A program made the translations under genes and the position numbers. DNA of 46,984 bases, from the UHGV virus genome UHGV-0142121; one strand, written 5' to 3'. The stretch's first letter is position 1, and the number at the start of each line of letters is the position of its first letter. Below, piece after piece: positions 1-46,984 of the stretch. Source of the stretch: a virus. The notes beneath the pieces were generated by a model. It was not told where the DNA came from. It was given only the letters and a program-made list of their open reading frames with translations, and did not search any database.

Positions 1-54
1 AAACGACACACATTATTAAATATACGCGCGTATATTTAATAATGTGTGTCGTTT
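1..54. repeat. Hairpin telomere, left end: 54-nt perfect palindrome (apex between 27 and 28)
   Basis: Reverse complement of 1-27 equals 28-54 exactly; core TATACGCGCGTATA with alternating CG centre as recalled for N15-type telO; palindrome abuts the window start, as expected if a closed hairpin was read through. Confidence 0.85.
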
Positions 55-56
55 AA

Positions 57-198
57 CGTAACAGTATATGCAAATGATGTTACGATAAATTAATTAATGG
101 TTACGATAATTATTTACACATAGTTAAAATTATGTTACGATGATTTATAGGTTGATTTTTAGCCTTTTAGGTGTAATGTTTTCGCATATTGTTACGAT
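57..198. promoter_or_regulatory. Telomere-flanking repeat array: GTTACGAT direct repeats at 79, 100, 134, 191 and inverted CGTAAC at 57; overlaps the telN upstream region
   Basis: Four copies of one octamer in AT-rich DNA between telomere and telN start; the reverse-complement octamer recurs next to the other telomere. Confidence 0.5.
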
Positions 199-212
199 AA
201 TGAGGGGGGCAC

Positions 213-2114
213 ATGGCGAAGCTAGGCGATGGCGGAATTGGTAAAATCATCTCTGATTTGGTGGCGGACGTTGACGCTATCGAAGCGTCCGACATCCCAC
301 AGGGAGATAAGACACGAAAATATAAGGCTGCGGCTACACGTGTTAAAAACGCGCTATTTTTAGATAAAAGGAAGTTCCGTGGTAACGGTTTGAAGAAACG
401 CATTACAGCCAATACCTATAACGCGTATATGACCCGTATTCGTAAACAGTTCGACGACCGTTTGCACCATCACTTCACCAGCAGCATTGAAAAGTTAGCG
501 GCAAAATACCCCGCCTACAGTGCTGAATTACAGGCGTGGCAATCTATGCCTGCGGCAAATATTCGTCAGGCATACGGCAATCTACAGGGCCAACTGAAGG
601 AAATTATGCCGCTGGCGGAGGTGCTTTCGGGTATGAAGTTCGGACCGGCTGCGGAGAAAAAATTGACGCGCCTGGCAAAAAAATACCCTGCCTGGAGCAT
701 CTATCTTAACGCGTTGACCAGCCAAGACTGGAAGTCGGTCGAAACCGAAATGCATGCCGCGTTCCAACAGGGAACCCGCTTGTTGGATGATCTGAATGGC
801 CTGAAAATCAACCATGAAATTCTGTATCACCTGCAGTTGAGTCCGGCAGAACGCTCATCGATACAGCAGCGCTGGGGCGAGGTGCTCAGCGAGAAGAAAC
901 GGTCAACTGTACTCTTGGACTACCCCAAATATATGCAGGCTGTGACCGAGCAGATCTACAAGGCGTTTGAACCATCACTTATCACGCAACGTAAGGATAT
1001 GGCGCCGCTGGCGTTCGCGCTAGCAGCCGTATCCGGGCGTCGATTGATTGAGGTGATGGTTCAGGGAGAATTTGAGGTTACCGGCAAGTATGAAGTTATT
1101 TTCTACGGGCAGGCCAAAAAACGAACCGGCGAGGATAAGGGGCGTAAAATTTATGTGCTGTGCGACCCGGCTCTGTTCGTTCAACGTTTAAATGAACTGA
1201 GAAGTTGCCCCGCAGCGGCTGATTTTGACGAAATCAGATCTCTGTTGAACGATGATAGCTACCGGGCCGCAAATGTGCGCATCGCATCAATTCTTGGTAA
1301 CACATTTAACCAGCACGCGAAGCTGTTCTTCGGCGACGACCGCCGAACATTCAAAGACACGCGCGCGATTTATGCGCGTATCACCTATGAGGCGTTTTTC
1401 CGCTACGACCCGCGCTGGAAAAACGTTGATGAGGACGTCTTTTTCTCTGAAATCCTGGGGCATGACGACGAAAATACGCAGCTGCACTACAAACAGTTCA
1501 AACTGCATAATTTCTCACGCAGCTGGCGCCCGGAAACGGGGATTGAAAATAAGCGCCTCGCTGCTCTACAAGCGCTTGACGACCAAATGCCTGGCTTCGC
1601 CAGGGGCGATGCCGGTATCCGTATTCATGAAACAACAAAGCGGCTGGTGGAGGAATCAGCTGATATCGTCATCAACACAAAAATATTACGAGATGCTGGA
1701 TTTAACCCGACGCTAGTTCGCCGGTACCTTGATTTTGTTGCTGAGGCGCTGGCTATGAGCAGTACGATTAACAATGCAGATGCGCCCTCTATTGTCATAA
1801 CCTCTGACGAACTGGATGATGAAGACGACCTCGCTGGCGATAGCGGTGCCGATAGAGAGGAAACCAGTGACGATACCCAGGCGCTGGAAGCTGAAGAGGA
1901 AGGCCGAGAAGATGGCGTGACCGCCGAGGCCGAAGAGGAAAAACCAGTACCAATAGACACTCGTCCACGCTTCTCCGCGCCCGTTCGTAGTGACGACGGC
2001 AGCTGGACGATCCGTTTCAAATACAAGGGGCAGCTATACGCCTGGAGTGGCGCGGCGGATAGTATCAGCAGTGCCATGAAATCAGCATGGTTTGCGTATT
2101 TCCCAGAAAATTAA
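213..2114 (+). CDS. telN: Protelomerase (telomere resolvase) TelN, 633 aa
   Basis: Long stretches match my recollection of N15 TelN (RKFRGNGLKKRITANTYNAYM, MAPLAFALAAVSGRR, FFGDDRRTFKDTRAIYARI, acidic C-terminal tail); GAGGGGGG ribosome-binding site; sits beside the telomere palindrome. Confidence 0.9.
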   Translation: MAKLGDGGIGKIISDLVADVDAIEASDIPQGDKTRKYKAAATRVKNALFLDKRKFRGNGLKKRITANTYNAYMTRIRKQFDDRLHHHFTSSIEKLAAKYPAYSAELQAWQSMPAANIRQAYGNLQGQLKEIMPLAEVLSGMKFGPAAEKKLTRLAKKYPAWSIYLNALTSQDWKSVETEMHAAFQQGTRLLDDLNGLKINHEILYHLQLSPAERSSIQQRWGEVLSEKKRSTVLLDYPKYMQAVTEQIYKAFEPSLITQRKDMAPLAFALAAVSGRRLIEVMVQGEFEVTGKYEVIFYGQAKKRTGEDKGRKIYVLCDPALFVQRLNELRSCPAAADFDEIRSLLNDDSYRAANVRIASILGNTFNQHAKLFFGDDRRTFKDTRAIYARITYEAFFRYDPRWKNVDEDVFFSEILGHDDENTQLHYKQFKLHNFSRSWRPETGIENKRLAALQALDDQMPGFARGDAGIRIHETTKRLVEESADIVINTKILRDAGFNPTLVRRYLDFVAEALAMSSTINNADAPSIVITSDELDDEDDLAGDSGADREETSDDTQALEAEEEGREDGVTAEAEEEKPVPIDTRPRFSAPVRSDDGSWTIRFKYKGQLYAWSGAADSISSAMKSAWFAYFPEN

Positions 2115-2123
2115 TTCACATAA

Positions 2124-2141
2124 CCGGGACCGTGGTCCCGG
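2124..2141. repeat. sopC-like palindrome CCGGGACCGTGGTCCCGG followed by TTTT; possible SopB site and/or bidirectional terminator between convergent telN and repA operons
   Basis: 8-bp inverted repeat around a 2-bp centre, 10 nt after the telN stop; same core as the dispersed TGGGACC..GGTCCCA family. Confidence 0.55.
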
Positions 2142-2277
2142 TTTTACAACCGACCTATCCAGCCCGTAGGGACGAACCTCTAACGGCATCCGGCTGAATT
2201 ATATGCCGAAAACTGTCACCAATATTTCTACCGGATGTTTTGCGAAAATTTCCTCGTTCATCCTCTGCGATAAATCA

Positions 2278-2661
2278 TTATTTAAGCTCCGTTTCTGGAA
2301 ACATTTCCTGCAGCCGCTTTTCGTAGCACACATCGTCGAAATACTTCTGCTCAACTTTCAACTCAAAGTCATTCAGCGTCATTTCTACAGGTCTGATACC
2401 ATAAAGCAGGGTACTTTTATTCATATCAAACATTTCCGTTCCTTCTTTGGTCCCTGCATCTTCCAGAACAGATTGAGCTATGTCAGAAAAGCAGATCGCC
2501 GCGCAGCGAAAATCAGCAAAGGCCCGATGCTCTCCAAACTCAGTCACCACATAAACGACGCGGGTCGGGCCACTGGCGCGGCGTTCAATTTCTCGTGCAA
2601 TATCTTGCTTAAGCTCATCCAGATCGTAGTCAGTTAGCTTTTTTACGTTAAGATCAATCAT
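2278..2661 (-). CDS. Hypothetical protein, 127 aa, acidic, last gene of repA operon
   Basis: ORF with ATGA start/stop overlap to the upstream gene; AT-richer than repA by eye; no recognisable motif. Confidence 0.5.
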   Translation of the reverse strand: MIDLNVKKLTDYDLDELKQDIAREIERRASGPTRVVYVVTEFGEHRAFADFRCAAICFSDIAQSVLEDAGTKEGTEMFDMNKSTLLYGIRPVEMTLNDFELKVEQKYFDDVCYEKRLQEMFPETELK

Positions 2662-3050
2662 GCCCCTACCTCACGTAGTTTCTGGTCGATATAACTTTCA
2701 AGTGCGCCATCTGTCGTCTTTTCACGTTTCAAAAACCATCTATCAGACGAAAATTTCCCTCTTTCCCGTTGGTGAATTAAATCGCCAGTGTCACGAATAG
2801 TTCTGGGAACACCCTGCATGACGATTGCAGGAAGAAACATGACAACGATGAGCAAAACCTTCATCCATGCCGAAGTGAAATACTGTGCCTCGAATATCTG
2901 AGATTCTGGCTCGAAGTAATACTCAATTTTTGCTCCAAATCGTTGCTTGCGGTTTGGCAGCATTTTGTTATGCGTAGCCCTGCTTACGGGAATTCGAACG
3001 AATCCTTTCTCACACAAGTTTTCATATTTGTAGATCACGTTAACCCCCAC
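2658..3050 (-). CDS. Hypothetical membrane protein, 130 aa, single central transmembrane helix
   Basis: Hydrophobic segment WMKVLLIVVMFLPAIVM; translationally coupled to neighbours on both sides. Confidence 0.5.
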   Translation of the reverse strand: MGVNVIYKYENLCEKGFVRIPVSRATHNKMLPNRKQRFGAKIEYYFEPESQIFEAQYFTSAWMKVLLIVVMFLPAIVMQGVPRTIRDTGDLIHQRERGKFSSDRWFLKREKTTDGALESYIDQKLREVGA

Positions 3051-3376
3051 TGGCCATCAGCAAACAGCGCTTCGTATTCGGACGCCGGCAGGCGCTGGCC
3101 CTGAATAGAAAAGTTCAGCCAGCCGCGAGTTTGCGGGTTGCCTTTGTCTTCTTCAGTCTCTCCGTTCCAGCGCTTCTCAGCTTCGCGTACCAGGCATTCG
3201 ACAGCTTTCAGGTAGTCCTCAGTTCGGTACCAGCCGTAGTTGACCGAGCCATCAGTTACCGCCCAGGCGACCTTCTTTTGTTCTTCCTGGATAGCACGAA
3301 GCATTTCGTCGCACTTATTCCGGCAGAACTGCAACTGGACACGATCCAGTGTTTTCAAAAAATCAGTAGTCGACAT
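3035..3376 (-). CDS. Hypothetical protein, 113 aa, immediately downstream of repA
   Basis: ORF 11 nt after repA stop on the same strand; no recognisable motif. Confidence 0.5.
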   Translation of the reverse strand: MSTTDFLKTLDRVQLQFCRNKCDEMLRAIQEEQKKVAWAVTDGSVNYGWYRTEDYLKAVECLVREAEKRWNGETEEDKGNPQTRGWLNFSIQGQRLPASEYEALFADGQWGLT

Positions 3377-3386
3377 AGATATCCCC

Positions 3387-6300
3387 TTAAACCGCCTGCA
3401 ACCGCTTCAGTTCGTTGTATTGGCCATCTGATAGTTGCCACATATTGTCAGCCATAAACAGCCCGGCAACCGTCGCCTGTATCAACCGTGGCGGCATAGT
3501 CGCCAGTTGTGCCAGTTCTTCCGGCGTCAGTGCGGTTCTCAGCCATGCAAATGGCACCGGCATCGCAGCGATAGCCTCTTCAATCGTCGTCAGCGTTGCC
3601 TCAATAAATGCCGTCTCAGCAGATCCAGATTGGGATCTTACATCTATATTTGATCGGCAATCGAGATCCGGTTCTTCCGGTGCCCCCACATCCAGTTTCA
3701 TCTGGACAAACGACAGTGATGCCTCGGCGCGACGCGCCAGAATTCCGTGAATGAATTCCCAGGATTCGGGGACGATTGACCACACGTAACCGAGGCCCTG
3801 TGAACGCGGTAGGCGGCGTTTTTGAGTCGCGTAACCGAATGCCTCACAGATCTGTTTGAAAACCGTCTCGGGGCGTTTCTGGCGGCCTTTAGGGTTTATA
3901 TAGCCACCGAACCGCAGGACGTTGTTGAAACGGTCCGCGGTGGTTGGGTCCATAAGTTTGGCCATAGCTTCCGCCATACCTTCCTGGCTGGCTTCACCGG
4001 CGCCGGTATCTGGGTTAATACCGCAGGTGGAGAAATACTCCCTGGCGGCCTTACGGTGCAGCGATGCGTACGTACGCTGGGTTACTTCCATCACCGGGCG
4101 GCTTTGGACGGTGTAGCCGGTTATTCCTGGCTGCATGCGGTCGAACTGCGCATCAGCTGCTTCGCGGTTGAGCGCGGTGATCGTTACAAATTCGTTACGC
4201 GGCCCTTTGCGGAATTGGTAGGTGAACGTGAAAGCCTGCTGCTCACGGTCAATGCGTGCGGCGGTCATTTCATCCATCGTCATCAGTTCGGCCAGCGTCA
4301 GTTTCTTCTTCCCGCCATCGAGCAGGAATTTCAGAGATTCCGGGCTGACATCCAGCATCAACTCTTTTTCGATATCCCAGCGCGCCAGTTGCGCCTGCTC
4401 ATCTTCAGATAGTGATCGCTTGCCCATCAGTTCGTCGCGTTCGTCTTCGTCCGGGGTTTCCACTTCCATATGGCGCAGAACGGTCATATCCCAGACCCGC
4501 TCTTTCGATGCCTTACGCAGTTCTTTGCCGGTTTCGCTGGCCAGCGAGTCTTCGGCCAAGTGGCTGACGTTATAGCCATCGGCGTAGAGAATGCAGATCA
4601 GGTTGTTGGCGAAATCGTTTCTGGCCTGGGCCTCCATCGCGGCAACTTTAAATTTCATGCGGACATAGGTGGTGTCCGCCAGACCAAGGGAAAGGCGGTC
4701 GCCATCCAGGATGGCGTCGGTAAATTCTTCGTTTATCTCGGCGGTTTCCAGCAGTGCCTGCAGGAACCCACGGCGGATGTTGTCGGCGTTCTCTTCGCGT
4801 ACGCCAGGCAGCTTGTTCAGGCCGACCATAAATTCGGTGGCGGTCCTGTCGCGGCGCAGCATCTGAATGGCGTCGGACGGCACTACCTGGCCGCAGAAGC
4901 AGCCGAAATGGCGGGTGAAGTGCCGTTCTTCGATCGAGACGCCAGAACTGATAGCCGGGCTATAAATCAGGCCATCGTAGAGTTTAGCGCGCTGGTTCGG
5001 CGCGTCGGTAAACGCCACGACTTCCTGATCCGGCTTTGTGTCCTGGCTGACGTAAAGCCATTTCTTTTCTGGCCAGCGGTCGCGCAGCTGCAGCAGCAAC
5101 TGTTCGGCAAAATTGGTTGAGTCGGTGGCCAGCAGGAATTTTTCGCCAGCGGCCACAGCTTTCAATACTTCAACCATTATGCGGTCGGTATCGGTGTAAA
5201 GCACGCGGCGCGCTTCGCGCGTACCGTCGACTTTTTTGTACTTCACATCAACCGGCAGCTCGATGACGTGGATCTGTGTCCAGGTCGACAGGCCGGTTTG
5301 TTCGCGTCTGGCCAGCGCCAGTTCGCAGAGGTCTACCAGGATATCGCTGGCGTCCGCATCAACCAGCAGTGCGTGGTCATCGCTGTACGCGATGGAGTCG
5401 ATAAGGCGATTGAACACATCAACCGGGTGCGCCATCGCTTTACCGGAAAGCGTAGCGCGCAGGCCCTGGGTAGCTTCATCCAGGCCAAAGAAATCGTGCT
5501 TGCGCATCAGCGGTTGCCAGCAGCCCTTCACGATTGAATTGATACAGATCGTCAGCTTGCTGGCATACGGCGCCAGTTCCTGATAGCCGGGGTCCTGATA
5601 GTGCAGGATATCGCAATTCATGCGGCGGCCATCGTCGGCACGCGTCATCATGTCCCAGAGGCCACCGATTAGCGAAACGCGGTGCGCAACCGAAACGCCA
5701 CGCTGCGCGCTGTGCATCATAGGGCGCAGCAGGTGCTTGGATTTGCCCGACCCCATGCCGGCACGGACTATTACCGGGCCATTCAGCGCTTTGATGTAAT
5801 CCAGCACGTCTTTGGTCATGTGCGGTGTATCGAACCGCTTATAGGTGATATGATCGGGGCGTATTGCCGGGTTCGTTACGCGCTCGCTGAATGATCGGAA
5901 AGCCTGGGCCTTGTCGCATTTCTGTTTGAAGGCGCGTTTAACGCGGTTATACACGGTACCGTGCAGCGCTTTGTCGGCGCCGAGCTGGTCCAGCTTCATT
6001 TTTATCAGCGAGATCAGCTCCTGCGGGGATAACTTGGACGGGCATTGCATCATGCCGGCATCAATGCAGCGTACCAGCTGGCGTGAGAACGCGCGGCGAT
6101 CGGAAACCGGCGCAACGGCCAGAGACAGCATTTCAGCATCAAAGGAATTGCCTGGCAGCTGCAGGCGGTTCTGTTTTGAAAACAGCTGGCGGTTAGTTTC
6201 GGTGGCACCACGCGCCAGGTGGAGATCGTTGAAATCGCTTAATTCAGTTTCGCTGCTGTCGAAAATCGGGAATGTGCAACGGACCTGCGGGAATTTCTTC

Positions 6301-7376
6301 ATCACGTCGATGCCGACTCTTAACCCGGTATTGCCCTTTCCATTACGGGCCGACTTCTGGTCGTTATCCAGTGCGCACCAGATTTCCATGCCTGGGTACA
6401 GGCTGACCAGCTGATCAACAACCTTGATAACGTTATTTGCTGACACAGCCACGACAACAGCGTCGAAGCGCTTTTTGGCAACGGCAAACACACTGGCGCC
6501 AGTCGCGAAGCCTTCAACAACGCAGATCCTGGTTGCGCCGCGCAGCTGGCCAATGATGTGGCACGAACCAGCAAAGTCACCGGAATCAACAGCGCGGGTC
6601 TGCAGCTTGTCGTTTCTCTCGGTGATTCGCTGCCAGCCAACAATCGGGCCAACGCGAGATTCCCTGTCTTCCCGGCGGTCATCAATATGAGACAGCGGGA
6701 TAGCCATAACAGTTTGTTTTTTAACCGTTTTAGAATTGGGACCATGGTCCCACTGGGTTACGCGCCTGACGTTGCAGTATGAGAAAATGGAGCTGATACC
6801 TTTCTTCACCGCGTATGGCCATGAACCATCTTCTGCCGGTGCGTTGGCGAATGCGGTGGAGAACTGCAGGTATTCGTTCAGGTCAGCGTCGCGGCGCTGC
6901 GACTCCATAAACACAGAGATAGCCTGCTGGCGTTCACGTTCCTGGCGGCGTGCCTCAGCACGTTTACGCTGTTCCAGCTCGCGCGCGGACAGTGGGACCA
7001 CGGTCCCACCGTTCTGTTCTTTGTACCGGCGATATTCGGCTATAAGGAACTGGAAACCACTCCAGGAGCCAGCGTCAGAGCCTTTACATACGAAGTTAAC
7101 AAACGGGTACTTGATGCCTTCCTGCGAACACTCCATGCGGGAGTAGATCTCAACCTTACCTTTCAGCTTTGGCTCAGTAACGGCAGGACCATGATGGGCG
7201 TACTTTGTGAATTTTTCGGCGGCACCGCGAGAGGCAGAAAGTTGAATATCACTGGCGCATTTATGCCAGTCGATGCCGGCAGCGCTCGCAAGATCACTCA
7301 ATTCATTTGATGCCGCGTCAAGCAGCGAAAACGGGTCAGAGTTAAATTTGTGTTGAAAAAAATCCGTTAATTTCAT
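3387..7376 (-). CDS. repA: Replication protein RepA (primase-helicase), about 1329 aa from ATG at 7376; track ORF extends to a TTG at 7388
   Basis: Size and architecture match N15 RepA; Walker A GMGSGKSK; GGTGA ribosome-binding site before the 7376 ATG. Confidence 0.88.
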   Translation of the reverse strand: MKLTDFFQHKFNSDPFSLLDAASNELSDLASAAGIDWHKCASDIQLSASRGAAEKFTKYAHHGPAVTEPKLKGKVEIYSRMECSQEGIKYPFVNFVCKGSDAGSWSGFQFLIAEYRRYKEQNGGTVVPLSARELEQRKRAEARRQERERQQAISVFMESQRRDADLNEYLQFSTAFANAPAEDGSWPYAVKKGISSIFSYCNVRRVTQWDHGPNSKTVKKQTVMAIPLSHIDDRREDRESRVGPIVGWQRITERNDKLQTRAVDSGDFAGSCHIIGQLRGATRICVVEGFATGASVFAVAKKRFDAVVVAVSANNVIKVVDQLVSLYPGMEIWCALDNDQKSARNGKGNTGLRVGIDVMKKFPQVRCTFPIFDSSETELSDFNDLHLARGATETNRQLFSKQNRLQLPGNSFDAEMLSLAVAPVSDRRAFSRQLVRCIDAGMMQCPSKLSPQELISLIKMKLDQLGADKALHGTVYNRVKRAFKQKCDKAQAFRSFSERVTNPAIRPDHITYKRFDTPHMTKDVLDYIKALNGPVIVRAGMGSGKSKHLLRPMMHSAQRGVSVAHRVSLIGGLWDMMTRADDGRRMNCDILHYQDPGYQELAPYASKLTICINSIVKGCWQPLMRKHDFFGLDEATQGLRATLSGKAMAHPVDVFNRLIDSIAYSDDHALLVDADASDILVDLCELALARREQTGLSTWTQIHVIELPVDVKYKKVDGTREARRVLYTDTDRIMVEVLKAVAAGEKFLLATDSTNFAEQLLLQLRDRWPEKKWLYVSQDTKPDQEVVAFTDAPNQRAKLYDGLIYSPAISSGVSIEERHFTRHFGCFCGQVVPSDAIQMLRRDRTATEFMVGLNKLPGVREENADNIRRGFLQALLETAEINEEFTDAILDGDRLSLGLADTTYVRMKFKVAAMEAQARNDFANNLICILYADGYNVSHLAEDSLASETGKELRKASKERVWDMTVLRHMEVETPDEDERDELMGKRSLSEDEQAQLARWDIEKELMLDVSPESLKFLLDGGKKKLTLAELMTMDEMTAARIDREQQAFTFTYQFRKGPRNEFVTITALNREAADAQFDRMQPGITGYTVQSRPVMEVTQRTYASLHRKAAREYFSTCGINPDTGAGEASQEGMAEAMAKLMDPTTADRFNNVLRFGGYINPKGRQKRPETVFKQICEAFGYATQKRRLPRSQGLGYVWSIVPESWEFIHGILARRAEASLSFVQMKLDVGAPEEPDLDCRSNIDVRSQSGSAETAFIEATLTTIEEAIAAMPVPFAWLRTALTPEELAQLATMPPRLIQATVAGLFMADNMWQLSDGQYNELKRLQAV
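6736..6753. repeat. sopC-like palindrome TTGGGACCATGGTCCCAC inside repA coding sequence
   Basis: Near-perfect 18-bp inverted repeat matching the dispersed family; encodes TQWDHGPN in RepA. Confidence 0.7.
7002..7019. repeat. sopC-like palindrome GTGGGACCACGGTCCCAC inside repA coding sequence
   Basis: Core TGGGACCACGGTCCCA, identical to the F sopC inverted repeat as I recall it; encodes GGTVVPL in RepA. Confidence 0.7.
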
Positions 7377-7405
7377 TATTTCACCCAAAAAAAGACGCTG
7401 CGCAG

Positions 7406-7435
7406 TTGCGCAGTGCAGGTGAAACGAACTACAAT
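7406..7435 (+). promoter_or_regulatory. Candidate sigma70 promoter (TTGCGC, 18-nt spacer, TACAAT) pointing away from repA
   Basis: Hexamers read by eye; overlaps TGCGCAG direct repeats at 7399-7413. Confidence 0.3.
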
Positions 7436-7441
7436 CGACTC

Positions 7442-7558
7442 ACAGTTGTGTCTTTGATCAGCTTTGTTCATTAAAGTGAATGCCAATCACTGACTGAGTT
7501 GAATCTAGACCTGTTTCACCCGAAAAGCCCTGGACGCCACATCCGGGGCTTTTTATTT
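7442..7558 (+). ncRNA. Candidate small RNA of about 115 nt ending in an intrinsic terminator (7526-7558); no ORF
   Basis: Promoter-like element upstream; 8-bp stem AGCCCTGG/CCGGGGCT with 9-nt loop followed by TTTTATTT; lies in the repA-cB intergenic region with no plus-strand CDS. Confidence 0.3.
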
Positions 7559-7644
7559 GTCTGAATCCAGAGGTGGTTAAAAAGTGCTCAATCCGCACGC
7601 TACCTCTGGGGCAAGTACATCCTGGTCAGTTGCTATCACGCCAC

Positions 7645-7674
7645 ATAATAGCCTCTGACAAGTACGTTTGACAA
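7645..7674 (-). promoter_or_regulatory. Candidate leftward promoter (TTGTCA, 18 nt, TATTAT) that would give repA a leader of about 260 nt
   Basis: Hexamers read by eye on the minus strand just downstream of the cB stop. Confidence 0.3.
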
Positions 7675-7694
7675 ACCTTGGTTACTAAAATTTA

Positions 7695-8324
7695 CTATCT
7701 GGCCTTAACTGCTATAGATTTAGCCACGCAGATAACGGGATGAATCAAAATAATTTCGTCAAGATCGATTATCACGCGCTGAGATCTGTCGTTCGGCGCG
7801 TCGAGAAACACTTTGCCATCACGCTTCGACGCTAACATCCTAATAAACGGGTCATTACCTGATTTTGTGACAACGACCACATCTTCCCCGGTCACCGGCT
7901 CGCGGTTTGGGTCTGCGATCAGCACTTCACCGATATGATACGGCGCCGCGACGTCGTTATCGACCATCAGGCCATACAGGGCCGCATCCTGAACATTGAT
8001 ATCAACGTATTCCCGGCAGTTCTGCGCCAGGCCGCTATTAATCATTTCCAGGTTGGGGCCTGTCGCGGTTGAACCGATAACAGGGACTCCACGAAACACA
8101 TCGCCGCCGGCACCAGTTAAGATCCACTCAACAGGACGGCCCAGCTCGCGCGCCAGCTTGATAGCCAGATCTAACGCGGGCATAGCATCACTATTTTCCA
8201 GGTGTGAAAGTCCTGCCCCGGTAATACCGACGCGTTCAGCTACGGCTCTCACCGAGAACTTTGATTTATTTCGCTTCTTCAGCTCTTCACGGCGAGCCTT
8301 CAGCCAATCACCACGTTTTTCCAT
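7695..8324 (-). CDS. cB: Prophage repressor CB (CI-like), 209 aa: N-terminal HTH plus C-terminal LexA/S24-type domain
   Basis: HTH-like segment VRAVAERVGITGAGLSHLE; divergent from a cro-like gene; position matches the N15 immB region. Confidence 0.8.
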   Translation of the reverse strand: MEKRGDWLKARREELKKRNKSKFSVRAVAERVGITGAGLSHLENSDAMPALDLAIKLARELGRPVEWILTGAGGDVFRGVPVIGSTATGPNLEMINSGLAQNCREYVDINVQDAALYGLMVDNDVAAPYHIGEVLIADPNREPVTGEDVVVVTKSGNDPFIRMLASKRDGKVFLDAPNDRSQRVIIDLDEIILIHPVICVAKSIAVKAR

Positions 8325-8345
8325 AGAGAGATATTAAATCAAATC

Positions 8346-8363
8346 TGTATAGCTAGCTATACA
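8346..8363. promoter_or_regulatory. Operator: perfect 18-bp palindrome TGTATAGCTAGCTATACA; a half-site copy TGTATAGCT recurs at 8415
   Basis: Perfect inverted repeat 22 bp upstream of the cB start, inside the cB/cro divergent intergenic region. Confidence 0.6.
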
Positions 8364-8390
8364 CGGCTAAAGGGAATATTAGTGTAAATT

Positions 8391-8435
8391 TTGACAAGCG
8401 TACTAGACAAAACTTGTATAGCTTGGTTAGTATCA
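8391..8435 (+). promoter_or_regulatory. Putative rightward early promoter(s) for cro (TTGACA at 8391; -10-like TAGTAT at 8428)
   Basis: Consensus -35 hexamer; -10 candidates overlap the operator half-site; no Shine-Dalgarno before cro, suggesting a short or absent leader. Confidence 0.4.
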
Positions 8436-8439
8436 TTTC

Positions 8440-8628
8440 ATGAAAACGAAAGAAGCCATAGCCGCCTGCGGCGGCATAAACAAACTCTGCGAACTGCTCG
8501 GCTGTACTCGCGTTGCGATCTACAAATGGGGAGAGGAAGTCCCCGTGCTTCGACAGTACGAGCTGGAGATTAAAACAAATGGCCGACTCAAATCTGACTA
8601 CACACTGCATAAAGAAAAGGATGCCTAA
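8440..8628 (+). CDS. cro: Cro-like repressor, 62 aa
   Basis: Small HTH protein (ELLGCTRVAIYKWG) divergent from cB. Confidence 0.75.
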   Translation: MKTKEAIAACGGINKLCELLGCTRVAIYKWGEEVPVLRQYELEIKTNGRLKSDYTLHKEKDA

Positions 8629-8631
8629 CCC

Positions 8632-9273
8632 ATGGGACAGAATAAACGTCCATCGCGAGACACAATGTCATCAGTGGTTATACGGGCAACCTTACGGATG
8701 CTCGATGAAACCGGCGGCAGTGTCGCACAATTCTCTACAACGCGCTTGATTCCTGCTCTGGAAGTTCAGGGGCTTGTTGATATGGGGTCTGAAGGCATCA
8801 ATGTCACAGATTACATGCGCTGGCGTAGCCGTTGCATTAAGCGAGCACAGCGCGTCCTGGCTGGCGATACACCGATGCCTGCAGATTGGGTGTTAACGTG
8901 GTTGTCATGTCTTCCGGAAGAGTACCGTAACAAGTGCTCTCAGAAGCTGGCAGCGATGCAGGGCCTGCAATGGGTCCGCATGCCTAAGTACAACCGTATT
9001 CGTGTTGATTCAGTCGACGCTGAAATTGACGAGATTACTGTGAAATTCGGTGCCGTTCTCGCCAACTCAGCGCCAGCCCAGGATGGCGTATACGATGGCA
9101 GTGATGACCAGCACGCCCTGAAGCAGCTGCAGAACCGCCTGTATGAGTTGTCGTCATACCTCTATCGGGAAATCCTGAATATAGAAATGGCCACCGGCAT
9201 TAAACCGGACCACGTTGAACTTGGTGCGCTGAGTCCGCTGGGCCATCAAGCAGGGGGCAAATATGCAGTTTAA
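8632..9273 (+). CDS. Hypothetical early protein, 213 aa (possible regulator)
   Basis: First gene after cro in the same operon; no confident motif. Confidence 0.45.
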   Translation: MGQNKRPSRDTMSSVVIRATLRMLDETGGSVAQFSTTRLIPALEVQGLVDMGSEGINVTDYMRWRSRCIKRAQRVLAGDTPMPADWVLTWLSCLPEEYRNKCSQKLAAMQGLQWVRMPKYNRIRVDSVDAEIDEITVKFGAVLANSAPAQDGVYDGSDDQHALKQLQNRLYELSSYLYREILNIEMATGIKPDHVELGALSPLGHQAGGKYAV

Positions 9274-9928
9274 TTTTGTTCGCAACGAGCTTACTGCAGC
9301 GCTCTTGTCGTTCTCAAAATCTCACCGCAATCAGATCGTCGCGATGGCAGAACGTGCGCCACTGCAGAGCCGATTTACTGCAAAGCCGCAGCGTGAAATT
9401 GATATCGATAACGACACTGTCATTGTCATTGATGCCGAGCCAATCAGCTACAGAGAAGGCAAGCGTTACCATACGAGCATGATCCCGGTATCGCCAGCCA
9501 TTTTTAGCCAGGTGTCATGGCGTAGCGCGTTATTGAAAATGCCTGAGCCGTATAAATCCTGGTTGAATTACTGCTACGGCGATTCAATTTCATTTGAATA
9601 TCAAACAATACTGACAACACATATCTGGCATTCCCTGCTGATTAACCTGGCTGAAAGCAAATCGCCAAAAATGAACGGCAAGACTGAAAGCAACTTAAAA
9701 GCACTTGCCTGGTTGGCTCTACAGGAATCAAAAAATTTCATTAACCGCGGCGAGCTTAAATACAGCCAGGAAGAATTGAGCCAGCTATGTGGTGTGAAAT
9801 ATGACCTATGGCGGAAGAATTATAAAAATCGCTGGGATGTCATGTTGGCCTGCAGTGTTCAAATGGATCGGGAGGCGTTAATACATGTCGACCAATTACG
9901 GAAGAAGCATATCAGCAACAGGCGGTGA
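9263..9928 (+). CDS. Hypothetical early protein, 221 aa (antiterminator Q-like role possible by position only)
   Basis: AGGGGG ribosome-binding site; no confident motif. Confidence 0.45.
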   Translation: MQFNFVRNELTAALLSFSKSHRNQIVAMAERAPLQSRFTAKPQREIDIDNDTVIVIDAEPISYREGKRYHTSMIPVSPAIFSQVSWRSALLKMPEPYKSWLNYCYGDSISFEYQTILTTHIWHSLLINLAESKSPKMNGKTESNLKALAWLALQESKNFINRGELKYSQEELSQLCGVKYDLWRKNYKNRWDVMLACSVQMDREALIHVDQLRKKHISNRR

Positions 9929-10187
9929 AATTCCTTCCTGCCTTTGCAAACAAGTAATGCATCACCACGCAGTAAAACCGAAATTAGTTAGATCTGAGCT
10001 ACGCAATGAATATTTGATGTTTTGTCCATCTTGCGGATTCAGAACACATCCTGACTGGTGTCGAAATGCCGTTATTGCGGAGTGGTGTGGCGCAAATAAA
10101 CCAGGTGACCAGCATATTCAGGAGCTTTGGTTAAAGCGCTATACAGAGCAACAAAATGAAAGTCTTGCAAAAAAGATGAATATTTAA
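9885..10187 (+). CDS. Zinc-ribbon protein, 100 aa, weak Lar-like signature
   Basis: CPSCG zinc knuckle followed by AVIAEW, reminiscent of the Lar restriction-alleviation family; GGAGG ribosome-binding site. Confidence 0.35.
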   Translation: MSTNYGRSISATGGEIPSCLCKQVMHHHAVKPKLVRSELRNEYLMFCPSCGFRTHPDWCRNAVIAEWCGANKPGDQHIQELWLKRYTEQQNESLAKKMNI

Positions 10188-10191
10188 CTCA

Positions 10192-10209
10192 TTGGGACCA
10201 TGGTCCCAA
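10192..10209. repeat. sopC-like palindrome TTGGGACCATGGTCCCAA (perfect)
   Basis: Perfect 18-bp palindrome in the 12-nt gap between two early genes. Confidence 0.75.
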
Positions 10210-10226
10210 AATCGGATGAGGTAATT

Positions 10227-10445
10227 ATGGCAGATAACCTTTTCGGGAAGAATCGCACTTATCACGATTCTGGTGATTTCACTCATCGCTATTTCTACTT
10301 ATTGCGCGGTTGCGTTCCCCCGCCAGCGAAACGGCAGGCAGAACCCAGCGTGCAGCCAGTAGCAAAGGCAAATACAAAGAGCCAACGTCAGCAAGCCATG
10401 GATAAGGCCAGGGCCAATGCTAATCGTCGTTATAAAGGAAAATAA
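10227..10445 (+). CDS. Hypothetical protein, 72 aa (start moved to ATG 10227; the track start lies inside the palindrome)
   Basis: GAGG ribosome-binding site 7 nt before ATG 10227. Confidence 0.4.
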   Translation: MADNLFGKNRTYHDSGDFTHRYFYLLRGCVPPPAKRQAEPSVQPVAKANTKSQRQQAMDKARANANRRYKGK

Positions 10446-10446
10446 G

Positions 10447-11385
10447 ATGAAAAACTTCCGTTGCGTATTCCCTTACATCAGCAAAACAGCAGTACCCGAA
10501 AACATCAACGAACTACTCATCGAACGTGCGTTTGATGGCCTGTCTGATTGTGAACGTGAGGGTAAAGGCTGGGCCAGAATTGGCGATGAACGCATGCTTA
10601 CTGTTGATGGTAAGTATCTTTTCCGTTATTTCGCCAGCAAGCGCCGTCCTGACCAGCTGGCGGTTCAGCGTTTGCTTAACGAACGTACCGATGAAGTAGT
10701 CGAAGACGGTCGGGAGGTTACTCCGGAACTGATGGAAGAGATGCGCTTCCAGGCTGAGAACGATGTGATGAAGTACTCCCCAATCAGCAGCACAGCGATC
10801 TATATCCTTATGTGGCCAGCGCGCCGCCTTCTGTTGGTTTCTGGCGGAACGGCGTCAAAGTGCGAGGATGCATTGTCATTTTTGCGTAACACGCTGGGTA
10901 ACCTGCATGCGATGCCATGGGGGAATTCACATTTTACCTCCACAGCAGTCACTAAGAATATGACTGAGGGAAATAGCATCTATAAGCTGCCACCTATGCT
11001 GGCTATTTCGCCTTATGGGAAAACGTTATTCACTGGTGAAGACACATCTTTAAAAATCACGCTTGATGGCGTATCGAATGATACTGACGATGCACGGAAT
11101 ATTCTTTCAGGAATGACGGCCCGTTCAGTTGAGATGTCCCTTTATAAACGCCCTGATAATGGGCAAATTGAAAACTTAGCGAATTTCAACCTTGTCATGC
11201 CGCCGAATGGCAACGTCCATTTAAAATCGTTCGATTACGACGATGATATGGAACGTGATGACTTATCGCAGGCATTGATTGCTGAAATGCACCTCGTGAC
11301 TAACTACACACATCAAATTCTATCCGGGCTGGAAGATTTTATCGGCGTGGATCTGGAAGATAATAGCCTCACGCCGCAGGAATAA
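10447..11385 (+). CDS. rdgC: RdgC-like recombination-associated protein, 313 aa
   Basis: Matches my recollection of E. coli RdgC at several blocks (GTASKCEDALSFLRNTLGNL vs [20 protein letters not shown]); start moved to ATG 10447 after AAAGGA. Confidence 0.65.
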   Translation: MKNFRCVFPYISKTAVPENINELLIERAFDGLSDCEREGKGWARIGDERMLTVDGKYLFRYFASKRRPDQLAVQRLLNERTDEVVEDGREVTPELMEEMRFQAENDVMKYSPISSTAIYILMWPARRLLLVSGGTASKCEDALSFLRNTLGNLHAMPWGNSHFTSTAVTKNMTEGNSIYKLPPMLAISPYGKTLFTGEDTSLKITLDGVSNDTDDARNILSGMTARSVEMSLYKRPDNGQIENLANFNLVMPPNGNVHLKSFDYDDDMERDDLSQALIAEMHLVTNYTHQILSGLEDFIGVDLEDNSLTPQE

Positions 11386-11387
11386 AT

Positions 11388-11588
11388 ATGGCATTGGATC
11401 TGTTTATGCAGGGGCCAATGACAGAACAGGAAGCTACGGAGCTGGCAAATAAGTACAAAGCATCAGGACGCCGGGTATCAATAACGGCGTCGTTTCAGCC
11501 AGGTCTTAAATATGTTCAGGTTTATCTGCCAGTCAGCAGATTTCGCCCCAGACAATCAGCGACATATCAACAAAGAATATGGAAATAA
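11388..11588 (+). CDS. Hypothetical protein, 66 aa
   Basis: AGGAA ribosome-binding site; tightly packed in operon. Confidence 0.4.
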   Translation: MALDLFMQGPMTEQEATELANKYKASGRRVSITASFQPGLKYVQVYLPVSRFRPRQSATYQQRIWK

Positions 11589-12514
11589 TGATGGATAATG
11601 CACATAAGACTATTTTACAGCTGTTAATGGCTACATGGCTTAAAAGTGATTTTCGTATTATTGATACGGAAACAACCGGGCTGGAAGATAATGATGAGAT
11701 TATCGAAATCTCGATCATCAATATGCGTGGTGATGTGCTGCTTGATACGCTTGTTAAGCCGACCCGCCCTATCCCCGCAGCTGCGACCGCTATCAACAAC
11801 ATCACCAACGAAATGGTTGCTGATGCCCCATCCTGGCAGGAAGTTTATCCGGCGGTAGTCGCCGCGATTGGTGGCCATAAGTGGCTTGCCTGGAACTCAA
11901 AATTTGATGCCCGGTTGATTACTCAGACCTGCATGATTACTGGCCTTTATAACGATTTGGCACCGGCGGCCATGCTGGAAATGTACAGCAGCATCCATTC
12001 CGGCCATATCGACGCGAAAGAGACTTACAGCCAGTGGTACGGCGCGCTTTCTATGAAGGATAGAAACTTTGTTCGGCAGTCTCTGTCGATGGCAGTAGTT
12101 CAGCAGGGCGTAACGGTCAGTGCTGAAGCTCACCGTTCACTCGCCGACTGCCAGCGCGTTCTCCGCGTACTAGAAAGCGTCTGCAATGATCCACACCTAC
12201 CAGCTGATGGCGCCGACCTTCGCCAAGGTGATGAGTCCGGGCTGGCGCCCTGCCCGTTCTGCTATGGTCCTCCATCGATGTTTGTTCATCACCTGCATGG
12301 CCTCCAGTACAAGCCGTTGTGGAACCCTGCCAACTATGGCGAGGACGGCCTGTATGCCGGCGCCGTTGTTTTCTGTCATGAGTGCGGCGCACATGGCGAA
12401 GAGGCCACCGATGTTGTGTTTGATGATAGCGACGTCGAGCAACTGGAGAACGCCGCCAAAAAGAACTGGAACACGCGCGATAAGCGCCATCAGGACCTTT
12501 ATGAATCCAAATAA
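11579..12514 (+). CDS. DEDDh (DnaQ-like) 3'-5' exonuclease fused to a C-terminal Lar-type zinc ribbon, 311 aa
   Basis: Exo motifs IIDTETTG, LAWNSKFDARL, HRSLADCQ; C-terminus CPFCYG...CHECGAHG...AAKKNWNTR matches the Lar family pattern. Confidence 0.7.
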   Translation: MEIMMDNAHKTILQLLMATWLKSDFRIIDTETTGLEDNDEIIEISIINMRGDVLLDTLVKPTRPIPAAATAINNITNEMVADAPSWQEVYPAVVAAIGGHKWLAWNSKFDARLITQTCMITGLYNDLAPAAMLEMYSSIHSGHIDAKETYSQWYGALSMKDRNFVRQSLSMAVVQQGVTVSAEAHRSLADCQRVLRVLESVCNDPHLPADGADLRQGDESGLAPCPFCYGPPSMFVHHLHGLQYKPLWNPANYGEDGLYAGAVVFCHECGAHGEEATDVVFDDSDVEQLENAAKKNWNTRDKRHQDLYESK

Positions 12515-12527
12515 GCGGGATTAAGTC

Positions 12528-12758
12528 ATGAAGCTGAAAATGAATGCGCCGGATGGTTCCGTGATTGTCGAAAGCAACCTGGTATCTCAGTTCTATCCTG
12601 ATTTCGACAGCGGTGGCGAGCTAACAACAATCGAAACTGTTTCGCCTGATGGGAAAACTTTCTCAGTGAAAGTTAAGCACTCGTTTCATCAGGTCACTAA
12701 CGCGCTGGCGACCGCATGGCGCGTAGATGAGAAGAAAGCCGAAGGAGCAGCCCAATGA
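12528..12758 (+). CDS. Hypothetical protein, 76 aa
   Basis: ORF in operon with ATGA overlap to the next gene. Confidence 0.4.
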   Translation: MKLKMNAPDGSVIVESNLVSQFYPDFDSGGELTTIETVSPDGKTFSVKVKHSFHQVTNALATAWRVDEKKAEGAAQ

Positions 12759-13336
12759 ACGATATCACTGCACTGGCGCAGCGTATGAAGGCGGCAGCAG
12801 AGAAGGCGACACCGGGGAACTATGTTGTAGGCCATAACGACATTAACCGGCATGGGTTGTTGAGCAGTGTATTTGTATGCCAGGAGTACAAGGGGATTGC
12901 TGGCGGTGTTGTAGCTGAATGCCATATGAATTGTCTTACTAAAAATGACGAGCAGGTGTACGCAAATGCAGAATTTTTTGCAGTTACTCACCCAGCCAAC
13001 GTCCTGGCGCTGGTAGAGGCGCTGGAGATGGCGCAGCGTCAAATACAAGCTCATGAGCGTGCTGAATTCACCTGGATGAATGCCCTAGCGCTTCCGGATA
13101 ATGCGTCGCGTATCGACATCCTACCGGCTATTCATGCGGAAAAATATGCACTGCGAGAGGCAACCAAGCGGATTGCTTCGCTGGAGTCCCGCACTGTCAC
13201 CGTGAAGCTGCCTGAGCGTTACTCCTGCGAACTGGGCTACCCTGGCCCCGACCCGGATGGCGAGCTGCTCGACCGTAACGATGTAATCGAAATACTCCGC
13301 GCTGCTGGCATCCAGGTTATCGAAGGAGACGCATGA
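12755..13336 (+). CDS. Ead/Ea22-like protein, 193 aa
   Basis: N-terminus ITALAQRMKAAAEKATPGNY resembles the lambdoid ead/Ea22 family start. Confidence 0.4.
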   Translation: MNDITALAQRMKAAAEKATPGNYVVGHNDINRHGLLSSVFVCQEYKGIAGGVVAECHMNCLTKNDEQVYANAEFFAVTHPANVLALVEALEMAQRQIQAHERAEFTWMNALALPDNASRIDILPAIHAEKYALREATKRIASLESRTVTVKLPERYSCELGYPGPDPDGELLDRNDVIEILRAAGIQVIEGDA

Positions 13337-13587
13337 TGGGTATGAAAAGCATCTGGGATGGGAAAAACCTCCCGCCAGTTGGTTGTCACGTGCTGATTAA
13401 CCTGTCGTCATGCGGGATGCGCGAATATGAGGTTGTCGGGTATGAAGTCAAAAAATCAGTTATTGAAGAGGAACAACGTCCTGGCATGTTCGTTGTGAAC
13501 ATTCTCGTTAAATCGCGTGATGGTAAGGCGACCAATTGTCGGTTCCTGGATGAGGTATTTCCTCTCGACTGGAGGGAAGAACAGTGA
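13333..13587 (+). CDS. Hypothetical protein, 84 aa
   Basis: GAAGGAG ribosome-binding site; ATGA overlap. Confidence 0.45.
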   Translation: MMGMKSIWDGKNLPPVGCHVLINLSSCGMREYEVVGYEVKKSVIEEEQRPGMFVVNILVKSRDGKATNCRFLDEVFPLDWREEQ

Positions 13588-13754
13588 AAATAGTAACTGT
13601 GACGGTAGAAATTGAAGTGCCAGATACCGCGACAAACCAGGATATTCGCGAGTATGTCGATGTTGAATATGGGCAGTGTAACGGTATGAAAGCTGATAAC
13701 CCATGCAAAGACTGCGAGGTTATCTACCACAACTTCACAGTTGAGAAGGATTGA
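13584..13754 (+). CDS. Small hypothetical protein, 56 aa, GTG start overlapping the upstream stop
   Basis: Fills an otherwise unexplained 170-nt gap; GGAGGGAAG upstream; below the 60-aa track cutoff. Confidence 0.25.
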   Translation: MKIVTVTVEIEVPDTATNQDIREYVDVEYGQCNGMKADNPCKDCEVIYHNFTVEKD

Positions 13755-13758
13755 CTCA

Positions 13759-14079
13759 ATGGCAAATAACCAGTTAACAGCCGAGCAACTCGTAACTCTG
13801 CAGCTGCGGATTATGAGCACGCTGTCGTTCTACCAGCAACGCCCGGAGAAAGAAGCCAAGAGGATGGCAGAGCTGCTTATGCTTGCAGGTGCTGCTGCGA
13901 GTGAGCTTCAGGAACACCAGAAAGCCGCTGCTTTGCACTTCCAGCGCGGATACGACGAAGGTCATTCACGCGGCCTGACGTGCGGGAAATTATATAAGGG
14001 CGACGACCAACTGAGGCAGCACCGTGCCGCATGCGTGTCGGCGTACCTGGCAGAAATCAACGGCGGGGAGACCGATTAA
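13759..14079 (+). CDS. Hypothetical protein, 106 aa
   Basis: GAAGGA ribosome-binding site before ATG 13759. Confidence 0.4.
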   Translation: MANNQLTAEQLVTLQLRIMSTLSFYQQRPEKEAKRMAELLMLAGAAASELQEHQKAAALHFQRGYDEGHSRGLTCGKLYKGDDQLRQHRAACVSAYLAEINGGETD

Positions 14080-14619
14080 ATGACTGATGCCCAGTTAACA
14101 GACAAGCGCGCGCGCCTCCGCAAAGCCGCTCAAGACTATCAAACAGCATTATCTTGGTATCAAGAAAACCTCGATAACCCAAACGCGGAACAGGATTGCG
14201 ATGAGGCTGCGGCGGCGTTTAAGCGTGAGATAGCCTATCGAGAAATGGACATTATTTCTGACCTGCTGAATGAGATAGACGAGCTTCATGAACACCTGAA
14301 AGTAGTCGAGCCGGTTGGCGGTGATGAGCTTGACCATCTCATCTGGGGGCTGCAGCGCGAAGGATTCCATGCTCGCACGCTAGCTGCATTGGTAGAGCTA
14401 CGCGAGCGCCGGAAAAGTGACGCCGAATGCCGTTCAGCTGATAGCCTTCACGATCAGCTTTCTCGCCTGGCAACACATTCTGCAGAAGAAAGCGCCCAGA
14501 TGGCAGAATGGGATCGCCCTGCTCCGAAAAGCGCCCTTCGCCAGCAGGCTGAGAAAATTGCCGATGATGTGCAGGAACTAATTAAGCGTTTACCCGACGC
14601 AGATCAGGGGGGCGCATGA
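14080..14619 (+). CDS. Hypothetical protein, 179 aa, predicted helical and acidic
   Basis: GGGGAG ribosome-binding site; TAAATG coupling. Confidence 0.45.
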   Translation: MTDAQLTDKRARLRKAAQDYQTALSWYQENLDNPNAEQDCDEAAAAFKREIAYREMDIISDLLNEIDELHEHLKVVEPVGGDELDHLIWGLQREGFHARTLAALVELRERRKSDAECRSADSLHDQLSRLATHSAEESAQMAEWDRPAPKSALRQQAEKIADDVQELIKRLPDADQGGA

Positions 14620-14852
14620 TAGACCGGAATGTCGTATTGATAAACACATTGACGCGCCGAACAATGGCGAGCGTCACTGCCGGCGGTGATGGTTTCATTT
14701 CTACCGGCACGTTGTCGTTTGATGTTGGCCTGAATACCAGGACTATTCGTCGCATGCTCGATAGCGCAGTAGAGTCGGGCGAAGCTGAGCGCCGTTCTAA
14801 CGGGCCAGGCAAGCCATACAGCTATCGCATTCGGGAGGCGGCATGCTCTTAG
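14616..14852 (+). CDS. Hypothetical protein, 78 aa
   Basis: ATGA coupling; GGGGGG ribosome-binding site. Confidence 0.4.
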   Translation: MIDRNVVLINTLTRRTMASVTAGGDGFISTGTLSFDVGLNTRTIRRMLDSAVESGEAERRSNGPGKPYSYRIREAACS

Positions 14853-15469
14853 ATCATCGCAGCCACACCGCCGCTGAGCATCGAGATACCTGGAGAACTG
14901 ACCCGCGCATAGCCGCGGGCCTTTTTGAGCTATTGCGCCCTTGCCATATTGATGCGTGCGCCAGCGCTGAAAACCATCTTCTGCCGGAGTTCTTTACCCG
15001 CGAAGATAATTGCCTGCAGCTGGACTGGCTGGCTGAAACAAAACGTCGCGGCGTACTGCCAGCGCTTTATGCCAACCCGCCATTCTCGAAAGAGGACAGC
15101 CGAGCGGCTACTCCGCACAATGGCATGGGAAACTTCTTCCGTAAGGCGCGCGTAGAGGCTGAGCAGGGTGTTTATTCTCAATGGCTTTTCCGTGCACGCC
15201 CTGGGGAGAACTGGTTCCCCTGGCAACTAGCCAGCCGCATCTGGTTTATCGTTGGGCGTGTGGGCTTTGTTGATTCTGCCACAGGGAAAATCGACAACGA
15301 GCAGACAGAGAATCATTGTGTAGCCGAATTTATCCCTGGAGAGCATCCGATTCTTGCGGCTGGGCTACCAATAAACCGTGATGACATCCTGGCCGCAGGC
15401 ATGGCTGCAATCAGTTCTGGAAAATATGGATTGATAACAATCCGATACAAACAACTATCGATGAGATAA
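14843..15469 (+). CDS. Phage Dam-like DNA N6-adenine methyltransferase, 208 aa
   Basis: NPPF catalytic motif (YANPPFS) and overall pattern of the phage N6A methyltransferase family; GGAGG ribosome-binding site. Confidence 0.65.
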   Translation: MLLDHRSHTAAEHRDTWRTDPRIAAGLFELLRPCHIDACASAENHLLPEFFTREDNCLQLDWLAETKRRGVLPALYANPPFSKEDSRAATPHNGMGNFFRKARVEAEQGVYSQWLFRARPGENWFPWQLASRIWFIVGRVGFVDSATGKIDNEQTENHCVAEFIPGEHPILAAGLPINRDDILAAGMAAISSGKYGLITIRYKQLSMR

Positions 15470-15491
15470 ATATTTTCAAAATCAGCTTGGA

Positions 15492-15551
15492 AGATCCCCT
15501 TTCTCTATTTACACTGTATAAATAAACAGTATCATCAAGGAAAGGGGATCT
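15492..15551 (+). promoter_or_regulatory. 12-bp inverted repeat (AGATCCCCTTTC / GAAAGGGGATCT) whose 3' arm is the ribosome-binding site of the downstream gene; 36-nt loop carries a LexA box
   Basis: Perfect 12-bp complementarity; 3' arm ends 2 nt before GTG 15554. Confidence 0.5.
15512..15531. promoter_or_regulatory. LexA (SOS) box CACTGTATAAATAAACAGTA
   Basis: CTGT-N8-ACAG with AT-rich spacer, 17/20 to consensus TACTGTATATATATACAGTA; close to my recollection of the E. coli dinI box; overlaps a TATAAA -10-like element. Confidence 0.6.
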
Positions 15552-15553
15552 CG

Positions 15554-15790
15554 GTGAGAGTAGAAATACTTATTGATCAAGAAGCTAAGGTTTCAGAAAA
15601 AGTAATGGCCGCTCTTTCAGAGCAGGTAAAGCAGCGCCTTTCCCCTCAGTTCGAAAAATTCACATTGCGCATAGCAAAGAGCAGTAGCTCTGCGGTGCAG
15701 ATCACCGGCACTAAATCAGCAGATGAGCACAGTGCAGCTATGGACATCTTACAGAGCGTCTGGGAAGACGATAGCTGGCTGCCGGATTAA
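15554..15790 (+). CDS. DinI-like protein, 78 aa
   Basis: Aligns by eye with E. coli DinI (MRVEI..., ITGTKSADEHSAAMDILQSVWEDDSWL vs IGATKEDKQRISEILQETWESADDWF); preceded by a LexA box. Confidence 0.65.
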   Translation: MRVEILIDQEAKVSEKVMAALSEQVKQRLSPQFEKFTLRIAKSSSSAVQITGTKSADEHSAAMDILQSVWEDDSWLPD

Positions 15791-15817
15791 GTAGCTAGGT
15801 TGCAGGAGGTTGAATTG

Positions 15818-16081
15818 ATGACAGACGACACATGCAGTTCTGATTTACTCGCGTTGAAACTACAGCAGCTAAACGCATTGATTCAGGTTGTTCGTCGGAC
15901 GCTGGATAGCAGTGAAGGCAGCATTTATCTGAACGAGGCCATTAATTTAATGGGCGCTGCTGGAGAGATGACTCAAGACTGTGAAGCCATACGAAAGCGG
16001 ATAGATGTTGAGTTGTATCAGCAGAGCAGCAAGTACTACAGCCTGTATGGCTCTAGCTCTGATCGCCAGTCTGCCGGGTGA
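15818..16081 (+). CDS. Hypothetical protein, 87 aa, co-transcribed with the DinI-like gene (candidate antirepressor)
   Basis: AGGAGG ribosome-binding site 8 nt before ATG 15818; role inferred from SOS context only. Confidence 0.4.
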   Translation: MTDDTCSSDLLALKLQQLNALIQVVRRTLDSSEGSIYLNEAINLMGAAGEMTQDCEAIRKRIDVELYQQSSKYYSLYGSSSDRQSAG

Positions 16082-16168
16082 TCCAGATGCTTTGATATGT
16101 CCTATTTCCCAGCCTGTCGATGGCGGATAGGTTGGATATTCCAGGCGTGTTGTGGCGACGCGGATAAA

Positions 16169-16186
16169 TTGGGACCATGGTCCCAA
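16169..16186. repeat. sopC-like palindrome TTGGGACCATGGTCCCAA (perfect)
   Basis: Perfect 18-bp palindrome just upstream of the putative late promoter. Confidence 0.75.
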
Positions 16187-16194
16187 CCTGGAGC

Positions 16195-16283
16195 TTGCAA
16201 AAACTTCACAAAAAAATTAAACTTTTTCTAAGTTGGGTTTTCTGTAACCAGCTTATTCTAACCGCCTTCATGGCGGTTTTTTT
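16195..16283 (+). promoter_or_regulatory. Putative late promoter (TTGCAA ... TAAACT) plus short leader ending in an intrinsic terminator (16261-16283)
   Basis: Promoter-like hexamers followed about 40 nt later by hairpin ACCGCC-TTCAT-GGCGGT and seven T, upstream of the methyltransferase-lysis operon; architecture resembles Q-dependent late promoters. Confidence 0.35.
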
Positions 16284-16419
16284 GTGCCTTGAAAATGGGC
16301 GCTGCAGCATGTGTGACCATGCCACAGCTTTCAGCCCATGCCGCGGGACAGGGTGAAACAAGGCCCATTGCTGATGCGCAACAGCAAAACGAGCCTATCA
16401 AAAAAGGCTGATAAACACC

Positions 16420-17481
16420 ATGGAAAACACTGTAAATATAAACAGTGCCGTTCTTGTGCGTGCTGATACTCTGGCATACATAAAAACTCTCCCGGACAAC
16501 AGTATCGATGCCATCATCACCGACCCGCCCTACTACAAAGTAAAGGCGGCATCGTGGGATAACCAATGGCCGACGGCTGTTGATTATCTGGCATGGCTCG
16601 ATGAGTGCTTGGCGGAATTCTGGCGGGTGCTGAAGCCGGCTGGCTCTCTGTACGTATTCTGCGGTCCTAAGCTGTCATCTGACACAGAACTGCTGATAGG
16701 CGAGCGGTTCAACGTGCTAAACCATATCATCTGGGCCAAACCGAGCGGTCGTTGGAACGGCTGCCGGAAAGAGGATTTGAGATCGTATTTCCCGGCGACT
16801 GAGCACATTGTGTTTGCTGAACATTATGGCTCTGAGGGATTCGCAAAAGGTAATGCCGGGTATGCGACGAAGTGCCGGGAACTGAAAAGCCAGGTCTTTG
16901 CGCCGTTGATTGAATACTTCCGAACTACCCGGCAGCGCTTGGGCATTTCGGCTGCAGAGATCAACGCGGCGACGGGAACCCAAATGTGCAGCCACTGGTT
17001 TAGTTCAAGCCAATGGCAACTGCCCAGCGAAAAACAATACCAGGCTCTTCAGGCGTTGTTTAACCGGGTAGCGAAAGAGAAGCAAACCTCTGGCTTACTG
17101 TCCGACCACGCCGCGCTGGAAGCGGAATACAACGAGTTATCGGAACAGTATTCAGAACTGGTAAAGCAGTACAGCGATTTGCGTGAGCAGTACGAAAACC
17201 TGCGGCGCCCATTCAGGGTAACAAAGGATGTACCGCATACGAACGTCTGGACGTACCCACCAGTTCAGCATTATCCCGGTAAACATCCATGTGAAAAGCC
17301 GATAGAGATGATGATCGATATTATCTCGGCCAGTACTCGACCTGGCGACCTGGTAGCCGACTTCTTCATGGGTTCGGGTGCAACGGTTAAAGCAGCTATG
17401 CAGCTGGGCCGGCGTGCTATCGGCGTTGAGCTGGAAGAGGAGCGCTTCTTACAGACTGTCTCAGAAATTACAGAACTATAA
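16420..17481 (+). CDS. DNA methyltransferase, 353 aa, first gene of the late operon
   Basis: DPPY catalytic motif (IITDPPYY) near the N-terminus and AdoMet-binding FFMGSGAT near the C-terminus. Confidence 0.75.
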   Translation: MENTVNINSAVLVRADTLAYIKTLPDNSIDAIITDPPYYKVKAASWDNQWPTAVDYLAWLDECLAEFWRVLKPAGSLYVFCGPKLSSDTELLIGERFNVLNHIIWAKPSGRWNGCRKEDLRSYFPATEHIVFAEHYGSEGFAKGNAGYATKCRELKSQVFAPLIEYFRTTRQRLGISAAEINAATGTQMCSHWFSSSQWQLPSEKQYQALQALFNRVAKEKQTSGLLSDHAALEAEYNELSEQYSELVKQYSDLREQYENLRRPFRVTKDVPHTNVWTYPPVQHYPGKHPCEKPIEMMIDIISASTRPGDLVADFFMGSGATVKAAMQLGRRAIGVELEEERFLQTVSEITEL

Positions 17482-17485
17482 CCAC

Positions 17486-17508
17486 AGCCCCGCATTGCGG
17501 GGCTTTTT
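17486..17508 (+). terminator. Intrinsic terminator after the methyltransferase gene
   Basis: 8-bp GC-rich stem AGCCCCGC/GCGGGGCT followed by TTTTT. Confidence 0.6.
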
Positions 17509-17539
17509 ATTGCCTGCGCTGCAGGTTTCGGGTTGCGTC

Positions 17540-17851
17540 ATGAACACAGCTATCGAATACGGGAATCCTGATTTATGGCTGGTTTTGCTCATGCTCGCAG
17601 CAGGAGCAATATCCAGCGCCCTGCTCTCTGCCGACCCCATCAATTTAAAGCGCCTTGTAGGTGATGTCCTTCGGGGTGTTCTGGTAGCCATCATCCTCTG
17701 GTCTTACGGCGTGATCGGCGAAATCTCAATTCTAAAAATTATCACTTTGGCCGGACTCGCGTCGGTGGCCTGGCCGCATACGGTCAATGAGGTCACGCGG
17801 TTTGCGGCGCGGACTATCAGCCGTTTATTCGGCGGGAGAAAACAACGATGA
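17540..17851 (+). CDS. Holin, 103 aa, lambda S-like
   Basis: Three hydrophobic segments and a charged C-terminus; pattern resembles lambda S; start taken at ATG 17540. Confidence 0.6.
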   Translation: MNTAIEYGNPDLWLVLLMLAAGAISSALLSADPINLKRLVGDVLRGVLVAIILWSYGVIGEISILKIITLAGLASVAWPHTVNEVTRFAARTISRLFGGRKQR

Positions 17852-18339
17852 ATTACGGACTGATTAGCAAACAGGACGCGGTTCGTTACGCCACGGTTAT
17901 CTGTGACGTGATAGGACACGGTAAAAATAACGCTGCGGTTTCGCTGTGTGTCGAAACGGCAGCAGCAGAAACGCTGCTCGGCGACTTTAAAGATCCGACA
18001 CCAACGAGCGCCGGTACCGGATTGACCCAGGTCGATATCGGTACGTTTGAATGGTTGCGCGATAAGTACCGGAACAGCCGCTATGCGGCCCCTCTTCTTT
18101 CCACGTTTGGCATCGACCTGAGCCGAACGGTTTACCAGGAGCTTCGCACATCACCACTGATGGCGATGCTGTTTTGTCGTTTGCGCTACCTGGCGGTACC
18201 GGAATCTATTCCTGGCACGCGTGAGGCCCGCGCGGACTACTGGAAAAAATACTACAACACCGTCGCCGGCAAAGGTACGCCAGCTGACTATCTCGATAAA
18301 TGTCGCCGCGCTGATGTTGATGCGTTGCTTGGCCAGTGA
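17848..18339 (+). CDS. Putative endolysin, 163 aa
   Basis: Called by position immediately after the holin (ATGA overlap); no confident catalytic motif. Confidence 0.35.
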   Translation: MNYGLISKQDAVRYATVICDVIGHGKNNAAVSLCVETAAAETLLGDFKDPTPTSAGTGLTQVDIGTFEWLRDKYRNSRYAAPLLSTFGIDLSRTVYQELRTSPLMAMLFCRLRYLAVPESIPGTREARADYWKKYYNTVAGKGTPADYLDKCRRADVDALLGQ

Positions 18340-18352
18340 ATGTGAGGTTCCC

Positions 18353-18814
18353 ATGAACAAATTAAAAAGCATTACCCGCGCCTGGGTACTCATGAACGGC
18401 GTGTTCTTCCTGCTGCTGATGGTCACTCGCCCGGTGTTTGCAGCAGATAGCATTGATATCGACTCGCTGATCTCCAGCCTTCCCGCTGGCTGGGCCGGTG
18501 GAGTAACTGCGGTCTTTATTGTGCTCTATGCCATCGCGCAGCTGCGTGCCGTTCTGCCGCCATCGGTAACGGACAAGATCCCCAGCGTCGTGATGATGGT
18601 CCTGGATTTTGTAGCGGCGAATTACAAGCATGCGCGTAATGCCTCAGTCGCTAAGCAGGTTACGGACACGGCAAAAGCCGCTGGCGCCACGGATGATGAA
18701 TACCGCGTTGCAGTTGAAACAGCTAAGAACCGGGGGGAGCTTCGTGGAAGTCGGATTGAGAGTGCTGGCGATTATCCTGGAAATGATCATCCAGGTAGCA
18801 AAGACGCACAGTGA
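18353..18814 (+). CDS. Membrane protein, 153 aa, lysis-associated (possible i-spanin)
   Basis: N-terminal hydrophobic segment; start moved to ATG 18353 after GAGG; position in lysis cassette. Confidence 0.35.
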   Translation: MNKLKSITRAWVLMNGVFFLLLMVTRPVFAADSIDIDSLISSLPAGWAGGVTAVFIVLYAIAQLRAVLPPSVTDKIPSVVMMVLDFVAANYKHARNASVAKQVTDTAKAAGATDDEYRVAVETAKNRGELRGSRIESAGDYPGNDHPGSKDAQ

Positions 18815-19059
18815 AGATGAACGGCAAAAGCGCATTGATTATGCGCGCGACAACCCTGCTGATTATCTGCGTAAGTTTGGGCGCGTGCGGGAACTCGGCT
18901 CAGCTGGTACCGACAATGAAACCGGCACCGTGCGCAGCGGAAAAACCGACGATTGATGTTGCTCATGTGGATGGCTATTTCGTCATCCCGGAGAGCGATA
19001 TGGGGAAGTTAACCGGATATATGGCCGCGCTGGAAGCGGGCTGTATCCCGCCGAAGTAG
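18811..19059 (+). CDS. Lipoprotein, 82 aa (possible o-spanin)
   Basis: Signal peptide with lipobox LGAC; overlaps the stop of the upstream membrane protein. Confidence 0.4.
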   Translation: MKMNGKSALIMRATTLLIICVSLGACGNSAQLVPTMKPAPCAAEKPTIDVAHVDGYFVIPESDMGKLTGYMAALEAGCIPPK

Positions 19060-19066
19060 AGGGAAT

Positions 19067-19333
19067 ATGGCGCTCTTTAAAAGAATGACGAAAGCCGAGA
19101 TACGCCGCCAGTTCACGCATTATGGATTGTTCTGGGGGTGTGTTCCGGTCTACGTCAACATGCGTAACGATGAATGCCCGGATGTGGCCACGCGGAATTG
19201 GGTGCCGGAATGGACACTGGATGCTGCCGATTGGCTATCGGGTATCCCGATTTGGTTCATGACACTGATTAACCCGTATTACGAACCGATGTTTGCCATC
19301 AAATTAACGGCACTGATTGAGGATGACGAATGA
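19067..19333 (+). CDS. Hypothetical protein, 88 aa
   Basis: ORF with ribosome-binding site GAGGGAA; ATGA overlap with the next gene. Confidence 0.4.
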   Translation: MALFKRMTKAEIRRQFTHYGLFWGCVPVYVNMRNDECPDVATRNWVPEWTLDAADWLSGIPIWFMTLINPYYEPMFAIKLTALIEDDE

Positions 19334-19644
19334 AAGTCTACATCGCTGGCCCCATGACAGGCCGTGAGAATTTCAACCGCGAGGCGTTCAACAAAGAAGC
19401 TGAGCGGCTGGCTAAACATGGACATATCGTACTGAACCCCGCCACATTGCCGGCAGGCATGGAGCCGCGCGAGTACATGGATATCTGTTTTGCGATGCTG
19501 CGCTGTGCGGATGCCATGTTGATGCTGCCAGGCTGGCAGGCGTCATCCGGCGCGACCGCTGAGTACCACTACGCGTACAAAATGGATCTGCCGGTCTACA
19601 GCACACTGCATTACCCACCGGTGGCCAGCGAACAGGCTGACTGA
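19330..19644 (+). CDS. DUF4406 / nucleoside 2-deoxyribosyltransferase-like protein, 104 aa
   Basis: N-terminus MKVYIAGPMTG...NPA fits the family signature as I recall it. Confidence 0.5.
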   Translation: MKVYIAGPMTGRENFNREAFNKEAERLAKHGHIVLNPATLPAGMEPREYMDICFAMLRCADAMLMLPGWQASSGATAEYHYAYKMDLPVYSTLHYPPVASEQAD

Positions 19645-19662
19645 TTGGGACCATGGTCCCAA
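19645..19662. repeat. sopC-like palindrome TTGGGACCATGGTCCCAA (perfect)
   Basis: Starts at the base after the upstream stop codon; followed by an intrinsic terminator. Confidence 0.75.
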
Positions 19663-19669
19663 TGAAATG

Positions 19670-19692
19670 AACCACCTTCGGGTGGTTTTTTT
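19670..19692 (+). terminator. Intrinsic terminator closing the lysis operon
   Basis: Stem AACCACC/GGTGGTT with TTCG loop, then TTTTTTT. Confidence 0.65.
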
Positions 19693-19804
19693 ATGCGCAT
19701 CGCACGCGCACATCAAAGAGAGTCTTTCAGTAGTGAGCCTGGGTAATCCGTTAACTCTTGGCGGCTTTGCCGTGCGACAGGCTCACGTCTAAAAGGAAAT
19801 AGCT

Positions 19805-19978
19805 ATGCAATTCGGTAAAAAATCAAAGTCAGGTTTGAGGGCGTTTATTCGCAATGACGGGATAATCATCAGCGATAAAAAGGGAAATGCCCGCATCGTT
19901 ATCGGTGTACTCGGTGATGATAAACATGTCTTACGCAGTGGTCGTCCTTCTACCTTCAACCAGTTAGGCCGCGCTTGA
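19805..19978 (+). CDS. Small hypothetical protein, 57 aa, basic
   Basis: AGGA ribosome-binding site 7 nt upstream; ends 12 nt before the next gene; below the track cutoff. Confidence 0.4.
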   Translation: MQFGKKSKSGLRAFIRNDGIIISDKKGNARIVIGVLGDDKHVLRSGRPSTFNQLGRA

Positions 19979-19990
19979 AAGGAGTAAATA

Positions 19991-20842
19991 ATGGCTGAGA
20001 AAATTATTGCCGATGTACTCGATACTGCTCTGGCTCGACATTACGAGCAACTTGGCGATGCAGAACGTGAAAAACAGGCGGTGGTCTTTATGGATGGTCG
20101 CTGGGTGGCCATCCGCGGGGATTTTACCCCTGATGAAATTCGTGAAGCTGTGGAATACATCCATCGCTACCGTGTATCGAAAAAGCTCCAGAAATCGCTG
20201 GAAGATATCTCACCATTTGTTGTTGATAACGGTGAGGTATTCATCAAGGACGCATTTATTTCGGAAACTATCCACGCGGCAGAAACGCTGAAGCCGAAGA
20301 ACAGTAATAGCAACATAGATGTAGGTAAGATTCTTGACGATGCATGGAAAAGTGGTCGCCCATGTATCGGGGAGGCTGTGAACAATCTGGCTCAGGTTAT
20401 AGCAAGTGCCCGAGTATCCTCTCAAATCTTTAAGCAACATACGAGCTGCGGTGAGATAACGCCATTAACCTATACAGCATCTATGAGCATTAACGTAAAC
20501 GATGCCCCGTCCGCATCTGGTGCCGATAGTAACATTGATGGCATTTCATTTGAGGTGAGCGATAAGGACATGGTTGTCAATCTGGCTGGCGGTGGGCGAA
20601 TCGTCATCAGTAATTGGGGTGATAGCAGCACCATGGTATCGAAAGCATTACCACCACTTGCACATACAGCATCATTGGGTCTTTCCTGCCACGATATTGC
20701 GAAAGAAACATTATCAGCAGTGCTCGCCGCTACTCTCCCCAACGTACCAAGGGGTCGAACCGAAGAAGCGGCTATTGCCCTGGCTCGTGCGGTACGATCT
20801 GCTTTCAACGCGCTGGGAAACGATAATGCCAGCCCGCGCTAA
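19991..20842 (+). CDS. Hypothetical protein, 283 aa
   Basis: Strong AGGAG ribosome-binding site; no recognisable motif. Confidence 0.5.
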   Translation: MAEKIIADVLDTALARHYEQLGDAEREKQAVVFMDGRWVAIRGDFTPDEIREAVEYIHRYRVSKKLQKSLEDISPFVVDNGEVFIKDAFISETIHAAETLKPKNSNSNIDVGKILDDAWKSGRPCIGEAVNNLAQVIASARVSSQIFKQHTSCGEITPLTYTASMSINVNDAPSASGADSNIDGISFEVSDKDMVVNLAGGGRIVISNWGDSSTMVSKALPPLAHTASLGLSCHDIAKETLSAVLAATLPNVPRGRTEEAAIALARAVRSAFNALGNDNASPR

Positions 20843-21188
20843 GCGCCCTTGTAAGCACAAAGGATGCTCTACCGCCACTAACGACCCATCAGGATATTGC
20901 GATAGCCATCGCCAGCAGCACGCCGGTGATGGCTGGCGTAATTACCAGCCAGGGAAGAGCCGACAGGATCGCGGGTATGGAAGACCATGGGAGATACGCC
21001 GCGCTCGCATTCTGATGCGGGATAAATATCTCTGCCAGGACTGCCGGCGCCGGGGCATAGGCATGAAAGCTGAAAGTGTGGATCACATCATCCCGAAAGC
21101 CCATGGCGGCACCGATGACGATAGCAACCTCGAATCGTTGTGCTGGCCATGCCACCGCCGGAAGACAGCTAAGGAACGATTTAACTGA
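20826..21188 (+). CDS. HNH endonuclease, 120 aa
   Basis: Cys-rich zinc pattern plus DHIIPKAHGGTDD..NL..LCWPCH; start moved to ATG 20826; packaging-associated HNH by position. Confidence 0.7.
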   Translation: MPARAKRPCKHKGCSTATNDPSGYCDSHRQQHAGDGWRNYQPGKSRQDRGYGRPWEIRRARILMRDKYLCQDCRRRGIGMKAESVDHIIPKAHGGTDDDSNLESLCWPCHRRKTAKERFN

Positions 21189-21388
21189 TGGCATACATCC
21201 GTTGTACTTACTGCGGCTCGCAGCTGCATACCGTAGCGAACTGCCCTAAAACGTGGGGCGGTTCATCCCGCCGTGCCAACTTGCGCTGCGGCTATTGTGG
21301 ACAGTCAGGACATAACTCTAATGCCTGCCCACACAATGCGAGCAGCGGTCGCCGTCGTCAGTTGAACGAAAACTTTTATCTGGACTAA
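21188..21388 (+). CDS. Small zinc-finger protein, 66 aa
   Basis: Cys pairs CTYCG, CPK, CGYCG and a terminal Cys-Pro-His; ATGA coupling. Confidence 0.4.
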   Translation: MAYIRCTYCGSQLHTVANCPKTWGGSSRRANLRCGYCGQSGHNSNACPHNASSGRRRQLNENFYLD

Positions 21389-21392
21389 TGAG

Positions 21393-21779
21393 GTGATCAT
21401 GCTGGATTTAAATCCTCCAACAACTCCTGAAGAAAGTGCGGAGCATGGGCGCTTATACGCTGCATATATTGAATCCCTTGCCAGGACAAAACATCTGGCT
21501 TGCCAGAGGCTGTCGCTCAACGATAAAGAATATCCAGAATGGTTTGTTCTTTGGTTAGACGATGAAATTGCGCGTATTCGTTTTAAGTTAGAGGCGTTGA
21601 AATCCTGGAATAGACGAACTAATCCCGAAACTGCTGCAAATAAGGTTAGAAATATGATTTGGCAGGTTGATTACATGATGCGCGTAGCGACAGGGAAAGT
21701 GTTGCCTTGTCCTGTTAACCCTGAGTCAAATACTAACTGGCTTAACTATATGTCTACTACCAATGCACAGCCTGAATGA
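21393..21779 (+). CDS. Hypothetical protein, 128 aa, AT-richer than flanks
   Basis: ORF between HNH and cos; no motif. Confidence 0.45.
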   Translation: MIMLDLNPPTTPEESAEHGRLYAAYIESLARTKHLACQRLSLNDKEYPEWFVLWLDDEIARIRFKLEALKSWNRRTNPETAANKVRNMIWQVDYMMRVATGKVLPCPVNPESNTNWLNYMSTTNAQPE

Positions 21780-21799
21780 CGACTTTACTCTCGACTGAA

Positions 21800-21990
21800 C
21801 CGGCACCACGATGGCGGCGGGGGGATTGATTTCATTATGAAATCATTCAATGTGAAATCACTTTCAATATCAATAATGAGAATCAATATCATTAGAAGGG
21901 GATAGGGGGGGGTAAAATCCCTAAACCCCCCCGCCGTTGAGGACTGCCGCTTCCAGTCGATTTTTACACGTGGGAAATAAGATCTTTTTT
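21800..21990. other. Putative cos packaging site region
   Basis: Non-coding stretch just upstream of terminase small subunit with GGCGGCGGGGGG (21813-21825), a G8...C7 symmetric element (21903-21932) and repeated (A/G)TGAAATCA motifs. Confidence 0.4.
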
Positions 21991-22042
21991 TTGGATGAAA
22001 TTACCGTAACAGAAAACGCAATTGATGCATGGAGGTGCGCAG

Positions 22043-22480
22043 ATGGCGATGGGTGTGCGATCTCCAGGCGGTGGCCGGAAACCGAATAATATCGGCACAC
22101 AAGTCAGTTCAGTAACACGCGCCGTTTCGCCGCCAGATGAATTGCTGGGTGATATGGCCATTGATGCCTGGAAACGAACCTGCCGGCTGATGATCGATCG
22201 TGGCAACTTCGAAATGGAAGACTGCTACTTGCTGATGGAGTACTGCAACACGGTGCAGCTGCTGTACGACGCTAATCAGGAAATCAAAGGAGACGGGATC
22301 GGTGATGCGACTGCTGCCGGCGGCCAGAAGCTGGGCGCCGCGGTGAAAGCGCGTGATAAGTACATTTCGCAGCTCATCAGGCTGAGCGTCGTTCTGAAAC
22401 TGGACCCGAACAGCCGGGTCAGAGTTGCTAATCCGGGGCAAGGTGGCAAAGAAGCGGGAAACGATTTCGACGATTTTTAA
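22043..22480 (+). CDS. Terminase small subunit, about 145 aa
   Basis: Position directly upstream of terminase large subunit; GGAGG before ATG 22043. Confidence 0.55.
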   Translation: MAMGVRSPGGGRKPNNIGTQVSSVTRAVSPPDELLGDMAIDAWKRTCRLMIDRGNFEMEDCYLLMEYCNTVQLLYDANQEIKGDGIGDATAAGGQKLGAAVKARDKYISQLIRLSVVLKLDPNSRVRVANPGQGGKEAGNDFDDF

Positions 22481-22498
22481 TTGGGACCACGGTCCCAT
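22481..22498. repeat. sopC-like palindrome TTGGGACCACGGTCCCAT at the terS/terL junction
   Basis: 16-mer TGGGACCACGGTCCCA starts at the base after the terS stop and precedes the terL ATG. Confidence 0.7.
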
Positions 22499-22507
22499 TT
22501 TTTATGG

Positions 22508-24229
22508 ATGAGTTATATGGCCGCATACCCGAACGTCAATCTGGCGAATCAGTATGCGCGTGATGTGCTCAGCGGCAGCATAGTCGCCTGTAAATACATC
22601 CGGCTGGCCTGCCAGCGCCATTTTGACGACCTGAAAAAATCACTGGATAAGGATTATCCGTACCGATTTGACCGGGATTTAGCTGAACGAGCATGTCGAT
22701 TTGTTCAGCTGCTACCCCACTCCAGTGGGGACCTCAAAGGGCAGAAACTGAAGCTGGAAATGTGGCAAGCCTTCGCTTTCTGCTCGATCTTCGGCTGGGT
22801 TACGAAATCCAACAAAAAACGACGCTTTAAGGAAGCCTACATCCGCGTTGCCCGTAAAAACGGTAAATCGTTTATCTCTGCGGGCATTGGTATGTATATG
22901 TTCTGCGCTGATGGCGAAAACAGCGCAGAAGTTTACTGTGGCGCCACGCAGATGAGGCAGGCCAAGAAGGTCTTCACCCCAGCCCAACAAATAGCAAAAA
23001 TGCTGCCGGCGCTGCGCCGGCGGTTTGATGTTTCAGTCTGGACCGAGAAGCTGACGCGTCCGGACGGCTCCATATTTGCGCCGGTGGTCGGCGACCCTGG
23101 TGATGGTGACTCACCCAGCTGCGCCATCATTGACGAATACCACGAGCACAAAACAGACCGTCTTTACCAGGCGATGACGACGGGCATGGGCGCCCGTTCT
23201 CAGCCGTTGACGCTGATTATTACCACTGCCGGTACTGACCTCGAATCACCTTGTTACGACAAGGACAAAGAGGTCAAAGAGGCGCTGGACGAAATCACCC
23301 CGAACGATCGACTGTTTGGCATGATTTACGAGCTGGATCAGGGGGACGACTGGACTGACCCGGCCAACCTGATTAAAGCCAACCCGAACCTCGATGTCTC
23401 GGTGAAATACAGCGATCTGGTCGAGCTGCTGGAAGTGGCAAAGAAAGTCCCGCGTATGACGAACGCGTTTAAGACAAAGCGTCTGAATATGTGGGTTTCC
23501 GGTGCCGCAGCGTTCTTCAATATGGAGCAGTGGAAAGAAGCCGAAGATAAGACGCTGAAGCTGTCGGACTTTACTGATGACGATGCCAATCTGGGGCTGG
23601 ATCTCGCGAAAAAGCTCGATATGAACGCCTGCATACCTTTATTCACGCGGGAAATTGAGGGCAAGAAGCACTACTACTCCGTGGCCCCCAAATTTTGGGT
23701 CCCGGAAGATACAGTTCACAGCACCGATCCTAAGCACCTTAAAGCTGCTGACCGGTACCGGAAATTCGTCACGATGAAGGTACTGGAGGCGACCGATGGC
23801 GCCGAGGCTGATTATCGTGAAATTCACGCCAGCATTCTGGATCTGCGGCAGGAAATCAGGATTAAAGAAGCGGATATCGACCCGGCAGGTGCCACGGCGT
23901 TGCGGCATCTGCTGGAGGATGACGGGGTTGAATGTGTGGAGATCACGCAGAACTTCCAGAACATGTCTCCGGCGATGAACGAACTGGAAGCGGCGCTCGC
24001 CGGCGGGCGATTCCACCACGACGGCAATCCGATTCTCACCTGGTGTATCAGCAACGTTATCGGGAAGTTAATTCCCGGCAGCGATGACGTCGTTCGCCCG
24101 ACAAAAGGCGATAAACAATCAAAAATCGACGGCGCGACAGCGTTGTTTAACGCCCTTACGCGCGCGCTGCAGAACGGCGGAGGCGGGGGCGGCAAATCCA
24201 TTTATGACGAGGAAGACGTGGCATGTTAA
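22508..24229 (+). CDS. Terminase large subunit, about 573 aa
   Basis: Size, position and ATPase/nuclease layout typical of phage TerL; start moved to first in-frame ATG 22508. Confidence 0.8.
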   Translation: MSYMAAYPNVNLANQYARDVLSGSIVACKYIRLACQRHFDDLKKSLDKDYPYRFDRDLAERACRFVQLLPHSSGDLKGQKLKLEMWQAFAFCSIFGWVTKSNKKRRFKEAYIRVARKNGKSFISAGIGMYMFCADGENSAEVYCGATQMRQAKKVFTPAQQIAKMLPALRRRFDVSVWTEKLTRPDGSIFAPVVGDPGDGDSPSCAIIDEYHEHKTDRLYQAMTTGMGARSQPLTLIITTAGTDLESPCYDKDKEVKEALDEITPNDRLFGMIYELDQGDDWTDPANLIKANPNLDVSVKYSDLVELLEVAKKVPRMTNAFKTKRLNMWVSGAAAFFNMEQWKEAEDKTLKLSDFTDDDANLGLDLAKKLDMNACIPLFTREIEGKKHYYSVAPKFWVPEDTVHSTDPKHLKAADRYRKFVTMKVLEATDGAEADYREIHASILDLRQEIRIKEADIDPAGATALRHLLEDDGVECVEITQNFQNMSPAMNELEAALAGGRFHHDGNPILTWCISNVIGKLIPGSDDVVRPTKGDKQSKIDGATALFNALTRALQNGGGGGGKSIYDEEDVAC

Positions 24230-24408
24230 CAGCAGCGATCTCGGTTCTGATTTTTCTGATTGGTCTGGCCGGCGCCGTCATGATCTCTGCCGGCGCATGG
24301 CTATTTTCTCCCGCAGCGGGACTAATCACCGGCGGCGTTCTCTGTGTTTTTTGCTCATGTATGTGGGCTAAATATCTGGGTCAGTCAGCTAACAAGGGGA
24401 GCAACTAA
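24223..24408 (+). CDS. Small membrane protein, 61 aa
   Basis: Two hydrophobic helices; overlaps terL stop and portal start. Confidence 0.35.
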   Translation: MLTAAISVLIFLIGLAGAVMISAGAWLFSPAAGLITGGVLCVFCSCMWAKYLGQSANKGSN

Positions 24409-25670
24409 TGTTTATCCCCCAATTTTTCCGGGGAGCATCAAAACCCGGAGTAAACCGAGGCGACTGGACCGTCCTTGGTGGGTTCGGTGCCAGCAGTAGC
24501 TCATCGGGCATCATTATCACGCCGGAAACGGCCATGGCCATGTCGGCGGTCCGGGCATGTGTGACGCTTCTGGCGGAGTCGGTGGCGCAGCTGCCGTGCG
24601 AACTGTATCGACGGGATGAAAAAGGCGGGCGTATTCGGGCGACCGATCACCCGCTCTATGACCTGATTCACTCCCAGCCCAACAAGAAAGACACCTCATT
24701 TGAGTACTACGAGCAGCAGCAGGGCGCGCTGGGGATTGAAGGTAACTCGTTTGCGCTGATTGAGCGTAACGGGAAAGGTGAGCCGACGGAACTGATTCCT
24801 GTGAACCCGAAAAAGGTCATTGTGATGAAAGGCCCGGACGCGATGCCTTATTACCATCTTCCCGATCTCGGCGAAACATTGCCGATGCGCATGGTGCATC
24901 ACGTTAAATATTTCTCGTTCGACGGTTATGTCGGTACGTCGCCAATCCAGACGAACGCGGATGTTCTCGGCCTCGGTCTGGCCGTCGAGCAGCACGCTGC
25001 CCAGGTGTTTGCACGCGGCACGACTATGAGCGGTGTTATTGAACGTCCGAAAGAGGCGGCGGCAATCAAGAGCCAGGAGGCGATTGATAAGCTGCTGGCC
25101 AAATGGACGGATCGGTATTCGGGCGTCCGTAATGCGTTTTCTGTCGCGCTGCTGCAGGAGGGGATGAGCTATAAGCAACTTTCCCAGGACAACGAGAAAG
25201 CGCAACTGCTGGAATCGCGTAAATGGTCGGTGAACGAAATCTGCCGGCTGTATAAAGTCCCGCCGCACATGATTCAGCTGCTGGAACAGTCCACGAACAA
25301 CAACATCGAGCACCAGGGCCTGCAATACGTGATGTACACGCTGCTGGCCTGGCTGAAGCGACATGAAAGCGCGATGATGCGCGATCTGCTACTGCCCAGC
25401 GAACGCCGGGATCTGTATATCGAGTTCAACGTTTCCTCGCTGCTGCGAGGGGACCAGAAATCGCGCTATGAATCGTACGCGCTGGGGCGCCAGTGGGGCT
25501 GGTTATCGGTTAATGATATCCGCCGCATGGAGAATCTGCCGCCTATTCCTGGTGGTGAAACCTATCTGACACCGCTGAATATGGTGGATAGCGCCAAGGT
25601 TATTCAGGGCGTCAGCAAAGCCTCAGCCTCACAGCTGAAAGAGATTGAAGCCATTCTGGCACGTACCTGA
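24408..25670 (+). CDS. Portal protein, 420 aa
   Basis: Size and position after terminase; GGGGAG ribosome-binding site. Confidence 0.75.
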   Translation: MFIPQFFRGASKPGVNRGDWTVLGGFGASSSSSGIIITPETAMAMSAVRACVTLLAESVAQLPCELYRRDEKGGRIRATDHPLYDLIHSQPNKKDTSFEYYEQQQGALGIEGNSFALIERNGKGEPTELIPVNPKKVIVMKGPDAMPYYHLPDLGETLPMRMVHHVKYFSFDGYVGTSPIQTNADVLGLGLAVEQHAAQVFARGTTMSGVIERPKEAAAIKSQEAIDKLLAKWTDRYSGVRNAFSVALLQEGMSYKQLSQDNEKAQLLESRKWSVNEICRLYKVPPHMIQLLEQSTNNNIEHQGLQYVMYTLLAWLKRHESAMMRDLLLPSERRDLYIEFNVSSLLRGDQKSRYESYALGRQWGWLSVNDIRRMENLPPIPGGETYLTPLNMVDSAKVIQGVSKASASQLKEIEAILART

Positions 25671-25710
25671 AACAAGTCCGCAGCCGCGGGCTTTTCTTTT
25701 GGTGGAAACC

Positions 25711-26622
25711 ATGAAACTAAAAATGATTAACCTGCCGCACCTTGCGGATCAGGTCTTCGGTGTTCCGCACTATGCAACGCGCCAGATTATGGACTCGGTG
25801 AAAGCCGTTCTGGTCCCGCGCCTGCAGGGGAATGGTTCTCCGGATTTGTCTATGGCGTTCGAAGCCGATGATGCCCCAGAGCCTGAGCAAACGCAGGCCG
25901 CAGGCGGCGTCGCAGTGATTCCCGTTCACGGCATCCTGGTGCCGCGACGCGGCCAGATTACGGCGGCCTGTACGGAGCTGACCAGCTACGAGCGAATCCG
26001 CGGCATGATTAGCGCCGCGCTGAGCGATGCGGCTGTCAGTGAAATCGTGCTGGATATTAACTCTGGTGGCGGAGCTGCAGTCGGCTGTAAAGAACTGGCC
26101 GATTACATTTTCCAGTCGCGTGACGTGAAGCCGATCACCGCTATCGTGAATTTCAGTGCCTACTCAGCGGCCTATTTTATCGCGTCGGCATGTAGCAAGG
26201 TTCTCGTCAGCCAGACCAGCGGTGTGGGGTCGATTGGCGTCATCATGGAGCACATGGAGGCGTCAAAGTGGGAAGAGAATATCGGTCTGAAGTTTACGAC
26301 GATTTTCCGCGGCGATAACAAGAACAATGGCTCGCAACATGAACCTCTGAGCGAGCAGGCCATGGCGATGTTTCAGGGCATGATCGACCAGATGTATGAG
26401 GTATTCACCAGTTCGGTTGCTGAATACCGCGGCATGGCGCAACAGGCGGTTATCGATACGCAGGCGGCGCTGTATACAGGTGCTGACGCGGTTGCTGCCG
26501 GGTTAGCTGATGAAGTTTCCGACCCACAATCGGCTATCAACGCGATTGCAGCAAAGTACCGAAAACCCCAGCAATCAATCCTGTTACGGGCCTCAGTCAT
26601 GGACATGCAGACCCAACTTTAA
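25711..26622 (+). CDS. Prohead protease, S49 (SppA-like) family, about 303 aa
   Basis: LDINSGGG and GVGSIGV motifs typical of S49 peptidases (lambda C-like); start moved to ATG 25711. Confidence 0.6.
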   Translation: MKLKMINLPHLADQVFGVPHYATRQIMDSVKAVLVPRLQGNGSPDLSMAFEADDAPEPEQTQAAGGVAVIPVHGILVPRRGQITAACTELTSYERIRGMISAALSDAAVSEIVLDINSGGGAAVGCKELADYIFQSRDVKPITAIVNFSAYSAAYFIASACSKVLVSQTSGVGSIGVIMEHMEASKWEENIGLKFTTIFRGDNKNNGSQHEPLSEQAMAMFQGMIDQMYEVFTSSVAEYRGMAQQAVIDTQAALYTGADAVAAGLADEVSDPQSAINAIAAKYRKPQQSILLRASVMDMQTQL

Positions 26623-26646
26623 CCCGACGCCTACGCGTCACCCTGA

Positions 26647-26671
26647 AAGCAGCCATATGGCTGCTTTTTTT
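26647..26671 (+). terminator. Intrinsic terminator between protease and major capsid genes
   Basis: Stem AAGCAGCC/GGCTGCTT with ATAT loop, then TTTTT. Confidence 0.55.
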
Positions 26672-26694
26672 ATGTCTAAAAAGAGAGAAAAATC

Positions 26695-27984
26695 ATGCCT
26701 CAGATTGAAGAATTACGTCGTCAGCGCGCGGGTATTAACGATCAGGTTCAGGCTCTGGCTCAGGTTGAGCTGGGCGGCGGCGTATTGTCCGCCGAGCAAC
26801 TGACTCAGTTTAACAGCCTGCAGCAACAGTTCACCGATATCACCGCTCAAATCACCCGTCTGGAAGCGGCAGAACGCGCCGCAGCAGCGGTAGCGGTTCC
26901 GGTATCCGCAACGGGTACTGGCGCGCCGGCGATTCATGTGAAAGCCGAACCCGCTCAGTACAAGGGCGCGAGCATGACCCGCATGGTTATGGCTATCGCC
27001 GCCGGTGGTGGTAACCTGGGCGATGCGCAGATCTTTGCCGCTAAGGAACTGAACGATAATCAGGTCGCGATGGCGATCAGCACTGCTGCCGGTTCTGGTG
27101 GCGCTCTGGTTCCGACCAATATGCAGAACGAGGTCATCGAGCTGCTGCGCGACCGCACCATCGTTCGTAAGCTGGGCGCGCGTTCCGTGCCACTGCCGAA
27201 CGGCAATATGGCTCTGCCACGCCTGGCCGGTGGTTCGACTGCCAGCTATGTCGGTGAAGGGAAGGACGTGAAAGCCAGCGGCGCCAGCTTTGATGATGTG
27301 AAACTCAGCGCGAAAACGATGATCTGTATGGTTCCGCTGTCGAACCAGTTGATCGGTCGCGCCGGGTTCTCTGTTGAGCAGCTGATTCTGGGCGATATCA
27401 TCAGCGGTATTGCTACCCGCGAAGATAAAGCCTTCCTGCGTGATGATGGCACCGCTGACACGCCGAAGGGCATGAAAGCAGTTGCGACCGCTGCGACACG
27501 CTTCAAAACGTGGGATAAGGATGCTGACCCAACGCTGCAGAACATCGACACCTATCTGGATGGGCTGATCCTGATGACCATGGACGGCAACAGCAACATG
27601 CTGCAGTGCGGCTGGGGTATGTCTAACCGCACCTACATGAAGCTGTTTGGTCTGCGTGATGGCAACGGGAACAAGGTTTACCCGGAAATGGCCGCCGGTA
27701 TGCTGAAGGGCTATCCTATTGAGCGTACCAGCGCGATCCCGGCGAACCTCGGTACCGGCGGTAACGAGTCAGAGATTTACTTCGCTGACTTCAGCGATGT
27801 GCTGATCGGTGAAGAGGGAGACATGAAGGTCGATTTCTCGCGTGAAGCAACTTACATCGATGCGGATGGCAACACCGTTTCTGCGTTCGCCCGTAACCAG
27901 TCCCTGATCCGCGTTATCGTTGAGCACGATATTGGTTTCCGTCACGTCGAAGGTCTGGCGCTCGGTACCGGCGTTCTCTGGTAA
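26695..27984 (+). CDS. Major capsid protein with N-terminal coiled-coil (scaffold-like) domain, 429 aa
   Basis: Position after protease, size, and an N-terminal 90-aa Ala/Gln-rich helical region. Confidence 0.75.
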   Translation: MPQIEELRRQRAGINDQVQALAQVELGGGVLSAEQLTQFNSLQQQFTDITAQITRLEAAERAAAAVAVPVSATGTGAPAIHVKAEPAQYKGASMTRMVMAIAAGGGNLGDAQIFAAKELNDNQVAMAISTAAGSGGALVPTNMQNEVIELLRDRTIVRKLGARSVPLPNGNMALPRLAGGSTASYVGEGKDVKASGASFDDVKLSAKTMICMVPLSNQLIGRAGFSVEQLILGDIISGIATREDKAFLRDDGTADTPKGMKAVATAATRFKTWDKDADPTLQNIDTYLDGLILMTMDGNSNMLQCGWGMSNRTYMKLFGLRDGNGNKVYPEMAAGMLKGYPIERTSAIPANLGTGGNESEIYFADFSDVLIGEEGDMKVDFSREATYIDADGNTVSAFARNQSLIRVIVEHDIGFRHVEGLALGTGVLW

Positions 27985-28014
27985 TCGTTCGCGATAGTGA
28001 TTCGTTCGATGCTG

Positions 28015-28041
28015 AAAAGGCCCGTTTAGCGGGCCTTTTTT
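28015..28041 (+). terminator. Intrinsic terminator after the major capsid gene
   Basis: Hairpin AAAAGGCCCG...CGGGCCTTTT with T-run. Confidence 0.6.
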
Positions 28042-28065
28042 ATTCACTTTAGCTGGAGATAGAGC

Positions 28066-28413
28066 ATGGCTGGAAAACCTAAAACCAAAACAGACGCGGA
28101 CACCACAACTTCCGTTGATGGTGTTGATGCGATTATTGATACCTCCAATATTGTCGACAGTGTGATTTCTGGTGATGTGATTACCGGTGATGAAATTGGG
28201 ACCGTGGTCCCAGCGGTGAAATCCGCGCCGGAACGTCGCGCTGTTGTGTTCCTGGGGCCGTACCATCGTTATTCGCGCGCTGATGTCGCTGCGTTCGATG
28301 CCGAATACGCTGAAGAGCTTGTTGCACGCAATATCGCTGCCTGGCCAGAAGATGCGAAGCGGGCGTTGAATCCTCGTCGGGGAGACGATGACCATGAAAC
28401 CGACATTGGATGA
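28066..28413 (+). CDS. Hypothetical head-region protein, 115 aa; contains a sopC-like palindrome
   Basis: GGAGA ribosome-binding site; palindrome 28196-28213 encodes DEIGTVVPAV. Confidence 0.4.
   Translation: MAGKPKTKTDADTTTSVDGVDAIIDTSNIVDSVISGDVITGDEIGTVVPAVKSAPERRAVVFLGPYHRYSRADVAAFDAEYAEELVARNIAAWPEDAKRALNPRRGDDDHETDIG
28196..28213. repeat. sopC-like palindrome TTGGGACCGTGGTCCCAG inside a CDS
   Basis: 16-mer TGGGACCGTGGTCCCA with 2-bp centre. Confidence 0.65.
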
Positions 28414-28717
28414 AGTTAAGCTCCAGCTGCGTCTCGAGCTGGATTTTACCGAGCATGACGATCTGCTGACGCGCCTGATTGGTGCCGCGCGTCGCAGTAT
28501 CGAGCGCTCGTATTACTGTCGCCTTTCTGAGTCGCAGGATGAACTGGACAAACTTCCGGAAGGCCAGCCGGCGTACCTGATTGATGACGATATCCAGCTG
28601 GCCATGCAGATGATGGTCGCCCACTGGTATCTCAACCCGACAGGTGCCGGCGAGGGGACGCCGTCAGAACTTGGCGTTTCCTACCTGCTGTTTCCGCTGA
28701 TGGAGCATACGGTATGA
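28388..28717 (+). CDS. Head-tail connector (gp6-like) protein, 109 aa
   Basis: Sequence pattern and position typical of the gp6-like connector family. Confidence 0.5.
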   Translation: MTMKPTLDEVKLQLRLELDFTEHDDLLTRLIGAARRSIERSYYCRLSESQDELDKLPEGQPAYLIDDDIQLAMQMMVAHWYLNPTGAGEGTPSELGVSYLLFPLMEHTV

Positions 28718-29058
28718 GCCAGAAACCACTGCAACCCGGCGAGCTGAATTGCCGGCTGTCGTTCAGCTACATCGTTATTGGCGAAGGCCCGCTGGGTGAG
28801 CCGTTGCCAGCGCAGGAGGTGCAGGCGGGGAAAGCCTGGGCGAAGAAAGATCTGATTTCAGGCCGGAAAATCCGGACGCTGGACCAGCAGCAGGTGGTCG
28901 AAACCTGTGAATTTACTCTCTATCCGCGTGAAGTGGATATCGACTGGAAGGTGGCCACAAAGGACCGGGTTTATACCGTTCGCAACGTGGACCGACTTCC
29001 GGACCGCATGATCATTACGGGGGAGGCTGACGGGCGCCATGATCGAGCAGGCCATTAA
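28714..29058 (+). CDS. Head closure / head-tail joining protein, 114 aa
   Basis: Position and size; ATGA coupling. Confidence 0.45.
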   Translation: MSQKPLQPGELNCRLSFSYIVIGEGPLGEPLPAQEVQAGKAWAKKDLISGRKIRTLDQQQVVETCEFTLYPREVDIDWKVATKDRVYTVRNVDRLPDRMIITGEADGRHDRAGH

Positions 29059-29419
29059 ACCCGCACTGGAGCGCATTACGGGGCTAAAAGCGTATCCGCT
29101 GCTGCTGCCTGATAGCGTGCAGGAAGGGGTCACGTTTCAGCGAATTTCCGATCCACCGGTCGGCGATGGTCTGGTGCGTACGGGGCTTTGTGATGTACGG
29201 ATGCAGGTAAATTTGTACATCGTTGACGACTACACCCACATGCTGGCGCTGGATAAGGCGTTATGGGACGAGTGGAAAACGCTGGTACACGGTGAGCTTG
29301 AAAGCTATCCGGTCCAGTATGTTGAACGCGGTGGCATCCAGCAGGATAAAGTCACCCTGACCAGCGGACGCGTACAGTACCGCCTCATCCGAGATTTTAC
29401 GTTTACGGTTCCAGAGTAA
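29039..29419 (+). CDS. Tail completion protein (lambda Z-like position), 126 aa
   Basis: Synteny only. Confidence 0.35.
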   Translation: MIEQAIKPALERITGLKAYPLLLPDSVQEGVTFQRISDPPVGDGLVRTGLCDVRMQVNLYIVDDYTHMLALDKALWDEWKTLVHGELESYPVQYVERGGIQQDKVTLTSGRVQYRLIRDFTFTVPE

Positions 29420-29424
29420 ATCCT

Positions 29425-29835
29425 ATGGAGATGAACATTAAATTCCCGACCGGGAAGGATTTCGATCGGATTCTGGAAGATATCGACAAAAAAGTGGGTG
29501 TGAAGTTGCTACGTGATGCCGGGCGTGAGGCGATGAAAATCGTTCAGCTGGACATGATTAGCAACGCCGGTTTCGATGAGGAAAGCATCGGGCCGCACAT
29601 GCGCGACAGCATCAAAATCCGCAGCACCAACGTAGCAGAAACATCCCACTATAACACGATCGTCACGCTTCGTGTCGGTCCCAGCAAATTCCATCACATG
29701 AAAGCCCTGGCGCAAGAGTTTGGCACCGTAAAACAGGTGGCCAAGCCGTTTATTCGTCCGGCGATGGATTACAACGTTCAAAAAATCCTGCAGGTGCTGG
29801 CAACCGAAATCCGCATCGGGCTGGAAGGTCAATAA
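29425..29835 (+). CDS. Tail terminator-like protein (lambda U / HK97 gp10-like position), 136 aa
   Basis: Synteny plus weak family resemblance. Confidence 0.35.
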   Translation: MEMNIKFPTGKDFDRILEDIDKKVGVKLLRDAGREAMKIVQLDMISNAGFDEESIGPHMRDSIKIRSTNVAETSHYNTIVTLRVGPSKFHHMKALAQEFGTVKQVAKPFIRPAMDYNVQKILQVLATEIRIGLEGQ

Positions 29836-29847
29836 TCGGAGATAAAA

Positions 29848-30321
29848 ATGGCTGACGAAAATATCAAATCCCCCTCGGAGTATGCATCTCTCCCGGCGGG
29901 TACCCGCGTGTCTTACGGCACAGTTGGCGCAACACTTGCAACGGCGAAGCTGTTGCAGTCGGCAACGGCCATCGGAGCCACAGGCAACAAAGGGACGTTT
30001 ATCGACGTTACCCGCCTGATTGATACCGAGCCGAAATATATGGCTGACATGGGCGAAGGCGAAGATAAAACACTGGTCTTTATTGATGACCCGGATGATG
30101 TCGCACAGCAGGCGCTGCTGGCCTCCGCTGATGCGAAAGAAACGGTCGTATTCTTCATGCAGTTCCCGAACCGCCGTCTGGCGGAGATTCAGCTCGTTCT
30201 TGCCGGCTGGAGCATGCAGACCGTAGATTCACCGAAAGGCAAGGTGCTGCAGCTGGAGGTTTACGGCAAGCAGAACAAACTGAAATGGACCGTTACTCCA
30301 GCTGATGCTGGCGGCGAATAA
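29848..30321 (+). CDS. Major tail tube protein, 157 aa
   Basis: Position immediately before the G/GT chaperone pair; GGAGA ribosome-binding site. Confidence 0.5.
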   Translation: MADENIKSPSEYASLPAGTRVSYGTVGATLATAKLLQSATAIGATGNKGTFIDVTRLIDTEPKYMADMGEGEDKTLVFIDDPDDVAQQALLASADAKETVVFFMQFPNRRLAEIQLVLAGWSMQTVDSPKGKVLQLEVYGKQNKLKWTVTPADAGGE

Positions 30322-30383
30322 CGCCATTTAATAGCTGACCCGGCCCGGCTTCCCTTCACTCATTCATCATCAGGATCATCGTC

Positions 30384-30728
30384 ATGAACTACAAATCCCT
30401 CACCACCCCATTGAATACAACGACTGAAAAGAAACTGCTTGGCCAGAAGGTATTTATCCGCCGCCTGACCAATACCGAGCTGGATAATTATACCGATGCA
30501 GTAGAAGCGGCCCAGAAGGAAGGGAAGTCCCCTCGACAGCTCTCAGTGATGGGGGTGAATTTATTCCTGCAGGCGTTGGTTAACGAAGACGGTAGCCGCC
30601 CTGGGAAGAAGGACCTTCCGACGGCGGAAGAACTGCTTGATGTTCATGCATCCGCTGATTTGCTGGAAGCCGTTACCCTGGTTCAGCGCCATTCCTACGG
30701 TACGCTTGAGGAAGCGGAAAAAAACTAA
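30384..30728 (+). CDS. Tail assembly chaperone G, 114 aa
   Basis: Position before tape measure; ends at slippery heptamer A-AAA-AAC (30719-30725). Confidence 0.6.
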   Translation: MNYKSLTTPLNTTTEKKLLGQKVFIRRLTNTELDNYTDAVEAAQKEGKSPRQLSVMGVNLFLQALVNEDGSRPGKKDLPTAEELLDVHASADLLEAVTLVQRHSYGTLEEAEKN

Positions 30729-30967
30729 CCGCCTCGCCCCGGCTTAGACTGCTGTTCACACTGGCAGACCGCTGGGGCGAGCCTGACCCGCGCAAACTTG
30801 GTGACCTGCCGGCAAATATTCTCACCCATTGGGAGGCGTATTTTAACCTCCTGAAGACTGAGACCGCCGGCGAGCCACCGCCATCATCACCGCAGCCTGC
30901 TGTTGCACCGTCTGAGGGCGCTCAGCAGTTCGCTGATTGTCTGAGGATCTTAGGAAATGGCTGCTGA
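30384..30967 (+). CDS. Tail assembly chaperone GT fusion via programmed -1 frameshift at 30719-30725
   Basis: The -1 frame is open from the slippery site to TGA at 30965-30967 (about 80 extra codons), overlapping the tape-measure start. Confidence 0.55.
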
Positions 30968-33935
30968 TGTTGCATCGTTGGCTGTTGCGCTTCACCTGAA
31001 CTCGGCCAGCTTCAAATCGCAGTTCGCTGATGCGATGCGGTCGGCTGACAGTGGGGCGCAACAGTTCAATAGAAAGGCGCAGGCGGATGCCAAAAATACC
31101 CGCCAGTCATACGAGGGAGTCAGCAAAGGGATCACCGGTCTCGATGCTGATTTTAACAAACTTGGCCGCACGGTTGATAAGCGTCTGACCGGGCTTGATG
31201 AGATGCGCGGCCTGCTGGCCAGCATCTCTGCCGGTAGTAACGTTGCCGGCAGTTCTATAGCAAACGCGCTGGTTACTTCGCTCAGCGAGGGTATGAGTAC
31301 CGCGCTATCAAACAGCGTGAATGGCCTGAAGAACCAGCGACAGGCCCAGATTGAGTTCACCGCGGCGCAGGTTGATGCGGCGCGCGGCGTAATTGAGAAC
31401 GCCAGGAGCCTCCGCGAAGAGGCCATCGCCAAACAGAACGCCGCGGTGAAAACTATTGAGGCGGCGAAGGCCGATCGTGAACGTGCATTCGCACTCGATG
31501 AGTATTACGCCAAACAGGCCGAGGTAAACAAACAGTTCGGGTTGACGGTTGATTATCAGGAAGAGCACGTTAAAAACTCGCGTGTGATTAATGAAGCCAA
31601 CCTGGCGGAAGCCAAAGGGAAAGGCAGCCTGGCAGAAGCGACAAAAGCCGTGCTGGCCGCCGATATTGCCGAATCCAACGGTAAGCAGCAGCTGGCCACA
31701 TCGACCCGTAATCTGGTGGTTGTCAGCCAGGAACTCTCGCTCGGCCAGCGTGCTGCTGCGACCAGCGCGGGTCTATTGCGTGGCGCGCTGGCGATGGTCG
31801 GCGGTCCTGTCGGCCTTGCCGTGATGGCGGCTGTCGGCGCTGGTACCGCTATTTATACCGCGTTCTCGCGCAGCCAGGCGGAGATCGACGGGTTCAATAA
31901 GGCGCTGCAGAAGTCCGGGCAGCAGTCCGTGATGAACGTGATGTACCTGCAGAACCTGGTTTCCCGTCTGGGCGATACCGCCGGTGCGGTTAAGTCGGTC
32001 ACTGCCGCTGTCGGTGCCGGGTTCGGCGGCGATATTCTGGATCAGGTGGCGGGGCTTGGCACCCGTATGGAAGAAATTGGCCAGAGTTCTGATGACCTGG
32101 TTACGCTGCTTTCCAGTCTCAGCGGCGACCCGCTGAACGCGCTGCAAAAGCTGACCGATCAGGGAATTTTGCTGAACAGCAGCATGGTCGATCAGATTGT
32201 TACCCTGAACCGCCAGGGGAAAACGACTGAGGCTACCGCGCTGCTGCAGCAGGCGGCCATGGATGACGTTTCCCAGAAGCTCAAAGAGCAGGAAAGCCAG
32301 GTCGGCGTGCTGGAAGGGGCGTGGAAGTCCCTGAAAGGGTTTGTTGCTGATGCTTTTAAGACCATGGGAGATGCGCACATAGCGACCGCCCAGGCGATGG
32401 CCGCTGGTGCCAATGTCGATCTGACGCCAACCGAAGACCCCGCCATCAAACAGCGTGAAGAAGCTGAAAAACTCTACCAGCAGCGGAAGAAAGAGCGAGA
32501 GGAACTGACGAAGCGCCTCAAGGATGAAAACACCCTTTCTGGCCTGATGAAAGCGGGCGTATCGCGCGAAAAAGAGCGAGCTGATGCTATCGCACTGGTT
32601 AACGCGAACTATACGAAAGGCACGGCGGAGTACACGCAGGCGATGGCTGGCGTGAACAAGATGTACGCCGAGCAGAAAAAAGCGCGTGAGAAAGCCTACA
32701 GCGATGATGCTGCCACTCGCCGCCTGCAGGAGCTGAAGCAGGAAGAGACGGTGCTGCGTACGCAGAACGACCAGACGGAAGAACTGACGAACAGCGAGCG
32801 TAAGCTGCTGCAGTTCAATCAGGAAGTTGCCGATCTGAAAGAAAAGCGCATCCTGACCGCTGGCCAGCGCAGTCTGCTGGCGCAGGAAACAGAGCTTCGT
32901 AACCAGCTGCAGATCAACGCCAGTCTGGACCGAGCCAACGCGCAGCGGAAAATCGGCCTGCAGATGCAGGAGAAGAACCAGGAACTGTACCGCTCAACCA
33001 TCCAGTTGCAGCAGGAGTACAGCAACCGGGTCGCGCAGATGACGATGAGTTCAACTGCATATGACCAGATGGTTGCAGAGCAGCAAGTTCGTGAACGATT
33101 TGCAAAACTGAGGGAAGAGCTTGATAAAACCGTAAGTGATCACGCTTCTGAACAGTATCGCCAACAAACGGAAGTATTACGCACTGAAGAGCAGAAGCAG
33201 TTCGATATTATTTTGAGCGGTGCTAAGCGAAAAAAAGAAGTGGAAGGCTCTTGGATTGACGGTATGAAAAGCGGGCTACAGGAGTGGCGTGAAGATGCTG
33301 AAAACCAGTTTGCTATGACGCGAGATATTGCAGTTAATGCGATGGACGGCATGAGCAATAGCATCTGGAATTTAGCCTCTAAAGGGAAGGCTGATGTTAA
33401 GTCATTTGCAGTTTCAGCTATCAATGATATCGGGCAGATGATTACCAAAATGCTGGTCATGAATGCGGTCAAATCAGGCGCATCTGCATTTGGCATAAGT
33501 AGCATGTTTGGCTGGGCAGATGGTGGCTATACAGGTGATGGTGGCAAGCATGATGTTGCCGGCGTCGTGCATAAGGGGGAATGGGTAGTACCTCAGAACG
33601 TCGTGCAAAAGCCTGGCATGCTGAATTTCCTGAACCAGCTGACATACGGCAGCGGGTATGCAGACGGTGGTTTAGTCGGTGGTAGCGTTGCCCGCCCGTC
33701 CAGCAATGAGGATGCCGGCAGCGATAATCGAAACATCCGCGTTACGGTCAACATCCCGCTGCAGGTGATTAAGCAGGGAGCCGCAGCAACTCAGCAATCA
33801 AAAGATCAGGGGAAAACGAGTGATGAAGCTCTAAGCCTCGAGGCGCTATCCCAGATTAAGCAGGTCTGCTATAGCGTGCTGGACCGTGAGTTATCGAATA
33901 ACGGCATGATCCTGAACGCAATCAAGGGGGCGTGA
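30957..33935 (+). CDS. Tail tape measure protein, 992 aa
   Basis: Long Ala/Gln-rich helical protein with Gly-rich C-terminal region, after G/GT. Confidence 0.85.
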   Translation: MAADVASLAVALHLNSASFKSQFADAMRSADSGAQQFNRKAQADAKNTRQSYEGVSKGITGLDADFNKLGRTVDKRLTGLDEMRGLLASISAGSNVAGSSIANALVTSLSEGMSTALSNSVNGLKNQRQAQIEFTAAQVDAARGVIENARSLREEAIAKQNAAVKTIEAAKADRERAFALDEYYAKQAEVNKQFGLTVDYQEEHVKNSRVINEANLAEAKGKGSLAEATKAVLAADIAESNGKQQLATSTRNLVVVSQELSLGQRAAATSAGLLRGALAMVGGPVGLAVMAAVGAGTAIYTAFSRSQAEIDGFNKALQKSGQQSVMNVMYLQNLVSRLGDTAGAVKSVTAAVGAGFGGDILDQVAGLGTRMEEIGQSSDDLVTLLSSLSGDPLNALQKLTDQGILLNSSMVDQIVTLNRQGKTTEATALLQQAAMDDVSQKLKEQESQVGVLEGAWKSLKGFVADAFKTMGDAHIATAQAMAAGANVDLTPTEDPAIKQREEAEKLYQQRKKEREELTKRLKDENTLSGLMKAGVSREKERADAIALVNANYTKGTAEYTQAMAGVNKMYAEQKKAREKAYSDDAATRRLQELKQEETVLRTQNDQTEELTNSERKLLQFNQEVADLKEKRILTAGQRSLLAQETELRNQLQINASLDRANAQRKIGLQMQEKNQELYRSTIQLQQEYSNRVAQMTMSSTAYDQMVAEQQVRERFAKLREELDKTVSDHASEQYRQQTEVLRTEEQKQFDIILSGAKRKKEVEGSWIDGMKSGLQEWREDAENQFAMTRDIAVNAMDGMSNSIWNLASKGKADVKSFAVSAINDIGQMITKMLVMNAVKSGASAFGISSMFGWADGGYTGDGGKHDVAGVVHKGEWVVPQNVVQKPGMLNFLNQLTYGSGYADGGLVGGSVARPSSNEDAGSDNRNIRVTVNIPLQVIKQGAAATQQSKDQGKTSDEALSLEALSQIKQVCYSVLDRELSNNGMILNAIKGA

Positions 33936-33937
33936 TA

Positions 33938-34285
33938 ATGGCGCTGGAAACATTCAACTGGTCGCCGAGGAATGGTCCCGTTGGTGACATTCAATTTCGT
34001 ACCCGGTCAGCGCAATATGGCGACGGTTACGAGCAGGTAACTGGCGACGGTATTAACTCCGAAACGCAGTCATGGCCACTGACGTTTGTCGGGTTAAATG
34101 AGGATATCCGCCCTATCCTGACTTTCCTCAGAGAGCATGGCGAAACGCGTGCGTTTAAGTGGGTCAACCCTCTGGGTGAGCTTGGGTTATATCGTGCCAC
34201 CCAGATAAAACCCACCGTGATGGATTTTGCTCGTATGTCGCTATCTGTTACGTTTGTGACGGCATTTCGCGCCGAATCATCATAG
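33938..34285 (+). CDS. Minor tail protein M, about 115 aa
   Basis: Resembles lambda gpM (RSAQYGDGYEQV vs RFGDGYSQR); AGGGGG ribosome-binding site. Confidence 0.65.
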   Translation: MALETFNWSPRNGPVGDIQFRTRSAQYGDGYEQVTGDGINSETQSWPLTFVGLNEDIRPILTFLREHGETRAFKWVNPLGELGLYRATQIKPTVMDFARMSLSVTFVTAFRAESS

Positions 34286-34293
34286 AGGGATAT

Positions 34294-34671
34294 ATGAAAG
34301 GACTATTTTCCGCACTTATTATGTGTATTGCATTAACTGGTTGTGTCCAACCTATGACAAAAGCTGAAGTTGATCGTGCAGTTTATGAACCGTTGCCTGC
34401 AGATTACCAAGAGCAAATAAAATCAACGATTGAGCTTAAGCTAAAAGATCCTGACTCTGCAAAATATCGGTTTTTCGACCCCAAAAAAGGATATACAGAG
34501 GGTACACGACACTTTGGCTTTGTAGTTCCCGTAGGTGTTAACGCAAAAAATAGCTATGGTGGATATACAGGTTATAAATTGTATTATTTCGTTTATTACA
34601 ACCAATCATTCAAGGATGTCACCGAAGGCGTAGCATGGGATGCAGTCAAATGGTCTGATGACGTCAAATAG
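34294..34671 (+). CDS. Lipoprotein, 125 aa, moron inserted between tail genes M and L
   Basis: Signal peptide with lipobox LTGC; AT-rich codons; own ribosome-binding site and own terminator. Confidence 0.6.
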   Translation: MKGLFSALIMCIALTGCVQPMTKAEVDRAVYEPLPADYQEQIKSTIELKLKDPDSAKYRFFDPKKGYTEGTRHFGFVVPVGVNAKNSYGGYTGYKLYYFVYYNQSFKDVTEGVAWDAVKWSDDVK

Positions 34672-34691
34672 CCTCACCCCGTCCCCACACA

Positions 34692-34714
34692 AACCCCGCT
34701 CTACGGGGTTTTTT
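34692..34714 (+). terminator. Intrinsic terminator after the lipoprotein moron
   Basis: Stem AACCCCG/CGGGGTT with CTCTA loop, then TTTTT. Confidence 0.6.
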
Positions 34715-34718
34715 GTTA

Positions 34719-34736
34719 TTGGGACCATAGTCCCAA
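34719..34736. repeat. sopC-like palindrome TTGGGACCATAGTCCCAA (one mismatch)
   Basis: Lies between the moron terminator and the gpL ribosome-binding site. Confidence 0.65.
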
Positions 34737-34749
34737 TCAGGAGAACCCC

Positions 34750-35499
34750 ATGGGTATCGCAGCTGATGATCAGAAATTAGAACCCGGCAGCAAAATCGAA
34801 CTGTACGAGGTGGACGGCACTGCGTTCGGGGCCGAGGTGCTTTATTTCCATAACCACGCCATCCCGTACACCGCAGAAGAGATCCTCGCCGCCGGCGATG
34901 ATGCCAGCCTGCTGCCCGGTAAGCCTATTTTCTGGCAGGGCATACGCTACGATGCGTGGCCATGCCGGATTGAGGACATGGAATCGAACGGTGATGGCTC
35001 GCCGGCTACACCGAAATTATCGGTAGCCAACCTGGACGGCTCGATCTCTTCCCTGTGTGGCATGTTCCAGGACATGAAGCAGGCCAAGGTGACGGTTCAC
35101 CGGACCTACGCACATTATCTCGATGCGGAAAACTTCCCCGACGGCAACCCTGGCGCCGACCCGACCGCTGACAGCGTGGAGGTCTGGTACATCGACAGCA
35201 AGTCTGCGGAGAACGACACCACTGTCCAGTTCAAATTATCCTCGCCGGTCGATGTGACCGGGCAGAAGCTACCGGGCCGCCAGATGCTGAGCCGTTGCGC
35301 CTGGTGCCTGCAGGGCCAATACCGTGGCGCCGACTGTGGCTATACCGGAACAAATTACTTCGACAAATTTGGCAACCGGGTCGACAACCCGGCGAAAGAT
35401 GAATGTCCCGGCACCGTAGCCGGCTGCAAATTGCGCTGGGGCGAAAACTCAGAGCTGCCGTTCGGCGGCTACCCGGCCATTGCACTGATAAGGATGTAA
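34750..35499 (+). CDS. Minor tail protein L, 249 aa
   Basis: Lambda gpL-like C-terminal Cys cluster (CAWCLQG...CGYTG...CPGTVAGCKLRWG). Confidence 0.75.
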   Translation: MGIAADDQKLEPGSKIELYEVDGTAFGAEVLYFHNHAIPYTAEEILAAGDDASLLPGKPIFWQGIRYDAWPCRIEDMESNGDGSPATPKLSVANLDGSISSLCGMFQDMKQAKVTVHRTYAHYLDAENFPDGNPGADPTADSVEVWYIDSKSAENDTTVQFKLSSPVDVTGQKLPGRQMLSRCAWCLQGQYRGADCGYTGTNYFDKFGNRVDNPAKDECPGTVAGCKLRWGENSELPFGGYPAIALIRM

Positions 35500-35501
35500 C
35501 C

Positions 35502-36209
35502 ATGCTGAGCCAGCGACTGATTACCGCCATCCAGAAGCATGCCGAGAAGGTATATCCGCATGAGTGTTGCGGGTTGATTATCCGGGCTGGACGCCAGCGC
35601 CGGTATATTCCCTGCGAAAACACCCACGACCAGCCCGCTGAATTTTTCCGGATCAGTGCTGAAGCCTGGGCCGATGCTGAGGACGCTGGCGAGGTGCTGG
35701 CGGTTGTGCATTCGCATCCTGATGCCGGGCCACATGCGTCTGCAGAAGACCTGAAGCAATGCCATGAAAGCGGCCTGCCATGGATCATTATGTCGTGGCC
35801 ATCCGGAGAGCACACCGTCACCACGCCAGCCGATACACCGCCGCTGCTGAAGCGTCCGTTTATCCATGGCAGTTGGGACTGCTATGGGCTTATCCGCGAC
35901 TGGTACAAGCAGGAACGTGGCATAGAGTTACCCAACTTTGAGCGGACCGATAACTGGTGGACACGCGGAGAGAATCTCTACGTTCGGCACTATGCTGAGG
36001 CGGGGTTTTACTCGCACGTCAGCGAGCTGCAGCCGGGCGATATCATCCTGATGCAGTACAAGGCCGATGAAATTAACCATGCCGGCATTTACCTGGGGGA
36101 CGGAAAGATGTTCCACCACATGTATGGCCGGCTGAGTGAAGTTGTTCCGTACGGCGGCATGTGGCGCGACCGTACGCTGTTAACGCTGAGGTATAGAGAT
36201 GGGCAGTGA
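35502..36209 (+). CDS. Tail assembly protein K (JAB/MPN plus NlpC/P60-like), 235 aa
   Basis: HECCGL and VHSHPD motifs of the gpK N-terminal domain plus C-terminal peptidase-like region; start at ATG 35502. Confidence 0.75.
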   Translation: MLSQRLITAIQKHAEKVYPHECCGLIIRAGRQRRYIPCENTHDQPAEFFRISAEAWADAEDAGEVLAVVHSHPDAGPHASAEDLKQCHESGLPWIIMSWPSGEHTVTTPADTPPLLKRPFIHGSWDCYGLIRDWYKQERGIELPNFERTDNWWTRGENLYVRHYAEAGFYSHVSELQPGDIILMQYKADEINHAGIYLGDGKMFHHMYGRLSEVVPYGGMWRDRTLLTLRYRDGQ

Positions 36210-36810
36210 ATCCCTTAATACCGTTGAAAAAGTCGTCCTGGTGCGCCTGTACGGCAAGCTGGGAACGTTATTTGGGCGCGAGCACCGGCTGTCCGTCTCA
36301 TCCGTACGTGAAGCGATACGCGCGCTCTGCATCATGATCCCCGGTTTCGAACTTTGGCTGGAAACAAGCCAGGAGCGGGGTATTACGTATGCCATCTTTA
36401 ACGGCGAACGCAATATCCGCGAGCAGGACCTGCAGCTGGATGGCGTACACGAAGTTATCCGCATTGCGCCGGTGATTATCGGCAGCAAGAAAAATGGGGC
36501 GTTCCAGACTATTTTTGGTGCCGTATTAGTTGCAGTGGGATTCGTGCTCAGTTTTACACCATACGCAGCAGCATCACCGTTTCTCTACAAAATTGGTGCG
36601 GCAATGATGCTGGGTGGTGTTGCGCAGATGCTCGTTCCAGCAGGGACGCAGGGTATGACGAACGAATCAAAAGACACCCGGAAAAGTTACTCGTTCGGTG
36701 CGCCGGCGAACCAGGTGGCCGCGGGGAGTGGTGTTCCGATTCTTTACGGCATCCGTGAAATCGGCGGCGTACTGATTAGCGGCGGGATCTACGCCGAGGA
36801 CCAGAACTAA
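36199..36810 (+). CDS. Tail assembly protein I, 203 aa
   Basis: Lambda gpI-like, hydrophobic C-terminal half; position between K and J. Confidence 0.7.
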   Translation: MGSESLNTVEKVVLVRLYGKLGTLFGREHRLSVSSVREAIRALCIMIPGFELWLETSQERGITYAIFNGERNIREQDLQLDGVHEVIRIAPVIIGSKKNGAFQTIFGAVLVAVGFVLSFTPYAAASPFLYKIGAAMMLGGVAQMLVPAGTQGMTNESKDTRKSYSFGAPANQVAAGSGVPILYGIREIGGVLISGGIYAEDQN

Positions 36811-36827
36811 AAGACCTTTATCCAATT

Positions 36828-36852
36828 ATCCCGCTTCGGCGGGATTTTTTTT
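36828..36852 (+). terminator. Strong intrinsic terminator between tail genes I and J
   Basis: Stem ATCCCGC/GCGGGAT with TTCG loop, then eight T. Confidence 0.6.
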
Positions 36853-36866
36853 GCCCGGAGTTAGCA

Positions 36867-39800
36867 ATGGAAATTACAGGCGCAAAAGGTGGCGGCGGCA
36901 GCGGAAGTAGCGATAAAGGCGAGAATCGCGGTACCGAGATCGCTTCAGTTGCTTACATGAAGATATTACTGGCGCTGACCGAAGGCGAAGCCGCCGGCGG
37001 ATTCTCAGGCAAGGATATTTATCTCGATGGCACACCGCTGCTGGATGATTCCGGGAATGCAAACTTCCCAGGCGTTACCTGGGAATGGCGTAGCGGGACT
37101 GTCGACCAGCCATATATTTCCGGCTTCCCTGCTGTTGAAAATGAAGTGGCCGTTTCTACGGAGCTGAAATACGGGACGCCGTGGGTTAAGTCGATTAATA
37201 ACACGCAGCTCTCAGCCGTTCGTCTGCGCCTGAAGTTCCCTAATGGCCTGTATGAACTGCGAGACTCAGGTGGGAAGAGCGGTTATACCGTTGAGTTTGC
37301 CATTGATATCTCAACTGATGGCAGTTCCTATGTCGAATACGGGCGGGATACCGCAAGTGGTATTGCTAATAATGGCTATGAGCGTAGCTATCGAATTGAG
37401 CTGCCACCGGCACAGGCTGGATGGCAAATTCGTGTAAGACGCCTTACACCAAACGCCAATGATGCACGGCACGCCGATACATCCCGAATCGAATCGATAA
37501 CCGATATCGTTGATGCCAAGCTGCGGTATCCCCACACCTCGCTGCTGTTCGTCCAGTTCGATTCTCAGTTGTTCGATGGTCGTACGCCGACAGTAACGAT
37601 AAAAATGAAGGGGATCATTATTCGCGTTCCATCGAACTATGACCCGATCAACAGGACGTATAGCGGTACGTGGGACGGGACGTTTAAATGGGCATGGACG
37701 AACAACCCGGCCTGGATTTTTTACGACATCGTGACGAATGCCCGGTACGGCCTGGGTCGCCGCATAACGACAAACCTCGTTGATAAGTGGACGCTCTATC
37801 AGATAGCTCAGTACTGCGATGCGAAGGTTTCTGACGGCGCAGGAGGCACAGAAGCGCGTCATCTTTGCGACCTGTACATTTCACAGAGAACCGACGCCTG
37901 GACGGTCCTGATGGATTTGGCGGCGATTTTCAGGGGGATGATCAGCTGGTCGAATAATCTGCTTTCGCTTGATGCCGATATGCCGCGCGAGCTGGACCCG
38001 GACTTTGTCTTCAATAAGTCCAATATTGTCGGTTCGTTCAACTTCTCCAGCTCATCCGAACGTACCAACTATTCTGCGGCGATAGTGACTTACAGCAACC
38101 CGAACAACGGCTACAACGATGATCAGGCCAGCGTTCACGTACCTGAAGTATCTTCGCGATTTGGTTTCAATACGATGGAAATGACTGCCGTCGGCTGCAC
38201 GCGCGAGAGTGAGGCGCAGCGCCGCGGATTGTGGGGCATCGAGACAAACCGCGATGATAATGCGGTGGAGTTCAAAACGGGCATGGAAGGCCGTATTCCG
38301 AGGGTAGGCAAAGTGATCGGCGTGAATAACGCACCACTGGCCGGACGGGCGAACGGTGGCCGTGTAGCTGCAGCTGCAGGTACAAAAATCACGCTGGACA
38401 GGAATACCGTTGCCGTTCCCGGTAATCGGCTGATCATCAACCTGCCGACGGGAAAGGCCGAAGGACGAACGATTAAGTCAGTATCTGGCCGCGCGGTCAC
38501 TGTGGAATCTGCATACAGCGTATTACCGAACGCTGAGTCGGCGTGGGTAATTGACCAGCAGGATCTGGCCATCCAGTTATTCAGGGTTCGCCGTGTGGCC
38601 ATCGGGAGTGATGACCTGGTGACAATATCCGGGTTGCCCTATAACCCGAACAAATTCGCGAAAATTGATGATGGCGCGATTGTCGAAGACCGTCCTGTGA
38701 CCGTGGTCCCACCAGGTAGCCAGGCTGTACCAACGAACATTGAAATCACCAGTGAATACCGAATTGTTCAGGGGATAGGTATTAACACCCTGGTCGCAAC
38801 ATGGGACCCGGTGGTAAACGCCATCGCCTACGAGGTGCAATGGCGCCAGAACAGCGGCGACTGGATTAATGGAGGCAGGACAGGAAATACCCGAATTGAG
38901 GTCGATGGTATTTATGCCGGCCGTTATGTCGTTCGTGTTCGGGCCATCAACGCGATGGATGTTGCCTCGGTATGGGCAGTATCAAAGGAAGTCCAGCTGG
39001 ATGGCAAAATCGGGAAGCCACCCGTTCCTGTCAATTTGAGAACAACCCCGATGCTATGGGGTATTCGTATCGACTGGTCTATTCCCGCAGGAGCTGAGGA
39101 CTCGCTCTATACGGAGCTGCAGTATGCGCAGGAACGCGACGGCAACACGGCTCTGTTGCTGAGTAATGTTCCTTACCCGCAGTCCACATATTCACAGATG
39201 GGGCTTCGTGCCGGGCAGGAGTTCTGGTATCGAGCGCGCCTTATCGACAAAATAGGCAACCGCTCTGACTGGACTGACTGGGAGAGAGGGCTTTCCAATG
39301 ATAATACGGATGAGTATCTGGATAGTATTGGTACCGGTTTTCTTACATCCGCCGACGGTGACCGCCTGACAAGCGATATTGATACCGACCTCGAAGCCGC
39401 ATTACAGAACGCGCTGGCCAACCACGCAACGGCTGAACATCAGTGGGCGCAGTATGGTGAAGTCCGCGCGGATATTCTGGTGGTCAAAACGACCATTGCT
39501 GATGTTGATAAAGCGATGGCTGAAATGACCACCCAGGTACAGGCGCAGATTAAAGATGTCACCGCCTCGCTTGAGGATAAGCTCACCGCCACCGTTGATG
39601 CTACAAGTGCTACGGCCATTCATACCCTGAAAGCCGGAGTGCGCATCAACGGTATTTTTTACAGTGCCGGGATATCGATTGCGGTACTGGCCGAAGCGGG
39701 TAAGCCGGTGGTCACTCGTGTCGGGTTTAACGCCAACCAGTTCGTCCTGATGAGTGGCAGCGGTGATACGCAGTATTCACCGTTTGCTGTTATCAATGGT

Positions 39801-40085
39801 CAGGTGTTTATCAGTTCTGGCTTCATCCAGGATGGCACTATTATCAATACAAAAATTGGTAATTACATTCAGTCTAACACCTGGGATGGTACCGGTAATG
39901 TTGGTTGGCATATCAACAAATCAGGCTATGCGACATTCAATGATGTCACTGTCCGTGGTGCAATTTATGCCAACAACGGCAATTTTGCATTTAACGGCAC
40001 CAATAACACTGTCGTCATCAACGGAAATGGGCTGACTGTTAATTTGTCTGGTGGCGGCAAAGTTGTCGTCGGGAGGTGGTCATAA
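36867..40085 (+). CDS. Host specificity / central tail fibre protein J, 1072 aa
   Basis: Size, position after K and I, lambda J-like N-terminus. Confidence 0.85.
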   Translation: MEITGAKGGGGSGSSDKGENRGTEIASVAYMKILLALTEGEAAGGFSGKDIYLDGTPLLDDSGNANFPGVTWEWRSGTVDQPYISGFPAVENEVAVSTELKYGTPWVKSINNTQLSAVRLRLKFPNGLYELRDSGGKSGYTVEFAIDISTDGSSYVEYGRDTASGIANNGYERSYRIELPPAQAGWQIRVRRLTPNANDARHADTSRIESITDIVDAKLRYPHTSLLFVQFDSQLFDGRTPTVTIKMKGIIIRVPSNYDPINRTYSGTWDGTFKWAWTNNPAWIFYDIVTNARYGLGRRITTNLVDKWTLYQIAQYCDAKVSDGAGGTEARHLCDLYISQRTDAWTVLMDLAAIFRGMISWSNNLLSLDADMPRELDPDFVFNKSNIVGSFNFSSSSERTNYSAAIVTYSNPNNGYNDDQASVHVPEVSSRFGFNTMEMTAVGCTRESEAQRRGLWGIETNRDDNAVEFKTGMEGRIPRVGKVIGVNNAPLAGRANGGRVAAAAGTKITLDRNTVAVPGNRLIINLPTGKAEGRTIKSVSGRAVTVESAYSVLPNAESAWVIDQQDLAIQLFRVRRVAIGSDDLVTISGLPYNPNKFAKIDDGAIVEDRPVTVVPPGSQAVPTNIEITSEYRIVQGIGINTLVATWDPVVNAIAYEVQWRQNSGDWINGGRTGNTRIEVDGIYAGRYVVRVRAINAMDVASVWAVSKEVQLDGKIGKPPVPVNLRTTPMLWGIRIDWSIPAGAEDSLYTELQYAQERDGNTALLLSNVPYPQSTYSQMGLRAGQEFWYRARLIDKIGNRSDWTDWERGLSNDNTDEYLDSIGTGFLTSADGDRLTSDIDTDLEAALQNALANHATAEHQWAQYGEVRADILVVKTTIADVDKAMAEMTTQVQAQIKDVTASLEDKLTATVDATSATAIHTLKAGVRINGIFYSAGISIAVLAEAGKPVVTRVGFNANQFVLMSGSGDTQYSPFAVINGQVFISSGFIQDGTIINTKIGNYIQSNTWDGTGNVGWHINKSGYATFNDVTVRGAIYANNGNFAFNGTNNTVVINGNGLTVNLSGGGKVVVGRWS
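38696..38711. repeat. Degenerate sopC-like site TGTGACCGTGGTCCCA inside J (one mismatch)
   Basis: 15 of 16 match to the palindrome core. Confidence 0.3.
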
Positions 40086-41029
40086 TGCCGGAAGGTATTC
40101 TGATTGATTACAACGATGGCCGTCCGATGATGGCAATTACTGCGGGGCTTCGCGCCCCCAGTTTTTGCACAACGTTCTCGGGCTGGTCATCCCAGTCAAT
40201 GCAGTACCCGGTCAATACACCGCTGGTTCCAGGTTCACAGGCTATCGTGGTGCCCACCAATCCCATTTACATCTATTCCTTTGCTGAATTTGATGTGGCC
40301 ATTATGACGAGCGTCACCCGAAACGGGGACGCCGGGGTCATCATTGGTGCAGAGACCATCGGGGGTAAGGCCCTCACTCCGGACTGGTCTGGTTATGTTA
40401 TGGAGCTGCTGCCTGCGGCGACGTATAACGAAGGATTACTGGTTTCAAACTCGACTGACTTCACCGCCATATCTAATCAGGCTGCGCTGATGACCTGCGC
40501 TTATTCCGGACGTATTACGGTTAGCGGCAGCGCGCCGCTTCCGGTGAGCGGTATTCCTTTCGGCAAATGGGATAACCCGAATGTGTCGGTGGGGTTTGAT
40601 GGCACCAGTATCATCGTGCGCGACATTTCCTATACAGGGCGGGACGACGTGGCCGGAACGGCGACGATAGACCTGGTGATATTCAATCAGACCGCACCTG
40701 TCGGCGGCGACGGTATCACGATGACCAACGCTGCAGGCCAGGTCACGTTCTCCACGCTGAAACGCCCCTTTGTCTATGACCGACAAATCCAGATCACCGA
40801 TGCCTTCCAGGATATTGGCGGTGGGTTCTGCCAGATAGTCTATACCGGCGTTCAGGTACGAATGATAGGTGGATGGGGAAATATCAGAACCAAAGGCGTC
40901 GTCATGTCAGGCGGTAGTGTCAGGTCAGCCTACAACAAAGTGTTTGCGGACCGCAATTCTGGTGCATGGGATATGACCCGTAACAGAAATATCGCCATGC
41001 CCATTCTAATTCTTCCGAATATGTACTGA
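40085..41029 (+). CDS. Hypothetical tail-associated protein, 314 aa
   Basis: GGGAGG ribosome-binding site; TAATG overlap with J stop; between J and tail fibre. Confidence 0.4.
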   Translation: MPEGILIDYNDGRPMMAITAGLRAPSFCTTFSGWSSQSMQYPVNTPLVPGSQAIVVPTNPIYIYSFAEFDVAIMTSVTRNGDAGVIIGAETIGGKALTPDWSGYVMELLPAATYNEGLLVSNSTDFTAISNQAALMTCAYSGRITVSGSAPLPVSGIPFGKWDNPNVSVGFDGTSIIVRDISYTGRDDVAGTATIDLVIFNQTAPVGGDGITMTNAAGQVTFSTLKRPFVYDRQIQITDAFQDIGGGFCQIVYTGVQVRMIGGWGNIRTKGVVMSGGSVRSAYNKVFADRNSGAWDMTRNRNIAMPILILPNMY

Positions 41030-41038
41030 GGAAAAACT

Positions 41039-42397
41039 ATGTCAGCAGGAACCTTAACCCTGACGAATAACTCTGCTGCGGTCGCTGGTAGCGGGACCGC
41101 GTTTACTACCGAGGTGGCGGCCGGAGATTTTATTGTTGTCACTGTCGGCGGCGTTCCCTATACACTCCCGATTAAATCAGTGGAAAGCGGTACAGCATTG
41201 ACGCTGGTCAGCAATTTCACCGGGCCAACACAGTCTGGCGCTGCCTGGTTTGCTGTTCCGCGCGTGGCGCTTAATATGGTTACCGCGGCGCTGGTGACTC
41301 AAAGCGCGGAGGCACTGCGCGGACTGAACTACGATAAGCAGAACTGGCAGCAGTTTTTTACTGCCGATGGTGATGTAACGATTGCGCTTCCTGATACCAG
41401 CCAGACAACGGGGCCATCAGCGAAAAAGTTAATTAAAAGTGTTAACGATAAAGCAGATAAAACAGCGCTTGATGAGTACGCCAAAAAGGGCAGCAACAGC
41501 GATATCACGAGTCTTTCCGGCCTAACTACTGCCCTAAGTGTTAAGCAGGGCGGGACAGGAGGTGACAATAAGACTGGCGCATGTAAAGGTATAGGTGCCA
41601 TGAATGCGGAATTGTCGGTGCCTAATGCCTCGGCGATAGCCCTGCCATCTGGATCGTTCTTCCTGGGTGATGGTCAGGAGGCTGGAGGGGCAGGTAAGCC
41701 ATTCACCTATTCGATGATTCTGCAATTATCTGCTGGTGGCGCAAGTCCTACAGGAGACTGGGTGCAGGTGGCATATCAGATGTTTGGTACCGGCGCTCCG
41801 AAATACCGAACACGTGTTGATTCTCCACCATCTCTGTCTAACTGGTTCGACTTCCTTGTCCGTGGAGTAAATACTACGGTGGACTCCAATGGATTCTACA
41901 AAACTTCATCGCCGATTATTAAAATTTGGGGGGATGGGACCTCTGAATTAAACGATGAGTCCGAAGGGGCAACCGTTGTCCGAATGGATACAGGGGTTTA
42001 TAAAGTATCTGGCGTCATGGGGTTTAACTCCAGTCCGGAGTGGGGAGGCGTGGAGGGCGGATATTCAGTACCGCAAAACGGCAACGGGCTGCCTCTGTTG
42101 TGGCTGGATTACGAAATAGCATCTGATGGTGATATTACAGTCCGAACGTATCATCGTACACACAGTAATGCGCCAGAATTTGCCCGAAACCTGATTGGTA
42201 TTAAACATGACGATGGTTCATTTACCGAAACGGTTAAAGATGGCGACCCGGTGGATATCCCGGCTGGTCGCTGGATAGATCTGCGCGTTGAGATGCCCCA
42301 CAACAGCATCTGGAATATTAAACAGATCGAGGCACAGGAAGCCAGAGAAAAAGCTGAGCGCGAGCGCCAGGAAAATCAGCAGGATGCCCAGTTGTAA
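41039..42397 (+). CDS. Tail fibre protein, 452 aa
   Basis: Position after J; Gly/Ser/Thr-rich with KQGGTGG motif; C-terminal coiled-coil tail. Confidence 0.6.
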   Translation: MSAGTLTLTNNSAAVAGSGTAFTTEVAAGDFIVVTVGGVPYTLPIKSVESGTALTLVSNFTGPTQSGAAWFAVPRVALNMVTAALVTQSAEALRGLNYDKQNWQQFFTADGDVTIALPDTSQTTGPSAKKLIKSVNDKADKTALDEYAKKGSNSDITSLSGLTTALSVKQGGTGGDNKTGACKGIGAMNAELSVPNASAIALPSGSFFLGDGQEAGGAGKPFTYSMILQLSAGGASPTGDWVQVAYQMFGTGAPKYRTRVDSPPSLSNWFDFLVRGVNTTVDSNGFYKTSSPIIKIWGDGTSELNDESEGATVVRMDTGVYKVSGVMGFNSSPEWGGVEGGYSVPQNGNGLPLLWLDYEIASDGDITVRTYHRTHSNAPEFARNLIGIKHDDGSFTETVKDGDPVDIPAGRWIDLRVEMPHNSIWNIKQIEAQEAREKAERERQENQQDAQL

Positions 42398-42532
42398 AAA
42401 TGGATAGTTGCCGCAACCACACCGTATGCAAGAGCATGATTGCGGCCGACTGGCGAACGTTCGATAGTGCGAGTATTGAATGATTGCCAGTCACGGCGGA
42501 TTGTACTTAAGCAATATGACGGTTCAAGGCGT

Positions 42533-42775
42533 TTAATCTGAAACCAGCCACATATCAGCCTCTTCAAACATTTCCTGAACAGCTCGGCTTATCTGTTCCT
42601 TCTCGTGCTTGCTGGCGTCAGTGTTGATCGCCGGCAATGTCATCATCGGTTTAACCCGGACATCAGCATCGGGGAAGATCCGGTGAACCCTCTTAGTCAA
42701 CTCGCCCAGAATGATATCTTTTGCACCGGGCAGACCATCAAAATTCCTTTTGTCATAAACGAGTTCCACGAACAT
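42533..42775 (-). CDS. DinI-like protein, 80 aa
   Basis: Aligns by eye with E. coli DinI (ELTKRVHRIFPD..., KHEKEQISRAVQEMFEEADMWLVSD vs KEDKQRISEILQETWESADDWFVSE). Confidence 0.7.
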   Translation of the reverse strand: MFVELVYDKRNFDGLPGAKDIILGELTKRVHRIFPDADVRVKPMMTLPAINTDASKHEKEQISRAVQEMFEEADMWLVSD

Positions 42776-42790
42776 TGCTCATTGCCTCTT

Positions 42791-42810
42791 TACTGGATGG
42801 ATATACAGTA
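42791..42810. promoter_or_regulatory. LexA-box-like element TACTGGATGGATATACAGTA within the divergent dinI-like / umuD'-like promoter
   Basis: CTGG-N8-ACAG, 17/20 to consensus; sits between -35-like TTTACT (42789) and -10-like TATACT (42812) of the rightward promoter. Confidence 0.5.
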
Positions 42811-42853
42811 TTTATACTGTGTTTTTATCCGGTGTTCAAGAGAGGGTATAAAC

Positions 42854-43243
42854 ATGGGCTTTCCTTCACCTGCGGCAGATTATGTTGAAACACGAATCTC
42901 CCTCGATCAGCAACTAATCAGCCAGCCCGCAGCGACTTATTTCATGCGGGCATCGCGTTCACATTTCAGGGAAGGAATACTCCAGGGAGCGTTGCTTGTT
43001 GTGGATGCATCACTTACTGCCTGCGATGGTTCACTACTGATATGTGCAATAGACGGGGAATTCAGGATCAAGCGATACCGAACTCACCCTCAGCCCCACC
43101 TGATAAATCTGGAAAACGGAAGAAGGGAGGCGCTGCCAGTAGATGATGGCGGTTACAGTTCTGCACCCGCTATATTCGGGGTGATCACGTACATCATTAA
43201 TGATGCCAGGAACGCGGAGTTTGATGACTGCCCGGTGATGTGA
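42854..43243 (+). CDS. UmuD'-like protein, 129 aa, starts at the position equivalent to the UmuD self-cleavage site
   Basis: MGFPSPAADYVETRISLDQQLISQPAATYF matches E. coli UmuD from Gly25 onward; the nucleophile-Ser region (GDSM in UmuD) is divergent; no umuC downstream. Confidence 0.7.
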   Translation: MGFPSPAADYVETRISLDQQLISQPAATYFMRASRSHFREGILQGALLVVDASLTACDGSLLICAIDGEFRIKRYRTHPQPHLINLENGRREALPVDDGGYSSAPAIFGVITYIINDARNAEFDDCPVM

Positions 43244-43340
43244 GAATCCACAGAAAACATCATATGCAAATTCCGTCAGAAGGAGATTTAGCGAAAAAAC
43301 ATTCTCCAAAACTCATTTGTAACTACATGATTTTATAGAG

Positions 43341-43380
43341 TTTGGCATGCAGTTTACTTGAAGGTAAAAAGCATGCCAAA
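43341..43380. repeat. 10-bp perfect inverted repeat TTTGGCATGC / GCATGCCAAA, 20-bp spacer, between convergent umuD'-like and sopB
   Basis: Seen directly; no adjacent T-run. Confidence 0.3.
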
Positions 43381-43438
43381 TTAAGCGTTAACTTATTGAA
43401 TGATATAAATTAACTATCTATGTCGCTAACCTTCTTGT

Positions 43439-44620
43439 TCAAAGGACGTAGCGCTTTGCTATTTCGTTACCTATTTTTTGAATCCGCTGGTCTTCAGTGG
43501 TTTCATCATTTAGTACGGTTCTGGCGAACGGGATTAGGGCCAGAATTTCGTTGGCGGGGATATCGTATTTCAAGCCTGTCGCCGCGGCGCGGATGTAGTT
43601 GGTCACATCATTAATTTCTAAAAATGCCTCATCCACTACCTTACCAACCGATTTTTGCTGTTCGGCCTGGTGAGCTTCCAGTAGTTCTTCAATCCTCTGT
43701 ACTAACGCTGGCGATACGTTGCTAAGTTGGAAGGATACAGAATCCCCCTTGTACTTCGCTTTCATCCCTTTACCAAACAGGCGCTCACGCACTGCAGGTT
43801 TTACTGGCTTTTGCGCTACCTGGTGCAGCTGGTCAAGAATGTCATCAGTTTCGAGCTGTTCACCAGCGCGCTTGCGCTTGGCCAGATGCTGCGCAAACGC
43901 AAACATTGCATCTTCATTCTCGGCATAGACTTTTGCCAGTGCCTCACCAGCTCTGGCGCTCAGCTCGTTAGGGTTACGGAAAAGGCCAATGATTTCGCGT
44001 GGTAGCTCTGCCGTCTTCATGCAGCGGACGATAATTTTTCGGGAGATATTCTCCGCTTCGGCCAGCTTACTGACGGTACCACCGAACTCATTAGCCAGGC
44101 GGCGAGCATAGCGTTTTCCGCGTTCGTAAGAGCTGGTCTGCCGGTAGTCGTTCCCGATCTGTGATAGCCAGGCCATTTGTTCGTCGTCCAGCTCGCCGAC
44201 GAGAACGCGGTATTCAGAGCTGGTGTAAATGGCTGTCTGGCGGCGGCGGCTACCGTCGGCCACTTCAATGATGCCAGAAATTTTGCGGCCAAAAGCTGGG
44301 TTTTGTTGCCCGGATGCGAGGAATGATGGGATCAGGTCATCCAGGGCGTCTTTTGTCAGTAGAGCCTGGTCCCGCTCGTTGCCGCCCCATACCATGGTCG
44401 CCTTTTCCACCATGTTTGCATCGACGGTTTCCAGCTTAAACGACACATCCCGCCCACAGACCGGAAGGGTGATATGGTTCCCGGTCATCCCGCGGACGCG
44501 TTCGCTTAGGTTTGCCACCGCCGGCGCCGCTGGTTTATGCGCTTCATCATGTCGTGGGACCGCGGTCACAGTGTCCAGATTAATTTGCGGAGCGTTTTTC
44601 ATTACAGGCGCGCGTTTCAT
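43439..44620 (-). CDS. sopB: Partition protein SopB (ParB family), about 393 aa from ATG 44620
   Basis: N-terminal 230 aa closely match my recollection of F SopB (ITLPVCGRDV, NERDQ, DALDDLIPSF, RVLVGELDDEQMA, AENISRKII); start overlaps sopA stop (ATGA). Confidence 0.85.
   Translation of the reverse strand: MKRAPVMKNAPQINLDTVTAVPRHDEAHKPAAPAVANLSERVRGMTGNHITLPVCGRDVSFKLETVDANMVEKATMVWGGNERDQALLTKDALDDLIPSFLASGQQNPAFGRKISGIIEVADGSRRRQTAIYTSSEYRVLVGELDDEQMAWLSQIGNDYRQTSSYERGKRYARRLANEFGGTVSKLAEAENISRKIIVRCMKTAELPREIIGLFRNPNELSARAGEALAKVYAENEDAMFAFAQHLAKRKRAGEQLETDDILDQLHQVAQKPVKPAVRERLFGKGMKAKYKGDSVSFQLSNVSPALVQRIEELLEAHQAEQQKSVGKVVDEAFLEINDVTNYIRAAATGLKYDIPANEILALIPFARTVLNDETTEDQRIQKIGNEIAKRYVL
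44555..44570. repeat. Degenerate sopC-like site TGGGACCGCGGTCACA inside sopB 5' coding region (one mismatch)
   Basis: 15 of 16 match to the palindrome core. Confidence 0.3.
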
Positions 44621-45828
44621 TTGTTGTTCTCCCAGCGAGTAGCAATCAGGCGGTCGTAAATTTCCCGGCAAACAGGTTCCCAGATAGCGACAGCATTGCG
44701 CCATGCTGTAGGGGTGCTGCGTTGGTTTGCAGCCTGCTCAAACACGGTGCGCATGCGTACCTGGCCCTTACCTACTTCGTCGGTTACGCGGACAACCTCC
44801 TTCAGCACCATCCCGCCCCAGGCGTTGCGGATCTGTTCATCCATCCAGGCAGATTGGTTGCCGACGGCCGTGCTGTATTTAGTTACCAGAACGCGGACAT
44901 CAGGTTCAAAGCCACCAAGGTCCACGTTGGCCATCAGGTCGCGAAGCATTGTGAAGAACTGAAGAGAGGAAACGTAGTCATACAGTTCAGCTGGTGTAGG
45001 TACAACGATCACATCTGCTGCGCATACGACGTTTATTGTGCCGATGCCGAGGTTTGGTGCGCTATCAATGACAATCAGGTCGTAGCTATCCCAGACAGAC
45101 TCGATAGCGGCGCGCAGAAGCAGGTGAGATGCCACCGGCAAGCGGCCTTCTTTCTCCAGTACCTCGATCTCTGATTCGATGCGGTGAATGGCCAGGCAGG
45201 ACGGGATGATATCGAGGTTCGGCCAGCAGGTAGGCTTAATCGCGTATTCAGCGTTATCACGTTCGCCCAGGTAGTACGGCAGCAGCGTATCGTCTGCGTG
45301 GATATGCAGATCAGGGACGTAGCCGTGGTACAAGCTGGCGGTTGCTTGCGGGTCAGTCGCATCAATCAGCAGAACGCGAAGGCCCTGCAGTGCAGCCCAT
45401 TGAGCCATATGTACGCTGGTCGATGTTTTGTATGCGCCACCTTTATGCGCGGCAATAGCCAACACAACAGGCGATTGGCCTTCCGGACGAGACGGGCGGG
45501 TACCAAAGTGATCGCGCATAGAGTTGATTTGCTCGATGGTATAGCCGGCACGTTGTGGAACGCGACCGCGAGTCACCATATCAGCCGGCGGCAGTCGCCC
45601 ACCATCTTCTGCATTGCGAATAGATTGCGGTGTAACACCGATCAGTTCTGCCGCTTCAGTAATGCCCCAGCGACGAGTGATGGCGCGAGACTCTGGGCTA
45701 TCATCACCAAATTGAGCCTGCGCGATAGCCATTGTCATGGCATGGCCACGAGAAATCAGTTCATCCAAACGCGATTTTAAATTCACTTTCGTACTCTCCG
45801 GTAACTTTGCGTAAAAATAGTAAAACAC
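44617..45828 (-). CDS. sopA: Partition ATPase SopA (ParA family); probable start at GTG 45786 (389 aa) rather than the track start at 45828
   Basis: Near-collinear with my recollection of F SopA (AHKGGxYKTS Walker A, IIPSCLA, VIDSAPNLGIGTINVVCAADV, EPVCxEIxDRLI); GGAGAG ribosome-binding site before the 45786 GTG; CTTTGC-like motifs upstream. Confidence 0.85.
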   Translation of the reverse strand: MFYYFYAKLPESTKVNLKSRLDELISRGHAMTMAIAQAQFGDDSPESRAITRRWGITEAAELIGVTPQSIRNAEDGGRLPPADMVTRGRVPQRAGYTIEQINSMRDHFGTRPSRPEGQSPVVLAIAAHKGGAYKTSTSVHMAQWAALQGLRVLLIDATDPQATASLYHGYVPDLHIHADDTLLPYYLGERDNAEYAIKPTCWPNLDIIPSCLAIHRIESEIEVLEKEGRLPVASHLLLRAAIESVWDSYDLIVIDSAPNLGIGTINVVCAADVIVVPTPAELYDYVSSLQFFTMLRDLMANVDLGGFEPDVRVLVTKYSTAVGNQSAWMDEQIRNAWGGMVLKEVVRVTDEVGKGQVRMRTVFEQAANQRSTPTAWRNAVAIWEPVCREIYDRLIATRWENNK

Positions 45829-45924
45829 TATAAAAGACGCAAAGCAACATTAAAAAAGCAAATTTGTTTATGTGACGCATTAAAGAGAACTATCAACACT
45901 AAAAAGTTTATAGGACAGAGCTAG

Positions 45925-45964
45925 CCGTACGTAGGCCGTACAAACCACCCGTACAACGTACGGG
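45925..45964. repeat. CCGTAC direct repeats (45925, 45936, 45949) ending in palindrome CCCGTACAACGTACGGG, immediately upstream of the GNAT gene
   Basis: Three direct hexamers at roughly one-helical-turn spacing plus an inverted copy. Confidence 0.5.
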
Positions 45965-45965
45965 T

Positions 45966-46448
45966 TTGATTGACAGCGGGGATGACGTAATCAATAAGTT
46001 CATCCCGCAACTAAAGCGCCAGTGTGGCCGTGACAACATCAATGCATTGCTGTTGCTTGATGGGGATAAAAAACTATTCGGCTTTGCCACGGCCACCCTT
46101 TATCAGTTAGGACGGGATGGTATTCCGGAAGATACATATCCGTATGCACTACCACCCGCAATAGCGGTGATGAAAATCCCAATGATTGCCATCGATAAAC
46201 AACTACAAAGGCAAGGTTGGGGGCACGATTTATTGCGTGCAATCCTTGATTACAGCGTTGAGAGCGCTGATTTGGTGAAAGGCATTAAAGGTGTTTATCT
46301 TGATGCAAAAGTAGACGCTCGCTCGTTTTATGAGAGCTTTGAATTCAAAGCTCTCAGCGAAACGGTTAGCGAGAATGGCACTATCCCAATGCTCCTCCCT
46401 ATGGATGTCCTCCGGGAGAGCCGGAAAAACTGGGAGCAGTCCGCATAG
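45966..46448 (+). CDS. GNAT-family acetyltransferase-like protein, 160 aa, TTG start
   Basis: Acetyl-CoA motif Q-x-x-G-x-G (QRQGWGHDLL); no in-frame ATG in the N-terminal 70 codons; no antitoxin-sized partner ORF adjacent. Confidence 0.45.
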   Translation: MIDSGDDVINKFIPQLKRQCGRDNINALLLLDGDKKLFGFATATLYQLGRDGIPEDTYPYALPPAIAVMKIPMIAIDKQLQRQGWGHDLLRAILDYSVESADLVKGIKGVYLDAKVDARSFYESFEFKALSETVSENGTIPMLLPMDVLRESRKNWEQSA

Positions 46449-46478
46449 GCGTGGACGTAAAAGCCAGAACTCAATGAA

Positions 46479-46508
46479 AGAGCCACCGCGAGGTGGCTCT
46501 TTCTCTTC
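46479..46508 (+). terminator. Hairpin after the GNAT gene (terminator-like)
   Basis: 9-bp stem AGAGCCACC/GGTGGCTCT with GCGA loop, followed by TTCTCTTC. Confidence 0.4.
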
Positions 46509-46746
46509 TGAAGGGCGGCATATGACATGCAGCGCGAAGCGCTGTGGAAGCATAAAAAGGGGTTTTATAGAGGCAAAAGAGCCAAACTGGAAGATGGTTC
46601 AATAAACGTCAACACCTAACATAATGTTTTTCAATGATAATATAAGGAATTTCCGTTTAACTGTTGGAGAACAACAAGCATCATAACACGTGATTTTTTT
46701 ACTATTTTTTATTTTCATTCGATGAATGAATGAAAGCAAATAACAA

Positions 46747-46916
46747 CGTAACAAAATACGAATTTGAATTACAATAATTGAACACACTACCACGCCAATA
46801 AAATGACCAACCATAAAACCAATAGAACCTAATCAAACAAAATCATCGTAACACAATCTACAATTAATCATCGTAACAACATCCGAATGAATTAGCAGGG
46901 TGTATCATATCGTAAC
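46747..46916. promoter_or_regulatory. Telomere-flanking repeat array, right arm: ATCGTAAC at 46845, 46870, 46909 and CGTAAC at 46747, in AT-rich non-coding DNA
   Basis: Reverse complement of the GTTACGAT repeats next to the left telomere. Confidence 0.5.
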
Positions 46917-46930
46917 AATTATTGAATGAT

Positions 46931-46984
46931 TAACAGAACACATTATTAAATATACGCGCGTATATTTAATAATGTGTTCTGTTA
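46931..46984. repeat. Hairpin telomere, right end: 54-nt perfect palindrome (apex between 46957 and 46958)
   Basis: Reverse complement of 46931-46957 equals 46958-46984; shares the 40-nt core with the left-end palindrome, outer 7 nt differ. Confidence 0.85.

Follow-up and report, generated by a model that had tools for sequence, protein, structure and literature searches.

A putative late-operon control cassette beside a SopB centromere box in an N15-family telomere phage-plasmid

The region upstream of the late methylase gene carries annotated control elements in two telomere phages. In phiKO2 (AY374448, 45384-45510), the GenBank features run from a 'putative plasmid partitioning site' through the -35 and -10 elements of a 'putative late promoter' to a terminator, with the methylase gene 52 next in line. 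The N15 record (NC_001901) annotates a -35, a -10 and a stem-loop at 41162-41250, upstream of the methylase, and within this late region (41125-41250) the SopB palindrome IR3 (41125-41140) lies just upstream of the promoter. The IR3 oligonucleotide is tabulated in PMC7205306, and the site has been used experimentally by Lane's group. The title of a study by Ravin, Rech & Lane (2008) states that Sop facilitates N15 late expression; partition-protein input into late transcription, which an earlier note on the DNA analysed here described as reported for N15, is on record in the form of that title. A third telomere phage, PY54, has the corresponding sequence at ~40974-41120 of its GenBank record (AJ564013), which carries no promoter, terminator or box annotation. 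The juxtaposition of box, promoter and terminator is thus already known, having been annotated for phiKO2 in 2004 and studied in N15, with the idea published in 2008, and the locus described here is an ordinary new example that brings comparative detail and no new principle. Our additions are a two-class structure of the module, the lineage-specific position and sequence of the box, identification of the correct Q gene, and candidates for the pause and Q-binding elements. For the genome itself, the late switch is placed and the true antiterminator gene is identified.

We analysed a stretch of 46,984 nt, virus genome UHGV-0142121 (hereafter the window). Judged by its genes, the window is a linear plasmid-prophage of the N15 family of telomere phage-plasmids: the telN, repA, cB, Q and sopAB gene set is present, with a protelomerase-sized ORF at 213-2114 and a RepA-sized ORF of 1333 aa, and there are also genes for a CI-type repressor, a Dam-type methylase and terminase. 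Its closest matches in the databases are to the telomere phages phiKO2 and PY54, and to linear-plasmid kin from Klebsiella and Salmonella. DNA identity to these is only ~71-76%, over parts of the region, in a sensitive blastn search; megablast of a 901-bp region against phages gave zero matches, and the relatives surfaced with the more sensitive blastn. From these searches, the window appears to be a member of the N15 family that has yet to be described, or that is at any rate missing from the collections searched. Its centromere-binding protein is encoded by sopB on the minus strand (43439-44620), contains the SopB HTH domain (PF18090), and is 61% identical to PY54 SpyB and 56% identical to N15 SopB. 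The longest sopB ORF, 43439-44704 (minus strand, 421 aa), overlaps sopA; given that homologue alignments begin at residue 29 of this long ORF, the true start is probably the Met at 44620. The ParA-type partition ATPase gene, sopA (44617-45828, minus strand; PF13614 and PF01656), encodes a protein 84% identical to PY54 SpyA and 72% identical to N15 SopA.

A perfect 18-bp palindrome, TTGGGACCATGGTCCCAA, occupies positions 16169-16186, with a 16-bp core at 16170-16185. Sites matching the core pattern with up to three mismatches occur 11 times in the window (2125, 6737, 6993, 10193, 16170, 19646, 22482, 28197, 34720, 38696 and 44555), four of them perfect, as compared with 0.16 expected from shuffled sequences; the box is therefore a genuine repeated site and no chance palindrome. 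These boxes are single and dispersed, the closest pair being 256 bp apart, in contrast to the F-plasmid sopC, a tandem array of 43-bp repeats that each contain a box. The half-site of the window box, GGGACC, is of the F and PY54 type and differs from the N15 half-site, GCGACC (compare TGGGACCATGGTCCCA in the window with TGCGACCATGGTCGCA in N15). N15 has four boxes as against the 11 box-like sites of the window, and PY54 also has 11. Apart from the half-site sequence, the window shares with the dispersed Sop sites of N15 a repeated inverted repeat, a cognate sopAB, and positional orthology to IR3 and IR2, the latter position being occupied by a perfect box just past the Q operon (10193-10208). 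We conclude that, as far as sequence comparison can tell, the box at 16169-16186 is a dispersed SopB centromere site and the positional equivalent of N15 IR3.

Several other boxes have counterparts elsewhere in the family. The window and PY54 share box positions after telN, twice inside repA, after the Q operon, at the terS/terL junction, and at the 5′ end of sopB; the last of these lies inside the gene (44555 in the window, 22251 in PY54) and might have a role in autoregulation. A second perfect box, at 19646, begins 1 bp past the stop codon of a DUF4406-type gene and is followed by an intrinsic terminator at 19670-19692 (AACCACC-TTCG-GGTGGTT and seven T); this pairing of box and terminator (19646-19692) is likewise annotated in phiKO2. 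Similarity to the Salmonella linear plasmid pAR-0403 starts at the box under study (16167) and stops ~24 bp short of the box at 19646. The boxes appear to bound an exchangeable module (16167-19622), and may serve as recombination joints.

Next to the box, on the plus strand, lies a putative late promoter with the -35 hexamer TTGCAA (16195-16200), a 17-nt spacer, AAACTTCACAAAAAAAT (16201-16217), and the -10 hexamer TAAACT (16218-16223). The -35 aligns with its annotated counterpart in N15 and phiKO2 (TTGGCA), and the -10 with the annotated TATCTT of N15 and TATCGT of phiKO2. Transcription would probably start near A16230, 7 nt past the -10, from a sigma-70 promoter; relative to this predicted start, the centre of the box is near -52.5. 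The gap between box and -35 is 9 bp when counted from the 16-bp core, which bears out the earlier description of a perfect palindrome at that distance, and 8 bp when counted from the 18-bp palindrome. A strong intrinsic terminator of canonical form, the equivalent of tR', follows at 16260-16283 (plus strand). It consists of the stem-loop AACCGCC-TTCAT-GGCGGTT at 16260-16278, with a 7-bp stem and a 5-nt loop, and a run of seven T that ends at 16283. The stem begins 36 nt past the -10, in agreement with the distance of about 40 nt given in the earlier note; box, promoter-like sequence and terminator all lie where that note placed them.

The promoter matches the consensus at only 8 of 12 positions, which is below the threshold of our scan, so it was not called. 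Considered on its own it would be a weak and insignificant match; what gives it credibility is the register conserved among its relatives. We sampled 80 viral loci encoding the methylase and 44 pattern hits on viral contigs, from which L194 and L200 were dropped as GC-rich chance matches, and obtained about 25 distinct versions of the module. When these were stacked without gaps on a near-invariant block, TTTTTCTAAGTTGG (16223-16236 in the window), the -35, the 17-nt spacer, the -10, the block and the terminator shared one register throughout. N15, PY54 and the window have identical copies of the block, and other relatives differ from it by one or two substitutions. The -35 of relatives reads TTGCAA, TTGCTA, TTGCCA or TTGATA and the -10 reads TATCAT or TAAAAT, with T-12, A-11 and T-7 kept in every relative. 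Similarly, the terminator stem AACCGCC/GGCGGTT is invariant and its loop variable. Genes upstream of the module differ among the relatives that share it, and the box forms its conserved upstream edge.

The modules fall into two classes. Class A includes N15, phiKO2 and most of the Klebsiella elements; class B includes the window, PY54, Salmonella pAR-0403 and others. In class A, the box reads GTGCGACCryGGTCGCAy and is separated by an A-rich linker of 19-20 bp from the -35 TTGGCA, and the -10 is TATC(G/T)T. In class B, the box reads wTGGGACCAyGGTCCCAm, the linker is 8 bp, the -35 is TTGCwA, and the -10 is TATCAT, TAAAAT or TAAACT. Box core (GGTCSC) and block are separated by 52-53 nt in class A (15 distinct sequences), a variation of 1 bp, and by 41 nt in class B (five distinct sequences). 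The 8-bp linkers of class B have almost wholly diverged (CCTGGAGC, TTCATCAC, TTTAATGG, TTTCATCG, TTTTTTCA and others), and despite this divergence their length is constant in all but one case.

The class B module of the window recurs in PY54 and pAR-0403, which have the identical 18-bp box, the 8-bp linker, TTGCAA, the 17-nt spacer, the block and the terminator. With N15 the window shares an order of features made up of a SopB palindrome, the -35, the 17-nt spacing, the -10, the block, a leader of ~55 nt, the AACCGCC..GGCGGTT stem with seven T, a conserved leader RNA and the methylase, as well as homologous sopAB and a Q gene several kb upstream with a box beside it; however, the distance from box to -35 is 8-9 bp in the window and ~20 bp in N15, which places the box centres at -52.5 and -64.5, respectively, and the spacer sequences differ. 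phiKO2 shows the same juxtaposition upstream of a methylase (gp52) that is 80% identical to that of the window, but it belongs to class A in box, spacing and Q type.

Box sequence, box-promoter distance, spacer sequence and Q clade differ together between the two classes. Moreover, promoter class tracks Q clade wherever a single viral contig supplied both the Q locus and the module: this is the case for the class B pairs L014/L089, L027/L086, L193/L087 and PY54, and for at least six contigs in which a class A promoter accompanies an N15-type Q. The pairing fits a Q-binding element located in the spacer, but common descent would be expected to produce it as well. The two classes may simply correspond to two lineages, and both their joint change and the fixed spacing of class A could then stem from shared ancestry and not from constraint. 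Throughout the family, a partition site occupies a fixed position next to the promoter, in one of two matched versions, and these offer a comparative design for studying the effects of ParB-type complexes on transcription.

At lambda PR', the sequence AACGAT, then GGG, begins at +1. In the window, TAAGTT is followed by GGG at 16229-16237 (plus strand), approximately -1 to +8, in the near-invariant block. The hexamer lies 5 nt past the -10, a lambda-like distance, as compared with 11-12 nt in the 82-type loci examined. Among relatives it varies only as TA[A/T/C]GTT, so that the equivalents of T-12, A-11 and T-7, the bases of greatest weight for sigma region 2, are constant and the third position is variable, and the GGG after it is usually GGGA. 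By analogy with lambda and phage 82, TAAGTT and GGG are likely to form a sigma-dependent pause element, and the class-specific 17-nt spacer is likely to be the Q-binding element. The window spacer is similar to the TTGCAAAA..ACAAAA spacers found in the late promoters of lambdoid Q82-family loci; in those loci, this spacer, the -10, a leader of ~55 nt and the terminator come directly after Q. The likeness to the lambdoid cassettes (lambda PR'-tR' with its 6S RNA, and the 82-type PR') extends to the putative promoter, the promoter-proximal pause element (a candidate in the window), the predicted short terminated RNA, the late genes beyond the terminator, and, for the 82 type, a Q of the Q82 family. 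Unlike those cassettes, the window has its Q gene 6.3 kb from the target and not adjacent to it, and a partition site abuts its promoter. We also considered TAAGTT as the real -10. This would require TTCACA and an 18-nt spacer in the window, and neither N15 nor phiKO2 offers a -35 to go with it; the annotated register was therefore preferred and the candidate rejected.

The antiterminator gene Q is at 9263-9928 (plus strand). Its product matches PF06323 (E = 3.9e-42) and phrog_304 and belongs to the Q82 family, one of three unrelated families of Q proteins (PMC9388147). The earlier note had proposed the genes of 8632-9928 as antiterminator candidates; this stands for 9263-9928, whereas the product of 8632-9273 matches a CII-like activator (phrog_4834), lacks a Pfam Q domain, and was set aside. 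A search with the single Q protein gave one relative, and an alignment-based search was then used; a PDB sequence search with the window Q found no structure. The window Q is 40% identical to PY54 Q and 28% identical to N15 gp40 and phiKO2 Q, which are 70% identical to each other. From the end of Q (9928) to the promoter (16195) is 6.3 kb, and the same separation is seen in N15, phiKO2 and PY54. Of the features by which Q cassettes have been recognised (PMC9388147), the window has the Q-family gene and a terminator shortly downstream of the putative promoter with late genes behind it, the methylase, the gp53-55 homologues and terminase all following on the same strand; Q does not lie directly upstream of the regulated unit. 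Given that lambdoid Q82-family loci have the same geometry directly after Q, the arrangement reads as a Q cassette whose Q gene has been shifted 6.3 kb away. In nearly all of the telomere-phage Q loci examined, a box of the matching type lies ~240-300 bp past the Q match, L089 being the one clear exception.

Since the same order of features is annotated in front of the orthologous methylase genes of phiKO2 and N15, we interpret the region as the cassette that controls the late operon of an N15-family telomere phage-plasmid, the box being an IR3-type centromere site, and assign this reading a probability of about 0.75. The Q-type late promoter with a terminated leader proposed in the earlier note accordingly finds support in the positionally orthologous annotations of phiKO2 and N15 and in the Q82-family gene. 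We infer the following sequence of events. RNA synthesis would begin near A16230 from the sigma-70 promoter (-35 at 16195-16200, -10 at 16218-16223). Without an antiterminator, polymerase would halt at 16260-16283 and free a two-hairpin RNA of ~53 nt. The Q82-family protein encoded at 9263-9928 would load onto polymerase at the late promoter, via the spacer, during the pause at TAAGTT and GGG, and the Q-loaded polymerase would then read through into the methylase, the genes in the lysis position and the virion genes. In this scheme, a SopB complex on the box at 16169-16186 and the box at 10193-10208 would probably influence late transcription, as reported for N15; whether SopB has a real effect on late transcription in the phage of the window is a separate matter, and we put that at slightly less than an even chance. 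The presence of a box after Q in nearly all Q loci fits the N15 report (by its title) that Sop facilitates late expression.

A stronger proposal makes the SopB box a functional component of the late promoter, under constraint and no bystander. Together with the Q-side box, it would allow the partition complex to bridge 6 kb and thereby deliver Q to a promoter that, in telomere phages, has been displaced from the Q gene. Bridging of the Q-side and promoter-side boxes by SopB would fit their paired conservation, a speculative link, and we consider this proposal unlikely. Lambda Q acts preferentially in cis. If the proposal is true, a segregation complex doubles as a long-range, enhancer-like device for antitermination, and the two module types would be interchangeable units within which the specificity of the box, its position and the specificity of Q evolved together.

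Other explanations give the box less to do, or a different task. It could be only a centromere site that is tolerated in the intergenic gap beside a genuine late cassette, with no effect on transcription. Consistent with this, seven of the 11 boxes are in intergenic gaps or gene junctions unrelated to promoters (such as those after telN at 2125, at terS/terL at 22482, and at 34720), the boxes of PY54 are scattered likewise, boxes coincide with mosaic boundaries, and a scan of 14000-19000 called no promoter near the box at 16170, whose own promoter is sub-threshold. Against this, the box keeps its distance from the -35 while the linker sequence diverges, it delimits the module on the upstream side whichever genes precede it, a box recurs beside Q in nearly all family members examined, and the N15 report speaks in its title of facilitation of late expression by Sop. 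We regard an inert box as possible, if on balance doubtful. SopB at -52.5 could, alternatively, repress or insulate the late promoter in the lysogen, by occlusion of an UP element or of alpha-CTD, by spreading silencing, or by blocking polymerase arriving from upstream. The class B box covers -44 to -61, where class A has an A-rich, UP-like tract between box and -35, and no terminator was found in the stretch that separates the end of the upstream antirepressor-like gene (16081) from the box. Gene silencing by the SopB of F and spreading by P1 ParB are established phenomena. A SopB silencing assay was used in PMC7205306. Nevertheless, the N15 study speaks in its title of facilitation and not of repression, and the terminator already holds the late genes off, such that additional repression seems less needed; we judge a repressive role to be improbable.

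The remaining alternative concerns the promoter itself. The hairpin at 16260-16283 might mainly terminate transcription of the upstream early genes (10417-16081), in which case the promoter would be a chance match in AT-rich sequence and late transcription would start elsewhere. The match of just 8 of 12 positions is in keeping with this, as are the upstream genes, which run in the same direction and have no other terminator, and the frequency of terminator-like sites in the region (15 found, 4.7 expected). Against it stand a module register that is constant in about 25 distinct relatives with differing upstream genes, the better -10, TATCAT, carried by close relatives, and the same geometry directly downstream of Q in lambdoid Q82-family loci. 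We consider this alternative very improbable, and retain the late-operon control cassette as the preferred reading.

The predicted leader RNA (16230-16286) folds with -19.5 kcal/mol (z = -4.67), and none of 200 shuffled sequences folds as well. Its 5′ hairpin (AAGUUGG/CCAGCUU; 16230-16254, plus strand) pairs 16230-16236 with 16248-16254, so that bases of the pause candidate double as its 5′ arm. A hairpin is predicted in all 16 of the relatives tested, with GGG/CCA replaced by GGC/GCU in PY54-type sequences. With the terminator as its second hairpin, the terminated product would be a two-hairpin RNA of ~52-55 nt (about 53). Small RNAs are known to arise from prophage late promoters: IsrK comes from the Gifsy-1 late promoter, and StxS of Stx phages is likewise derived from PR'. 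The window leader resembles both as a short terminated transcript from a prophage late promoter, and is predicted to form a two-hairpin RNA; its Rfam match to isrK (16210-16283, plus strand) is sub-threshold, at 13.3 bits and E = 1.8, and is probably due to chance. At the gathering score, Rfam gave no matches in the region, and a cut-off of E ≤ 10 gave noise only (isrK, and Hrs1 on the opposite strand).

The first gene past the terminator encodes a DNA N6-adenine methyltransferase (16420-17481, plus strand; PF01555), 80% identical to phiKO2 gp52 and 75% identical to PY54 gene 60. The genes after it are homologues of phiKO2 gp53-55, the first being holin-like by its membrane segments. Thus, the methyltransferase-holin-lysis operon of the earlier note holds for the methylase, the gp53-55 homologues and the holin-like character of the first of them, but no profile library calls any of these homologues a holin or a lysin.

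Between the terminator and the methylase start codon, and hence in the read-through transcript, lies a conserved structured leader RNA of ~130 nt (16290-16419, plus strand). A search with nhmmer found it in 91 fetched loci, many of them lambdoid prophages, far beyond the telomere phages (for example, L127 2588-2724, L038 2366-2503 and L166 ~2755-2888). A copy is present in a prophage of E. coli Nissle 1917, where nothing is annotated on the element, and Rfam 15 gave no match. The leader is always directly upstream of the methylase family or of a Com-like zinc-ribbon ORF of 38-48 aa that precedes the methylase. In a structure drawn by hand, an invariant helix, UGGGC/GCCCA, closes a three-way junction, which is followed by a further hairpin. 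We built a covariance model from this structure and used it to align 48 sequences. In this alignment, which is fitted to the model and so favours the structure, 84.7% of cells pair, as compared with 28-42% when the partners are slid; the covariation score, subject to the same fitting, is 0.453 as compared with at most 0.09, and 31 of 35 pairs have changed on both sides. With RNAalifold and a plain MAFFT alignment, the invariant long-range helix was the only part recovered. In the lambdoid versions, an alternative fold buries the ribosome-binding site. From this modelling, the element looks like an undescribed cis-regulatory leader of the phage late methylase, and may be a new element in the translational control of a SAM-dependent methylase.

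The zinc-ribbon ORF between leader and methylase was seen at L037 2340-2465, L059 2319-2435, L071 2340-2465 and L081 1802-1948. It has weak Pfam matches, including one to Zn_ribbon_Com (E = 0.0065), and its arrangement with the methylase recalls the com-mom pair of Mu. In PY54 (L084, 41121-41136), the methylase leader has as its first hairpin a degenerate SopB box, TGGGACCGTGGTCACA; the window equivalent, TGTGACCATGCCACA, is much weaker. Two entries in the N15 record are likely to be annotation slips: the stem-loop at 45560-45584, a 'putative rho-independent terminator', coincides with the SopB palindrome IR4, and the start of gene 52 is annotated at 41621, whereas the alignment of relatives and the RNA model put the conserved start codon at ~41387.

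Follow-up and report, generated by a model that had tools for sequence, protein, structure and literature searches.

An 89-nt RNA designated P22F accumulates during infection with phage P22 and ends 6 nt before the start of the rha gene (PMC13397905). It has been reported as a cluster of reads whose function is unknown, and the IsrK RNA of the Gifsy-1 prophage (Rfam family isrK) was proposed as an analogy (PMC13397905). In phage phi80, the defence/counter-defence pair TaiEcA and AtiEcA is encoded by orf63 and orf64, respectively, which are distinct from orf66 (PMC11364771). The single deletion of orf66 left the titre of phi80 undiminished and, for this reason, the gp59/orf66 family of proteins is regarded as accessory (PMC11364771).

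Here, we describe a cassette consisting of a leader and two genes, ORF57 and ORF283, in the virus genome UHGV-0142121, of which a stretch of 46,984 nt (the window) was analysed. The features are compiled in Table 1. The first-pass annotation had placed after the terminator of the lysis operon a non-coding leader with a perfect 9-bp inverted repeat and a 36-nt spacer (GTGAGCCTG at 19733-19741 and CAGGCTCAC at 19778-19786), followed by a 57-aa ORF with a ribosome-binding site and, after a gap of 12 nt (19979-19990), by a 283-aa ORF with a strong AGGAG site. All of these elements are present. However, the leader is more than a hairpin because covariation points to a conserved multi-helix RNA, which we consider the most interesting component of the cassette. 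The reading that appears fairly probable to us is that of an accessory cassette of the late operon, in which a structured leader gates translation, ORF283 is a mosaic protein resembling the tail fibre J and ORF57 is its partner.

Table 1. Features of the cassette and its surroundings (positions refer to the window)
Feature	Position	Strand	Remarks
Intrinsic terminator	19669-19693	+	GC-rich stem 19669-19688, then T-run to 19692/19693; closes the lysis/DUF4406 block; terminator scan
Structured leader RNA, P22F-like family (model R1)	19689-19806	+	cmsearch 126.7 bits, E about 1e-29, 118/118 model positions
Helix P0	19694-19710	+	UGCGC (19694-19698), loop AUCGCAC, GCGCA (19706-19710); in MFE fold; 5/5 pairs change on both sides (A7)
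Pseudoknot 5' strand	19716-19722	+	AAGAGAG; AAGAG (19716-19720) pairs with CUCUU (19755-19759)
P1 5' strand (anti-Shine-Dalgarno)	19723-19730	+	UCUUUCAG; partner 19789-19796 in MFE fold
P2 5' arm	19733-19741	+	GUGAGCCUG; left arm of the 9-bp repeat; 7/9 P2 pairs change on both sides (A7)
P3	19742-19771	+	GGUAA (19742-19746)/UUGCC (19767-19771); inner CCG/CGG; apical loop with pseudoknot 3' strand CUCUU (19755-19759)
P2 3' arm	19778-19786	+	CAGGCUCAC; right arm of the 9-bp repeat
P1 3' strand	19789-19797	+	CUAAAAGG; overlaps the Shine-Dalgarno sequence AAGGA of ORF57
ORF57	19805-19978	+	57 aa; small, basic, beta-rich; AAGGA at 19793-19797
ORF283	19991-20842	+	283 aa; AGGAG at 19980-19984; mosaic gp59/orf66/DUF1983 member (by sequence)
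ORF283 N-module	19991-20209	+	aa 1-73
ORF283 J-type tail-tip motif	20210-20278	+	SPFVVDNGEVFIKDAFI, aa 74-90, in matched stretch aa 74-96
ORF283 rare C-module	20378-20839	+	aa 130-283
HNH endonuclease gene	20826-21188	+	HK97 gp74-like packaging accessory; Pfam HNH E=1.9e-15; PHROG 144

The inverted repeat corresponds to helix P2 of a fold that comprises the helices P0, P1, P2 and P3 and a pseudoknot. The first ~112 nt form a 5' hairpin (P0) and a long stem P1-P2-P3, and the pseudoknot joins the purine-rich linker 5' of P1 to the P3 apical loop. The 9-bp repeat alone is not beyond chance because 74 inverted repeats with arms of 9 nt or more, no more than 60 nt apart, occur in the window. Nor does the window copy stand out by its folding energy (z = -1.4). 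The repeat was taken as real because it is conserved and covaries in other phages. It is also longer than 9 bp, extending over 18 nt at 83% complementarity (19724-19741/19778-19795), and its spacer, which has about 30-58 nt across the family, is itself structured by P3 and one pseudoknot strand. P0, P1, P2 and P3 are all recovered, in this order and on the strand of the downstream gene, when the copy in the window is folded to its MFE structure. A covariance model (R1) was built in the present analysis with the window copy in its seed alignment, and only one R1 copy was found in the window.

Alignments of the family revealed compensatory changes throughout the fold. In A4, a MAFFT alignment made without fitting to the structure, 57 cells were changed on both sides as compared to 24.4±3.2 after shuffling, a value reached by none of 500 shuffles (0/500). 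In the covariance model alignment A5, 17 pairs showed changes on both sides (shuffled: 7.1±1.2). With divergent copies included (alignment A7), the number rose to 24 of 31 pairs, against 8.5±1.9 in shuffles and 4-7 pairs in controls, in which the 3' partner was slid by 1-3 columns. For P3, four pairs changed on both sides in A4 and 8 of 10 in A7. P2 is compensated in divergent copies, for instance by AGCCUUUG/CAAAGGUU and UGACCCUUG/CAAGGUUCA. Moreover, G·U pairs are limited to the plus strand, and the score falls from 126.7 bits on the forward strand to 21 bits on the reverse strand. The pseudoknot strands also vary together, for instance as GAAAG/CUUUC, CGAGAG/CUCUCG, CGAUA/UAUCG and CCUGCAGA/UCUGCAGG. 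When the partners of 48 distinct linker/loop pairs were permuted, the summed Watson-Crick length of the true pairs (250) exceeded that of the permuted pairs (194.9±6.1) and was reached by 0/2000 permutations. This Watson-Crick-only test replaced a search for the longest helix allowing G·U pairs, which did not discriminate (5.8 vs 5.2) because the tracts are rich in purines and pyrimidines. A count in fixed columns of the MAFFT alignment was blurred by a register shift of 1 nt of these tracts between the subtypes. P1 is weak, consisting of U·G and A-U pairs with one C·A mismatch, and several unpaired nucleotides are invariant in the family, such as the GUGCGA bulge and GGCGG. An IHF consensus site was not seen in the leader by eye.

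In the DNA collected for the analysis, 205 matches to the leader pattern were counted. The leader is carried by 108 of 5,426 complete E. coli genomes, with no annotation beneath the matches, and by 56 species-representative genomes that belong to the Enterobacterales throughout, except for two MAGs. In IMG/VR, it is present on more than 120 contigs among the matches listed. The window leader is about 91% identical to unannotated DNA of the phages mEp390, mEp237, mEp213, mEp043, HK639 and phi80. Other members were found in P22, HK620, HK106, Stx-converting phages and E. coli Nissle, and via phi80 the leader also resides in DH5alpha. Rfam 15 gave no match over the whole window, nothing relevant at E values up to 10 and no match for three other leader subtypes. 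In public records, spurious or mis-started ORFs have been called over the leader. As judged by covariation and genome comparison, the leader thus represents a large family of structured RNAs of temperate Enterobacterales phages, which is common yet unannotated, even in classic laboratory phages and strains. A hairpin followed by a T-run is located directly 5' of the leader in 144 of 182 distinct family contexts. The genes headed by it are heterogeneous and encode Rha, KilA-N and gp59-like proteins, glycosyltransferases and HNH proteins. Since the same leader precedes unrelated cargo genes, it appears to behave as a portable expression module for accessory genes of the late operon. The leader forms the 5' border of the cargo slot that varies most in lambdoid and N15-like genomes, and a covariance model of the family would delimit cargo cassettes in genome annotation.

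The comparison with P22 revealed that P22F is, by sequence and predicted structure, a member of the same family. An R1 match with 35.9 bits (E=2.3e-8) covers P22F in the P22 genome. Like the window leader, P22F follows the terminator behind Rz and directly precedes the first accessory gene, in this case rha. Both RNAs have the helices P1-P2-P3 and a pseudoknot, which in P22 is formed by CCACCGA/UCGGUGG. However, P22F belongs to a divergent subtype, in which P2 reads GGCCUUUG/CAAAGGUU and the Shine-Dalgarno sequence (SD) lies just 3' of P1. Neither the structure nor the family was recognised in the published description, and the same is true for the 5' part containing P0 and the 5' strand of the pseudoknot (PMC13397905). 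The leader family therefore explains the origin of this 'sncRNA' of P22. IsrK is likewise a prophage RNA that is located 5' of accessory genes on the same strand. However, it acts in trans on a longer isoform, nothing of that kind is found here, and the isrK model did not match at E values up to 10. With the fourU and ROSE thermometers and the RNase III-processed leader of lambda N, the RNA shares a U-rich strand pairing with the SD via weak A-U and G·U pairs, and it is probably likewise a cis-acting element of the 5' UTR, in this case of a phage. In contrast to these elements, the present RNA is much larger, pseudoknotted and built of strongly conserved helices, and no Rfam family matches its sequence and structure.

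The position of P1 suggests how the leader may act. In the window, the leader ends at the SD of ORF57 and the ATG follows 7 nt further downstream. Orientation and distance to the start codon are constant in the family, the latter being 6-10 nt from the SD, and the anti-SD side of P1 is formed by an almost invariant CUUUCAG. The SD is paired to the anti-SD strand in the MFE structure of 129 of 167 distinct family contexts, irrespective of the gene that follows, and the mean predicted probability of an unpaired SD in the family is 0.26. Since the 3' strand of P1 is the SD of the first gene and is paired to CUUUCAG, the folded leader should gate or throttle translation, in the window that of ORF57. 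Occlusion of the SD is not universal because the P22 subtype has its SD just 3' of P1. Moreover, the leader probably also provides the processed mRNA with a stable 5' structure. The covariation data demonstrate the structure of the leader, and the modelled folds suggest its putative regulatory function. The leader is also a testable handle on the expression of accessory genes, including the conditionally harmful rha, and it may be used in phage engineering as a natural insulator or as a part for translation control.

The leader could also respond to a signal, be it as riboswitch, RNA thermometer or operator for a protein, with P1 and the SD serving as the expression platform; a self-cleaving RNA or one that acts in trans would be further options. 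We consider this possible but unlikely. The elaborate, pseudoknotted and covarying fold with its invariant unpaired nucleotides would fit such an element, as would the weak P1 rich in U·G and A-U pairs, which resembles fourU-type thermometers, and the accumulation in vivo of the discrete 89-nt P22F, whose 5' end lies within the 5' strand of P1. However, covariation together with an SD placed in P1 is required of riboswitches but not specific to them, the downstream genes are functionally mixed, unlike the coherent regulons of metabolite riboswitches, and the ribozyme and riboswitch models of Rfam do not match. The data also point to no ligand or binding protein. A broader proposal, which we put forward as an equally tentative one, is that the leader is a regulatory RNA of a new class, either a sensor with a pseudoknot (riboswitch, thermometer or protein-operated switch) or a self-processing RNA, that makes late accessory genes conditional on a signal, and that the gp59-like proteins, the products most often placed under its control, possibly act as tail-fibre mimics against defences directed at the central tail fibre. 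If true, the leader would be a portable 'plug' rendering any late accessory gene dependent on a host or infection signal.

According to the first-pass annotation, neither protein has a recognisable motif. This is not correct for ORF283, which carries the motif SPFxVxNGxVFIKDAFI of the central tail fibre J at aa 74-90. In an alignment of 45 sequences, F84 is the sole invariant column of the motif, and F76, G81, I85, A88 and I90 are nearly invariant. The Pfam family PF09327 (Phage_Tail_Tip) matches with 17.6 bits (E=0.0034; profile positions 71-94 of 139), which is under the gathering cut-off of 22 bits, and many homologues of ORF283 are annotated as DUF1983 proteins. No significant match to ORF283 was obtained in Pfam, PHROGs, PADLOC and NCBIfam. 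In tblastn searches, ORF283 matched CharmingMan (1e-19), Fostie (5e-13) and the 'gp59' of SP-016 (1e-11). The unit can therefore no longer be called unknown or unique: by sequence comparison, ORF283 is a mosaic member of the phi80 orf66/SP-016 'gp59-like'/DUF1983 family. AlphaFold2 modelled ORF283 with low confidence (pLDDT 55, pTM 0.23).

The relatives orf66 of phi80 (ORF x171.28), the gp59-like protein of SP-016, gp13 of HK639, gp62 of mEp237 and gp59 of N15 are encoded in a slot like that of ORF283 and share the motif NGxVFIKDAFI. The leader precedes the family gene in phi80, HK639, mEp237, SP-016, CharmingMan and Fostie, the latter two and SP-016 also sharing the N-module of ORF283. In N15, by contrast, an R1 leader is absent before gene 59. 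ORF283 differs from its relatives by a rare C-module that replaces the usual coiled region ending with ...RPGGxI..R; its own end (...RSAFNALGNDNASPR) lacks the family tail ...(R/K)PGGx(I/L)...R. A phmmer search of the C-module against 1.84 billion protein representatives returned nine matches, none of them J-like.

With J (PF09327; F2-pyocin fibre PDB 25vf), the family shares SPFxVxNGxVFIxxxFI, which opens the distal part of J, and some gp59-like members have a J-type FN3-like domain just ahead of the motif. The family profile also matches residues 1133-1170 of the F2-pyocin tail fibre 25vf. In a single BLASTP comparison with the J protein of the window, aa 74-209 of ORF283 aligned with residues 971-1071 of J (E=6e-5). 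Outside the short motif, this similarity is weak. In contrast to J, which has about 1,100 aa, ORF283 has 283 aa, lacks the baseplate-hub part and is encoded far from the tail genes. In the opposite direction, a query consisting of the 143 C-terminal aa of J from the window mostly returned J fragments at contig ends. Two free-standing J fragments (P0140 and P0157) were considered as gp59-like genes and rejected because they are remnants in degraded tail regions. We infer that ORF283 is a mosaic paralogue of distal J, in which the fibre motif is combined with exchangeable N- and C-terminal modules. Most likely, it forms a fibre-like oligomer at the tail tip and acts in assembly or host interaction. 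The gp59-like and ORF57 proteins connect the cargo slot with the central tail fibre, against which bacterial immunity is repeatedly directed.

This link suggests another role for ORF283 and the gp59-like proteins, namely that they are soluble mimics of distal J, which are made late and absorb host or prophage defences directed against J (Tai, Bil). ORF283 shares the motif with J and shows co-linear similarity to the end of its own J, and Tai indeed targets the C-terminal region of J (PMC11364771). A ubiquitin-like conjugation system is likewise reported to target the central tail fibre. Moreover, the family adjoins tai/ati in phi80, and its extreme mosaicism is typical of arms-race genes. However, the orf66 deletion of phi80 had no phenotype against its own TaiEcA, whereas the deletion of orf64 (AtiEcA) had one (PMC11364771), the similarity to J is limited to a short motif and the C-module has no relatives in J. 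A decoy function is thus quite unlikely.

The first-pass annotation had also considered the two genes, which lie in a classic moron position of lambdoid genomes, as a candidate cargo or accessory module. The second part of this suggestion is supported: the cassette is an accessory, non-essential-looking unit in a variable slot that separates the lysis genes from the packaging genes. Its sites vary among unrelated backgrounds, since it occurs after the lysis genes, in the tail cluster (HK639) or in the head cluster (L017), with ORF57 being present or absent before the same gene. However, the hallmarks of an autonomous moron are absent. A consensus scan, which a weak or non-sigma-70 promoter could escape, detected no sigma-70-like site between 19694 and 19804. 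The sole sigma-70-like match of the region is located at 19975-20004, and a transcript from there would begin within ORF283. No plus-strand terminator was found by the terminator scan between 19694 and 21900, and the ATG of the HNH gene (20826) lies inside the end of ORF283, with an overlap of 17 nt with the stop. As the scans revealed neither a promoter-like site nor a terminator belonging to the cassette, and ORF283 runs into the HNH gene, we infer that the cassette is an accessory part of the late/packaging transcription unit of an N15-like linear-plasmid prophage. The late antiterminated RNA polymerase would pass the terminator upstream of the leader and transcribe the cassette and then HNH, terS and terL. 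As an antiterminator gene could not be identified in the window (none among the eight ORFs scanned at 14080-19056), read-through is an assumption drawn from lambdoid phages and from N15.

It had further been noted that homology to conserved proteins of N15-like phages would speak against a cargo module. ORF283 resides in the exact slot of gene 59 of N15, where a DUF4406 gene, a terminator and gene 59 are followed by the packaging end. Such homology therefore exists at the level of position and family, whereas the BLASTP comparison with N15 gp59 was not significant (E=0.09). An autonomous moron that has its own promoter and is expressed in the prophage for the benefit of the lysogen, be it by exclusion, defence or conversion, would agree with the variable slot, with the many unrelated phage backbones carrying the cassette, tail and head clusters included, and with the phi80 neighbours in the slot, the TaiEcA/AtiEcA pair (PMC11364771). 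It is nevertheless decidedly unlikely: in addition to the missing promoter-like site and terminator, the terminator directly upstream insulates the cassette in the lysogen, and PADLOC matches neither ORF57 nor ORF283.

The variable placement also raises the question of whether the leader is a mere linker at the DNA level that provides homology for the recombinational exchange of cassettes and has no function as an RNA. Indeed, the homology is sharp-edged at the borders of the leader and the flanks are unrelated, and the 91-97% identity seen in phages that otherwise have little in common points to recent exchange. However, compensatory changes maintain four helices and the pseudoknot, the G·U pairs are confined to one strand, and orientation and start-codon spacing are fixed, which makes a linker without RNA function very improbable. 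Both roles can coexist.

ORF57 is a real, conserved gene. Its homologues from prophages of Citrobacter and Salmonella form 27 clusters (79-98% identity), one cluster being present on 274 contigs, and three sequences gave a pN/pS ratio of about 0.2-0.3 at a pS of 0.65-0.82. The gene has a constant place between the leader and the gp59-like gene. It is also optional because the same MAEKII... gene directly follows the leader without ORF57 in L009-L011. Pfam, PHROGs, PADLOC and NCBIfam gave no significant match to ORF57, and AlphaFold2 predicts 3-4 strands with low confidence (pLDDT 62). In L038, ORF57 is joined in frame to the gp59-like protein (328 aa). Since it occurs either as a separate gene or as the N-terminal domain of gp59-like proteins, ORF57 is probably a small beta protein that serves as a partner or adaptor of ORF283. 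ORF57 and ORF283 share one frame, the spacer reading TGA AAG GAG TAA ATA; that they are halves of one decayed gene split by stops, as their common frame, the 12-nt distance with two stops and the fused form in L038 might suggest, is highly improbable in view of the stop that ORF57 retains throughout 27 protein clusters and on hundreds of contigs, where the gap varies between -4 and +16 nt and the frames differ, the low pN/pS ratio in the three sequences, and the strong AGGAG and the MAEKII start of ORF283, which directly follows the leader elsewhere.

The 36-nt loop of the repeat had been likened to that of an SOS hairpin at 15492. A link between the two elements was rejected: the arms of the latter have 29 nt, R1 does not match there, and the equal loop size is a coincidence in view of the variable spacer of the family. 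By eye, the arms of the hairpin at 15492 carry a LexA-box-like CTGT...ACAG.

The non-coding leader ahead of ORF57 (57 aa) and ORF283 (283 aa) belongs to a widespread, covarying and pseudoknotted RNA family that is absent from Rfam. In a megablast search of 19600-20900 against 50,697 phage records, only the non-coding stretch at ~19681-19801 was matched, which is ~91% identical in mEp390, mEp237, mEp213, mEp043, HK639, phi80, SP-016 and others and is unannotated in almost all records. A more sensitive search uncovered copies of ~75% identity ahead of Rha/KilA-N genes in HK620, HK106, CobraSix and others. The alignment revealed that the homology opens directly after the terminator T-run and ends at the Shine-Dalgarno (SD) sequence, with unrelated flanks. 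By using a strict pattern, the leader was detected in at least 120 IMG/VR contigs among the matches listed and in 56 species-representative genomes, all from Enterobacterales except for two MAGs. Among 5,426 complete E. coli genomes, megablast located it in 108, none of which annotates it; Nissle 1917 and derivatives of DH5alpha are among the carriers. None of the subtypes searched matched Rfam 15. Several phages possess two copies of different subtypes, each ahead of a different accessory gene: phi80 (locus L003, 907-1040 and 2501-2618; one copy precedes rha, the other orf66), HK639, SP-016 and the loci L028, L071, L089, L113, L115, L129, L168 and L180. Public records place ORFs or starts inside the RNA at L003 1005-1559 (phi80 rha), L003 2495-2794 (PHI80_65, minus strand) and L004 2010-2126 (CharmingMan CDS0005), which are likely mis-annotated starts or spurious ORFs.

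Features of the window discussed here
Feature	Coordinates	Sequence or remark	Basis
End palindromes	1-54; 46931-46984	perfect, 27+27 nt	
Protelomerase gene	213-2114		
"SOS hairpin"	15492-15551	29-nt arms, 76% complementarity	
PHROG-6519 ORF		upstream of the ORF57/ORF283 unit	
DUF4406 gene	19330-19644	upstream of the ORF57/ORF283 unit	
Intrinsic terminator	stem 19669-19688; T-run to 19692		terminator scan
Helix P0		UGCGC / GCGCA	MFE fold
Helix P1		UCUUU.AG with CU.AAAGG; 3' strand is the ORF57 SD	MFE fold
Helix P2		the 9-bp inverted repeat of the first-pass annotation	MFE fold
Perfect 9-bp inverted repeat	19733-19741 / 19778-19786	GTGAGCCTG / CAGGCTCAC; 36-nt spacer	
Helix P3		GGUAA / UUGCC plus inner helix	MFE fold
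Pseudoknot strands	19716-19722; 19755-19759	AAGAGAG; CUCUU	
ORF57	19805-19978	57 codons; preceded by AAGGA	
ORF283	19991-20842	283 codons; preceded by AGGAG; 12-nt gap after ORF57	
Sigma-70-like match	19975-20004	TTGAAA, 18 nt, GAAAAT, with TG	
ORF, 66 aa	21188-21388	between HNH and small terminase genes	
ORF, 128 aa	21393-21779	between HNH and small terminase genes	

The terminator, the 9-bp repeat with its spacer and both ORFs were all found where the first-pass annotation had placed them. The repeat alone is not exceptional: inverted repeats with arms of 9 nt or more lying within 60 nt of one another number 74 in the window. When extended to 18 nt (19724-19741 / 19778-19795), its arms are 83% complementary. 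The minimum free energy (MFE) fold of the window copy consists of four helices, P0-P3. Its folding energy is unremarkable (z = -1.4), and thus the evidence for the structure comes from covariation. In A4, for which 59 distinct copies were aligned with MAFFT and no structure was fitted, 57 cells were changed on both sides of a pair, as compared to 24.4±3.2 in shuffles (0 of 500 reached 57), and four pairs of P3 change on both sides. The covariance model R1, which was derived from A4, has a single match in the window (126.7 bits; reverse strand, 21 bits) and also detects the divergent second copies in other phages. In a 28-sequence alignment including divergent copies, 24 of 31 pairs showed changes on both sides versus 8.5±1.9 in shuffles (0 of 500 reached it) and 4-7 pairs in controls with a slid 3' partner; as alignments made with the covariance model are fitted to its structure, such counts lean towards it, and the unfitted A4 serves as the independent check. 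P2 hardly varies among the main subtypes and is replaced elsewhere by AGCCUUUG/CAAAGGUU, UGACCCUUG/CAAGGUUCA and others. Furthermore, many G·U pairs are compatible with the plus strand alone, and the next gene invariably lies on that strand.

Immediately 5' of P1 lies a purine-rich linker whose sequence is complementary to the 3' portion of the apical loop of P3. Linker and loop covary across subtypes, with GAAAG/CUUUC, CGAGAG/CUCUCG, CGAUA/UAUCG, CGAAAG/CUUUCG, CCCGAG/CUCGGG, CCAAGA/UCUUGG, CUCAGA/UCUGAG, CCUGCAGA/UCUGCAGG and, in P22, CCACCGA/UCGGUGG. When partners were permuted among 48 distinct linker/loop pairs, the observed summed Watson-Crick helix length of 250 was reached in 0 of 2,000 permutations (194.9±6.1). 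A cruder test permitting G·U pairs did not discriminate, and in a fixed-column count the subtypes are offset by a 1-nt register shift. The pseudoknot is therefore well supported, but formally less established than P0-P3 because its three tests differed in outcome.

Of 167 distinct leader-plus-gene contexts, 129 have a predicted fold in which the SD is paired with the CUUUCAG strand, and the mean predicted probability of an unpaired SD is 0.26 irrespective of the downstream gene. The SD lies 6-10 nt from the start codon, and a terminator-like hairpin with a T-run directly precedes the leader in 144 of 182 distinct contexts. The first ORF behind it encodes a gp59-like protein/ORF57 (98), Rha (46), a glycosyltransferase (16), KilA-N (10) or assorted others including HNH. 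The structure of the leader is demonstrated by this analysis. We infer that the leader controls translation in cis, as we do the roles of ORF57 and ORF283 considered below. It is probably a portable cis-acting element for late-operon accessory genes that would throttle or gate translation via P1 and probably stabilises the processed mRNA. The leader is the valuable result here, and its sole published trace is an uncharacterised small RNA of P22. This RNA, P22F, is 89 nt long and builds up when P22 infects Salmonella; it was confirmed by RT-PCR, stops 6 nt short of the start of rha and was reported without an assigned function (PMC13397905). An R1 match (35.9 bits, E=2.3e-8) encloses P22F and additionally holds P0 and the 5' strand of the pseudoknot; the 5' end of P22F falls within the P1 5' strand. 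In the P22 subtype, however, the SD is located just 3' of P1 and not in P1. Leaders of the P22F type occur in 67 phage records, mostly ahead of rha, including 11 Stx1- or Stx2-converting phages and Shigella phages.

ORF57 has no significant family match among the PADLOC/NCBIfam profiles. Its relatives form 27 protein clusters (79-98% identity) from Citrobacter and Salmonella prophages, always preceded by the leader and followed by a gp59-like gene, on backbones carrying different packaging modules. Three sequences gave a pN/pS of ~0.2-0.3 at a pS of 0.65-0.82. In locus L038, ORF57 is fused in frame to the gp59-like protein, and ORF57 is lacking from L009-L011, where the MAEKII... gene, the same as ORF283, comes directly behind the leader. 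Therefore, ORF57 is a genuine small gene which is optional and has a functional tie to gp59-like proteins. AlphaFold2 suggests, at low confidence, a small beta sheet. In the window, both ORFs share a frame (TGA AAG GAG TAA ATA between them), which is incidental since the gap to the next gene varies from -4 to +16 nt. An SxFNxLG-type motif is present at the C-termini of both ORF57 (PSTFNQLGRA, 19949-19975) and ORF283 (RSAFNALGNDNASPR, 20798-20839). The database protein P0107 is an ORF57 homologue ending in ...FNQLGRRNASPR, where ORF283 looks to have been deleted via recombination between the two motifs.

For ORF283, the curated profile libraries returned no significant match (Pfam PF09327, 17.6 bits, below the cut-off). 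A large protein collection contains 87 relatives, many of which are annotated as DUF1983 or "phage tail tip fiber protein". Mosaicism is pronounced in this family, and every member shares SPFxVxNGxVFIKDAFI, which is a motif of the central tail fibre J. The N-terminal modules vary, one type being an FN3-like domain as precedes the motif in J; that of ORF283 (aa 1-73) recurs in proteins of CharmingMan, Fostie and SP-016, likewise behind the leader. The C-module of ORF283 (aa 130-283) is rare: 1.84 billion proteins contain 9 representatives of it. The family profile matches residues 1133-1170 of the F2-pyocin tail fibre. Weak matches, each from a single comparison, link phi80 orf66 to phi80 J (1063-1129, E=3e-4) and ORF283 aa 74-209 to the last 100 residues of this phage's own J (E=6e-5), the latter containing MVVNLAGGGRIVISNW versus LTVNLSGGGKVVVGRW. 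Single deletion of phi80 orf66 did not lower the titre, and the neighbouring orf63/orf64 are the tail-assembly defence/counter-defence genes Tai/Ati, with the C-terminal region of J as their site of action (PMC11364771). Our conclusion is that ORF283 represents a dispensable paralogue of distal J with a fibre-like character, and it may serve as an accessory fibre, an assembly factor or a decoy. A gene of ~485 aa annotated as glycosyltransferase follows the leader/gp59-like unit in L004, L005, L006, L015, L017 and L027, with a further ~200-aa gene in L015 and L017, and a glycosyltransferase-type gene is directly behind the leader in 16 cases. Fibre-like proteins and glycosylation may be functionally linked.

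The window represents a linear-plasmid prophage resembling N15 and phiKO2. Considered with the protelomerase gene, the near-identical end palindromes (…CACATTATTAAATATACGC|GCGTATATTTAATAATGTG…) look like telRL-type telomeres read through the hairpin ends. The head genes are only ~74% identical to those of Klebsiella phiKO2-like phages, and a hypothetical protein from Citrobacter freundii is 100% identical to ORF283. In N15, gene 57 is the counterpart of the DUF4406 gene, and the place equivalent to that of the ORF57/ORF283 unit is taken by a terminator and then gene 59. The earlier proposal of a moron or cargo pair holds as far as an accessory cassette is concerned; however, the cassette forms part of the late operon, and its protein family was already known, though uncharacterised. 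The ORF283 stop overlaps the ATG of the HNH endonuclease gene (20826), and the terminator scan found no plus-strand terminator downstream of the unit. The single sigma-70-like match in 19000-22500 straddles the ORF57/ORF283 junction, with a predicted transcript start inside ORF283, and is probably a chance match because 4.5 sites are expected there. The 36-nt loop size had also been likened to that of the "SOS hairpin", which is unrelated and outside the leader family since R1 has no match there; this hairpin includes a LexA-box-like CTGT-N8-ACAG (printed arms read by eye). Finally, the ORFs of 66 and 128 aa are uncharacterised: the former has two CxxC...H/C zinc-knuckle-like motifs with weak zf-CCHC matches and no others, the latter has no family match, and both are positioned where accessory functions for cos/packaging would be expected.

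Follow-up and report, generated by a model that had tools for sequence, protein, structure and literature searches.

A predicted cos site of the HK97/P27/phiKO2 type, with a conserved upstream G-box, in a telomere phage genome

Packaging genes and genome context

The window analyzed here, that is, the entire stretch of 46,984 bp, is a complete telomere phage, i.e. a linear plasmid prophage. Perfect palindromes, centred around TATACGCGCGTATA, occupy its two termini (1-54 and 46933-46984) and have the form of terminal hairpin tel sites, all four TelK protelomerase domains were found in the ORF at 213-2114, and the predicted cos is found 21.9 kb into the 47-kb genome, near the middle of the prophage map. 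The genes and gene remnants around this position, in map order, are the following.

20826-21188, plus strand: HNH endonuclease, starting at Met85 of the ORF 20574-21188
21766-21797, plus strand: 3' end of a gp64-like zinc-knuckle gene (...SLNDDFTLD, stop), conserved in phiKO2-type phages according to alignments
22043-22480, plus strand: TerS, small terminase of the P27 family (PF05119)
22517-24229, plus strand: TerL, large terminase with ATPase and nuclease domains (PF03354 and PF20441)
24408-25670: portal, from a profile match
25645-26622: ORF of an S49 protease, with the called gene at about 25711-26622, from a profile match and a gene call
26695-27984: HK97-fold capsid, from a profile match

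The TerS gene starts with the ATG at 22043, preceded by GGAGGTG, and the same start is called on contigs that encode an identical portal protein, as is the TerL start at 22517. An earlier reading of this DNA, made from the sequence only, had described 240 bp of non-coding DNA before TerS; a non-coding stretch is indeed present there, but it spans 263 nt (21780-22042). In addition to PF05119, TerS is matched by TIGR01558, but below the curated cutoff, and its closest named homologues, 92% identical, are encoded on Citrobacter contigs about 49 kb long. TerL is homologous to gp2 of HK97 (24% identity, BLASTP E = 6e-35), with the HK97 TerL structure 6Z6D as its only sequence match in the PDB (E = 6e-30), and shows about 80% identity to the TerL of phiKO2 and 73% to that of PY54.

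The product of the HNH gene matches the Pfam HNH family (5e-15) as well as HNH families of PHROG. It is 61% identical to L34 of phiP27, whose HNH gene immediately precedes the P27 cos, and shows weak similarity to gp74 of HK97 (E = 1e-6). The gene precedes the predicted cut by about 750 bp and is predicted, from these similarities, to encode the cos-cleavage accessory nuclease of HK97/P27-type packaging. Two small ORFs lie between the HNH gene and cos, and neither matched a family among the Pfam and PHROG profiles. The gp64-like 3' end, which is identical to that of phiKO2 gene 64, does not share the reading frame of the 128-aa ORF at 21393-21779 and is therefore a mosaic remnant.

Because the gene content combines an HNH nuclease, a P27-family TerS and an HK97-like TerL, the packaging module is assigned by sequence similarity to the HK97/P27-like type and not to the lambda-like type. 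The earlier description of the module as lambda-like is thus to be replaced: TerS belongs to PF05119, TerL to PF03354/PF20441, an HNH gene lies upstream, and no 12-mer resembling lambda cosN is found in the region.

The predicted cos site and its cohesive end

Between the gp64-like remnant and the TerS gene, the following elements are distinguished; the last four, from 21898 on, make up the conserved cos core and the spacer that it encloses.

21798-21896: optional accessory block, absent from relatives with the same cos core
21813-21824: G-rich box GGCGGCGGGGGG, within the accessory block
21827-21860: palindrome TGATTTCA-TTA-TGAAATCA and a third copy, within the accessory block
21864-21894: two TCAATATCA repeats, within the accessory block
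21898-21921: G-box GGGGATAGGGGGGGGTAAAATCCC (G run and AAATC), left boundary of the conserved cos core
21922-21940: variable spacer that includes the C7 run (21926-21932); relatives read CCCCTTTCGCGC
21941-21954: nicking site predicted by homology, GGAC (21941-21944) and the 10-nt end TGCCGCTTCC (21945-21954)
21955-21992: downstream half of cos, AGTCGATTTTTACACGTGGGAAATAAGATC and T8 (+1 to +38), predicted TerS recognition site

In all likelihood, as judged by homology, the segment 21898-21992 is a cos site for packaging of the HK97/P27/phiKO2 type, situated in a telomere (linear-plasmid) prophage. The sequence-only reading had placed a cos region just before the small terminase gene, and this placement gains support from homology to the ends of phiKO2, PY54, HK97 and phiP27. 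The phiKO2 record is set out as the virion chromosome, ending in ...GGGGGTAGGGGGGATCAAATCCCTAACCCCTTTCGCGCTAAAGGACTGCCGCTTCA and beginning with GGTAGATTTTTGCGCGTGAGAAATAAGAATTTTTTTTTGG, and the records of PY54 and HK97 break at the equivalent position. All three end in the arrangement G run, AAATC, 21 or 22 nt, GAC and 10 nt, and each starts with the downstream half. No gaps are needed to align the window on either side of the junction, and TGCCGCTTCC is matched to the final 10 nt of the three records, namely TGCCGCTTCA in phiKO2, TGCCTGTCCC in PY54 and CGCCGCCAAA in HK97. It aligns also to CGCCCGCCCC, which the phiP27 record annotates as 'cos-site' and which comprises exactly the 10 nt after GGAC. 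Over a longer range, 21765-21997, the DNA is about 80% identical to that of Klebsiella telomere phages.

The overhang of phiKO2 is taken from record coordinates together with the published statement on PY54/P840, and the four independent records (phiKO2, PY54, HK97 and phiP27) agree. We read the record ends as true termini because of the phiP27 annotation, the +1 numbering of HK97 and the reported 10-nt 3' ends. Specifically, position 1 of the HK97 record corresponds to +1 of Chechik et al., with T16, the C:G pair at 21 and A/T at 24-29 all matching. Ten-nucleotide 3'-protruding ends have been reported for PY54/P840 (PMC10612081), and HK97 has 10-nt 3' overhangs, with cos cleavage stimulated by its HNH protein gp74 (PMC9410871).

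The cohesive end of the present genome is predicted by homology to be TGCCGCTTCC, a 10-nt 3' overhang at 21945-21954, with the predicted nicks at 21954/21955 on the top strand and 21944/21945 on the bottom strand, positions that could be off by about 1 nt. A concrete, checkable sequence can thus be proposed for an end that had been considered unreadable from sequence. The stretch with the G8-N13-C7 element had been regarded as the expected position for generation of the ends; the 10-nt end predicted by homology starts 13 nt past the C7 run, outside the G/C element. A packaging origin and a predicted virion map follow from the assignment, with the left end at 21955 and TerS as the first gene. 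The single terminator-like match on the plus strand, GACTG-N7-CAGTC followed by T5 (21942-21958), coincides with the nick site itself; its stem is not kept in relatives.

Functional parts of the cos region

The downstream half of the site is conserved in all relatives that have a P27-type TerS and contains a conserved box, CACGTGGGAAATAAGATC and T8, at +13 to +38. Identity of the DNA at +11 to +45 closely follows that of TerS (rho = 0.84, phylogeny not corrected), with a mean DNA identity of 0.37 when the TerS proteins are less than 25% identical. The TerS of HK97 binds +15 to +29, where it reads a C:G pair at position 21 and an A-tract, and a fragment from -20 to +80 is enough for this binding (PMC11331095). 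In the AF2 model of the TerS encoded in the window, for which the mean pLDDT is moderate (68) and the helices reach 83-91, the best PDB matches found by Foldseek are HK97 TerS (6Z6E) and its complex with DNA (8POP), with a probability of 0.99, a target-normalised TM-score of 0.69-0.80 and an rmsd of 2.4-2.8 A, at a weak E value of about 1. The disordered N-terminus of the protein keeps an invariant R6 and K13, which recall the arm of HK97 TerS formed by Lys4, Arg5 and Arg7 (PMC11331095). By analogy with HK97, we infer that TerS would bind the downstream half at +13 to +38.

At the other side of the nicking site, the C of AAATC in the G-box sits 35 nt before the predicted top-strand nick. The G-box is found in phiKO2, PY54, HK97 and phiP27, and in at least 57 of the 64 IMG/VR loci that were gathered by similarity of the TerS protein, not of the DNA; this count is a lower bound, given that the 7 loci without a regular-expression match were not read singly and that the expression can miss true boxes. 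Of 41 unique sequences in this set, 40 have AAATC at 35 nt from the nick; the distance is 34 nt in the HK97 and P27 types. Conservation sets in sharply at GGGG.AGGGGGG and extends to the T tract; upstream of the G-box, the sequences are unrelated between phages and represent at least 5 different contexts. The AAATC is not invariant, being AAATT in the loci L210-L215, and some TerL relatives, such as that of Vibrio VPBES, come without such a region ahead of TerS.

A pattern scan of IMG/VR (G-box ... GACYGCC) returned at least 120 stretches, in which the same G-box is joined to at least 4 downstream halves, namely the phiKO2/SfV type, the HK97 type and two others. The box is common to phages with a P27-type or an HK97-type TerS, two kinds of protein that show no mutual sequence similarity and fall into different PHROGs. 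The identity of the G-box correlates with that of TerS at a Spearman rho of 0.36, and mean DNA identity is 0.56 when TerS is less than 25% identical, values obtained from a set chosen by the box itself, so that the box seems more conserved than it is, and with a statistic that ignores phylogeny.

The co-variation, the breadth of the box and the fold of TerS, taken together, support a TerS site in the downstream half and an upstream box that would be read by something other than TerS. The G-box could then be a TerL/HNH positioning or termination subsite, similar to cosQ. The more specific proposal, that it is a TerS-independent cos subsite, with the form of a G run and (T)CAAATC(C) and common to HK97-, P27- and phiKO2-type phages, which positions or arrests TerL and HNH such that the nicks fall 10 nt apart, is tentative, and we consider it a serious possibility that stops somewhat short of being probable. 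In a limited literature search, no mention of such an upstream element was found.

The C7 run that gives the region its symmetric appearance lies in the variable spacer. The element noted in the sequence-only reading is real, with G8 at 21905-21912, the 13 nt TAAAATCCCTAAA and C7 at 21926-21932, although the start given there, 21903, includes 2 extra bases. G8 is the only run of at least 7 Gs, and C7 the only run of at least 6 Cs, in the window of 46,984 bp, and in 300 simulations of the window with a first-order Markov model, G7 or longer was never followed by C7 or longer 3-30 nt downstream; the two runs are not due to chance. The symmetry is not conserved, however: phiKO2, PY54 and most relatives have CCCCTTT in place of C7, a few have C5 or C6, and an identical TerS protein, P0001, is encoded by L214, with CCCCTTT, and by L216 and L217, with C7. 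The length of the G run ranges from 6 to 12 in enterobacterial relatives and is 5 in one Klebsiella-type group, and the run is interrupted in the phiP27 type.

The larger segment 21808-21940 folds at z = -4.3 through a long-range inverted repeat (21815-27 / 21924-36). We rejected this repeat as a requirement, with one of its arms lying in the optional block and absent from L207 and others. The stretch GGG(T)TCAAATCCC has the look of a T-arm, a resemblance only, and ARAGORN detected no tRNA in the whole window. A scan of 21300-22500 against Rfam by E-value returned two snoRNA matches at chance level, neither in the element, and a promoter scan yielded none.

The block upstream of the G-box is of a different nature. 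The repeated motifs that had drawn attention in it do exist: TGAAATCA occurs in 7 exact copies in the window, both strands counted, three of them within 34 bp at 21827-21834 (minus strand), 21838-21845 and 21853-21860, and the GGCGGCGGGGGG box lies at 21813-21824. The first two clustered copies together make a perfect palindrome, the third comes after them with a period of 15 nt, and a copy with one mismatch is found at 21996. The block is present in the KpLi5 group, with about 80% conservation of its first half, and HK97 and PY54 have versions related to it. The block is lacking in phiKO2, Kpn_R1, ST846phi9.1, L207, L216 and L217, all of which have the same cos core; in L207, L216 and L217, the portal or TerS and the cos core are identical or near-identical to those of the window. 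In other close relatives, a different block is found that consists of AATCAATATCA repeats only. No upstream gene was found to occur consistently together with the repeat block. Because it is missing from phiKO2 and from near-identical relatives, the TGAAATCA/GGCGGCGGGGGG block is accessory and optional, and it is not an essential terminase site.

These observations bear on two alternative readings of the elements in the region. The G8-N13-C7 element might be a functional hairpin or cruciform, serving either as a DNA signal for cleavage or recognition or as an RNA attenuator or stability element ahead of TerS. A predicted stem of 8 G:C pairs, with an energy of -9.2 kcal/mol as DNA, the uniqueness of the pair of runs in the window and the retention of G8-10 together with C7 in several near-identical relatives are compatible with this idea. 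Nevertheless, we consider it very improbable: the energy is no better than that of composition-matched shuffles (z = -0.3), the homologous hairpins fold unconvincingly (z = +0.8 in HK97, +0.5 in phiP27 and only -2.0 in phiKO2), none of the z-scores is significant, no T tract follows the stem, neither an Rfam match nor a tRNA falls in the element, and CCCCTTT replaces C7 in most relatives, including L214 with the same TerS as C7 carriers. Because C7 varies among loci with identical TerS and the hairpin is no better than shuffles, the symmetry is probably incidental, a lineage-specific variant of the G-box and the spacer. Another reading, put forward from the sequence only for the repeated motifs, takes the TGAAATCA repeats and the GGCGGCGGGGGG box as TerS binding sites, i.e. 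an equivalent of cosB upstream of the cut. Three exact 8-mers in 34 bp that include a perfect palindrome are typical of a protein operator, and the conservation of the first half of the block in Klebsiella phages and the similar blocks in the same place in HK97 and PY54 fit such a role as well. This reading is unlikely given that the block is missing from phiKO2 and also from L207, L216, L217 and Kpn_R1, relatives whose TerS and cos core are identical or near-identical, that TerS co-varies with the identity of the downstream and not the upstream sequence, that the IHF consensus WATCAANNNNTTR occurs neither in the region nor elsewhere in the window, and that in HK97 TerS binds downstream of the cut, with -20 to +80 sufficing (PMC11331095).

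Two further alternatives concern the role of the G-box and the mode of packaging. The G-box lies exactly where homology between the mosaic genomes begins, and the limited literature search found no experiment that gives it a function; it might be conserved only as a by-product, marking a recombination junction or hitch-hiking with the nick site, with no role in packaging. We find this improbable, considering that the fixed distance of 34-35 bp to the nick is kept where TerL is only 24% identical and TerS has no detectable similarity, and that the spacer between box and nick diverges freely, as expected under selection on the box itself. Headful (pac) packaging, or a cos of the lambda/N15 type whose 12-nt 5' overhang would lie in the GGCGGCGGGGGG box, has in its favor that the prototype of the telomere phages, N15, has a cos of the lambda type and that GGCGGCG resembles part of the lambda end GGGCGGCGACCT. 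Yet a profile search found no lambda-type terminase domains, the region contains no match to lambda cosN within 2 mismatches, the GGCGGCGGGGGG box is missing from close relatives, and phiKO2 and PY54, which among phages with defined ends have the most similar TerL proteins (about 80% and 73% identity), are both cos phages, the latter with reported ten-nucleotide 3' ends (PMC10612081). Either form of this alternative is hardly credible.

The preferred reading, a cos site of the HK97/P27/phiKO2 type, can be put into a simple model. Under this model, a ring-shaped P27-family TerS would load on the downstream half, in the same manner as HK97 TerS on +15 to +29, and would, once bound, indicate where the genome begins and, at termination, halt the arriving motor. 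By analogy with HK97, the TerL nuclease, aided by HNH, would make staggered nicks 10 nt apart at GGAC and TGCCGCTTCC. The G-box, at its fixed distance upstream, would position or arrest the complex of TerL, HNH and motor, which is our own hypothesis; at the terminal cos, the motor would meet the G-box just before the nick site, as with cosQ in lambda. Packaging would then proceed rightward from 21955, with the TerS gene entering first.

The comparison divides this cos family into a TerS-specific downstream half, a TerS-independent G-box at fixed spacing, and a spacer that varies freely, together with an optional repeat block. The G-box also draws attention to a part of the HK97 cos that lies outside the range of -20 to +80 covered by the published binding studies. 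Given that HK97 itself carries the box, its role is directly testable in the existing HK97 in vitro packaging system.

Comparison with known systems

The cos of lambda and N15, arranged as cosQ-cosN-cosB, follows an analogous logic, in that a nicking site is flanked by a termination element upstream and a region bound by TerS downstream, all before the small terminase gene. Lambda cos has a 12-nt 5' overhang, is cut by the gpNu1/gpA terminase, contains R sites and IHF sites, and involves no HNH protein. None of these features was found in the window, where the terminases belong to other families, an HNH gene is present and no cosN-like 12-mer occurs within 2 mismatches in 21800-21990.

The Stx phage phiP27 and the SfV/ST64B-like prophages offer another comparison. 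In phiP27 (AJ298298), TerS belongs to the same Pfam family, HNH is 61% identical, and the G-box, GGGGAGGGGCGGGTCAAATCCC, is followed at the equivalent position by GGAC and the annotated 10-nt cos-site; the downstream motif ATTTTTACAC...GAAAT is common to phiP27 and the window. The HNH gene of phiP27 abuts cos, whereas two small ORFs intervene in the window, and phiP27 also differs in its overhang (CGCCCGCCCC), in a spacing of 34 instead of 35 nt and in having no long T tract.

HK97 (NC_002167) serves as the experimental model for cos packaging that is assisted by HNH and leaves a 3' overhang. It has the same layout, namely an AT-rich repeat block, a G run, ATCAAATC, 34 nt, GAC with a 10-nt GC-rich end, and a downstream A/T tract. 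The likeness extends to a homologous TerL, an HNH gene upstream and, according to the structural model, a match in the core fold of TerS. In contrast, TerS has no detectable sequence similarity to that of HK97, the downstream TerS-binding half is unrelated, and the A/T tract starts at +31 in the window compared to +24 in HK97. Unlike in HK97, the prohead protease of the window is of the S49 family, and HK97 integrates into the chromosome whereas the element described here is a linear plasmid.

A search for a close relative in phage or plasmid collections found none, and the exact variant of G-box and C run had no match in collections of genomes, viruses and metagenome contigs. A looser scan of genomes returned a single Klebsiella chromosome with an ST846-type cos, and metagenome assemblies with the same portal do contain the exact G-box and C7 sequence of the window.

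Also among the closest known systems are phiKO2 (AY374448), which has reportedly been shown by experiment to be a prophage, and PY54 (AJ564013)/vB_YenS_P840, both of which combine, as here, a linear plasmid prophage, a protelomerase and a P27-family TerS. From the G-box through to the T tract, the alignment of the window with them has no gaps and spans the point where the ends of their records are joined. Its predicted end TGCCGCTTCC differs at 1 position from that of phiKO2 (TGCCGCTTCA) and at 3 positions from that of PY54 (TGCCTGTCCC), its spacer has C7 where theirs has CCCCTTT, and its +1 to +5 positions read AGTCG and theirs GGTAG. The TGAAATCA block of the window is lacking in phiKO2 and replaced by another version in PY54. 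With only about 74-80% nucleotide identity to the phiKO2/PY54 cos group, the cos of the window is a fairly divergent addition to an already known cos family.

Exchange upstream of the probable cos site

The repeat block, an optional accessory block at 21798-21896, is preceded directly by 32 nt that form the conserved end of a gene resembling gp64 of phage phiKO2:
21766-21797, conserved 3' end of a phiKO2 gp64-like double zinc-knuckle gene (...SLNDDFTLD, then stop).
This gene end is out of frame with respect to the preceding 128-aa ORF (21393-21779), for which no family match was found, and more of the zinc-knuckle gene is retained at the same position in two close relatives (L205 and L206). 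The gp64-like remnant is the mark of a mosaic replacement junction.

The region from the end of the last upstream gene to the G-box (a G run plus AAATC, 21898-21921) is highly plastic among near-identical phages, namely the relatives' loci L204-L207 and L208-L219, which have an identical portal protein or a small terminase (TerS) 92-95% identical. In these loci, the upstream region occurs in three states, with a TGAAATCA block, with a block of AATCAATATCA repeats, or without a block, and the G run comprises 8, 10 or 12 bases. The differences in run length may represent either real polymorphism or homopolymer sequencing error.

Telomeres and the flanking repeats

The window terminates on each side in a perfect palindrome, and the protelomerase gene lies next to the left one:
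1-54 and 46933-46984, terminal perfect palindromes with the common core CACATTATTAAATATACGCGCGTATATTTAATAATGTG.
213-2114, protelomerase with TelK domains, adjoining the left telomere.
3387-7388, minus strand, 1333-aa ORF, by size and position a candidate N15 RepA-like replicase.
The palindromes are hairpin telomeres through which the assembler read, and accordingly, the window is the entire linear plasmid prophage. Beside the telomeres lie eight copies of TGTTACGAT(R)A with at most one mismatch (53-200 and 46843-46917), five near the left telomere and three, in the opposite orientation, near the right one. In total, the window contains 11 copies compared to 1.2 expected. They probably serve to bind the protelomerase or some other protein associated with telomeres or partition. 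The TerS leader also carries a one-mismatch copy (22001-22011), which does not exceed the chance expectation.

The G-box, the predicted overhang and known phages

In some relatives (L055, L064-L068 and L074), the G-box reads GGGGGTTCAAATCCC and looks like a tRNA T-arm. This is a resemblance only: neither ARAGORN nor Rfam detected a tRNA, and the T-arm-like loop and stem are not conserved.

Around the predicted overhang, a putative 10-nt 3' cohesive end, there is an approximate two-fold symmetry, GACTG-N7-CAGTC (21942-21958), a segment also flagged in the terminator scan. The symmetry about this 10-mer is weak in the relatives, being limited to AC-N10-12-GT; in phiP27, GAC-N10-GTC surrounds the respective 10-mer. 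A small ORF follows the large terminase (TerL):
24223-24408, 61-aa ORF between TerL and portal.
Its position matches that of phiKO2 Gp3 and phiP27 L37.

Follow-up and report, generated by a model that had tools for sequence, protein, structure and literature searches.

The closest described systems are N15 and phiKO2, which, like the element studied here, are telomere phage-plasmids. Their GenBank feature tables (AF064539 and AY374448), from which we took the terminators, list putative terminators before and after the major capsid gene (4665-4687 and 6020-6039 in phiKO2) and between the tail genes I and J (15307-15330 in N15, 15298-15320 in phiKO2), as in our element, and phiKO2 has a further one annotated behind its moron. 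In lambda, too, the late genes form a long operon of uniform orientation, and a protein of the Q family is present, whose function is proven there and deduced from homology in our element; the head genes of lambda, however, share no homology with the HK97-type ones found here. Hairpins are found in lambda between D and E (with a run of seven T), after E, and in the gap between I and J, where AAACCGCC-TGCG-GGCGGTTT is followed by TGTCATTT (15463-15490, the hairpin itself spanning 15463-15482).

Terminators within structural gene blocks have been described from more distant phages. In T7, the T-phi terminator lies directly 3' of capsid gene 10, inside the structural block, and its partial termination has been measured; T7 relies on a polymerase of its own and lacks an antiterminator. 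T-phi and one predicted terminator of our element both directly follow the major capsid gene. In the P22-like phage L, intrinsic terminators are predicted within a late operon that has one promoter and is antiterminated; of these it is stated that 'their roles are not known', and two candidate roles were suggested, partial termination being one of them (PMC8022706). Phage L differs from our element in its virion genes, which are the unrelated ones of a short-tailed phage, and in its terminator positions. Morons are inserts composed of promoter, gene and terminator (PMC3594210), and Q of the telomere phages has been described only as a 'putative antiterminator' (PMC4488713). For lambdoid late operons we found no direct report of measured internal termination in the literature.

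The stretch of DNA analysed here (46,984 nt, hereafter the window) is a linear plasmid-prophage, N15/PY54-like and complete, with genes for protelomerase, RepA, SopAB and a Q-type antiterminator, and with hairpin-telomere palindromes at each end. A megablast search of E. coli genomes gave no match to the window. Nucleotide identity to phages and plasmids is mostly 60-80%, with three plasmid records only in the 80-90% band, and reaches at most about 74-81% to N15 and phiKO2. Rfam and tRNA scans were empty. Single-protein scans for relatives yielded none in genome contigs and one in viral contigs, and the loci of relatives were therefore gathered by alignment-based scans.

Hairpins with T-runs in the late operon

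The initial annotation had placed four intrinsic terminators inside the structural gene block. All four were recovered, at most 1-2 nt from the positions given there, on the coding strand and in intergenic gaps of 56-81 nt (Table 1), and the gene identities then proposed (S49 protease, HK97-type capsid, L/K/I/J) are right as well. Each site consists of a G+C-rich stem-loop within the limits that define an intrinsic terminator (stem of 5-14 bp, loop of 3-8 nt), with stems of 7-12 bp, 5-6 G-C pairs and hairpin energies from -11 to -18 kcal/mol, and with a run of six to eight T directly 3' of the stem. By sequence and folding, all four are bona fide structures of the Rho-independent terminator type.

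Table 1. Positions in the window of the hairpin sites and of the features discussed with them
Feature	Position	Strand	Sequence	Remarks
Putative late promoter and promoter-proximal tR'-like terminator	16195..16285	+	TTGCAA-17 nt-TAAACT	promoter 16195-16223; terminator 16260-16285
Terminator between Dam-like methylase and holin-like gene	17486..17508	+		phiKO2 annotates equivalent at 46718-46739
Terminator with sopC site ahead	19669..19695	+	GAACCACC-TTCG-GGTGGTTT + T-run	sopC site 19646-19661
sopC palindrome followed by T6, TerS/TerL gap	22482..22503	+		scores terminator-like
Terminator-like hairpin, portal/protease gap	25674..25700	+	AAGTCCGC-AGCC-GCGGGCTT + TTCTTTT	
Terminator 1, protease/capsid gap	26645..26671	+	GAAAGCAGCC-ATAT-GGCTGCTTTT + T7	stem 26645-26668 (10 bp); T7 26665-26671; hairpin -14.9 kcal/mol; MFE -16.4, z -4.2; protease stop 26622, capsid ATG 26695
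Terminator 2, 3' of capsid gene	28014..28041	+	stem GAAAAGGCCCGT/GCGGGCCTTTTT, T6	stem 28014-28040 (12 bp); T6 28036-28041; -17.9 kcal/mol, z -3.5; capsid stop 27984
Lipoprotein moron, between M and L	34294..34671	+		125 aa; lipobox LTGC; phrog_2320
Terminator 3, between lipoprotein moron and L	34691..34714	+	AAACCCCG-CTCTA-CGGGGTTT, T6	stem 34691-34711 (8 bp); T6 34709-34714; -11.2 kcal/mol; 20 nt past lipoprotein gene stop (34671)
F-type sopC (SopB-binding) palindrome, predicted	34720..34735	.	TGGGACCATAGTCCCA	5 nt past T-run and 8 nt past stem of terminator 3
Terminator 4, I/J gap	36828..36852	+	ATCCCGC-TTCG-GCGGGAT, T8	stem 36828-36845 (7 bp, UUCG loop); T8 36845-36852; -11.7 kcal/mol; I stop 36810, J ATG 36867; J Shine-Dalgarno GGAG 36857-36860
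Q-type antitermination protein gene	9263..9928	+		phrog_304 E 7e-64; PF06323 Phage_antiter_Q E 3.9e-42

Along the late operon of ~26 kb, whose 34 genes (16420 to 42397) all point the same way and have methylase, lysis, packaging, head and tail functions, about nine terminators are found on the sense strand, the four sites being part of this series. A strict search, in which a site needed a stem of 7 bp or more, four or more G-C pairs and TTTT immediately 3', found in 16000-42400 seven sites on the + strand, all of them intergenic, versus none on the - strand, and 200 dinucleotide shuffles gave a mean of 0.22 and a maximum of 2. Hairpins with T-runs occupy eight of the ten real gaps longer than 25 nt, the other 22 junctions being at most 13 nt long or overlapping. 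The tR'-like terminator is also among the matches of the hairpin scan; terminators proximal to the late promoter and behind the methylase are common to N15, phiKO2 and the window.

The four sites are the terminators already annotated in N15 and phiKO2, and their layout was already known. As a discovery they matter little, and the question of what role intra-operon terminators play in antiterminated late operons is likewise already raised in the literature. The details differ between the phages. The stem between I and J is TCCCGC/GCGGGA in the window, in contrast to GGCCACC/GGTGGCT in N15 and phiKO2, and the T-run of this hairpin, interrupted in lambda (TTTTGTCATTT), is a run of eight T in the window. 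In the window the moron is inserted between M and L, in N15 and phiKO2 between K and I. With a GC content of 36-38%, compared to 52-60% in its flanks, it is an AT-rich extra gene between conserved tail genes, closed by terminator 3 in the manner of a moron, but a consensus scan found no convincing promoter of its own upstream of the gene (34294), the only matches being inside it.

Proposed read-through of the operon and the possible role of Q

In the gaps behind the terminators the consensus scan found no promoter-like sites, and the 15-25 nt between the T-run and the next start codon are too short for a promoter. As a consequence, the capsid protein, L, K, I and J would be expressed only by read-through. 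The region at the head of the operon aligns with the 'putative late promoter' and terminator of phiKO2; the promoter is putative in both, and in the window it agrees with the consensus in just 8 of 12 positions.

From the terminator structures, their placement in gaps on the coding strand, the Q gene and the similarity to the late promoter of phiKO2 we infer, with a probability of roughly 0.55, that the hairpins, as terminators, stop RNA polymerase not modified by Q, with read-through prevailing in lytic growth. The two candidate roles named for the terminators of phage L (PMC8022706) agree with those considered here. Transcription of the late operon would start near 16.2 kb, at a promoter followed closely by a terminator of its own, and Q would most likely render the polymerase terminator-resistant there, as it does in lambda. 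Polymerase lacking Q would be stopped, whether it derives from leakage past the first terminator, from spurious internal starts or from the moron's own transcript, and the virion genes would thereby remain silent in the plasmid-prophage. A modest enrichment of upstream segments in lytic growth may result from residual termination and from the hairpins shielding 3' ends. Insulation by itself gives no reason why the hairpins lie so precisely on either side of the capsid gene and ahead of J and not elsewhere. Also speaking against this view, no hairpin is found behind the major tail gene of the window (folding z +1.5), where N15 and phiKO2 have a terminator.

Conservation among relatives and competing explanations

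The hairpins flanking the capsid gene are essentially invariant among the 80 capsid-homologue loci, being present just upstream of the gene in 79 and just downstream in all 80, compared to none of 80 control windows. This placement bears on the older speculation, also put forward in the initial annotation, that terminators inside head or tail operons set protein stoichiometry. Under this explanation the hairpins would be leaky attenuators in lytic growth, and partial termination would fix how much of each head and tail protein is made relative to the others, in the style of T-phi of T7. In favour of attenuation, a terminator follows the capsid gene in the window and in every capsid locus of the relatives, and the terminators of N15 and phiKO2 follow the major tail gene as well as the major head gene; partial termination is, moreover, one of the two roles suggested for phage L (PMC8022706). 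However, terminator 1, directly upstream of the capsid gene, fits the stoichiometry idea poorly, since termination there would reduce the most abundant protein compared with portal and protease. According to established lambda biology, L, K, I and J, the proteins of the tail tip, all have low copy numbers, which leaves no clear logic for attenuation before J, and about nine serial terminators of typical efficiency would let essentially no transcript reach J. The presence of a Q antiterminator gene (PF06323) argues in the same direction, and we regard attenuation as rather doubtful.

The site before J had been considered unusual, and lambda had been taken to have no terminator there. This is refuted by the annotations of N15 and phiKO2 and by the hairpin of lambda itself. 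The consensus scan missed the lambda hairpin as well as the one between D and E, and both were recovered by RNAfold; in the case of I/J the greedy extension of the stem by G-T pairs had probably consumed the T-run. Nor is the site rare, given that 63 of 78 I-homologue loci, or about four fifths of lambda-type tail modules, lambda included, carry a hairpin with T-run in this gap, versus 4 of 75 and 2 of 78 control windows. It typically lies ~10-20 nt ahead of the start codon of J, just 5' of the ribosome-binding site. Since lambda carries the hairpin, its role can be tested directly in lambda, with easy genetics.

The stem of terminator 4 is identical in the relatives L006-L021, and at least five unrelated stem sequences occupy the I/J position. 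An alignment of I/J hairpins across families is out of structural register, and the counting of pairs was therefore limited to the N15/lambda type, in which 100% of cells are paired, two pairs show compensatory changes and the loops are variable; the different stem families were counted as replacements, not as covariation. The T-run accompanies the hairpin even where it was not required for detection, the 10 nt that follow containing 7-9 T in 46 of 50 distinct I/J hairpins and in 36 of 36 hairpins upstream of the capsid gene (background T fraction 0.22). That hairpin and T-run are kept together in relatives supports the presence of intrinsic terminators within the structural block.

The same data bear on a second explanation, in which the hairpins mark boundaries of RNA stability or processing: once an endonuclease has cut the message, they would halt 3' exonucleases, and the bracketed capsid segment of the mRNA would outlive the rest. 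REP and papA-type 3' hairpins are an established means of differential expression within operons, and both the conserved hairpins on either side of the capsid gene and the maintenance of stems while loops drift are consistent with such a function. The T-run, on the other hand, is conserved together with the hairpin and is needed for intrinsic termination but not for protection from exonucleases; furthermore, the Rfam scan gave no family match, and processing sites were not found. This explanation appears unlikely, and we prefer termination of polymerase lacking the Q modification.

It is also conceivable that the hairpins are without function at present, as leftovers of moron insertion or as conserved linkers at recombination boundaries between modules. 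The slot between M and L is indeed a site of variable insertion, with a different content in L011 and a constant 3' boundary, and the boundary between I and J precedes a frequently exchanged host-range gene. Yet the near-universal retention of the hairpins, the compensatory changes and the several unrelated stems at one position indicate that selection acts on the structure and not on the sequence, and make this explanation highly improbable.

Terminator 3 and the adjacent palindrome are conserved in L006, L011, L013 and L021 despite differing inserts upstream; in contrast to the usual moron, the unit of terminator and sopC is kept whatever the insert. The palindrome corresponds to the sopC site of the F plasmid, TGGGACCACGGTCCCA (PMC3597684), and the centromere sites of the window are of the F type, compared to the N15 type in N15 and phiKO2. 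Terminators combined with predicted SopB-binding sites occur in the window at 19646/19669, at 34691/34720 and at 22482. Two further, related proposals appear quite unlikely: the I/J hairpin may be a dedicated regulator of the expression or processing of J instead of a generic terminator, and the pairs of terminator and SopB site may couple binding of the partition complex to the silencing of virion genes in the prophage. In phiKO2 a partition site is likewise paired with a terminator, as at 19646-19695 here, and PY54 carries the same sopC motif at the junction of TerS and TerL.

Terminators of the late operon

The four hairpins with T-runs that the initial annotation had placed around the capsid gene, after the lipoprotein moron and between tail genes I and J are all found at those positions (see table), each between genes and on the coding strand; the observation holds and is well supported statistically. 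When strict criteria are applied, seven such sites lie on the plus strand of the late region (16000-42400) and none on its minus strand, against a chance expectation of 0.22 (maximum 2 in 200 dinucleotide shuffles), and looser tail criteria add sites at 25674 (portal/protease) and 22482 (TerS/TerL). Among the 34 co-oriented late genes, a hairpin with a T-run occupies eight of the ten real gaps longer than 25 nt, and the remaining 22 junctions overlap or measure at most 13 nt; thus the operon is tightly packed except at its terminators. The major tail gene is followed by a 62-nt gap (30322-30383) without a hairpin (fold z +1.5), whereas both N15 and phiKO2 are annotated with a terminator at this junction.

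Both this type of feature and the places where it occurs are already known from the annotation of these two phages. The phiKO2 record carries a 'putative terminator' at five places (see table). In the N15 record, features labelled 'putative rho-indep. transcription terminator' flank the major head gene on both sides; one more follows the major tail gene, and another (15307-15330) separates gene 20 (I) from gene 21 (J). Upstream of the phiKO2 methylase an annotated putative late promoter is followed by a terminator; a second terminator follows the methylase, and further on a partition site precedes another. Window positions 16160-16295 align with this promoter-terminator region, and the phiKO2 terminators further along correspond in position to those at 17486 and 19669 in the window.

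The terminator before J had been considered unusual and absent from lambda, a view that lambda itself refutes: its I/J gap contains AAACCGCC-TGCG-GGCGGTTT at 15463-15482, then TGTCATTT, with a fold of -21 kcal/mol (RNAfold, z -4.1), and N15 and phiKO2 annotate the same junction. Two further lambda (L003) hairpins lie between D and E (6097-6125, with T7) and after E. The consensus terminator scan did not detect the D/E and I/J (15463-15490) hairpins, which are both clear in RNAfold; neither of the lambda records examined annotates them.

Features of the window (genes assigned by family searches) and terminators annotated in phiKO2
Source	Feature	Position	Remark
Window	Protelomerase	213-2114	TelK domains
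Window	RepA, N15-type	3387-7388	minus strand
Window	CB-like repressor, then cro, unknown ORF, Q-type antiterminator	9263-9928 (Q)	PF06323, E 3.9e-42 for Q
Window	DinI/antirepressor unit		
Window	Dam-like methylase		
Window	Lysis region		
Window	HNH endonuclease, TerS, TerL		
Window	Portal, S49 protease, HK97-type capsid		
Window	Lambda-type tail genes through L, K, I, J, then tail fibre		
Window	UmuD		
Window	SopB/SopA		minus strand
Window	Terminator, protease/capsid	26645-26671	plus strand
Window	Terminator, after capsid	28014-28041	plus strand
Window	Terminator, after moron	34691-34714	plus strand
Window	Terminator, I/J	36828-36852	plus strand
Window	SopB-type palindromes	2125, 6737, 6993, 10193, 16170, 19646, 22482, 28197, 34720, 38696, 44555	16 bp each
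phiKO2	'Putative terminator', protease/capsid	4665-4687	
phiKO2	'Putative terminator', after capsid gene	6020-6039	
phiKO2	'Putative terminator', after major tail gene		
phiKO2	'Putative terminator', after moron gp19	14635-14659	
phiKO2	'Putative terminator', between I and J homologues	15298-15320	

Conservation in relatives

In two surveys of loci that are not phylogenetically independent, so that independent events are fewer than the counts suggest, a hairpin with a T-run was found just upstream of the capsid gene in 79 and just downstream in all of 80 IMG/VR loci encoding capsid homologues (73-81% identity; two control windows within the gene, 0/80 each), and in the I/J gap (about 50-65 nt) of 63 of the 78 usable loci with I homologues (47-84% identity; control windows of the same size, 4/75 and 2/78). 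The capsid-flanking hairpins comprise 25 distinct variants upstream and 26 downstream, with stems kept and loops variable. The I/J stems represent at least five unrelated sequence families; in the N15/lambda family all cells are paired, with compensatory changes at two pairs.

It is possible that the pair of hairpins bracketing the capsid gene has a role in RNA stability. Intrinsic termination requires a U-tract, however, and exonuclease protection does not. When hairpins were detected without requiring a T-run, 7-9 T followed within the next 10 nt after 46 of 50 distinct I/J hairpins and after all 36 upstream-of-capsid hairpins (background T fraction 0.22); that the T-run stays with the hairpin favours real terminators.

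The slot between M and L varies in cargo between relatives, and its 3' boundary is constant. In the window it holds the AT-rich lipoprotein gene (34294-34671; 125 aa, lipobox LTGC), in the relative L006 a diverged homologue (41% identity over 64 aa), and in L011 unrelated ORFs of 219 aa and 76 aa (27-932). The unit directly upstream of L, AAACCCCGC-loop-GCGGGG with a T6 run and then TGGGACCAYGGTCCCA, is kept in all relatives examined. No moron promoter was found in the window, and the moron is hence only a putative independent transcription unit.

Probable read-through and proposed role of the terminators

The T-runs lie only 15-25 nt before the next start codons, and a consensus promoter scan found no promoter-like site in between; capsid, L, K, I and J can therefore receive transcripts only from polymerase that reads through. 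If about nine terminators act one after another at ordinary intrinsic efficiencies, hardly any transcript would extend to J. The window encodes a Q-family protein and has a putative late promoter followed by a terminator, an arrangement like lambda pR'-tR'. On the most economical reading, polymerase modified by Q would read through every late terminator, and the terminators would mainly halt unmodified polymerase, be it from leakage at the first terminator, from spurious internal starts or from the moron transcript. For P22-like phages, in which the 'roles are not known' of such sites, this is one of two proposed roles (PMC8022706). The other is partial termination lowering downstream mRNA (PMC8022706), as the initial annotation had suggested; it is possible as a secondary effect, but fits poorly with a terminator immediately upstream of the capsid gene, whose product is the most abundant protein of the virion, and with tail-tip proteins that are all low-copy.

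Centromere palindromes and identity of the element

Eleven copies of the palindrome TGGGACCA(Y)(R)GTCCCA are present in the window (1.1 expected). They match the F-plasmid SopB-binding site TGGGACCACGGTCCCA (PMC3597684) exactly or almost exactly; N15 and phiKO2, by contrast, carry just four sites, dispersed and of another type (TGCGACC..GGTCGCA). Several of the copies in the window lie within the virion gene block, and some positions are common to PY54 and four IMG/VR relatives. Between TerS and TerL (22482-22503) T6 comes next, so that this SopB site also scores as an intrinsic terminator; the same motif is present at this junction in PY54 (L005, 509-522). Twice, at 19646-19695 and at 34691-34735, 5-10 nt separate a terminator hairpin from a centromere palindrome, a pairing that phiKO2 annotates once (partition site 48618, terminator 48672).

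Perfect palindromes of 54 nt form both ends of the window (1-54 and 46931-46984; centre TATACGCGCGTATA); the two have the core ACACATTATTAAATATACGCGCGTATATTTAATAATGTGT in common and differ in their outer arms, which is consistent with the telL and telR hairpin telomeres of a linear plasmid-prophage, read around the turn. With terminal palindromes as expected for hairpin telomeres, we therefore regard the window as a complete linear plasmid-prophage of the N15/PY54 kind, in plasmid orientation. Its closest records, Klebsiella phiKO2-like phages and Yersinia PY54, show about 74% nucleotide identity in head genes only, and among the annotated phage and plasmid records examined, identity to the phage-plasmid does not exceed about 81%. 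The exact capsid protein sequence (gene 26695-27984) is present in 56 blocks of public metagenome and SRA assemblies; the phage-plasmid therefore recurs in public data.

[quoted passage not shown] At 15508-16081 a good sigma-70-like promoter (10/12 positions) precedes homologues of DinI and antirepressor; this may be an SOS-controlled antirepressor unit of a kind known in N15. Directly after the 17486 terminator, a 103-aa ORF (17540-17851) with zero matches in the family search and hydrophobic-rich stretches by eye is probably the holin at the start of the lysis cassette. The 242-nt non-coding gap upstream of TerS (21780-22021), which lacks a terminator-like site, is presumably the cos/packaging region.

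Follow-up and report, generated by a model that had tools for sequence, protein, structure and literature searches.

The G/GT-type tail assembly chaperone recoding cassette of long-tailed phages is reportedly the class described by Xu, Hendrix & Duda in 2004. In phage lambda, the two genes lie between the major tail and tape-measure genes; a short, abundant product is translated from the zero frame of G, and a rarer fusion, made at a ratio of about one GT per 30 G, arises by a −1 shift near the end of G into T, which has no initiation of its own. To our knowledge, no 3' hairpin stimulator has been established for the lambda site. Phage phiKO2 has a joined CDS for gp13/gp14 (NC_005857.1, 8490-9097) that is noted as a "putative programmed frameshift," and equivalent sites are present, unannotated, in Yersinia phage PY54 and Escherichia phage Fostie. 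Such G-T frameshifting is widespread, and in lambda the fusion binds the tape measure protein through its G part and the tube protein through its T part (PMC5009743).

The phage analyzed here is a new relative of phiKO2. Its genome (UHGV-0142121; 46,984 nt), referred to below as the window, is that of an N15-like telomere phage, as are those of phiKO2 and PY54, and a megablast search of complete E. coli genomes with the region gave no match. On the plus strand, the tail module runs in the order tube, G, T, tape measure, with the overlapping G and T frames directly between the tube and tape-measure genes. The major tail (tube) protein gene (29848..30321), the upstream neighbor of G, was identified by Pfam Phage_TTP_13 (E=8.7e-32) and by PHROG 158 ("major tail protein"), and the downstream tape measure protein gene (30957..33935) was identified by Pfam TMP_4, Tape_meas_lam_C, and TMP_2 and by phrog_24 (E=2.4e-121). 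G itself (30384..30728) encodes a 114-aa tail assembly chaperone that matches Pfam Phage_TAC_14 (PF16462; E=9.5e-19, 67.9 bits, cut-off 22.1) as well as phrog_25875 (E=6.8e-30) and phrog_344, two families labeled "tail assembly chaperone." An AGGA motif lies 9 nt upstream of the G ATG, and identical starts for G and the tape-measure gene are annotated in the closest public relative, Enterobacter asburiae plasmid pJBIWA007_2 (NZ_CP074156.1), that of G by PGAP. No plus-strand terminator-like site was found between the tube gene and G (30322-30383), where one is annotated in phiKO2.

The zero-frame codons that close G are GAA (30717-30719), AAA (30720-30722), AAC (30723-30725), and the stop codon TAA (30726-30728); the heptamer A_AAA_AAC (30719-30725), the predicted −1 shift site, is therefore correctly phased as X_XXY_YYZ, and the stop follows it immediately. 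An initial annotation, which had G ending at this slippery heptamer, was thus borne out. Following a TGA at 30707-30709, the −1 frame stays open from 30710 to 30967, and the overlap between the G and T frames is only 19 nt (30710-30728), with the heptamer inside it. The initial annotation had put the open −1 frame at about 80 further codons and had allowed that a stop might have been miscounted; there are exactly 80 uninterrupted sense codons after the slip (30725-30964), followed by a TGA at 30965-30967, so that the T extension occupies 30725..30967. The same annotation erred in stating that this TGA overlaps the tape-measure start codon: the ATG is at 30957-30959, the TGA lies 6 nt 3' of it, and 11 nt are shared by the two ORFs. 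The ATG within the string TGATG (30967-30969) is not in the frame of the tape-measure ORF. No ATG, GTG, or TTG occurs in the T frame from 30710 to 30967, and T could therefore be expressed only as the C-terminal part of a predicted GT fusion (30384..30967) of 194 aa and 21.3 kDa, compared with 12.7 kDa for G.

Several lines of evidence indicate that the T frame encodes protein. When the fused GT sequence was searched, its residues 6-178 aligned with positions 8-178 of the 195-position phrog_25875 profile (E=1.3e-54), spanning the predicted junction, and T alone matched phrog_14748 (E=3.8e-28). The dN/dS ratio of the T frame was 0.14-0.37; the −1 frame is under purifying selection. In T, about 40 conserved N-terminal residues are followed by a linker rich in Pro, Ser, and Ala and by a C-terminal motif that is also conserved. 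Searches of Pfam and NCBIfam with T or GT gave no family match, nor did a sequence search of the PDB give any match.

Conservation of the site was assessed in 145 related loci, which represent 75 unique contexts; 63 loci were reached through G peptides and 80 were reached independently through a T-domain motif, and the heptamer and the adjoining stop were invariant in both sets. The heptamer AAAAAAC with a stop at the junction was kept in 145/145 loci and in 75/75 unique contexts, counts that are not independent events, since the loci share ancestry and were found by means of peptide motifs; the G proteins in these loci have diverged to approximately 35 to 50% identity. All 75 unique contexts have the stop T[AG]A immediately 3' of the heptamer (UAA in 48, UGA in 27, and UAG in 0), and in 59 of them the next base is C. 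Position 7 of the heptamer is C throughout, even though T in its place would alter the protein in neither frame. The codon that precedes AAA varies (GAA, ACA, AAA, GCA, GTA, or CAA, encoding E, T, K, A, V, or Q), with A always as its third base, and the length of the A run ranges from 6 to 8. Upstream, an SD-like GAGGA motif (30708..30712), read from the sequence, lies 6 to 7 nt 5' of the heptamer; relatives have GAGGA in 57/75 and GAAGA in 16/75 unique contexts, and because the motif varies, it is not a conserved component. A role as a 5' stimulator is possible but unproven, and the motif is closer to the heptamer than the dnaX optimum.

The closest correspondence is with the phiKO2-type loci. 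The window shares with phiKO2 and PY54 an identical 15-mer slip cassette, GCGGAAAAAAACTAA (GAA-AAA-AAC-TAA), and it shares with the phiKO2-type loci the order tube, G, T, tape measure, a −1 extension of about 80 codons, the T N-terminal motif SPxLxLxFxLADRWGEPDP, and the 3' helix CUCGCCC/GGGCGAG. Identity to the phiKO2-type and PY54 loci, taken over the best tblastn segment, is approximately 45 to 48% for G; for T it is 44 to 49%. The differences are in detail: T ends in QQFADCLRILGNGC in the window but in QCAAVMRALM in most relatives and ECAAVMRALM in phiKO2; the T stop overlaps the tape-measure gene by the 11 nt noted above rather than by the 4-nt ATGA of phiKO2-type loci; and the stem of the 3' helix reaches 11 bp in the window, which has C:G where the phiKO2-type stem has U:G.

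This helix belongs to a candidate frameshift stimulator, a conserved and covarying 3' hairpin (30733..30781) that, together with the invariant stop adjoining the heptamer, adds to the account given by the initial annotation. Its 5' arm (30733-30743; CUCGCCCCGGC) pairs with its 3' arm (30771-30781; GCUGGGGCGAG), and it begins 7 nt 3' of the heptamer in the window and 6 to 9 nt 3' of it in relatives. The typical spacer of 3' stimulators is 5 to 9 nt (PMC5009743). The statistics that can be drawn from the window alone are modest: the MFE fold, which contains the hairpin, has an energy of −34.1 kcal/mol (z=−1.93 against dinucleotide shuffles, with 9/200 shuffles as stable), and comparison of the hairpin with synonymous recodings gave a z of −1.69 (p ~0.06). 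Among relatives, the core helix was present in the MFE fold of 42 of 43 unique sequences and missing in one from Plesiomonas (L017). Covariation was seen at synonymous positions, for example, at 31:73 (GC33/AU20/GU16), 34:70 (CG46/GC26), and 37:67 (GC/UA/CG); 90% of hairpin alignment cells were paired, compared with 37 to 50% in slid controls, and the native fold was more stable than synonymous recodings in 20/20 sequences. A search of Rfam gave no match for the hairpin and no DnaX match. We regard the hairpin as a likely 3' frameshift stimulator. The hairpin sequence also encodes the most conserved motif of the T domain (SP...DRWGE).

The resemblance to lambda is one of arrangement, and the inferred roles would be equal, with the G part directed to the tape measure protein and the T part to the tube protein. 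The sites themselves differ: the slippery sequence is G_GGA_AAG in lambda and A_AAA_AAC in the window, the stop of G lies 15 nt 3' of the heptamer in lambda but immediately adjoins it here, T is 144 aa long in lambda compared with 80 aa, and the site in the window has a covarying 3' hairpin. The lambda proteins fall into Pfam Phage_TAC_2 (PF06894) and Phage_tail_T (PF06223) and into TIGR01715, whereas the window G hits only Phage_TAC_14 and its T has no Pfam family. Alignment with lambda G/GT had been proposed as a check in the initial annotation; the proteins proved to be analogues and not members of the lambda G/T sequence families. The window G showed no significant similarity to lambda G (BLASTP E=18; hhalign with a 25-sequence G profile, E=0.31), and the BLASTP comparison of the two T proteins gave an E value of 0.26. 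A weak hhalign match (E=0.013, probability 3%) placed T residues 7-41 on lambda T residues 6-41 in the same register, which is suggestive of distant T homology to lambda T. When relatives of lambda T were sought in viral contigs, 80 loci were found, all of them 100% identical to lambda T.

A further comparison is with E. coli dnaX (A_AAA_AAG). Like the window site, dnaX has an A-rich heptamer that tRNA-Lys decodes in the P site, with a stable stem-loop 6 to 7 nt downstream. A GAGG is also present upstream of the heptamer in the window; it lies at 6 to 7 nt, compared with about 10 nt for the SD-like element of dnaX, and is replaced by GAAGA in the 16 relatives already mentioned. The last base of the heptamer is C in the window, with tRNA-Asn, a far weaker shifter in E. 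coli, in the A site, and is G in dnaX. Frameshifting would give a longer product here and gives a shorter one in dnaX, and the expected efficiency is a few per cent compared with about 50%.

We consider it very probable that a −1 frameshift of the G/GT type at A_AAA_AAC yields the predicted GT fusion, and, as judged from sequence, the site appears to be an ordinary, real recoding site of a known kind. The basis in hand is the geometry of the sequence, family membership, conservation, covariation, and coding selection on the −1 frame. The description of the locus in the initial annotation as the conserved G/GT recoding device of long-tailed phages is likewise supported by synteny, the TAC family, the in-phase heptamer, the startless −1 ORF, dN/dS, the PHROG match, and the phiKO2 site; all traits of the device that sequence can test are present. 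From this evidence we infer that a GT fusion protein is made and at what level, that the hairpin and the stop stimulate the shift, and which partners G and T bind. The majority of ribosomes would translate G and terminate at the TAA, and a minority would slip one base backward and read on in the −1 frame. At the slip, tRNA-Lys (P site, on AAA) and tRNA-Asn (A site, on AAC) would both re-pair on AAA-AAA, and 80 more codons (CUA ACC GCC ...) would then be read to give the 194-aa product, with the predicted junction ...EEAEK-N-LTASPR.... The GC-rich hairpin probably promotes the shift, its 7-nt spacing corresponding to the mRNA entrance of the ribosome during decoding of the heptamer, and the slowly decoded stop that adjoins the heptamer may help. 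By analogy with lambda, the tape measure protein would carry a coat of many G copies and of the G part of GT, tube protein would be brought in by the T part and polymerize to the measured length, and neither G nor GT would remain in the virion. Since enterobacterial ribosomes shift only weakly at A_AAA_AAC, GT is expected in low yield, as in lambda; in E. coli, this heptamer is far less shift-prone than A_AAA_AAG (PMC5009743).

The adjacent stop raises the question of which tRNAs slip. It may act as a "shifty stop" pause, in which case peptidyl-tRNA-Asn, paired with AAC in the P site while the stop occupies the A site, would slip alone to AAA during slow termination and CUA would be read next; this is a subvariant of tandem slippage and does not exclude it, since the ribosomal −1 shift and its product would be identical. 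The adjoining UAA or UGA in every unique context, never UAG, favors such single-tRNA slippage, as does the C that usually follows, a stop plus C being a weak termination context in E. coli. However, the first A of the heptamer is kept across six different preceding codons, and since that base matters only if the P-site tRNA-Lys re-pairs, its conservation points to tandem slippage; the position of the stop also finds a simple explanation in the need for G to end near the slip site. The two routes give the same protein and so are not separable by sequence, but we regard slippage of a single tRNA as rather unlikely, even though stops beside shift sites are known stimulators (PMC5009743). Slippage of RNA polymerase is very unlikely. 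It would add one A on the A7 run (30718-30724) in some mRNAs and would place K rather than N at the junction (...EEAEK-K-LTASPR...). The window does carry seven A's, and transcriptional slippage at A/T runs is a known bacterial route to such fusions, but efficient slippage in bacteria involves runs of about nine (PMC5009743), longer than the A7 run here and the A6 to A8 runs of relatives. Furthermore, the heptamer is kept where there are only six A's (ACA, GCA, or GTA before AAA-AAC), which means that it is the X_XXY_YYZ pattern, and not the length of the run, that is conserved, and transcriptional slippage would predict neither the invariant C at position 7 nor a covarying hairpin at a ribosomal spacing of 7 nt.

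That there is no recoding at all, with a chance heptamer and with 30729-30956 as a noncoding spacer or a separately initiated small gene, is scarcely credible. By itself the heptamer is nothing unusual: the window contains AAAAAAC 11 times, compared with 7.3 ± 2.5 expected, and in-phase XXXYYYZ heptamers are common, with 52 in the 19,837 codons of the window ORFs (0.26%). By our arithmetic, any in-phase heptamer would fall by chance within the 19-nt overlap, which offers four in-phase positions, with a probability of approximately 1.6%. The absence of recoding would also fit the blank that PGAP leaves in the equivalent region of NZ_CP074156.1; however, this gap arises because there is no NCBIfam model for the chaperone family. 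A lack of recoding is difficult to reconcile with a heptamer fixed at its exact position in all 145 loci despite the divergence of G, with the dN/dS of the −1 frame and its matches to two PHROG families, and with a T frame that lacks any ATG, GTG, or TTG. For the G/T site, it is the comparative evidence that is decisive.

Whether these elements form a unit is a broader issue. It can be envisioned that A_AAA_AAC, the adjacent stop, and the covarying GC-rich hairpin constitute one dedicated, conserved cassette, absent from Rfam and common to a large group of enterobacterial siphovirus tail modules, in which RNA structure and slow termination would raise a weak site to the required GT:G ratio; we give this proposal an even chance. 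Since the hairpin encodes the conserved T motif, RNA and protein would constrain each other under such an arrangement. The proposed range of the cassette takes in phiKO2/PY54-type telomere phages and many Serratia, Xenorhabdus, Photorhabdus, and Klebsiella prophages.

For annotation, the consequence is practical. The GT fusion is missed by automated pipelines: the record of pJBIWA007_2 lists G as a "hypothetical protein" and has nothing annotated in the T region. The invariant AAAAAAC-T[AG]A, when the helix CUCNCCN...NGGNGAG follows it, is a simple mark by which GT can be annotated across this large phage group. The scientific value of the site is modest, and existing knowledge of G/GT recoding is unchanged; nevertheless, the 75 unique variants make it a well-sampled natural case in which a covarying 3' hairpin and a neighboring stop accompany a weak bacterial −1 site, and these variants could serve in tests of how the chaperone ratio is set by phages.

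Across the window, a −1 frame open for 150 nt or more beyond the zero-frame stop follows just three in-phase heptamers, the G/T site included. One of the other two (6716-6722, minus strand) lies in a spurious ORF within a replication gene, and its open −1 frame is that gene's own frame. The other, G_GGG_GGC at 14607-14613, has a 79-codon −1 extension and was considered as a second recoding site; the downstream ORF has its own ATG, which overlaps the upstream stop (ATGA), and the arrangement is one of ordinary translational coupling.

The tail assembly chaperone gene G (30384 to 30728, plus strand; 114 aa, 12.7 kDa; Phage_TAC_14, E=9.5e-19) lies between the genes for a tail tube protein upstream (29848 to 30321, plus strand; Phage_TTP_13, E=8.7e-32) and a tape measure protein downstream (30957 to 33935, plus strand; TMP_4, Tape_meas_lam_C, and TMP_2). 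As the initial annotation had proposed, G ends at a slippery heptamer, A_AAA_AAC (30719 to 30725); the zero-frame codons are GAA AAA AAC TAA, and the heptamer has the phase required for tandem -1 slippage. A TGA at 30707 to 30709 interrupts the -1 frame, which then stays open from 30710 until a second TGA at 30965 to 30967; the overlap that joins the two frames is only 19 nt long and contains the heptamer. The first codon after the slip would be CUA (30725 to 30727), and translation of the extension, T, gave exactly 80 sense codons, in agreement with the estimate of about 80, for a predicted GT fusion of 194 aa (21.3 kDa). Because ATG, GTG, and TTG codons are all absent from the T frame, T has no independent translation. 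The T stop was also said to overlap the tape measure start codon, which is inaccurate: the tape measure ORF starts at the ATG at 30957 to 30959 (plus strand), overlaps the T ORF by 11 nt, and has the T stop 6 nt 3' of its ATG, and the ATG that shares one base with the TGA (30967 to 30969) is out of frame with it. The closest annotated relative has an identical T/tape measure arrangement and tape measure start. We conclude that the site is real and is an ordinary recoding feature of the G/GT type.

Taken alone, the heptamer is unremarkable: AAAAAAC occurs 11 times in the window (7.3 ± 2.5 expected), and there are 52 in-phase XXXYYYZ heptamers in its 19,837 ORF codons. When the -1 frame was required to extend at least 150 nt past the zero-frame stop, three in-phase heptamers passed, the G/T site among them; one of the three lies inside a spurious ORF within a replication gene. 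Recoding was rejected for the remaining one, G_GGG_GGC at 14607 to 14613, 3 nt before the stop of the ORF at 14080 to 14619, where the -1 frame is open for 79 codons. Because this -1 ORF (14616 to 14852) starts at its own ATG, which overlaps the upstream stop as ATGA, the arrangement is ordinary translational coupling, and we used it as a negative control in assessing the G/T site. In our reading, the question of chance is decided by comparative evidence from relatives.

A search with G peptides yielded 14 genome and 46 viral loci, and a search with the T-domain motif LA[DE][RQH][WLF]GExD, in which the slip site is not involved, gave 80 further viral loci; with the closest plasmid relative, NZ_CP074156.1, there were 145 loci representing 75 unique 95-nt contexts. 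The G proteins of these relatives fall into 25 clusters at <75% identity. Both the junction AAAAAAC and a T[AG]A triplet directly 3' of it were kept in 75/75 unique contexts, in which the third-codon positions around the heptamer vary freely. The first A comes from a GAA, ACA, AAA, GCA, GTA, or CAA codon (E, T, K, A, V, or Q), whose third-position A is constant; the A run is 6 to 8 nt long, and the final C is invariant, a change from C to T being silent in both frames (AAC to AAU, Asn; CUR to UUR, Leu). Selection on an X_XXY_YYZ shift site would be expected to leave this pattern; selection on the protein sequence or on homopolymer length would not. One of the 145 loci (L113; IMGVR_UViG_647000312_000002, approximately 1495 to 1501) has one A fewer (GCGG-AAAAAAC), with the upstream G frame off register; a sequencing error in the homopolymer, or else a recent mutation, probably accounts for the missing A.

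The nearest public record, Enterobacter asburiae plasmid pJBIWA007_2 (NZ_CP074156.1; approximately 74% nucleotide identity), has an identical heptamer in the context ACA AAA AAC TAA. At its corresponding locus (L064, 2502 to 3074), the PGAP annotation lists the homologue of G as "hypothetical protein" and has no feature in the 228-nt T region. The slip site is unannotated there because no NCBIfam model exists; a search of NCBIfam gave no model matches for G, T, or GT. In a distant blastn comparison with phage records, similarity clustered at the slip site and the beginning of T, and the matches included Klebsiella phage phiKO2, Yersinia phage PY54, and Escherichia phage Fostie, which have in common GCGGAAAAAAACTAA and a -1 extension of 78 to 80 codons. 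phiKO2 has the same cassette as the window, and its record joins gp13 and gp14 into one CDS ("putative programmed frameshift from Gp13"); in PY54 and Fostie, G is annotated and T is not.

Between the window and six relatives, the dN/dS ratio of the T frame was 0.14 to 0.37 (dS, 1.0 to 1.9), on which basis we regard the -1 frame as coding. The T domain begins with approximately 40 conserved residues (SPxLxLxFxLADRWGEPDPRKIxxLPxxxLxHWxAYF), continues through a linker that is variable and rich in Pro, Ser, and Ala, and ends in a conserved C-terminal motif. Among PHROGs, G alone matched phrog_25875 ("tail assembly chaperone") at profile positions 7 to 114 of 195, the T extension matched positions 116 to 187 of the same profile as well as phrog_14748 (E=3.8e-28), and the match of the fused GT to phrog_25875 spanned the junction (E=1.3e-54); annotated fusion proteins were evidently the source of this profile. 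The last 12 or so residues of T (30920 to 30967) are conserved family-wide (L001 to L144). They read QCAAVMRALM in most relatives, in which the T stop and the tape measure start overlap as ATGA, and QQFADCLRILGNGC in the window and its nearest relatives, with the 11-nt overlap; this conservation may reflect a binding motif, the tape measure ribosome-binding region in the same bases, or both.

The initial annotation left unmentioned an 11-bp hairpin on the plus strand, in which 30733 to 30743 (CUCGCCCCGGC) can pair with 30771 to 30781 (GCUGGGGCGAG), 7 nt after the heptamer; the usual spacer of 3' frameshift stimulators is 5 to 9 nt (PMC5009743). For the window alone, the hairpin statistics are modest: it is in the minimum free energy (MFE) structure of a 102-nt fold (-34.1 kcal/mol; z=-1.93 against dinucleotide shuffles) and in a 75-nt fold (-29.8 kcal/mol), and comparison with synonymous recodings gave a z of -1.69 (p about 0.06). 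The hairpin is also present in NZ_CP074156.1. Of 43 unique relatives, 42 have the core helix, starting 6 to 9 nt past the heptamer, in their MFE structure, the exception being a Plesiomonas MAG; RNAalifold also recovered this helix. In 20/20 sequences, recoding the peptide with synonymous codons gave RNA less stable than the native one (native z, -0.8 to -3.2). Pair counting gave 84.6% paired cells in 39 sequences (36 to 49% with a slid partner) and 90.3% in the 75 unique sequences (37 to 50% slid). The covariation score was not equaled in any of 500 shuffles for the 39 sequences and was 0.338 for the 75 (shuffle maximum, 0.214), counts that overstate independent events because the sequences are related; at one hairpin pair, at least two G:C to A:U events were independent. 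Compensatory changes fall mainly at synonymous positions: a Ser third base pairs with a Gly third base (G:C 33, A:U 20, G:U 16), a Pro third base pairs with the third base of a W/F/L/H codon (C:G 46, G:C 26), and the synonymous third base of an Arg codon follows a nonsynonymous change opposite (G:C, U:A, C:G). A compensatory swap of GGC/GCU to AUC/GAU separates the window from its closest relative. An Rfam search of the region gave no family matches. The conserved hairpin and adjacent stop are a modest addition, possibly undescribed before.

Tandem -1 slippage on A_AAA_AAC is the best-supported reading. tRNA-Lys in the P site and tRNA-Asn in the A site would slip together, the hairpin at the mRNA entrance would promote the slip, and the adjacent stop codon would possibly aid it. 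A_AAA_AAC is far less shift-prone than A_AAA_AAG in Escherichia coli, and lambda makes G and GT at approximately 30:1 (PMC5009743); a weak heptamer fits a device that delivers a minor product. GAGG at 30708 to 30711 could act as a Shine-Dalgarno-like 5' stimulator, but we left it out of the device because it is absent from 16 of the 75 relatives and only 7 nt from the heptamer.

Transcriptional slippage on the A7 run would give EKK-LTASPR in place of EKN-LTASPR. We disfavor this explanation, since the heptamer is kept in relatives with just six A's, conservation extends to the final C and the downstream hairpin, and efficient bacterial cases have been described for runs of approximately 9. Single-tRNA slippage at a "shifty stop" is a possible alternative that would yield the same protein as tandem slippage; the conserved first A favors the tandem event. 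That no recoding occurs at the junction is excluded for practical purposes by the conservation of the slip site in relatives and the coding evidence for the T frame.

Every defining feature of the G/GT recoding device of long-tailed phages that can be tested in sequence was found here. Functionally, the site is of this type. The proposed alignment with lambda G/GT placed its proteins outside the lambda sequence families: the models for lambda G (PF06894) and lambda T (PF06223/TIGR01715) had no matches in G, T, or GT of the window, and BLASTP (G, E=18; T, E=0.26) and hhalign (G, E=0.31) against lambda were not significant. The first 35 or so residues of T align weakly with those of lambda T at an equal distance from the junction (E=0.013), which hints that the two may be distantly homologous. 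The window differs from lambda in its heptamer, its shorter T, its hairpin, and its G stop, which directly follows the heptamer but lies 15 nt after it in lambda. The architecture is like that of E. coli dnaX, although the window heptamer is weaker and the outcome is opposite, the frameshift in the window lengthening the product. In lambda, the tape measure is the binding partner of G and of the G portion of GT, and the T portion engages the tube protein and initiates its polymerization (PMC5009743); by analogy, we infer that the window proteins would function likewise. The window is a new relative carrying a known kind of G/GT site.

The window appears to be the complete sequence of a linear plasmid prophage of the N15/phiKO2 kind. 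Along with HK97-type head genes and lambda-like tail genes, it carries a protelomerase gene (213 to 2111, plus strand; TelK N, muzzle, catalytic, and stirrup domains), a gene for a 1,333-aa Toprim replication protein (3390 to 7388, minus strand), and SopB-HTH and ParA-type partition genes (43442 to 44704 and 44620 to 45828, minus strand; SopB/ParA-like), the gene set of an N15/phiKO2/PY54-like telomere phage. Its ends (1 to 54 and 46931 to 46984) are perfect 54-bp palindromes centered on TATACGCG|CGCGTATA (AAACGACACACATTATTAAATATACGCG|CGCGTATATTTAATAATGTGTGTCGTTT and TAACAGAACACATTATTAAATATACGCG|CGCGTATATTTAATAATGTGTTCTGTTA; inner 44 nt identical). They look like sequencing or assembly read-through of covalently closed hairpin telomeres, and the window would therefore be the whole linear plasmid prophage. 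The palindrome center, TATACGCGCGTATA, resembles the N15 telO core. The octamer GTTACGAT occurs in at least four copies at 76 to 200 (plus strand), immediately internal to the left telomere and upstream of the protelomerase gene, and its complement, ATCGTAAC, occurs in at least three copies at approximately 46845 to 46925, immediately internal to the right telomere. Both sets of repeats may have an operator or centromere-like role. Between the gpM-like (33932 to 34285) and gpL-like (34750 to 35499) minor tail genes is a 125-aa ORF (34294 to 34671, plus strand), which had no match in a Pfam search. It has a lipoprotein-type signal (MKGLFSALIMCIALTGC...) and may be a moron or encode a superinfection-exclusion lipoprotein.

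Follow-up and report, generated by a model that had tools for sequence, protein, structure and literature searches.

We consider it very likely that the locus at positions 42533-43243 of the DNA analysed here (46,984 nt, hereafter the window) is a dinI/humD cargo ('moron') module under SOS regulation, of a kind known from temperate phages of enterobacteria, lying in its usual tail-fibre/sopBA slot in an N15-like plasmid-prophage. This type of module is already annotated in phiKO2, P1 and N15 and is captured by a curated NCBI family model. An earlier note on this DNA had described a divergent pair of dinI-like and umuD'-like genes with a 78-nt intergenic region; its coordinates proved exact, and the two products matched Pfam DinI and NCBIfam HumD, respectively. 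Its interpretation was also supported, as the locus matches the established LexA-controlled divergent DinI-like/HumD-type pair without umuC. The features of the locus and its immediate surroundings are as follows.

42398-43243: shared mosaic module, from the tail-fibre stop to the humD stop.
42533-42775, minus strand: dinI-like gene, 80 aa, an open reading frame of the DinI family, 'MsgA/phiKO2 gp22' type.
42776-42853: divergent control region of 78 nt, the spacer between the dinI and humD reading frames.
42789-42818, plus strand: putative sigma-70 humD promoter, from a consensus scan with 9 of 12 matches.
42791-42810: LexA box 1, TACTGGATGGATATACAGTA, matching 17 of 20 consensus positions, both 5-nt arms perfect.
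42811-42839, minus strand: putative dinI promoter, read directly from the sequence.
42815-42834: degenerate LexA box 2, TACTGTGTTTTTATCCGGTG, with right arm CGG for CAG.
42840-42846, plus strand: humD Shine-Dalgarno sequence GAGAGGG, 7 nt before the ATG.
42854-43243, plus strand: humD, 129 aa, an open reading frame matching NCBIfam HumD and encoding a pre-processed UmuD' homologue without a cognate umuC.
43341-43380: hairpin in the gap where humD and sopB converge, with 17-nt arms, a 6-nt loop and a fold z-score of -2.9.

The window is a complete N15-like linear plasmid-prophage that was assembled through its hairpin telomeres, because its ends are palindromic and a scaffold continues beyond them as the reverse complement. 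Positions 1-54 and 46931-46984 are perfect 27+27-nt palindromes with the centre ACGCGCGT. Metagenome scaffold L090 (93,930 bp) matches 38854-46984 at 100% identity and from there on reads as the reverse complement. The true ends of the element are the palindrome centres. A Pfam scan identified lambda-like tail genes as well as genes for replication and partition, which are listed here with the SopB-binding sites.

213-2114, plus strand: protelomerase.
3387-7388, minus strand: Toprim replication protein, 1333 aa.
43439-44704, minus strand: SopB.
44617-45828, minus strand: SopA.
2125, 6737, 6993, 10193, 16170, 19646, 22482, 28197, 34720, 38696 and 44555: SopB-binding 16-mers.

The 16-mers are copies of the SopB-binding palindrome of the F/N15 type, TGGGACCNNGGTCCCA; 11 copies are scattered over the genome, seven of them exact, with 0.09 expected by chance. 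We take them to be a dispersed centromere as in N15, here with more copies. When phage and plasmid collections were searched by megablast with the locus and both window halves, no close whole-element relative was found; the best partial matches reached at most ~77% identity, and the module alone matched well. Citrobacter is the likely host, judging from the database names of the closest proteins (95-97% identical). The gap between humD and sopB is AT-rich (32% GC), and neither strand of its hairpin carries a U-run. The hairpin also encloses a minus-strand sequence that resembles a promoter. It is possible, with some uncertainty, that this hairpin acts as a bidirectional terminator, and putative terminators are annotated at the equivalent position in N15 and phiKO2. 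An Rfam search at a permissive threshold gave no match within 42200-43600.

LexA boxes were assessed by arm matches, shuffles and conservation. The LexA-like box that the earlier note had placed in the rightward promoter is indeed there: box 1 is the sole exact TACTG-N10-CAGTA in the 47 kb (0.04 expected by chance, with one present in 4 of 100 shuffles). The window holds three strong LexA-type boxes in all, box 1 among them. The humD promoter is predicted to consist of a -35 TTTACT (42789-42794) and a -10 TATACT (42813-42818) separated by an 18-nt spacer, such that box 1 overlaps the -35 and extends across the spacer to the -10. Beyond what had been described, the intergenic region also holds the degenerate second box and a leftward promoter with an overlapping -10. 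This predicted dinI promoter has a -35 TTGAAC (42839-42834), a 17-nt spacer and a -10 TATAAA (42816-42811), and it was not listed by the consensus scan owing to the A at the end of its -10. The two -10 hexamers overlap by four bases with a 2-nt offset. Box 1 would cover the predicted dinI transcription start and box 2 the dinI promoter spacer. The two transcripts are predicted to begin near 42825 (rightward) and near 42804 (leftward). The right arm of box 2 is CGG in most relatives and an intact CAG in about a dozen, e.g. TACTGTGTTTTTATCCAGTA.

Conservation of the control region was followed in the relatives of the locus. Among 54 distinct relatives the mean per-position conservation of this region was 93%, compared with a flanking synonymous divergence of 0.2-0.4; over the 54 distinct spacer versions the LexA arms and the -10 overlap were ~99% conserved and the box centre 94%. 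CTG-N10-CAG occurs within 90 nt of dinI in all 75 relatives that have a complete dinI, and the variation among these boxes sits in the central 10 nt rather than in the arms. Equivalent LexA boxes lie upstream of humD in phiKO2, P1 and N15, and upstream of E. coli umuD and dinI. A near-consensus CTG-N10-CAG overlapping a predicted promoter, as found here, would place the pair in the LexA (SOS) regulon. In Salmonella, prophage dinI homologues preceded by boxes of this kind respond to DNA damage with a 14- to 23-fold induction (PMC8072944; PMC3121763). By analogy with these genes, and with the LexA sites annotated in P1 and phiKO2, LexA would bind the box of the window and DNA damage would induce the locus.

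The leftward protein matched Pfam DinI PF06183 (73.7 bits, E 1.5e-20, gathering cutoff 24.2) and PHROG 189, 'RecA filament binding protein DinI'. Its identity to phiKO2 gp22 is 76%. In the alignment with DinI suggested by the earlier note, the family assignment stood, with 37% identity to the E. coli protein in addition to the Pfam match, but the score fell below the cutoff of the chromosomal DinI equivalog NF007893 (41.6 bits vs 111). From these comparisons the protein is a DinI-family member of the phage 'MsgA/gp22' type and not an orthologue of chromosomal DinI. We also compared the RecA-contact residues of E. coli DinI (L13, L21, E24, E69, W71, D76, W77 and F78) with those of the leftward protein. 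Seven of the eight are identical (L13, E24, E69 and W77) or conservatively changed (L21I, W71F and F78L), and the remaining one is not conserved (D76M).

Another SOS locus is situated at 15512-16081, where a LexA box, CACTGTATAAATAAACAGTA (15512-15531), is followed by two genes.

15554-15790: second DinI-family gene, Pfam DinI match of 57.4 bits.
15818-16081: antirepressor homologue, 87 aa, PHROG 10889, 55% identical to PY54 AntA.

This arrangement looks like a LexA-controlled antirepressor switch of the Gifsy/N15 type for prophage induction. In the Gifsy dinI-antirepressor operons, as for N15 AntC and 186 Tum, a phage dinI homologue lies directly behind the LexA box (PMC3121763). The locus at 42533-43243 differs from a Gifsy-type switch in carrying humD instead of an antirepressor, making it a different module. 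The leftward gene had been called a second DinI paralogue. A second DinI-family gene does exist in the window, but the word paralogue overstates the relationship. With 22% identity between the two proteins and no significant BLASTP match (E = 1.0), the genes are separate acquisitions in different modules rather than recent paralogues. The third strong LexA-type box, CACTGTAAATATAAACAGTG, lies at 16428-16447 in codons 3-9 of an N6/N4 DNA methyltransferase gene (16420-17481).

The rightward protein matched the NCBIfam 'HumD family' equivalog NF051876 with 222.5 bits (cutoff 120) over positions 1-129 of the 129-position profile, whereas its score with the UmuD model PRK10276 was under the cutoff (92 bits vs 110). 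Its match to Pfam Peptidase_S24 scored 36.2 bits. It is 72.9% identical to P1 HumD, 68% to phiKO2 gp23 and 67% to N15 gp26, and 42-43% identical to E. coli UmuD, for which the sequence of the K-12 record served as reference. The alignment with UmuD and P1 HumD by which the earlier note proposed to judge the protein thus shows that it is UmuD-related and of the HumD family. A sequence match to the solved UmuD' structure (PDB 1UMU, E 1e-23) fixes its fold as that of UmuD'. The HumD family comprises 486 database clusters.

The protein had been described as a UmuD homologue starting at the residue equivalent to the autocleavage site. This agrees with the alignment, in which HumD Gly2 lies opposite UmuD Gly25, which follows the Cys24/Gly25 cleavage bond and is where UmuD' begins. 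The HumD N-terminus, M-GFPSPAADYVE, corresponds to UmuD G25-E35. An MGFPSP start is present in 98 of 120 HumD family representatives, and the humD start codon is unchanged in relatives with an extra upstream gene or with unrelated upstream DNA. An in-frame ATG at 42797, inside the LexA box, would extend the reading frame by 42797-42853 to 148 aa; several database entries adopt this reading, and one cluster with it has 1430 members. No Shine-Dalgarno sequence precedes the 42797 ATG, and the predicted -10 is located downstream of it. Given this lack and the position of the ATG inside the LexA box, we regard the 148-aa versions as probably a start-codon annotation artefact, one that obscures the pre-processed nature of HumD. 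Some database entries name the protein 'LexA family transcriptional regulator', a name that we rejected because the protein contains the S24 domain only and no DNA-binding domain.

The absence of a umuC partner, also claimed earlier, was borne out by a tblastn search of the whole window with E. coli UmuC, which found no umuC (best E 0.47). Nor is there a umuDC-type operon: humD is followed on its 3' side by the hairpin and then by convergent sopB, with no co-transcribed Y-family polymerase gene. UmuD touches the RecA groove through Y52, D91, E93 and F94 (PMC9926225), and all four residues are retained in HumD, as Y29, D67, E69 and F70.

Among the closest known counterparts is phiKO2, a Klebsiella phage that is the same type of element, an N15-like linear plasmid-prophage. 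Its annotated order matches that of the window: J, terminator, DinI on the minus strand, lexA site, UmuD-like gene on the plus strand, terminator, sopB, sopA, telRL and protelomerase. Genes gp22 and gp23 of phiKO2 are likewise divergent, with a spacer of ~77-78 nt, one LexA box and overlapping -10 hexamers. Two differences were noted. The box 1 of phiKO2 is nearer to consensus (TACTGTATGCATATACAGTA) and is followed by only a half-site, and the module of the window is just 69% identical to that of phiKO2 at the nucleotide level, as opposed to 90-97% to modules of integrated Citrobacter, Salmonella and E. coli prophages.

P1 shares with the window a HumD of 129 aa with an MGFPSP start, the lack of umuC and a LexA box common to a divergent gene. 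The P1 record states that humD 'functionally complements E. coli UmuD'' and annotates the LexA site for both lxr and humD. P1 differs from the window in that this divergent partner, lxr, is not of the DinI family and in that its downstream neighbour is phd-doc. P1 HumD is reportedly the experimentally characterised member of the family, a UmuD' substitute in SOS mutagenesis according to what McLenigan et al. are said to have described in 1999. The N15 gp26 product and the UmuD-like protein of HK639 occupy the same slot after the tail-fibre gene, and in N15 a LexA-type box precedes gp26 by 34 nt. Unlike the window, N15 and HK639 have no divergent dinI, and their humD-type gene is co-oriented with the preceding tail-fibre gene. 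A minus-strand DinI gene, a LexA box and a plus-strand humD lie beside the tail-fibre gene in HK140 (gp26-gp28) and in about half of the IMG/VR relatives, and modules of this type sit at the prophage end beside attP. They differ by an extra 79-aa gene (PHROG 3893) between the promoter and humD, which the window lacks.

The E. coli umuDC and dinI genes resemble the locus in their control by LexA boxes, TACTGTATATAAAAACAGTA for umuD and ACCTGTATAAATAACCAGTA for dinI. In E. coli, by contrast, umuD is transcribed together with umuC, and its 139-aa product is a precursor requiring RecA-stimulated cleavage. HumD has no N-terminal arm and no umuC partner, its nucleophile motif is remodelled, and it has a C-terminal tail.

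These likenesses suggest how the module would work. In the lysogen, host LexA would bind box 1, possibly aided by the weak box 2, and would thereby shut two face-to-face promoters with overlapping -10 hexamers. DNA damage would lead to RecA filaments and LexA self-cleavage, such that dinI and humD would both be transcribed. As HumD would be made without the 24-residue N-terminal arm, it should need no RecA-mediated cleavage. By analogy with P1 HumD it would dimerise and bind RecA filaments together with host UmuC, a partner that we assume the host to supply, and it could provide UmuD' function in translesion synthesis, as shown for the P1 protein. The DinI-like protein would bind in the groove of the RecA filament, stabilise filaments and compete there with LexA and UmuD. 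Both products would therefore act on the RecA/Pol V axis of the host. LexA binding, the biochemical activities of the two proteins and a benefit to the phage are what we infer from these counterparts; the effects on RecA, mutagenesis and repressor cleavage proposed in the earlier note may likewise occur.

Three other explanations were weighed, all of them less likely than the SOS cargo-module account. According to the one that survives best, HumD and the DinI-like protein mainly damp RecA* signalling and have little role in lesion bypass: their occupancy of the RecA groove would slow cleavage of LexA, UmuD or CI-type repressors, and would tune the induction of the element itself or suppress competing prophages. 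The lytic switch of the element appears to be under LexA control through the dinI-antirepressor operon at 15512-16081, so RecA* activity would set the fate of the element, which fits this explanation. We nevertheless consider it unlikely, as the statement in the P1 record that HumD complements UmuD' points to a positive role together with UmuC.

A bolder reading makes DinI and HumD an obligate functional couple with which the prophage takes over the host mutagenesis checkpoint. The DinI-like protein would block the RecA-dependent maturation of UmuD in the host, and HumD, as a UmuD' that needs no cleavage, would load host UmuC or act as a trans-peptidase or a RecA-groove decoy. If this were true, the conserved features specific to HumD would encode an activity absent from UmuD', and UmuC would be loaded on the phage's own schedule. 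We think it quite improbable.

The nucleophile-Ser region of HumD had been called divergent. It is so in that the GDSM motif is replaced, but the region is not clearly inactivated, with Ser or Thr at the aligned position and the Lys kept. GDSM has become R-S-H-F, with one residue (Gly) deleted. UmuD Lys97 is retained as HumD Lys73, and Lys occupies this position in 119 of 120-121 family sequences. At the position that MAFFT aligned to Ser60 (HumD 36), 91 of 120 cluster representatives have Ser and 26 have Thr, and position 37 is His in 111 of the 120. The two alignments differ here: Ser60 is paired with HumD Ser36 by MAFFT and with His37 by HMMER. Where UmuD has S-M-I-D-G-G, the HumD family has the motif [S/T]-H-[F/Y]-R-E-G. 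The family also has a conserved acidic C-terminal tail of ~10 residues, NDARxxEFDDCPV (HumD residues 117-129; 43202-43240), which is absent from UmuD. Conservation of the motif and of the acidic tail equals that of the protein core. The catalytic region of HumD is thus divergent, remodelled and conserved rather than decayed, and it is not clearly inactivated. HumD lacks the cleavage-site arm and the G-[DN]-S-M motif of active S24 self-cleaving peptidases, the Lys being present. Self-cleavage is impossible by construction, with the S24 fold retained.

These features bear on a second explanation: HumD would have kept Ser/Thr-Lys peptidase activity and would use it in trans on a partner such as host UmuD in a heterodimer or another S24 substrate. 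Cleavage of UmuD is intermolecular (PMC9926225), and Lys73 (119 of 121) and a Ser or Thr at the MAFFT-aligned Ser60 position (117 of 121) are nearly invariant. However, the Gly of G-D-S-M is deleted, the aligned residue is Thr in 21% of the family, and the HMMER alignment, by placing His37 at Ser60, makes the nucleophile itself ambiguous. Retention of the fold alone would conserve the active-site geometry. A trans-acting peptidase is therefore very unlikely in our estimation. The preferred account, that of an SOS cargo module whose HumD stands in for UmuD', has a weak point here as well: simple UmuD' mimicry does not explain the HumD-specific motif and the acidic tail, which counts against it. 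The degeneracy of box 2 in this element is another point on that side.

The extent of the module was apparent from ~90 related loci, in which similarity starts at ~42230-42555 (the tail-fibre stop is at 42397) and ends at 43239-43247. One of them, L005, matches from 42397 at 96.8%. Past the end of the module the flanks are unrelated, being chromosome, integrase or sopB. Many prophages of Citrobacter, Salmonella and E. coli carry the 0.85-kb module beside tail-fibre genes at 90-97% identity. Exact-protein look-ups showed that the 80-aa/78-nt/129-aa unit adjoins lambda-type or P2-type fibre genes on one side and bacterial chromosome, other cargo or sopBA on the other. Its internal geometry is fixed across eight genomic contexts. 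Because similarity stops at the humD stop codon and the neighbours vary, the dinI/humD unit is best described as a mobile cargo module of ~0.85 kb.

Among 80 IMG/VR loci encoding HumD at at least 92% identity, a divergent dinI was present in 78. The spacer measured 76-79 nt, as in the window, in 40 of the 80 and ~320 nt in 35, the longer version being due to the inserted 79-aa gene as in HK140; three loci carry a deletion. The 79-aa gene (MMPRRSDIEIAWYASIQ..., PHROG 3893), which is absent from the window, forms a two-gene operon with humD, being located between it and the LexA-controlled promoter in these 35 loci. Examples are found in L007, L008, L012, L019 and others (about 2180-2500) and in HK140 as gp27 (L086 1262-1501). 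With Gifsy as a precedent, its product could likewise be a small regulator made with SOS timing. In L073, L075 and L077 the promoter region has been deleted, which leaves the 5' end of dinI joined to the 79-aa gene. In the Salmonella phage BTP1 (L088) and related P22-like phages, humD is split in two pieces.

Median dN/dS was 0.055 for humD (80 comparisons) and 0.081 for dinI (71 comparisons), and both genes are under strong purifying selection. That the locus is a decayed umuDC remnant, with a 5'-truncated umuD and umuC lost, or else neutral hitch-hiking cargo is hardly credible: the missing umuC, the position of the module at a recombination-prone genome end and the damaged relatives (the split humD of BTP1 and the dinI-fusing deletion of L073, L075 and L077) would fit, but these dN/dS values contradict a pseudogene or remnant, as do the precise, conserved start codon with its own Shine-Dalgarno sequence and promoter, the number of database clusters and a control region conserved beyond the level of synonymous sites.

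The locus adds a further example to a catalogued type of phage cargo module, and its analysis mainly confirms annotation; P1 HumD is said to have been described 25 years ago. It raises the question why temperate phages carry a pre-activated UmuD' and why a DinI homologue so often lies divergently beside it, controlled through the same LexA box. Two points, neither of them a new discovery, make this question of the purpose of the cargo testable: the geometry of the module is conserved across lambda-like phages, phages with P2-like fibres and telomere phages, and the element has a separate LexA/antirepressor induction switch.
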